Shown here piece after piece: positions 1 through 15,646 of a stretch of DNA of 15,646 bases; position 1 is the first letter of the stretch; each line of letters begins with the position of its first letter. Source of the stretch: Candidatus Hodarchaeota archaeon (GTDB lineage Archaea; Asgardarchaeota; Heimdallarchaeia; Hodarchaeales; Hodarchaeaceae); NCBI GenBank assembly GCA_016839785.1, contig JAEOTQ010000072.1, positions 1 through 15,646 on the forward strand, in the 5' to 3' direction. Under the pieces are notes generated by a model. It saw only the letters and a program-made list of their open reading frames with translations. It was not told the DNA's origin and made no database searches. The translations under genes and the position numbers were made by a program.

Positions 1-1
1 G

Positions 2-733
2 ACTCGGACTTGGTTGACCTCGTTGGCCACTGCGAGGGGAGTATCTTGAATAAGAATCAAGCTTTCTAAGTGCGTTTGCCAAACCAATTGGATTCCCAGT
101 AATTTTAGCTGCTTCATGATCGGCAGCGAATTCACGACTTCGAGAAATAGCCATTTGAACTAACAAGGCTGCAATAGGAGCGACAATCCAAGTAATCAAT
201 AATGCAATTCCATTGGCATTACCATCCCTATCAGTGAAGCTAAACCAAAATGCCATTCGAGAGACAAACATGATGGCTGTGGCAAACAACGCTGCAATAG
301 TTTGAATAAGTGTATCCCAATGTTTCACATGACTTAATTCATGAGCCAAAACCCCATCCAATTCATCTGGGGACATCATATCTAAAAGGCCGGAATGAAC
401 TGCAATCACCGCTTTACCAGGTGAACGCCCTGTAGCGAATGCGTTTGGAGTTGGATTCTTAACAATGGCAATACGAGGTCGAGGAATACCTGCTCTTTGG
501 GCTAAATCTGCGACACGAGAGTATAACGCAGGAGCTTGGTGTTCATCAACAATTGTAGCTCTAGTCATCTTTAGAACTAATGAATCTGAAAACCAATATG
601 AAAAGAAAACAAATAATCCTGAAATTACCAAGAATACCATTGGTGAGATATTAAAGACTAGTGAAATCACATAAAAAAGGCCTAATAGAATTCCAAATAA
701 CATTCCAGTTTTCAATAAATTTGTAATATCCAT
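2..733 (-). CDS. htpX: Membrane zinc metalloprotease HtpX (peptidase M48); 3' end runs off the window
   Basis: Translated by hand from ATG at 733, missing from the ORF track: MDITNLLKTGMLFGILL...YWFSDSLVLKMTRA...PNAFATGRSPGKAVIAVHSGLL...DELDGVLAHELSHVKHWD...AISRSREFAADHEAAKITGNPIGLANALRKL. Contains the PNAFATG, HExxH and SRxREFxAD motifs of HtpX. Confidence 0.96.
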   Translation of the reverse strand, partial: MDITNLLKTGMLFGILLGLFYVISLVFNISPMVFLVISGLFVFFSYWFSDSLVLKMTRATIVDEHQAPALYSRVADLAQRAGIPRPRIAIVKNPTPNAFATGRSPGKAVIAVHSGLLDMMSPDELDGVLAHELSHVKHWDTLIQTIAALFATAIMFVSRMAFWFSFTDRDGNANGIALLITWIVAPIAALLVQMAISRSREFAADHEAAKITGNPIGLANALRKLDSYSRYSPRSGQRGQPSPS

Positions 734-809
734 ATCTATCAGCGTTTATACTATAATGGATCCACCCTTAAATTGACTAGCTTTGGGAATGTTCAGAATT
801 CTCAACCTG

Positions 810-1110
810 TCAGACAAATTTAATGTTTTGTTCATTTTCTTCTTTCTTATCTTGTTTTTTCAACATTTTGTGTCTATGACGATACTGAATGAAAAGAAAA
901 ACAAGACAACCTAATACTGCCACGAAGACAAGGTGAGTTACTTCTTGAAAAAAAAGTACTAGATGAATATCCGAAGCGTCTAAAACAGGTCCTTCGTAAT
1001 AACCCGTTAACAATGAACCATACACCAACAAATATATTCCTAATGGTTGTTGTATATCCAGAACATATATAGTACCAGTGCCATCGCGAACATCAGTAGA
1101 TTTGCCTCGA
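810..1110 (-). pseudogene. Probable 5'-truncated gene: OB-fold-like segment, C-terminal TM helix and basic tail
   Basis: The frame of ORF 810..1031 stays open upstream with no ATG (stop at 1157-1155) and reads VRDGTGTIYVLDIQQPLGIYLLVYGSLLTGYYEGPVLDASDI, matching the DGTGxIxV...GxxLxVxG pattern of OB folds, then LVFVAVLGCLVFLFI and RHRHK. Confidence 0.5.
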
Positions 1111-1129
1111 AAGAAATGAGAGGAAATAA

Positions 1130-2419
1130 ATGGATAAGAAAAAACTCCAGGAAGTCAAGGAACTTGTGGATCTTATGGATCCACTGCTTAACGTAAAAAT
1201 CGGAGAAGTTGTTGGCTTATTTCAGATTCGAGAGGGGCAGACAGAGGAAGAAGGCAAAAAGAAGATTAGTAATTGGTGTCAAGCTCACGGTGTGCAATTG
1301 CTGGACTTGATAGTTATCCCAATTAATCCCACCTGGACAATTATCCAAGAGATTTTGGAGAAAACGACACAAAAACTGGAGGAGACAAACGTAGAGTACC
1401 TCCTTGTCCCTGAAGTAACGGATCTAGTGGCAAAAGCGGAATATACTTTAGGGAGAGTAGAGCGTTCCCAAATTCCGTTCACTCATTTTGTACAAATATC
1501 AGAGAGAGTAGTGGTTATCCTTCTAGATAACTCCTTCCCAATAGATTCGGGAAGAGAGACGTTTCCCCCGACCTTCTGCAAAGCAAAGGATGACTATTTT
1601 CTTGTCAAATCAGGTCCAGAATCTCCCATTCTCTGCTTTTTGCTGACCATCTATGAAGAGAAAGGCAAAATCTCTACTCAGATCATTCCCACTGGTCAAG
1701 AACTCCATGAAGTACTTACTCAAATTGATGAAAGGCATCTAAGTGCTTACGAAAAAACTATCTTAGGTACCAATGGGATTTTTTTTACAGGTGATACTGG
1801 TGCTCTCACCGAACGAATGCACTCTCTACCCCTTTTCCAATCAGAACGGATGGAATACACTCCAAAAACAGATAAGTTTGTTTATCATTCGCGAAACGGA
1901 CGCAAATTAATGTTCCTTAACCCTGTATCAGAATTTCAAAAAATCCGAAAATCTGGCCATGTTTATGCTCAAGCAAATTTCTATATTATGAAACCACCTC
2001 TGATTACTCAGAATGATCGATGGAAGAATGTTAATTCCGAGATATCTTGGCGACAACAACCCAATTTTTATGCAATTCTCTTTTTTTGTCTGTTACGCGT
2101 GGTTCTATTTGAGTTTAAAGGGAGGGTTTCCCTCCTGACGAGTTATTATTTTGGCGGATCTTCCGATCAATGGCGCTGGAGTACCACTAAACGATTGATG
2201 ATTCGCACCAATATGTTGTTATCAGATCAGTTAATTGTTGATGGAATGCCCACCTCCCCGATCCCACGTTTGTGGTTGGAAAAATCTTTTCTCGTTCAAT
2301 CATCCACAAGCTGGTTGTTCTTACCCTTCGAGGATCTCCTGCACATGATTGATGAAAAGCGCGATTTAAATGGAAATTCGTTCCCCAAACTGACCAAACT
2401 CCCCGTGATTTATCGATAG
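1130..2419 (+). CDS. Hypothetical protein, 429 aa, with an N-terminal degenerate resolvase (serine recombinase)-like domain
   Basis: Long ORF with GAGGA upstream. The N-terminal pattern VVGLFQIREGQTEEEGKKKISNWCQAHGVQLLDL...LEETNVEYLLVPEVTDL follows the resolvase N-terminal layout but lacks YxRVS and DRLxR. The remainder is unrecognised. Confidence 0.7.
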   Translation: MDKKKLQEVKELVDLMDPLLNVKIGEVVGLFQIREGQTEEEGKKKISNWCQAHGVQLLDLIVIPINPTWTIIQEILEKTTQKLEETNVEYLLVPEVTDLVAKAEYTLGRVERSQIPFTHFVQISERVVVILLDNSFPIDSGRETFPPTFCKAKDDYFLVKSGPESPILCFLLTIYEEKGKISTQIIPTGQELHEVLTQIDERHLSAYEKTILGTNGIFFTGDTGALTERMHSLPLFQSERMEYTPKTDKFVYHSRNGRKLMFLNPVSEFQKIRKSGHVYAQANFYIMKPPLITQNDRWKNVNSEISWRQQPNFYAILFFCLLRVVLFEFKGRVSLLTSYYFGGSSDQWRWSTTKRLMIRTNMLLSDQLIVDGMPTSPIPRLWLEKSFLVQSSTSWLFLPFEDLLHMIDEKRDLNGNSFPKLTKLPVIYR

Positions 2420-2430
2420 GAGGCAAACTC

Positions 2431-2592
2431 GTGAAAAAAGTATTACGACATACTCTGAATGTCTATTAGGTATAGGTCCCCCCAATGTCCGAACGTAAGG
2501 TCCCTCAACAAATCCATAAGCTGATGGTGAAAGAGGTGAAAGAAAAACAGGCGAATTTAAAATTGAACAAACTCATCCAAGTTACCCAATAA
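2431..2592 (+). pseudogene. Possible decayed ORF remnant downstream of the 429-aa gene
   Basis: AGGAGG at 2418-2423 overlaps the previous stop, then GTG at 2431. The frame reads VKKVLRHTLNVY*V*VPPMSERKVPQQIHKLMVKEVKEKQANLKLNKLIQVTQ*, with two early TAG stops. Confidence 0.3.
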
Positions 2593-2736
2593 CTGGTCCT
2601 AATCAGACAGGGGATCTTTATGTTGGAAACATCACCGCGTGGTTGCTGACTCAATCCCAAACCACCACTTCAACCACCCAAGCCACTCCCCTGACGAACA
2701 GTCTTGTTATCATCCTTACTTTGCTGGTAATGAAAA

Positions 2737-2868
2737 CTAGACGTAGATCAAAAGATTGCTAAATAAATAGTCCTTTGACATCACATACGAACGTTTCCCT
2801 TGCTTTCGTGCATTGTTATGAATCTCATAATGTTTTTGTACAAAATCTTCCGTATTTGGAATTTCCAT
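2737..2868 (-). CDS. Short ORF or gene remnant, 43 aa (MEIPNTEDFVQKHYEIHNNARKQGKRSYVMSKDYLFSNLLIYV)
   Basis: GAGGAG Shine-Dalgarno upstream of ATG 2868; follows another small minus-strand ORF. Confidence 0.3.
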   Translation of the reverse strand: MEIPNTEDFVQKHYEIHNNARKQGKRSYVMSKDYLFSNLLIYV

Positions 2869-2916
2869 TCTTTTTTCTCCTCAAATCATCTTTAAAATCA
2901 ATATTACTCCTTCTCC

Positions 2917-3088
2917 TTAAGTATTTTTCGGTTTTGACTTATCTACAGTAACGAACATCAATATAATGATAAGAGTAATTATTAATATTGAATTCAATAT
3001 TGTTGAAAACAATAAAACAATAACAATACTCAATAATAGACTAAGAACAAAGAAATGAATAATGAAATAGGTTAGTGATTTGAAACAT
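2917..3088 (-). pseudogene. Small two-TM membrane peptide whose ATG is one base out of frame
   Basis: Frame 3084..2917 reads FKSLTYFIIHFFVLSLLLSIVIVLLFSTILNSILIITLIIILMFVTVDKSKPKNT*. ATG at 3088-3086 is followed by one extra T (ATG T TTC). Confidence 0.4.
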
Positions 3089-3106
3089 TATTTAATATGA
3101 AGTAAA

Positions 3107-3562
3107 ATGAAAATTGAAATTCAGCGGGAAGTCATTGCGAACTCTGTGTTTGTAAAAAGACCAATGAACAGAACTCTAGAGGTCGATCTACTTACCCTGG
3201 TCGAAATTCAAGAGCTTAACTGCCCCCGACAACGAATCTTAGAAATTGAAGTTAGGTGTAGAGGCAAAACCCAGCGCTTTCCGTATGATGTCCTCTAAAA
3301 CCATCAAATCCCGCTTTCGAGTATAGTTACGCAAATTCGGGCCTCGAGGGGACGTGAGTTTCACCTAGTGCGTGAAAACCAAAAGAGTATTTATGTACAG
3401 ACGAATTATCCCTCGGTGACGAATTTGCTTACAGATTATCTGGTACAAAGGGACTGGGTTACTGCTGAGGATACGGCTACCCTCGAAATCGTAGGTTATC
3501 CCTCAAAGGAGGATAATCTCACCAGATATTTTGACTCTCTTAGATCAGACTCAATGAACTAA
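3107..3562 (+). pseudogene. Single gene split by an in-frame TAA (3296-3298); paralogue of the C-terminal domain of 9617..10357
   Basis: ORFs 3107..3298 and 3368..3562 share a frame. The gap translates NHQIPLSSIVTQIRASRGREFHL and aligns with DPRISLSTIADQIRTSTGRAFKT of the 246-aa protein. Confidence 0.85.
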
Positions 3563-3568
3563 TCTTGC

Positions 3569-3594
3569 GTGATCTACTCCTTAGTTGAGATCAC
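3569..3594. terminator. Hairpin between convergent genes
   Basis: GTGATCT (3569-3575) and AGATCAC (3588-3594) form an inverted repeat in the 40-bp gap between two stop codons. Confidence 0.35.
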
Positions 3595-3602
3595 AAGTGA
3601 AC

Positions 3603-4313
3603 TTATATCCTTCCTTTTCTTCGCCGCACAAAGATAATCGTTATACCTAAGACAATAGTCATTAATCTCACTGGGGTAGTGGTAGAGGTAGTTGTGGTTG
3701 TGGTATCGGTGGTTGACTCTGTCGTTGAACTTGACATCGAAGTACTAGTAGTCGACTTAGCCTGACTTTGTGTCTCTAACCAGGCAGTGATATTCTCTAT
3801 ATATATCTCGCCTGTTCCGCGATCTACATCATACCCAGGATTGGTCAGTTGAACTGAAAAGGAGCCACTACCAGACTTGGTGGAATCATTCAGAGAATAG
3901 TCTATCCACCACCGTCCCACAGCATCGGTAACTAAATGTTGAACATAAATTGCATTAAAGCTTGTCCCAGGAGCAAGTTCAAATGATTTTGGGCCTTCCC
4001 ATGTTGGATAAGTAGCATTGAACGTAAAATTTAGACTGGTCGTGGAGTTTGAATTAGTAGATATTGATACATTCCACGTAATACCTATATGGGAGGGATG
4101 GTCCCCATCTTCGAATAATCTCTGAGAGGAAGTAGTATTGGTTATCGTAAAGGTGTTCAATGTAATCTCCGAAATAGCAGAGCCTTTAAATGGTGCAAAT
4201 GAAGTGTAGGGGAGAAACAGGATCAATCCTGCAGAGAGGAGAAATAGAAAAACCTGACTTCTAGTAATGACATAATTGTGAACATCTACTCGGGAGATCA
4301 TTTTAATCACCAA
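3603..4313 (-). CDS. Secreted, C-terminally anchored cell-surface glycoprotein
   Basis: N-terminal hydrophobic segment (VFLFLLSAGLILFLPY), beta-rich domain with NxS/T sequons, Ser/Thr-rich linker, then TP + TM helix + RRRKGR, resembling archaeosortase-type sorting signals. The exact start codon is uncertain. Confidence 0.85.
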   Translation of the reverse strand: MVIKMISRVDVHNYVITRSQVFLFLLSAGLILFLPYTSFAPFKGSAISEITLNTFTITNTTSSQRLFEDGDHPSHIGITWNVSISTNSNSTTSLNFTFNATYPTWEGPKSFELAPGTSFNAIYVQHLVTDAVGRWWIDYSLNDSTKSGSGSFSVQLTNPGYDVDRGTGEIYIENITAWLETQSQAKSTTSTSMSSSTTESTTDTTTTTTSTTTPVRLMTIVLGITIIFVRRRKGRI

Positions 4314-4367
4314 AGATCGAATCTTTTTTTCTATAAAAGGTTATTGAAAAAAGAAGGGGGGGAAGTT

Positions 4368-5426
4368 TTATTCAGGAGGCCCATCAAAAAGGTCCGTGTA
4401 TGCAGCTATTCTAATTTCATTGTCTGGATGCAAAAACCAAGTGGGAATACCTTCCGTAAGCATTGACATGATATATCCAGTTCCATTACCTCCATAGGGG
4501 CTACCTGAGTAATTTCCACACCGATAGGTATCATTTATGTACCATGTATTGTTCCCCCACGGATCTCTACCTATTGGGTTATATTGAAGATGATCGTCAT
4601 TAGAATTGGGCATATAGACATGTCCAACTTCATGAAGTAACGCTCGTGAGTCCCAAGTTCCTCCTCCATCATAATTCATGAAGATATGATTTGCACCTCC
4701 ATATGGATTCTCATCACAATCAGACGTATTAATCAAACAAAGAACCATGTCAAATCCTTGGTTAAGCCCCGATGTCCCACTAGAAATTGTCCAAGTGTAG
4801 GGCAATCCTAATTGGGTTGCTGTTTCATTCTGTAGGAAATCTTCGGTATTATCATTCCACTCTGTGCTTATGAGAGAAGTGTTGTAGGAGGAGGAAAAAG
4901 GCATCACAACGAAATCAATGGAGAAGTGGTCAGAAAAGGTTGTGTTTTCCCAGGTACCGAACCAGTAACCATTTATCTCGGTTCCATTTAAGACAATGAA
5001 GTTGTCATTGGTCTCAAGATCAGAAAATAAGTTCTCAGCGAAGGAGGGAGTAATATTGTCACAAAGAATAGCAGCAACAAAGACAGTATGGGTCTCGTAA
5101 AATTGAACCCAAAAACCATTATTCGTAGCCCCAGACGTAGTATTCCAGGTAGCGGTTGAAATAAAGACATCGGTAATATTGTAATCTCCGATGTTCATGG
5201 CAAACCAACCATCCCAGGTATCGAACGCTGGATCGCAATAACCTTGGAAGATTTGAGGTAAATCAGCATAGCTATAGTTTTCTGTGATTTCACCAGGATC
5301 GAGAGTCTCGAGCGAAAAAGAATATTCTTTATTCACCCAGGTATGAAAATTAGAATAGTCAAACGCCTGCACTTTAACTTTAGCCTTTACTGTTTCTCCT
5401 TCAGCTGTTATTGTACCATTGGTTAT
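4368..5426 (-). CDS. Zincin/metzincin-like metalloprotease, probably 5'-truncated (first start codon GTG at 5372)
   Basis: ALLHEVGHVY (HExxH), a downstream His (DDH) and a Met-turn-like YIMS. Acidic, with many N-glycosylation sequons and no signal peptide. The frame continues upstream as ITNGTITAEGETVKAKVK to the neighbouring gene's stop. Confidence 0.8.
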   Translation of the reverse strand: MTNGTITAEGETVKAKVKVQAFDYSNFHTWVNKEYSFSLETLDPGEITENYSYADLPQIFQGYCDPAFDTWDGWFAMNIGDYNITDVFISTATWNTTSGATNNGFWVQFYETHTVFVAAILCDNITPSFAENLFSDLETNDNFIVLNGTEINGYWFGTWENTTFSDHFSIDFVVMPFSSSYNTSLISTEWNDNTEDFLQNETATQLGLPYTWTISSGTSGLNQGFDMVLCLINTSDCDENPYGGANHIFMNYDGGGTWDSRALLHEVGHVYMPNSNDDHLQYNPIGRDPWGNNTWYINDTYRCGNYSGSPYGGNGTGYIMSMLTEGIPTWFLHPDNEIRIAAYTDLFDGPPE

Positions 5427-6043
5427 AAAGTATCAATAGATGCTGGAAACTGATTTTGTTCCCAAAAGAAAGAAGCACAAAAGATCAGTAGAATAGATAT
5501 CATTCCCCCTAAGAAAAAGAGCCTTCTTCCGACAAGAAAAATGATGAACCAGAGAAGAAACTCACCTAGTAAATCAACTCGGAAGATTAAATACAGAAAT
5601 TCTTTTTTTACAATGATTTTCCCTTGAATTTCGTTAGGATTATGTTTTATGTAATCAAAAAATCCGATATTTCTGTATTGACTGAGAATGGTCCGTATTT
5701 GATGCCCCACTATTATCCCTATCATCAATTCACTACCTGCATTTATCAGAGAATTGTGTTCGTTCCATTTGCTTGTTATTAAGAACGATCCAAGACCAGT
5801 GAGTAGGATTAAGCTCAAAACCTGAAAGATCCAGGTTTTAGAGAACAAAATTCCATCTTCTTTGAGTAATTTAGCTTTAGCTGGATTTATATGAAAAAAA
5901 GGCTGTATATAATGAATATTATGTCCTTGCTTCCGTAATCGGTTACTTTTTGGAAGCAACCTCAAATCAAGTAAGGCTAATAGTAGAGTTACAGTAATCA
6001 CTAATATAGGGCTTGTTATCCAGTAATCTAGTATGTTTTTCAT
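5423..6043 (-). CDS. Multi-pass membrane protein, divergent DUF5658-like paralogue of 6075..6725
   Basis: About five hydrophobic segments. Collinear with its neighbour (WITSP/WINSP, HINP/ELNP, IQGKI/LEGAI, GRRLFFLG/GQPFFLG). Confidence 0.85.
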   Translation of the reverse strand: MKNILDYWITSPILVITVTLLLALLDLRLLPKSNRLRKQGHNIHYIQPFFHINPAKAKLLKEDGILFSKTWIFQVLSLILLTGLGSFLITSKWNEHNSLINAGSELMIGIIVGHQIRTILSQYRNIGFFDYIKHNPNEIQGKIIVKKEFLYLIFRVDLLGEFLLWFIIFLVGRRLFFLGGMISILLIFCASFFWEQNQFPASIDTL

Positions 6044-6074
6044 TTCTACCTGTCCAAGATATTACTTCATTTCC

Positions 6075-6725
6075 TCATTTGTTCTCAGATTTTTCCTCCC
6101 TCACCGAAGAACCATCCCTAGTCTCTTCCTCCCATTTGTACATTGATCTACTATTTACAATCGATTGTAAAAATAGACCAAGAAAGAAAGGCTGTCCAGT
6201 CAAAAAGAATGTGATGGCTCCCAACCAACCGAGAATAAAAATCTGTTGAGCACTTGTTTTATAGTTGAATGAGGGGGAGGTTGTGATTGCTCCCTCAAGT
6301 ATACCTGGTTTATTATTTACATACCAAAAGATTAATATGCTTTTAATATGGCTCATATTCACTAAAAAGTAGGTCCAAAAGAAAAAGCCTAGAATAATTT
6401 CGAATATAAACTCAACTAGAAATGTATCTTGATTCTGTTGATAAATCATTGAAAGACCAACAATGATTCCAATAGTAATAGTCCATCCTATCCAGATTTT
6501 TTTATCCAGAGGTTTTTCTTCATGAATGGTGTTTTGAACGCTAGGATTCAATTCATAAATCTCTGATTTGAAATGATTCCTATATCGTTTTTGGGCGAGT
6601 AAGAATCCTCTCCGAGTGAGGAAGTAATCAGATAAAATTAATATAATGAAAGTTCCCCCAGTAATGAACGGGCTATTTATCCAAAGCTCAAAAATTTCAG
6701 GGATTAGATTATAAGCAGGGGTCAT
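6075..6725 (-). CDS. Multi-pass membrane protein with a DUF5658-like D-x3-T...E-x-NP motif
   Basis: SDYFLT at the end of TM1, followed by YELNP; about five TM segments. The family call is from motif memory only. Confidence 0.85.
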   Translation of the reverse strand: MTPAYNLIPEIFELWINSPFITGGTFIILILSDYFLTRRGFLLAQKRYRNHFKSEIYELNPSVQNTIHEEKPLDKKIWIGWTITIGIIVGLSMIYQQNQDTFLVEFIFEIILGFFFWTYFLVNMSHIKSILIFWYVNNKPGILEGAITTSPSFNYKTSAQQIFILGWLGAITFFLTGQPFFLGLFLQSIVNSRSMYKWEEETRDGSSVREEKSENK

Positions 6726-6796
6726 CTGACTAATTCCAGTTACATTGAAAAATATTCAATATTATTTAATTACATTGATAGCCTTTTCAGTCTAGG

Positions 6797-7528
6797 TTAA
6801 AAGATTTCATCCTTCAGGTACAACGCCTTCGAAGTTAGTTGATTGTATTTTCTTCTTTTACTGTCTGGATTAAGGCATTTTATAAGGCCATTCTTTTTTA
6901 AGGCTGTTATTGCACGACACACAGAGACCGCAGATACATTCGCTTCTCTTGCAATTTCGTATGCATACTTGGGTCTTGATAATAATGCTTTATACACAAT
7001 CTTTCGTATTACTCCATCATTAACAAATGCAAGTAATTTGTAATAGTCTTTTTCAATTAAATTCTCTCTATTCGGTATTTTTAAGTATTTGAAAATATCC
7101 TCTACTAGTCTTATATTGGGTGTAATTTTTTGATTGATCGCTACAAGCTTTGTTTGATGCGTTAGTAAGATTATGTAATTATCATTTGGTAAATTTTCAC
7201 TTGCGTCTATGTCAAATCCAATATCACTATCGATAATCGCGATAATTGCCACCTCATTGCTTAAAGGGTCAAATCTTTCTTGAAGTATTGATGAAACATC
7301 ATGACTAGTTAATTTGATGCCAGTTCGTGTCTCAATCCCCACCACTATTCCTATTGTCTCAATATATGCATCAATGCAGAAATCTTTCCTTCGTTCACTT
7401 TGGAATAATTCAATTCCAGAGGAGAGAATTTTTTGGGAGTTTGCTATCATTCTTTCAAAACAACTCAATATCTTTTTTCGATATTCATTTTGATCATTTT
7501 TCTTATTTATGGATTTATTTTTGTTCAT
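6797..7528 (-). CDS. Mrr-like PD-(D/E)XK-fold domain fused to a C-terminal ArsR-like winged HTH
   Basis: N-terminus IDAYIE...GIETR...VSS...IIAIIDSDIGF...A follows the Mrr catalytic-domain layout. C-terminus RKIVYKALLSRPKYAYEIAREANVSAVSVCRAITALKKNGLIKCLNP...RKYNQLT is a typical archaeal wHTH. Confidence 0.85.
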   Translation of the reverse strand: MNKNKSINKKNDQNEYRKKILSCFERMIANSQKILSSGIELFQSERRKDFCIDAYIETIGIVVGIETRTGIKLTSHDVSSILQERFDPLSNEVAIIAIIDSDIGFDIDASENLPNDNYIILLTHQTKLVAINQKITPNIRLVEDIFKYLKIPNRENLIEKDYYKLLAFVNDGVIRKIVYKALLSRPKYAYEIAREANVSAVSVCRAITALKKNGLIKCLNPDSKRRKYNQLTSKALYLKDEIF

Positions 7529-7560
7529 TTTTTCTTATCCCCTTGGAATGGATTCTCCAA

Positions 7561-7568
7561 ATTTAAAT
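7561..7568 (-). promoter_or_regulatory. Candidate TATA box for the leftward regulator gene
   Basis: ATTTAAAT about 33 bp upstream of ATG 7528. Confidence 0.4.
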
Positions 7569-7795
7569 CTGACATGTTCGATATTGGAAAAAAACAGGAT
7601 CTTATGAGAAGAAAGGTTGGAAAAAGGCCTAAACTCCCATTTAGTTTAAATTCTTGTAGTACATATGAAAATAACATCAAACTCGTCTCCAAAGATTTAT
7701 TGTGTATTAAATTTTATATAACTCACGAATTTCAGATCTCTTTTAACATGAATCTGAATTATATCCCCAATCATATCTAGATATTTAAATTCCGA

Positions 7796-7880
7796 CTAGC
7801 AAGATGCTAGCAACAATAGGACAAGATACTAGCAACAGTATCACATCATTCTAGACTGAGTCTAGTACAAGATTAGCACC
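7796..7880. repeat. Helically phased CTAG array with two 15-bp palindromes (candidate operator array)
   Basis: CTAG starts at 7796, 7807, 7829, 7851 and 7862, and TTAG at 7873, all multiples of 11 bp apart. Palindromes are CTAGCA-AGA-TGCTAG (7796-7810) and CTAGACT-G-AGTCTAG (7851-7865). The direct repeat CAAGATRCTAGCAACA occurs at 7800 and 7822. Confidence 0.75.
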
Positions 7881-7937
7881 CGATACAATAATTCTAAGGG
7901 AGTTCTTCCCCGCACCTCTTGTCAGTGAATTTGGGTG

Positions 7938-7945
7938 TATAAATA
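7938..7945 (+). promoter_or_regulatory. Candidate TATA box for the rightward regulator gene
   Basis: TATAAATA about 30 bp upstream of ATG 7975. Confidence 0.5.
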
Positions 7946-8027
7946 GAAAATAGGTATAGGAAAAGAGAAGAACAATGATACGTCTAATCTTTCAGGGCTA
8001 TCTGACCTGGAGGAAGGGAGTTCTCCT

Positions 8028-8817
8028 ATGAGAAAACTACCTCTCGAACCAGCATGTTGAAGAAACTAAACAACAAATACTGGAGTACTATAAAACACTG
8101 CTGGAAAAGGACAAAACTCCAATTCTTTCATCAGGAATTGGTGAGAAATATCATGGGATAGATTCCCAAAGTTACCCTTTAGATATCTTTATTGAAATCC
8201 CTGGTCATCTGATAGTTATTGAACTGTACACAGAAGAAATTCTGGACAACCTGGAAATTGATAGAATTCTGGAACAGCGATTTCAGCTCATTAGTCAACT
8301 CCGTCCAATCATTGCAATTATCGTGAGTACAAAAGGATTCCACAATATTAAGAAGGAAAAATTATCGACTACTGGCTATCCCCTCGTTTTAACACAAAAC
8401 TGTCAATTAATTATGTTGAATATTCATGCACAGTGGAATAAGCTTATTAATTGTTGTCTGTTTCCAAATCATGTCAAGGGGGTACCAAATCTTGATACAG
8501 AGTTACTAGCAAGTTCCGAAATTCCAAAAGTTCTTTCGAGTGTAGGCCAAATACGGGACATAATCTTAGATGGCAAGTTACGTACTAAGATCTATCTTTC
8601 ACTTTTACAACGACCGAAATATGGTGGAGAAATTGCCCAAGAACTAGAAAAAAATGTTTCGTCAGTATATCGTGTATTGAAAGAGCTTGGCCGACTGGGA
8701 ATAGTAAGCAGTCGTTGTAGTGCAGATTCATATAAGATTTATTACGAAATCTCATCCCTTGCGCACCATGCTAAGGATTCTATTTTGAGTTCTTTGGATA
8801 AAAACGGAACCATCTAA
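8028..8817 (+). pseudogene. Paralogue of 6797..7528 (Mrr-like fold + wHTH) with a disrupted start; the true coding frame opens at 8032, not 8323
   Basis: Frame 8032-8322 reads ENYLSNQHVEETKQQILEYY...ILSSGI...LDIFIEIPGHLIVIELY...ILEQRF...IIAIIVSTKGF and aligns with the leftward gene. ATG 8028, after GGAGGAAGGGAG, is one base out of frame, and an in-frame TGA lies at 8029-8031. Confidence 0.8.
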
Positions 8818-9060
8818 GTCCCCCAGTATAGACAAAATGAGCCCCTAGTTTTTTATTTGAATGATTTCTCATCCAAGAAGTTGAGAGATAGAAAGTGGGG
8901 GTGTAAACGGACGGTGTCTTCACAGCCGTAAGGCTAGACTAGACATCCTGAATTTGCTCACAGGAATATATTTTGGATCTAAAATTTTGGACGGAAAATG
9001 CCCAAAAACATAACCAGAGGATCTTAACAAGAAGGATCCACTTGTACTTTTTGATGTGGG

Positions 9061-9507
9061 ATGTGTCTCAGGAAGAGCAAAAATAACGTCTGGAAAGCAG
9101 TTAAACCCCACAGAACAGTTTTGATCCTAGAAAAGCAACGCCTCCTTCATTCGCTATATACTCACGCTCTAGAGGAACATAATTGGCGAGTCGTCAGCTG
9201 TGTGACCTCTCCACAGGAACTCCTCCAGAAATATCTGACGGTTCCGAAGAAACCTGATCTTCTCCTTCTCGATTATGAGGAGAAGCATTATCCTGAATTA
9301 CTTCCAGTCTTGCAAAGCATTTTGCTGGAATCCCCGTTTCAATATCTTTTATTTGTTAGTAGTGAGGAACGACTTGTGAGGGATAACACCTTCTTGCCTC
9401 CCCTCCTACGAGAAGTTCCTGTCGTTTTAAAATTCACTCATTCCATTCAGGACCTAGTCCATGATCTGGATTACCTTCCTGACTATGGATATCCCCTGAT
9501 GCACTGA
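9061..9507 (+). CDS. Stand-alone atypical response-regulator receiver (CheY-like) domain
   Basis: VLILEKQ (beta1), KPDLLLLDY (phosphoacceptor Asp), LLFVSS (Ser/Thr) and VVLK (Lys). The acidic pair is reduced to EK and the Pro after Lys is missing. Confidence 0.8.
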   Translation: MCLRKSKNNVWKAVKPHRTVLILEKQRLLHSLYTHALEEHNWRVVSCVTSPQELLQKYLTVPKKPDLLLLDYEEKHYPELLPVLQSILLESPFQYLLFVSSEERLVRDNTFLPPLLREVPVVLKFTHSIQDLVHDLDYLPDYGYPLMH

Positions 9508-9616
9508 GGCTGCCATAGTGAAATGATTCAACCTAGTAATTCGAATTTCTCGACAAAATTTTGAATATATAAATGAAAGTAAGGATGAGGGGTAGAGGAA
9601 ATCAACATTTCAAGAG

Positions 9617-10357
9617 GTGAAAATAATGACAAATGATATCCCTGAGAATATCAAGGCAATCTGGGAGGAAGGGCAACTCGCGAAGGCCTGTGGGGACAAA
9701 GAGGCAGCAATGAAGCATTTTCTCTGGTATTTTGATCTTCTTACAATTTTCTCTCAGTCTTTGAATTTGCCTTATTCCGAAGCATTACTTCAACAGCGCT
9801 TAGACGAAGTCCGAGCTGAAATTCGGACCTTTCTCTTAGATCCTACCTATTTACAAACCACTACGCTTCCTCATGAAGGAATTACCGAGATTAAACTTGC
9901 TATCGGTATGGTGGCACAGGAGACCGCGGATACCAGACAAGATTTAATCGAAACTGCAGTATTTGTCAAACATCCTACGAAAAAAGCACTAAGTGTTGAA
10001 CAGTTGACCTTAGTTGAACTCAAGTCTAAAACCGAGTTAAAGAATCGGGTCTTGAAAGTGGAAGTGACATGTGAAGGTAGAACACAACTATTCGCTTATG
10101 ATACATTGCCTGACCCTAGAATTTCATTGTCAACGATTGCCGATCAAATTCGGACCTCTACAGGTAGAGCTTTCAAGACATTTACGACATACGAAGGAAC
10201 TTTTATTGTCCAGACAGGTTATCCTTCCATTCGAAATTTACTTACCTGTTATTTAGAGCAGGGTGGATGGCTAACGGCTGATGAAGCCTCTCAGATTGAA
10301 GTAGTGGGCTATCCGTCTACCAATCATGCGTTTCCCGATGTGTTTGGAGTGACCTAG
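9617..10357 (+). CDS. Hypothetical protein: N-terminal MIT/TPR-like helical bundle plus an unrecognised ~145-aa C-terminal domain
   Basis: GAGG upstream. AIWEEGQLAKACGDKEAAMKHFLWYFDLL has a TPR/MIT-like helix-pair pattern. The C-terminal domain is duplicated at 3107..3562. Confidence 0.8.
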   Translation: MKIMTNDIPENIKAIWEEGQLAKACGDKEAAMKHFLWYFDLLTIFSQSLNLPYSEALLQQRLDEVRAEIRTFLLDPTYLQTTTLPHEGITEIKLAIGMVAQETADTRQDLIETAVFVKHPTKKALSVEQLTLVELKSKTELKNRVLKVEVTCEGRTQLFAYDTLPDPRISLSTIADQIRTSTGRAFKTFTTYEGTFIVQTGYPSIRNLLTCYLEQGGWLTADEASQIEVVGYPSTNHAFPDVFGVT

Positions 10358-10734
10358 AAATCATACTCGTAGGAAATCTTATAAGCGATATTATCTAGAT
10401 TTTAGCGAGGTTTTTGTGGGTGAAGAAATCCTTTTCTAAAATTCCATAAAGACCTCCTCCCTCCCCCCTCCTCTTATCATTTTTTATGAAATATAAGTCA
10501 TGGACAGCATGAATGTATAAATTATTAGTCATAATGCGGTCGTCAATCATTATCAGTGTAGTGGATTCTAGGACAAAAAAGGGTCACTCAGCAGGGTACA
10601 TTATGTCAGAGTATCAGGTTTCTTTGAAGTTTTAGGAAAGTATTCAGATGGTTTGAAGGTGAAAAAATCAAAGATGCGATCTGGGATAGTCTTCTTCCTG
10701 CTTTTGTGAAAGATATGCTGAGGAAGGCGGTATT

Positions 10735-10750
10735 TGAAAAAAAAGAAGAT
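10735..10750 (-). terminator. Oligo-T terminator after the small peptide gene
   Basis: The minus strand reads a CTTC + T-run + CAA tract within about 20 nt after the TAA at 10759-10757. Confidence 0.45.
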
Positions 10751-10756
10751 GGAGGG

Positions 10757-10888
10757 TTAAAGAGGGGGTAAGGGGCCTCCTAATACATCAGCCGATCCTT
10801 GATTGATGACAAGGAGCATCACTAACACCCAAAGGGTCACCCAAAAGACTTTCCTCCAGTTATCCCATATTGATTTCTTCAATGCCAT
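10757..10888 (-). CDS. Unannotated 43-aa secreted prepropeptide MALKKSIWDNWRKVFWVTLWVLVMLLVINQGSA/DVLGGPLPPL
   Basis: ATG 10888 to TAA 10757. Basic n-region, 15-residue h-region, polar c-region ending G-S-A (small residues at -3/-1) and a 10-aa tail. Followed by an oligo-T tract. Confidence 0.65.
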   Translation of the reverse strand: MALKKSIWDNWRKVFWVTLWVLVMLLVINQGSADVLGGPLPPL

Positions 10889-10950
10889 TTTCTTTTCACT
10901 TCTTTCAACTTAGAATTCTATAAGCGGATTCGCTCAGAAAGGATTCTCAT

Positions 10951-10978
10951 TTTCACTTATATATTCGAAAGAGTGAAA
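10951..10978. promoter_or_regulatory. Inverted repeat enclosing a TATA-like element in the divergent promoter region
   Basis: TTTCACT (10951-10957), TATATATTCGAAAG, AGTGAAA (10972-10978). A further TTTTCACTT half-site lies at 10893-10901. Confidence 0.45.
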
Positions 10979-11048
10979 CTGACCTCTAACTAGTCGAGCC
11001 ATTTTATTGAGATTTTAAGGAAAACATCAGGTGAGCTTATGATCAGAT

Positions 11049-12542
11049 ATGAATCACTCAGTCCCACATCAGAAACTAGAGGAATCCTCTGTTTCTCTCC
11101 CCTTGGATCCGTTTGTACGGGATATTTGTACCCTTTGGACTCAAATTCGTCATCAGGTAGGTCAAAGGCGGATTCGAAAAATTTCCAAAACTGTCGAGAT
11201 TACACAAGGGCTTATGGACAAATTAACTCTTCCTTTTTATGAAAAATATCAGAATAGTCCTTTGATTGAATATTCTCCCGCTTGGATAAAATATTTCGCC
11301 TCTATTTCAATATTATGGCGAGGTGGACGAATCCTGTTCCCTTTACGATTTGTTACTTATGAACTCGCATATTTCCAAGATCAGTTTCTGGAGACTTACC
11401 TGGAACAAGTGCAGCAGCAGAAGATTTCTGGCACGGTTGAGACTTTCTTTAAGATTGTATTTCCTAAATTACTTCATCTCGCCTTACCGCTTTCCACTTC
11501 AGATGTTCTTCTTTTAAAAAACCTTCAATCTGTCTATAATGCTCAAAATAGGTACTCTGGCCCCTCCGCGCGAAATTTTGTCCACAAAATCCCCAATTTG
11601 CCTGCAGAGACGATTCGTAATAAGTTCGAATACTTCCGTTATTTTCAGATAGCGATTCCTGCTCATTTTCTTGATATGGGGAAGTTAGGGTTTGAGACTT
11701 TTCTGATCTCTCATTCTGTTTCCTTAGTGAATCAGCTTTCACCTTATTGTTTACTCTCTGTGAATCTGAATGGTTCTTATTATAGTCTGATTCAGCTTCC
11801 TTACACTAACACTCATTTACTGGAGGTATTGCTTGACTTTCTAGCTAGGGATGAGAGTTCATCTCCAGAATATCTCCCTATGACTTGGAGAACCCATTCA
11901 TGGAATTTATCCTCTCTTCAGATGGGAAAAAACAACTGGGAACTTCCATATGCCTTTTTCCATGGTGATCCAACTGTCAGTCCCGAGGGGCCGCCTTTCA
12001 CCATGAACCTATCCTTGGATCCTCAGTTTGAGCCTTTTCGGCCTCTTACCGAGGCGGATCTGAAACTCTTATCTTTTTTAACGACCGTTGGGAAATTCCT
12101 CCGAATCAACGATTTAGCCAAGCAATTAGAGCTTCACCGTAATACTGTGGTTAAGCTTTTGACAGATTATCAATCGTCTCACCTGCTTCATCAAGTGGTT
12201 CAGTATTTTAATCTCGGATTGGATTTGCCTGTGTACCTTTACATGTCGATTCCTCAACAGTCGATCAAAATTCCTTTCTTAGAGCAGTGTAGGACCTTAC
12301 CTCGGATAGACTTATTTTCTACTCAGACTCCCCAAACATCAATCTTCTTTGGCAGAATTGATCTCCCGTCGTTATGGTGCAGAGAGTTCGTTTCTCATAT
12401 GCATATGTTCCGAGAAGCTTATCCTGAGATAATTCTTCATTATTCCTTTGAGCCGGCTTCTCTTATCCGTTGGAATCTTTCCCTTAGTGAAACTTATGAT
12501 GGTTTGGGGGGAACCCCTCATAACTCCATGAAATACGAATGA
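11049..12542 (+). CDS. Large transcriptional regulator with two tandem Lrp/AsnC-like wHTH + ligand-domain modules
   Basis: Module 1 is LSTSDVLLLKNL...ETIRNKFEYF...LDMGKLGFETFLI. Module 2 is LTEADLKLLSFL...INDLAKQLELHRNTVVKLL...YFNLGLDLPVYLYM. Both match the Lrp pattern LxxxDxxIL...HTH...dxxkLG. Confidence 0.75.
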   Translation: MNHSVPHQKLEESSVSLPLDPFVRDICTLWTQIRHQVGQRRIRKISKTVEITQGLMDKLTLPFYEKYQNSPLIEYSPAWIKYFASISILWRGGRILFPLRFVTYELAYFQDQFLETYLEQVQQQKISGTVETFFKIVFPKLLHLALPLSTSDVLLLKNLQSVYNAQNRYSGPSARNFVHKIPNLPAETIRNKFEYFRYFQIAIPAHFLDMGKLGFETFLISHSVSLVNQLSPYCLLSVNLNGSYYSLIQLPYTNTHLLEVLLDFLARDESSSPEYLPMTWRTHSWNLSSLQMGKNNWELPYAFFHGDPTVSPEGPPFTMNLSLDPQFEPFRPLTEADLKLLSFLTTVGKFLRINDLAKQLELHRNTVVKLLTDYQSSHLLHQVVQYFNLGLDLPVYLYMSIPQQSIKIPFLEQCRTLPRIDLFSTQTPQTSIFFGRIDLPSLWCREFVSHMHMFREAYPEIILHYSFEPASLIRWNLSLSETYDGLGGTPHNSMKYE

Positions 12543-12959
12543 AATCTGTTTGATCTCAGTCCGTTTTTTTCTCCAAATTTTCGTTAAATTGTGCCCGAAA
12601 AGTCACTCCTTGGAGCTTAAAGATGGCTTAGGGAATAGATGAGTGGTTGTAAAGACTGTCCCTACTCAGATAGGGGTTCATCTGTAAGCTTAGGGATGGC
12701 TTCTTTTCGACCCCATTCACGGATTGGTTAATACTCTTACAAACAGTTGTCAAACGCTTCTTGATTCTCGTCGTCGGGGGTATCTGATGAGTACGGGTGA
12801 GGAGTCACTTCTCAGTCTCCTTTTTTTAATAAAACATTTAATGTACAATAGCACATCCAAAAAACCTTCAAAAGAAGTTTTTTCATCCTTTTTTTGAGAA
12901 TATAGGCACTACCACCAGTTAAATCGACCAAATTACGAGTTCTGTATGAAGGGTTTTAG

Positions 12960-12990
12960 TTTTTAGGAAAAAAAAGAAAAAAGGGGTGAA
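12960..12990 (-). terminator. Archaeal oligo-T terminator
   Basis: Two long T-runs on the minus strand immediately after the stop at 12992. Confidence 0.55.
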
Positions 12991-12991
12991 A

Positions 12992-13378
12992 TTACAGAAA
13001 ATAATCAATAACGAGGACAATTCCACCAAGTAATACAAGTAGGCCTCCAAGACCTGCACCGATAATACCTACAACAATATAGATAATTCCCCATAATAAG
13101 AGTTCGTTTTTAGGTTTTCCAGCAAGTTGTTTGTAGCCGAAGACGGCAACAATACCAAGAACAATCATAATCGCGCCAGCAATTAATCGACTATCTGCTC
13201 CACCTATAGCTTCACCGACAAAGTTCATACCTAGATCAACGCCAAATTGATCAAGAGCAAAAATTGCATCATCCAATACATTATTAACGACCATTACAAT
13301 GCCAAGGACGATCATAAGAATACCGCCAATGACACCTAATATTCTTCCTATAAATTTTAAATCAGCCATTTTAATCAC
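12992..13378 (-). CDS. Small Gly-rich membrane protein, about 4 TM; likely start ATG 13369 (MADLK)
   Basis: ILGVIGGILMIVLGIV...GIIYIVVGIIGAGLGGLLVLLGGIVLVI, with repeated GxxxG-type helices. Confidence 0.85.
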   Translation of the reverse strand: MIKMADLKFIGRILGVIGGILMIVLGIVMVVNNVLDDAIFALDQFGVDLGMNFVGEAIGGADSRLIAGAIMIVLGIVAVFGYKQLAGKPKNELLLWGIIYIVVGIIGAGLGGLLVLLGGIVLVIDYFL

Positions 13379-13644
13379 AGTTTATTTCTTAATTGTGTAA
13401 AATCCGCGGATTATTTCGGATTTTGAGGACGGATGTAGTTGGGGTTTTTGAGAAATTATATACTTTACGAGTAGGAATTTCGTAATTAACAACATACTAT
13501 GAAATTTATTTCTTCTATCTTTACTTCAACGATCAAAAGTCTTGATCATAAATGAGCAAACGACAATCTACCAACGATTTAGGTTAAAATCATGCCAAAT
13601 TCATTGACGAAAGTCATAAATATACTCTCGGTGTCATATTATTT

Positions 13645-14094
13645 CAAAAGAATTACAAACCAAATTAATTGAGTAGTGGTGAGGTATAACGAGTTGGTTT
13701 AGCTGTAGCTCTTGTTAATGATCCCAAAATTTTACTGACAGACGAATCAAGTGGTGAACTCGATTCAGAAACTACTTCACAGATCATTGATTATTTTAAA
13801 GAACAATAGAGAGATCTAGGAAAAACCATTATTGTTCTAACACATGACCCAGAATTTGCATCAATGAGTAATAAAACATTGAAAATCCAAAATGGTAAGC
13901 TAGCTGGATTATATGAGAATAAGAGTAAAATTAATTATTCCAAAAATGAAGAACTGACATTTGTAGACAAATTTGGAACCTTAACTATTCCAGAAAAATT
14001 CCGAAAAATTGTTAATTTCCATGAGTATATACAATTTAGACTTGAGAAAAGAAAATTGATCGTAGATCCAGTTAACTCCGATGAAGAACCCTGA
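13645..14094 (+). pseudogene. Remnant of a LolD/MacB-type ABC ATPase (C-terminal half) with a C-terminal AbrB-like domain
   Basis: In frame with ORF 13864: KNYKPN*LSSGEV*RVGLAVALVNDPKILLTDESSGELDSETTSQIIDYFKEQ*RDLGKTIIVLTHDPEFA (signature, Walker B, D-loop, H-loop), then VDKFGTLTIPEKFR (AbrB-like). Stops at 13666, 13687 and 13807; no Walker A found. Confidence 0.92.
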
Positions 14095-14404
14095 TTCAAG
14101 CAAAGTTGATATCCTTAAATAGAATTTCACTTTATAAAAAGGTGTTGAAATGTCGTAATAGCACGTATCCTGATTTTCCTCTAGGTATGGGCTTCATTTT
14201 TTCGTATTTTTCACTGAAAAAATCATTCTACTAACAGAAAATCACGAGTCAAGGTATTAAACACAAGTTTTATCATTTCTTACCATATGAACGCAGTTCA
14301 CATGTTCACATGCACTTTCACTTTTGTGCATAGAAGTTCCACTCGCTTGACCACTCATTCCTATGGAAGTCCCATTTCTTTTACTAAAAGGTAGATAGAA
14401 AGGA

Positions 14405-15646
14405 CTATTCGCTTTCTCTAATACCTGTGGCTTTTCTAGCAGTTTTTTTCTGTTTATACGCATAAAAAAGCTCAGATAATTCTTGTATCTGACTGAGTAA
14501 CTTAATTATGTCTATAGTTACAAATTGATAATCATTTATAACCATTTCTCCATTTGAGATAACATAGCGAAGTTCATTTCCGTTTGCGGCCCAAATGAGA
14601 TTCTCAATAACATTATCACTCCTAGTGGGAGTGAGATTGGGAACAGAAAGATCTATTATGGCAATATCGGCAGTTTTTCCAGGAGTCAATGAACCCGTAT
14701 TATAGTCTAATATTTGTGAAGGGATGATTGTAATTCTTTCTAACACATCTTGTGCAGTCATTAACGTTGCATTTTTATGAAGAGCTTTCTGATATTGGGC
14801 GGCTAAACGAGCGGCATTGATAATATTTTGGTTGTCTGCACTCCCTGATCCATCAGTAGATATAGCAAATGGTATGTTTCGTCTTTTAAATTCTTGAATT
14901 GGTGGCATTCCTGAACCTAGGATCGTATTTGCCAAAGGATTATGGACTACTGCGGTATGTGTGTTTTCAAGAATTTCCAAATCTTTTTCAGAATTATGAA
15001 CTTGATGACCAACAAATGTCTGTTTATCTAGAAATCCGATAGAATTGGCATATTCAATTGGTGTCATCCCATATTCTTTTGTAAACCATTGAGTTGTAGC
15101 ATGTTCCTCACTGGAATGGATATGTATCATTGATTGATGATCATCGGCCCAATTTTTTAATTGTTTAAGTAGCTCTGGTCCATTAGAGAAAAGTTGATCA
15201 GGACCAGGGATAATTCGTACATTGGGTTCATCCTTATATTTCTCATAGAGATCATTCATTCGTTTGATTGCCAGTTCTACTGGTTTATCAAGAATTCGTG
15301 GATCATAATGTCTATCTTGTGATCCCACTGCAATGGTGATCTTGGTTTTTGCATCTCGATTCGCCTCCACCAATTCTGGTACATGATACTTGTTGAAATT
15401 ACAGTGATGAACTACTGCAGTTGTAATCCCGTGCTGTAGATCATCAATACGTGCTTTTAGGTAAGTGAGATAATAGGGGGATCGTCCAAATCTTTTTGTT
15501 AGTATCTCTTCTTCCTCGTGAAGAAAACCTGTGAAGTGATTGACTGCTTCGTCGAGCCAGGTTGTTAATGGTACATCCTTCGCAATTCCTATTAGAGGTG
15601 ACTCATGATCATGTCCATGAGCTTTGACAAATCCTGGTAATGCGAC
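14405..15646 (-). CDS. Metal-dependent amidohydrolase, MtaD/AtzA/TrzA (nucleoside/nucleobase deaminase) group; 5' end outside the window
   Basis: The frame is open from 15646: LPGFVKAHGHDHE (HxH), PLTTWLD, GITT, IHIHSSE, HQVH, VVHNPLAN, STDGSGS and GSLTPGKTADI. The ORF-track start at 15373 is internal. Confidence 0.93.
   Translation of the reverse strand, partial: VALPGFVKAHGHDHESPLIGIAKDVPLTTWLDEAVNHFTGFLHEEEEILTKRFGRSPYYLTYLKARIDDLQHGITTAVVHHCNFNKYHVPELVEANRDAKTKITIAVGSQDRHYDPRILDKPVELAIKRMNDLYEKYKDEPNVRIIPGPDQLFSNGPELLKQLKNWADDHQSMIHIHSSEEHATTQWFTKEYGMTPIEYANSIGFLDKQTFVGHQVHNSEKDLEILENTHTAVVHNPLANTILGSGMPPIQEFKRRNIPFAISTDGSGSADNQNIINAARLAAQYQKALHKNATLMTAQDVLERITIIPSQILDYNTGSLTPGKTADIAIIDLSVPNLTPTRSDNVIENLIWAANGNELRYVISNGEMVINDYQFVTIDIIKLLSQIQELSELFYAYKQKKTARKATGIRESE

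Follow-up and report, generated by a model that had tools for sequence, protein, structure and literature searches.

Does the 43-residue open reading frame (ORF) that lies divergent to the gene of a 497-residue protein in a Hodarchaeales genome encode a peptide signal, and is this signal read by the neighbouring protein? Systems in which a cytoplasmic receptor reads a peptide signal have been described in Bacillota and their phages. A full-text literature search yielded no description of an archaeal counterpart, nor of the present gene pair. The window analysed here is a stretch of 15,646 nucleotides from Candidatus Hodarchaeota archaeon (assembly GCA_016839785.1, contig JAEOTQ010000072.1, positions 1 to 15,646 of the forward strand). 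A sequence-only reading of this DNA had proposed that the small ORF is the precursor of a secreted decapeptide and that the larger protein, described as a double Lrp regulator, senses it.

Layout of the locus

The following features were assigned, with positions counted from the first nucleotide of the window.

10737-10744, minus strand: run of eight T, candidate archaeal terminator, 12 nt past the stop of the small ORF
10757-10888, minus strand: small ORF, candidate signalling-peptide precursor, ATG start, 43 aa plus stop
10760-10789, minus strand: Gly/Pro-rich tail, codons 34-43, candidate mature decapeptide, fast-evolving and located at the co-fold interface
10790-10888, minus strand: signal-peptide-like leader, codons 1-33, with basic N-region, hydrophobic core and Gly-Ser-Ala small-x-small site, cleavage inferred
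10889-11048, no strand: divergent spacer between the small ORF and the 497-aa ORF, 160 bp
10916-10924, minus strand: TATA-like element, about 30 nt upstream of the small-ORF ATG, promoter use putative, read from sequence
10951-10978, no strand: inverted repeat of 7 + 14 + 7 nt around a TATA-like core (10956-10971) that is conserved
11049-12542, plus strand: 497-aa ORF, candidate peptide receptor and transcription factor, with an N-terminal helical domain and two tandem Lrp/AsnC-like modules
11049-11486, plus strand: N-terminal domain, residues 1-146, helices and a beta-hairpin, family-specific, with residues 76-96, 138 and 142 contributing to the predicted peptide cleft
11487-11948, plus strand: first Lrp/AsnC-like module, about residues 147-300, with a winged helix and then a beta-alpha-beta-beta-alpha-beta domain
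12021-12503, plus strand: second Lrp/AsnC-like module, about residues 325-485, with Lrp/AsnC fold and profile matches
12564-12570, plus strand: run of seven T, candidate terminator, 21 nt past the regulator stop, read from sequence

The small ORF, its oligo-T tract, the 160-bp spacer and the 497-aa ORF were thus all found where the earlier reading had placed them. The 43-aa product consists of a short basic N-terminal end, about 15 hydrophobic residues, the Gly-Ser-Ala site and a 10-residue tail rich in Gly and Pro. Oligo-T tracts are established terminators of archaeal transcription, and a run of at least five T was present at the same distance from the small ORF in both orthologues (loci L011 and L027). 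Shine-Dalgarno-like 5-mers preceded only 18 of 40 small ORFs, which is a weak signal. In three DNA runs, the contig pieces recovered for the locus were all short and identical, and variants were absent.

The inverted repeat, with arms TTTCACT (10951-10957) and AGTGAAA (10972-10978) separated by 14 nt, is present as had been reported, but carries no evidential weight. When the 160-bp spacer was shuffled, 603 of 2000 sequences contained a perfect inverted repeat of at least 7 bp with a spacer of at most 30. Some such repeat was found in 9 of 25 homologous spacers, a different one in each; the orthologous spacer of L011 lacks it and that of L027 retains a shortened version only. As an operator the repeat was rejected on these grounds, being at chance level in the shuffles and having arms that are not conserved among orthologues. 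The TATA-like core between the arms is conserved in L011 and L027 alike. Another motif, a TCTAGA-centred palindrome preceded by CCGRA, recurs in most spacers of the main clade and is absent from the spacers of the window's clade and of the poly-Pro clade, so it cannot be used for the present locus. For its own clade it is merely circumstantial evidence of sequence-specific DNA binding, a property that itself remains an inference.

Small ORFs as a gene family

Fifty divergent small ORFs were collected. Within 43-68 aa they repeat one plan: the N-region is basic, a hydrophobic core comes next, and a small-x-small site leads into a tail that is rich in Gly and Pro and varies between members. In public data, a cluster search restricted to lengths of 18-112 aa returned 36 protein clusters of 43-68 aa, every named one of which is called hypothetical. 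All 50 divergent ORFs end after a short tail, and the possibility that the ORF is the truncated N-terminus of a longer secreted protein, which would have refuted the original proposal, was rejected on this basis together with the uniformly short database clusters (18-112 aa searched).

Signal-peptide features of Sec type I (positive N-region, hydrophobic core, small residues at -3/-1) were met according to our own rule. Applied to the 50 ORFs, this rule places a small-x-small site behind the hydrophobic core of 48, among them the window's ORF with its Gly-Ser-Ala. N-regions carry up to eight Lys/Arg, with at least five in 44/50. The signal-peptide plan with a cleavage site that had been read from the single ORF is therefore borne out across the family, while cleavage itself is inferred.

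Selection was estimated from six orthologues of a sister clade, in which pN/pS was 0.11 for the N-region, 0.13 for the hydrophobic and c-region, and 0.77 for the tail. By these ratios the leader is under purifying selection and the tail is fast-evolving. A chance ORF was ruled out by conservation and by this selection pattern; judged from sequence, the small ORFs form a genuine gene family.

Pairing with the regulator

Recurrence of peptide genes beside homologues of the regulator had been named as a check on the proposal, and the check came out in its favour. Within the genus (21 congeneric genomes), a divergent small ORF lies upstream of 50 of the 63 assessable regulator homologues. The genome of the window contains 11 regulator paralogues, seven of them with a divergent small ORF, and in two sister genera all three assessable homologues (3/3) have one. 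The peptide gene is missing at 13/63 regulators, several of which are second copies in tandem. Pairs occur in many copies per genome and in clusters.

A profile of the small ORFs, run against the 33,837 small ORFs of the window's genome, returned exactly the seven paired ones (next best E 0.006). Since these seven had gone into building the profile, what the search adds is the absence of orphan peptide genes among those 33,837 ORFs.

Flanking genes showed no shared synteny among three orthologous loci; only the pair is therefore conserved. Neither a protease or transporter nor a modifying enzyme, radical-SAM, YcaO or haem-pathway gene was found conserved beside it in the window, on the paralogue contigs or in the orthologue flanks. 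Elsewhere in the genome, 14 matches to SBP_bac_5, an oligopeptide-type binding protein, were detected, none linked to a pair. Given these matches peptide uptake is plausible, re-import itself being inferred. A SIR2_2 protein is encoded on one paralogue contig.

Architecture of the 497-residue protein

Single-sequence searches of the window's protein against Pfam, NCBIfam and the PDB gave nothing above cut-off; NCBIfam contained a weak Lrs14/Sta1 match at residues 333-406. A family of 42 representatives was collected from 1.84 billion sequences. Among 21 family members searched against Pfam at E ≤0.05, weak HTH_24 signals appeared in 7/21 and HTH_AsnC-type signals in 5/21, AsnC_trans_reg was matched by none of them nor by the window's protein, and the sole TPR-like signal came from 1/21 members (E 0.047). 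PADLOC gave no match for either protein or for three neighbours, and PHROGs none for the 497-aa protein or nine neighbours.

With the family profile, PDB matches were obtained for both modules: PH0140 (E 7.1e-8) and NMB0573 (E 1.6e-5) for module 2, and PH0061 (E 2.2e-4) for module 1 (positions 150-235). The PH0140 match aligns profile positions 323-452 with chain residues 25-155. Profile matches start at the first residues of Lrp/AsnC regulators and so take in an N-terminal winged helix-turn-helix of the AsnC/HTH_24 type. No siroheme decarboxylase was among the 42 PDB profile matches.

The protein was modelled with AlphaFold2 (pLDDT 87.6) and folds were compared using Foldseek and VIA-align. 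The best structural match was NirDL, a fused double Lrp fold (Z 13.0 over 279 residues; Foldseek E 1.4e-6), aligned with model residues 150-490 at 12-14% identity. Lrp/AsnC regulators followed with Z 6.4-7.5 over model residues 329-484, and PqqD was among the weak matches (Z 5.7). In the model, both modules have the beta-alpha-beta-beta-alpha-beta order of the effector (RAM) domain. From the alignment, a pattern of the type Thr-Val/Ile-x-x-Arg, as found in Lrp recognition helices, is kept in both modules of most members.

The N-terminal domain, modelled alone, reached a pLDDT of 92.9. Against 48,161 PDB chains it gave no match at Z 5 (best Z 4.6). So far as the model allows a statement, the domain has no recognisable fold, and the absence of a match at Z ≥5 is no proof of a new one.

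Model and profile together indicate that the 497-aa protein is a tandem Lrp/AsnC fold with an extra N-terminal domain; its binding to DNA is inferred. The double Lrp assignment is hence supported by fold and by profile. Three observations count against reading the protein as a receptor and regulator, namely that the best structural match is an enzyme, that the window's own protein falls below the Pfam cut-off and that HTH_24 signals, weak ones, were obtained for no more than 7 of the 21 family members.

Predicted binding of the tail

The precursor and the regulator were co-folded, resulting in a score of 0.78 (three runs: 0.78, 0.81 and 0.37), with 0.00 for the best of three controls. In calibration, 58 of 80 solved complexes and 2 of 110 mismatched pairs came up to the mark applied; these counts hold only roughly with our own alignments. 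At least 77% of contacts are common to the runs, and the partner has a pLDDT of 60 or more.

On the peptide side, the interface is formed by residues 31-43 only, without any residue of the N-region. Contacts on the regulator comprise residues 76-96, 138-205, 346-353, 384-387 and 470-475, mostly outside the two effector-domain cores. Helix three of the first winged helix is among them, as is the strand that comes next, and contacts extend along strand 202-205. The peptide site predicted by the model is a cleft to which the N-terminal domain also contributes, not the classical Lrp effector pocket, and binding is a prediction only. The idea that the Lrp-like protein senses the peptide gains from the predicted docking of the tail and its contrast with the controls, but the predicted site does not appear to be the pocket that an Lrp ligand would classically occupy.

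Tail classes coincide with regulator clades. The partial correlation between tail distance and contact-column distance, controlled for the rest of the protein, was 0.27, a value reached by 8 of 300 random column sets. Two limits apply: the contact set is model-derived, and the control columns were chosen without matching for variability. On these terms the predicted contact columns co-vary modestly with the tails; the co-variation looked for is present, but weak.

Proposed mechanism

Pairing, conservation, selection pattern and fold were shown computationally, as was a co-fold that passes and has the tail at its interface. These results are best explained by a self-contained two-gene cassette of Hodarchaeales in which a secreted tail peptide is read by the divergent tandem-Lrp receptor, an explanation that we regard as about evenly poised between right and wrong. 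In short, the basic N-region and hydrophobic core would target the precursor to the membrane, and a cut at or near the small-x-small site would release a Gly/Pro-rich peptide of 9-16 residues, here the last 10. The cytoplasmic 497-aa protein would bind this tail in the cleft between its own N-terminal domain and the hinges of the two Lrp modules. Binding may alter the action of the protein on DNA, and the simplest target would be the divergent promoter region common to both genes. The peptide would serve as an autocrine or cell-to-cell signal and would need re-uptake; several pairs per genome, each with its own tail type, could act as separate channels. Export, the cleavage site, re-import, DNA binding, the biological output and signalling at the level of the population are all inferred; nothing directly shows that the small gene is expressed or its product exported, cut or taken up, and no RNA run covering the locus was found.

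Alternative explanations

The small protein might instead stay uncleaved, span the membrane once with the N-terminus in the cell and the tail out of it, and act as a membrane partner of the regulator, for instance tethering or releasing it through the conserved basic N-region, without any diffusible signal. The uncharged span is mostly 20-24 residues long, which suffices for a membrane anchor, and the small protein may therefore remain uncut. With about 19 residues, acidic ones among them besides the basic, its N-region is longer and better conserved than usual, hinting at a role beyond targeting; a pN/pS of 0.11 is more conservation than targeting alone needs, and strict gene pairing suits any physical partnership. 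This arrangement would put the tail outside the cell, away from the cytoplasmic protein, whereas the co-fold interface consists of tail-end residues 31-43 with the N-region absent. The small-x-small site is conserved past the core in 48/50, and it is the tail, not the N-region, that evolves fast. We consider such a membrane partner unlikely. Another suggestion is that the small hydrophobic protein is a membrane-active, bacteriocin-like toxin with the large protein as its dedicated regulator or immunity factor. Shortness, hydrophobicity, a variable end, many clustered copies per genome and the SIR2_2 protein on one paralogue contig would suit it. The tails are short and Gly/Pro-rich, unlike pore-formers, PADLOC was blank for both proteins and PHROGs for the larger one, and a predicted specific contact between tail and receptor, with tails matched to clades, fits recognition better than killing, which leaves a toxin very improbable.

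The remaining question is whether the 497-aa protein acts on DNA at all, or is a peptide-binding chaperone, recognition element or enzyme that works on the precursor inside the cell, comparable to the winged-helix elements of RiPP systems or to NirDL. That its best structural match (Z 13.0; E 1.4e-6) is the enzyme NirDL and that PqqD appears among the weak ones (Z 5.7) can be read in this way, as can the presence of the first winged helix in the predicted contacts, since this module may bind peptide rather than DNA. The family profile, however, picks out genuine Lrp/AsnC regulators and not a single decarboxylase, the pattern of Lrp recognition helices is kept in both modules of most members, and genes for modifying enzymes, radical-SAM, YcaO or the haem pathway are not conserved in the vicinity. 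A fast tail behind a conserved leader is also the opposite of what a leader-binding recognition element leads one to expect. A role of this kind appears decidedly improbable, and the cassette with a secreted tail peptide and a tandem-Lrp receptor remains our preferred reading.

Comparison with known systems

RRNPP(A) systems of Bacillota and phages (Rap-Phr, PlcR-PapR, NprR-NprX, Rgg-SHP, AimR-AimP and Paenibacillus Alo) resemble the present pair in that a short propeptide gene adjoins the gene of a cytoplasmic receptor. TPR repeats are a criterion for their receptors. This criterion is not met here, a tandem Lrp/AsnC protein with a non-TPR N-terminal domain taking that place. An adjacent short ORF with signal-like leader and variable C-terminal tail is present, export and maturation being inferred. 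The host, moreover, is an Asgard archaeon and not a member of the Bacillota, the genes are divergent, and export, processing and import are unproven. Both share a conserved leader, a variable mature part and many paralogous pairs per genome; some Paenibacillus species are reported to have more than 25 peptide-receptor pairs (PMC7425212). The logic of secretion, maturation and re-import in RRNPP(A) systems is described in two further sources (PMC7564271, PMC11343458).

Each module resembles the Lrp/AsnC (feast/famine) regulators PH0140 (9w4v), NMB0573 (2p5v) and LrpC (2cfx), with a winged helix followed by the beta-alpha-beta-beta-alpha-beta domain. Here, by contrast, a single chain contains two modules, preceded by an additional domain of 146 residues, and the Pfam models are not reached. 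Classical Lrp/AsnC proteins hold an amino acid between effector domains, whereas the ligand predicted here is a 10-residue peptide at the cleft of N-terminal domain and hinges. Among the siroheme decarboxylases NirDL and AhbA-AhbB (4czc, 4ch7, 4czd) is the one solved protein whose single chain has two Lrp/AsnC-like modules in the arrangement of the model. NirDL differs in being an enzyme, in its low identity, in its absence from the PDB profile matches and in lacking the N-terminal domain; neither a sequence relationship nor a haem-pathway context was met, with no haem or haem d1 genes near the locus. RiPP recognition elements of the PqqD type are winged helices that bind peptide along a beta-strand, and the contacts predicted along strand 202-205 are alike. 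They differ in that the C-terminal tail, not an N-terminal leader, is predicted to be bound here, and in the weakness of the PqqD match. Linked modifying enzymes and leader-directed binding, as in RiPP precursors with recognition elements, were not met.

Implications

A broader claim, which we put forward tentatively and rate as possible but still somewhat doubtful, is that Hodarchaeales, an Asgard lineage next to eukaryotes, run several orthogonal peptide-pheromone channels per cell, seven in the genome of the window. Each would consist of a secreted Gly/Pro-rich peptide of 9-16 residues and its own cytoplasmic tandem-Lrp receptor. This would be the first peptide-based cell-cell communication in archaea, with parts unrelated to the bacterial ones, and the first Lrp-fold protein with a peptide ligand. 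The pair also illustrates that an ORF of fewer than 60 aa, a class mostly hypothetical or uncalled in annotation, can make up the essential half of a conserved module. If our preferred reading is right, Asgard archaea evolved the same logic independently, using an Lrp-fold receptor, and peptides would join amino acids in the known ligand range of Lrp/AsnC proteins. How the closest archaeal relatives of eukaryotes behave socially would then be open to experiment.

Organization of the locus

The 43-residue ORF, the 497-aa ORF divergent from it and their shared spacer, all claimed in the sequence-only reading, were confirmed at the following positions, listed with other features of the window.

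2-733: M48 peptidase
3603-7528, minus strand: five consecutive ORFs of 206-334 aa
12 nt past the small-ORF stop, minus strand: T8 run, read in the sequence
10757..10888, minus strand: small ORF of 43 residues, with a short basic N-terminal end, then a hydrophobic core and a Gly-Ser-Ala site, and a Gly/Pro-rich tail of 10 residues
About 30 nt ahead of the small-ORF ATG, minus strand: TATA-like element, read in the sequence
10889-11048: 160-bp spacer between the divergent small ORF and regulator
10951-10957 and 10972-10978: arms of an inverted repeat, flanking a TATA-like core
11049..12542, plus strand: regulator ORF of 497 aa, divergent from the small ORF
14405-15646: amidohydrolase

The five ORFs at 3603-7528 gave no Pfam match at the curated cut-off and none at all in PHROGs; one contained a weak TrmB-type helix-turn-helix.

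The inverted repeat, noted in the divergent region by the sequence-only reading, was dropped as evidence and carries no weight. A repeat as good was obtained in 603 of 2000 shuffled versions of the spacer, and one of the two orthologous spacers lacked it while the other held a shorter form, the core between the arms being kept in both. Of 25 listed homologous spacers, 9 had some unrelated repeat of 7 bp.

Most main-clade spacers carried a conserved TCTAGA-centred palindrome, with CCGRA ahead, between the two promoters. In the spacer comparison this palindrome was absent from the window's clade, whose spacers instead have another block in common, around the TATA-like core, so that, judged by sequence, operators seem to be clade-specific; none is established for the window locus. 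The strict CCGRA/TCTAGA palindrome occurred just 6 times in the source genome (G000), including 3 times in pair spacers. The three matches outside pair spacers (G000:C16:3419, C84:1396 and C155:4657) may be regulon members or may have arisen by chance. One of them lies upstream of the gene for a 275-aa protein whose N-end is signal-like, another upstream of an ORF of 245 aa whose family is unknown.

Recurrence of the pair

The source genome (4.04 Mb, 248 contigs, 84.5% complete; window on contig C23) encoded the regulator family at 11 places, and at 7 of these a divergent small ORF of the same plan was found (43-55 aa, spacer of about 90-210 bp). Two of the other four were tandem second copies, one was without such an ORF, and one had an in-frame stop and ran into the contig end. 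A small-ORF profile, of which all seven ORFs were members, was searched against the 33,837 small ORFs of this genome and returned exactly the seven (E ≤1.1e-11; next E 0.006). Because these were already in the profile, the informative result of the search is that no orphan copies were found in the source genome.

The regulator family profile matched in 29 of 41 related genomes, among them 21/21 of the same genus and 2/2 from a second family within the order. Elsewhere in the class, the matches were weak, partial and confined to the second winged-helix module (families f3, 1/6 genomes; f4, 4/8; f5, 0/3). Flanks of the full-length matches in the genus were scanned for divergent small ORFs. A profile-matching ORF with an ATG start was found beside 40 regulators. 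Another 9 had an ORF with the plan of the family whose start was TTG, GTG or weaker-scoring, so that, with the copy on contig C47 counted, 50 of the 63 regulators that could be assessed had a partner. Excluded were seven duplicate rows, produced by overlapping loci, and two truncated genes whose upstream sequence was shorter than 300 bp; 5 loci of other genera were counted apart. Several of the partnerless regulators were second copies in tandem clusters. All 3 assessable loci of two sister genera had a small divergent ORF whose tail was Pro-rich.

Public protein sets yielded 36 clusters of the small-protein family (43-68 aa), none with a Pfam domain; the clusters that bore a name were 'hypothetical', with labels such as Hodarchaeota, Hodarchaeales and Heimdallarchaeota. 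On a contig of a Candidatus Hodarchaeota archaeon there was a protein 56% identical to the regulator. The placement among Asgard archaea in the sequence-only reading is therefore correct. The three orthologous loci had no neighbouring genes in common, so the pair alone is the conserved unit. Peptide genes thus recur beside regulator homologues, a check named in the sequence-only reading, and we have hardly any doubt that the two genes form a real, conserved module.

Other observations near the pairs

Behind the peptide gene of the poly-Pro clade, on the same strand, there is a third conserved ORF of roughly 100-125 aa, at G000:C47:5198-5509, plus strand (L077:5198-5509), and just downstream of the small ORF at loci L052, L053, L058, L061, L063 and L064. 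The C47 copy had no Pfam match. The window's clade is without this ORF and has an oligo-T run behind its small ORF instead. A tandem second-copy paralogue, P0014 (G000:C126:954-2651, minus strand; 565 aa), diverges from the family past about residue 426 and has no partner peptide gene; its C-terminus combines a Pro-Gly-Phe motif, a hydrophobic stretch and basic residues, which resembles an archaeal PGF-CTERM sorting signal. At locus L065 (G001:C1:457500-461400), a small ORF of the family type (2907-3050, plus strand) is not divergent and upstream but follows the regulator on the same strand, 268 bp downstream; it may belong to a neighbour beyond the fetched stretch. Contig C234 holds four regulator paralogues and, at its edge, a LuxC-type acyl-CoA reductase gene (E 4e-50) with a weakly LuxE-like ORF (G000:C234:71-3020, plus strand). 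In the paralogue at G000:C234:12544-13979 (minus strand), which reaches the contig end, an in-frame TAA separates an N-terminal piece from the rest; a pseudogene and an assembly error are both possible. A SIR2_2-domain protein (G000:C97:228-1277, minus strand) shares its contig with two regulator-peptide pairs arranged back to back.

The small protein

The N-region of the main clades is well conserved, spans about 19 residues and usually contains 5-8 Lys/Arg besides 2-3 acidic positions. For the uncharged span, lengths of 20-24 residues predominate. Using a simple rule of our own, a small-x-small site was found after the core in 48 of 50 small proteins, taking the form Gly-x-Ala then Asp-Pro in many members, including the window's and poly-Pro clades. 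Tails of 9-16 residues fall into classes: Gly-Pro with a terminal acidic residue, Gly-Gly...Pro-Pro, poly-Pro, and the window's own type, which two orthologues also have.

Across the 15 pairs formed by six sister-clade orthologues (non-independent pairs of short sequences), pN/pS was 0.11 in the N-region, 0.13 in the core and c-region and 0.77 in the tail. From the low values in the leader and the high one in the tail, the small ORF is inferred to be translated and under constraint, its end changing rapidly. The grouping of the regulator tree matched tail class exactly, and the seven pairs of the source genome were spread over different clades; the pairs are therefore of old origin, and each has diversified as a unit.

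The regulator

Searched alone, the regulator gave no Pfam match at cut-off, just weak winged-helix signals in NCBIfam (residues 333-406) and nothing significant among PDB sequences. Its family is small, with 42 representatives at E ≤0.001 among 1.84 billion (30 at ≤1e-10). An AlphaFold2 model (21-row alignment; pLDDT 87.6, pTM 0.86) predicted a helical N-domain and, behind it, two successive modules, each a winged helix with a beta-alpha-beta-beta-alpha-beta domain. The top Foldseek match was the fused double-Lrp enzyme NirDL (E 1.4e-6), followed by Lrp/AsnC regulators. In VIA-align, 279 residues aligned with NirDL within model residues 150-490, at Z 13.0 and rmsd 5.0; for single Lrp/AsnC regulators, Z was 6.4-7.5 and the alignment covered residues 329-484. 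The family profile matched PH0140 (7.1e-8), 7fby (8.1e-8), NMB0573 (1.6e-5) and 3i4p (7.9e-5) across the second module, including the effector domain, and PH0061 (2.2e-4) in the first; siroheme decarboxylase was absent among its 42 matches to PDB sequences. Scanned singly, family members gave HTH_24 in 7/21 and HTH_AsnC-type in 5/21. The earlier designation as a double-Lrp regulator is therefore correct by both fold and profile. The N-domain (first 146 residues), modelled alone (pLDDT 92.9), had no match at Z ≥5 among 48,161 PDB representatives (best Z 4.6).

Predicted binding of the tail

Co-folding of tail and regulator, as had been proposed, was carried out with the 497-aa regulator (21-row alignment) and the full 43-aa precursor (23-row alignment). 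The score was 0.78 (runs 0.78, 0.81 and 0.37), against 0.00 for the best of 3 controls, with contact agreement between runs of at least 77% and partner pLDDT of at least 60. The mark is reached by 58/80 solved complexes and 2/110 mismatched pairs; these counts hold just roughly, since our own alignments were used. To our knowledge there is no solved structure of a comparable complex, which makes it unlikely that the model passed by memorisation. The predicted interface involves precursor residues 31-43 (proposed cleavage site and tail), the leader making no contact. On the regulator it comprises residues 76-96, 138 and 142 of the N-domain, 159-205 in the first winged helix and the strand behind it, 346-353 in the loop of the second winged helix, and strands 384-387 and 470-475. 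Binding is thus supported by the model without being demonstrated.

Co-variation, likewise suggested earlier, was weakly positive. Across 50 pairs, tail distance correlated with distance at 45 contact columns, the rest of the protein being controlled (partial r 0.27); 8/300 random column sets of equal size reached this value, and label permutation gave p 0.0005. Sequences are related, the contact set is model-derived and control columns were unmatched for variability; the support is modest. On balance, binding of the tail by the regulator is considered probable.

Proposed signalling and alternatives

In the proposed mechanism, the precursor would be exported by the Sec route and cut at or near the small-x-small site, both steps being inferred. 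A peptide of 9-16 residues would then build up outside the cell, be taken up again and dock in the cleft of its cognate tandem-Lrp protein, a step backed by the model alone; the action of the regulator on DNA would presumably change. The source genome gave 14 matches to oligopeptide-type binding proteins, none linked to the pair.

The hydrophobic span of the small protein could instead be a membrane anchor, and the conserved, partly acidic N-region suggests an additional role. Against signalling, moreover, NirDL, the nearest solved double-Lrp protein, has an enzymatic function, one of the co-fold runs scored low (0.37), 13 of the 63 regulators lack a peptide partner, and no protease or transporter was found travelling with the pair in the window, the paralogue contigs or the orthologous loci. 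With no expression or peptide data for the locus, that the peptide is a secreted signal remains a tentative proposal, for which we would give at best even chances. As a whole, and within the reach of computational evidence, the interpretation as a peptide-signalling module is supported.

Comparison with known systems

By fold and profile, the regulator does belong to the Lrp/AsnC superfamily, of which it is an unusual member, being a tandem fusion with a new N-domain and a peptide predicted at a non-classical site. No account of such a system was found in a full-text literature search. Eukaryotes have been proposed as sister to Hodarchaeales (PMC12395588). The pairs resemble RRNPP cassettes as described in PMC7564271, PMC11343458 and PMC7425212: a putative propeptide gene lies next to that of a presumably cytoplasmic receptor, a variable end, taken to be the mature peptide, follows a conserved leader, and one genome carries many paralogous pairs. 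The Hodarchaeales module would work like an RRNPP cassette, yet is not of that family, because its receptor has no TPR domain and its host is an archaeon.
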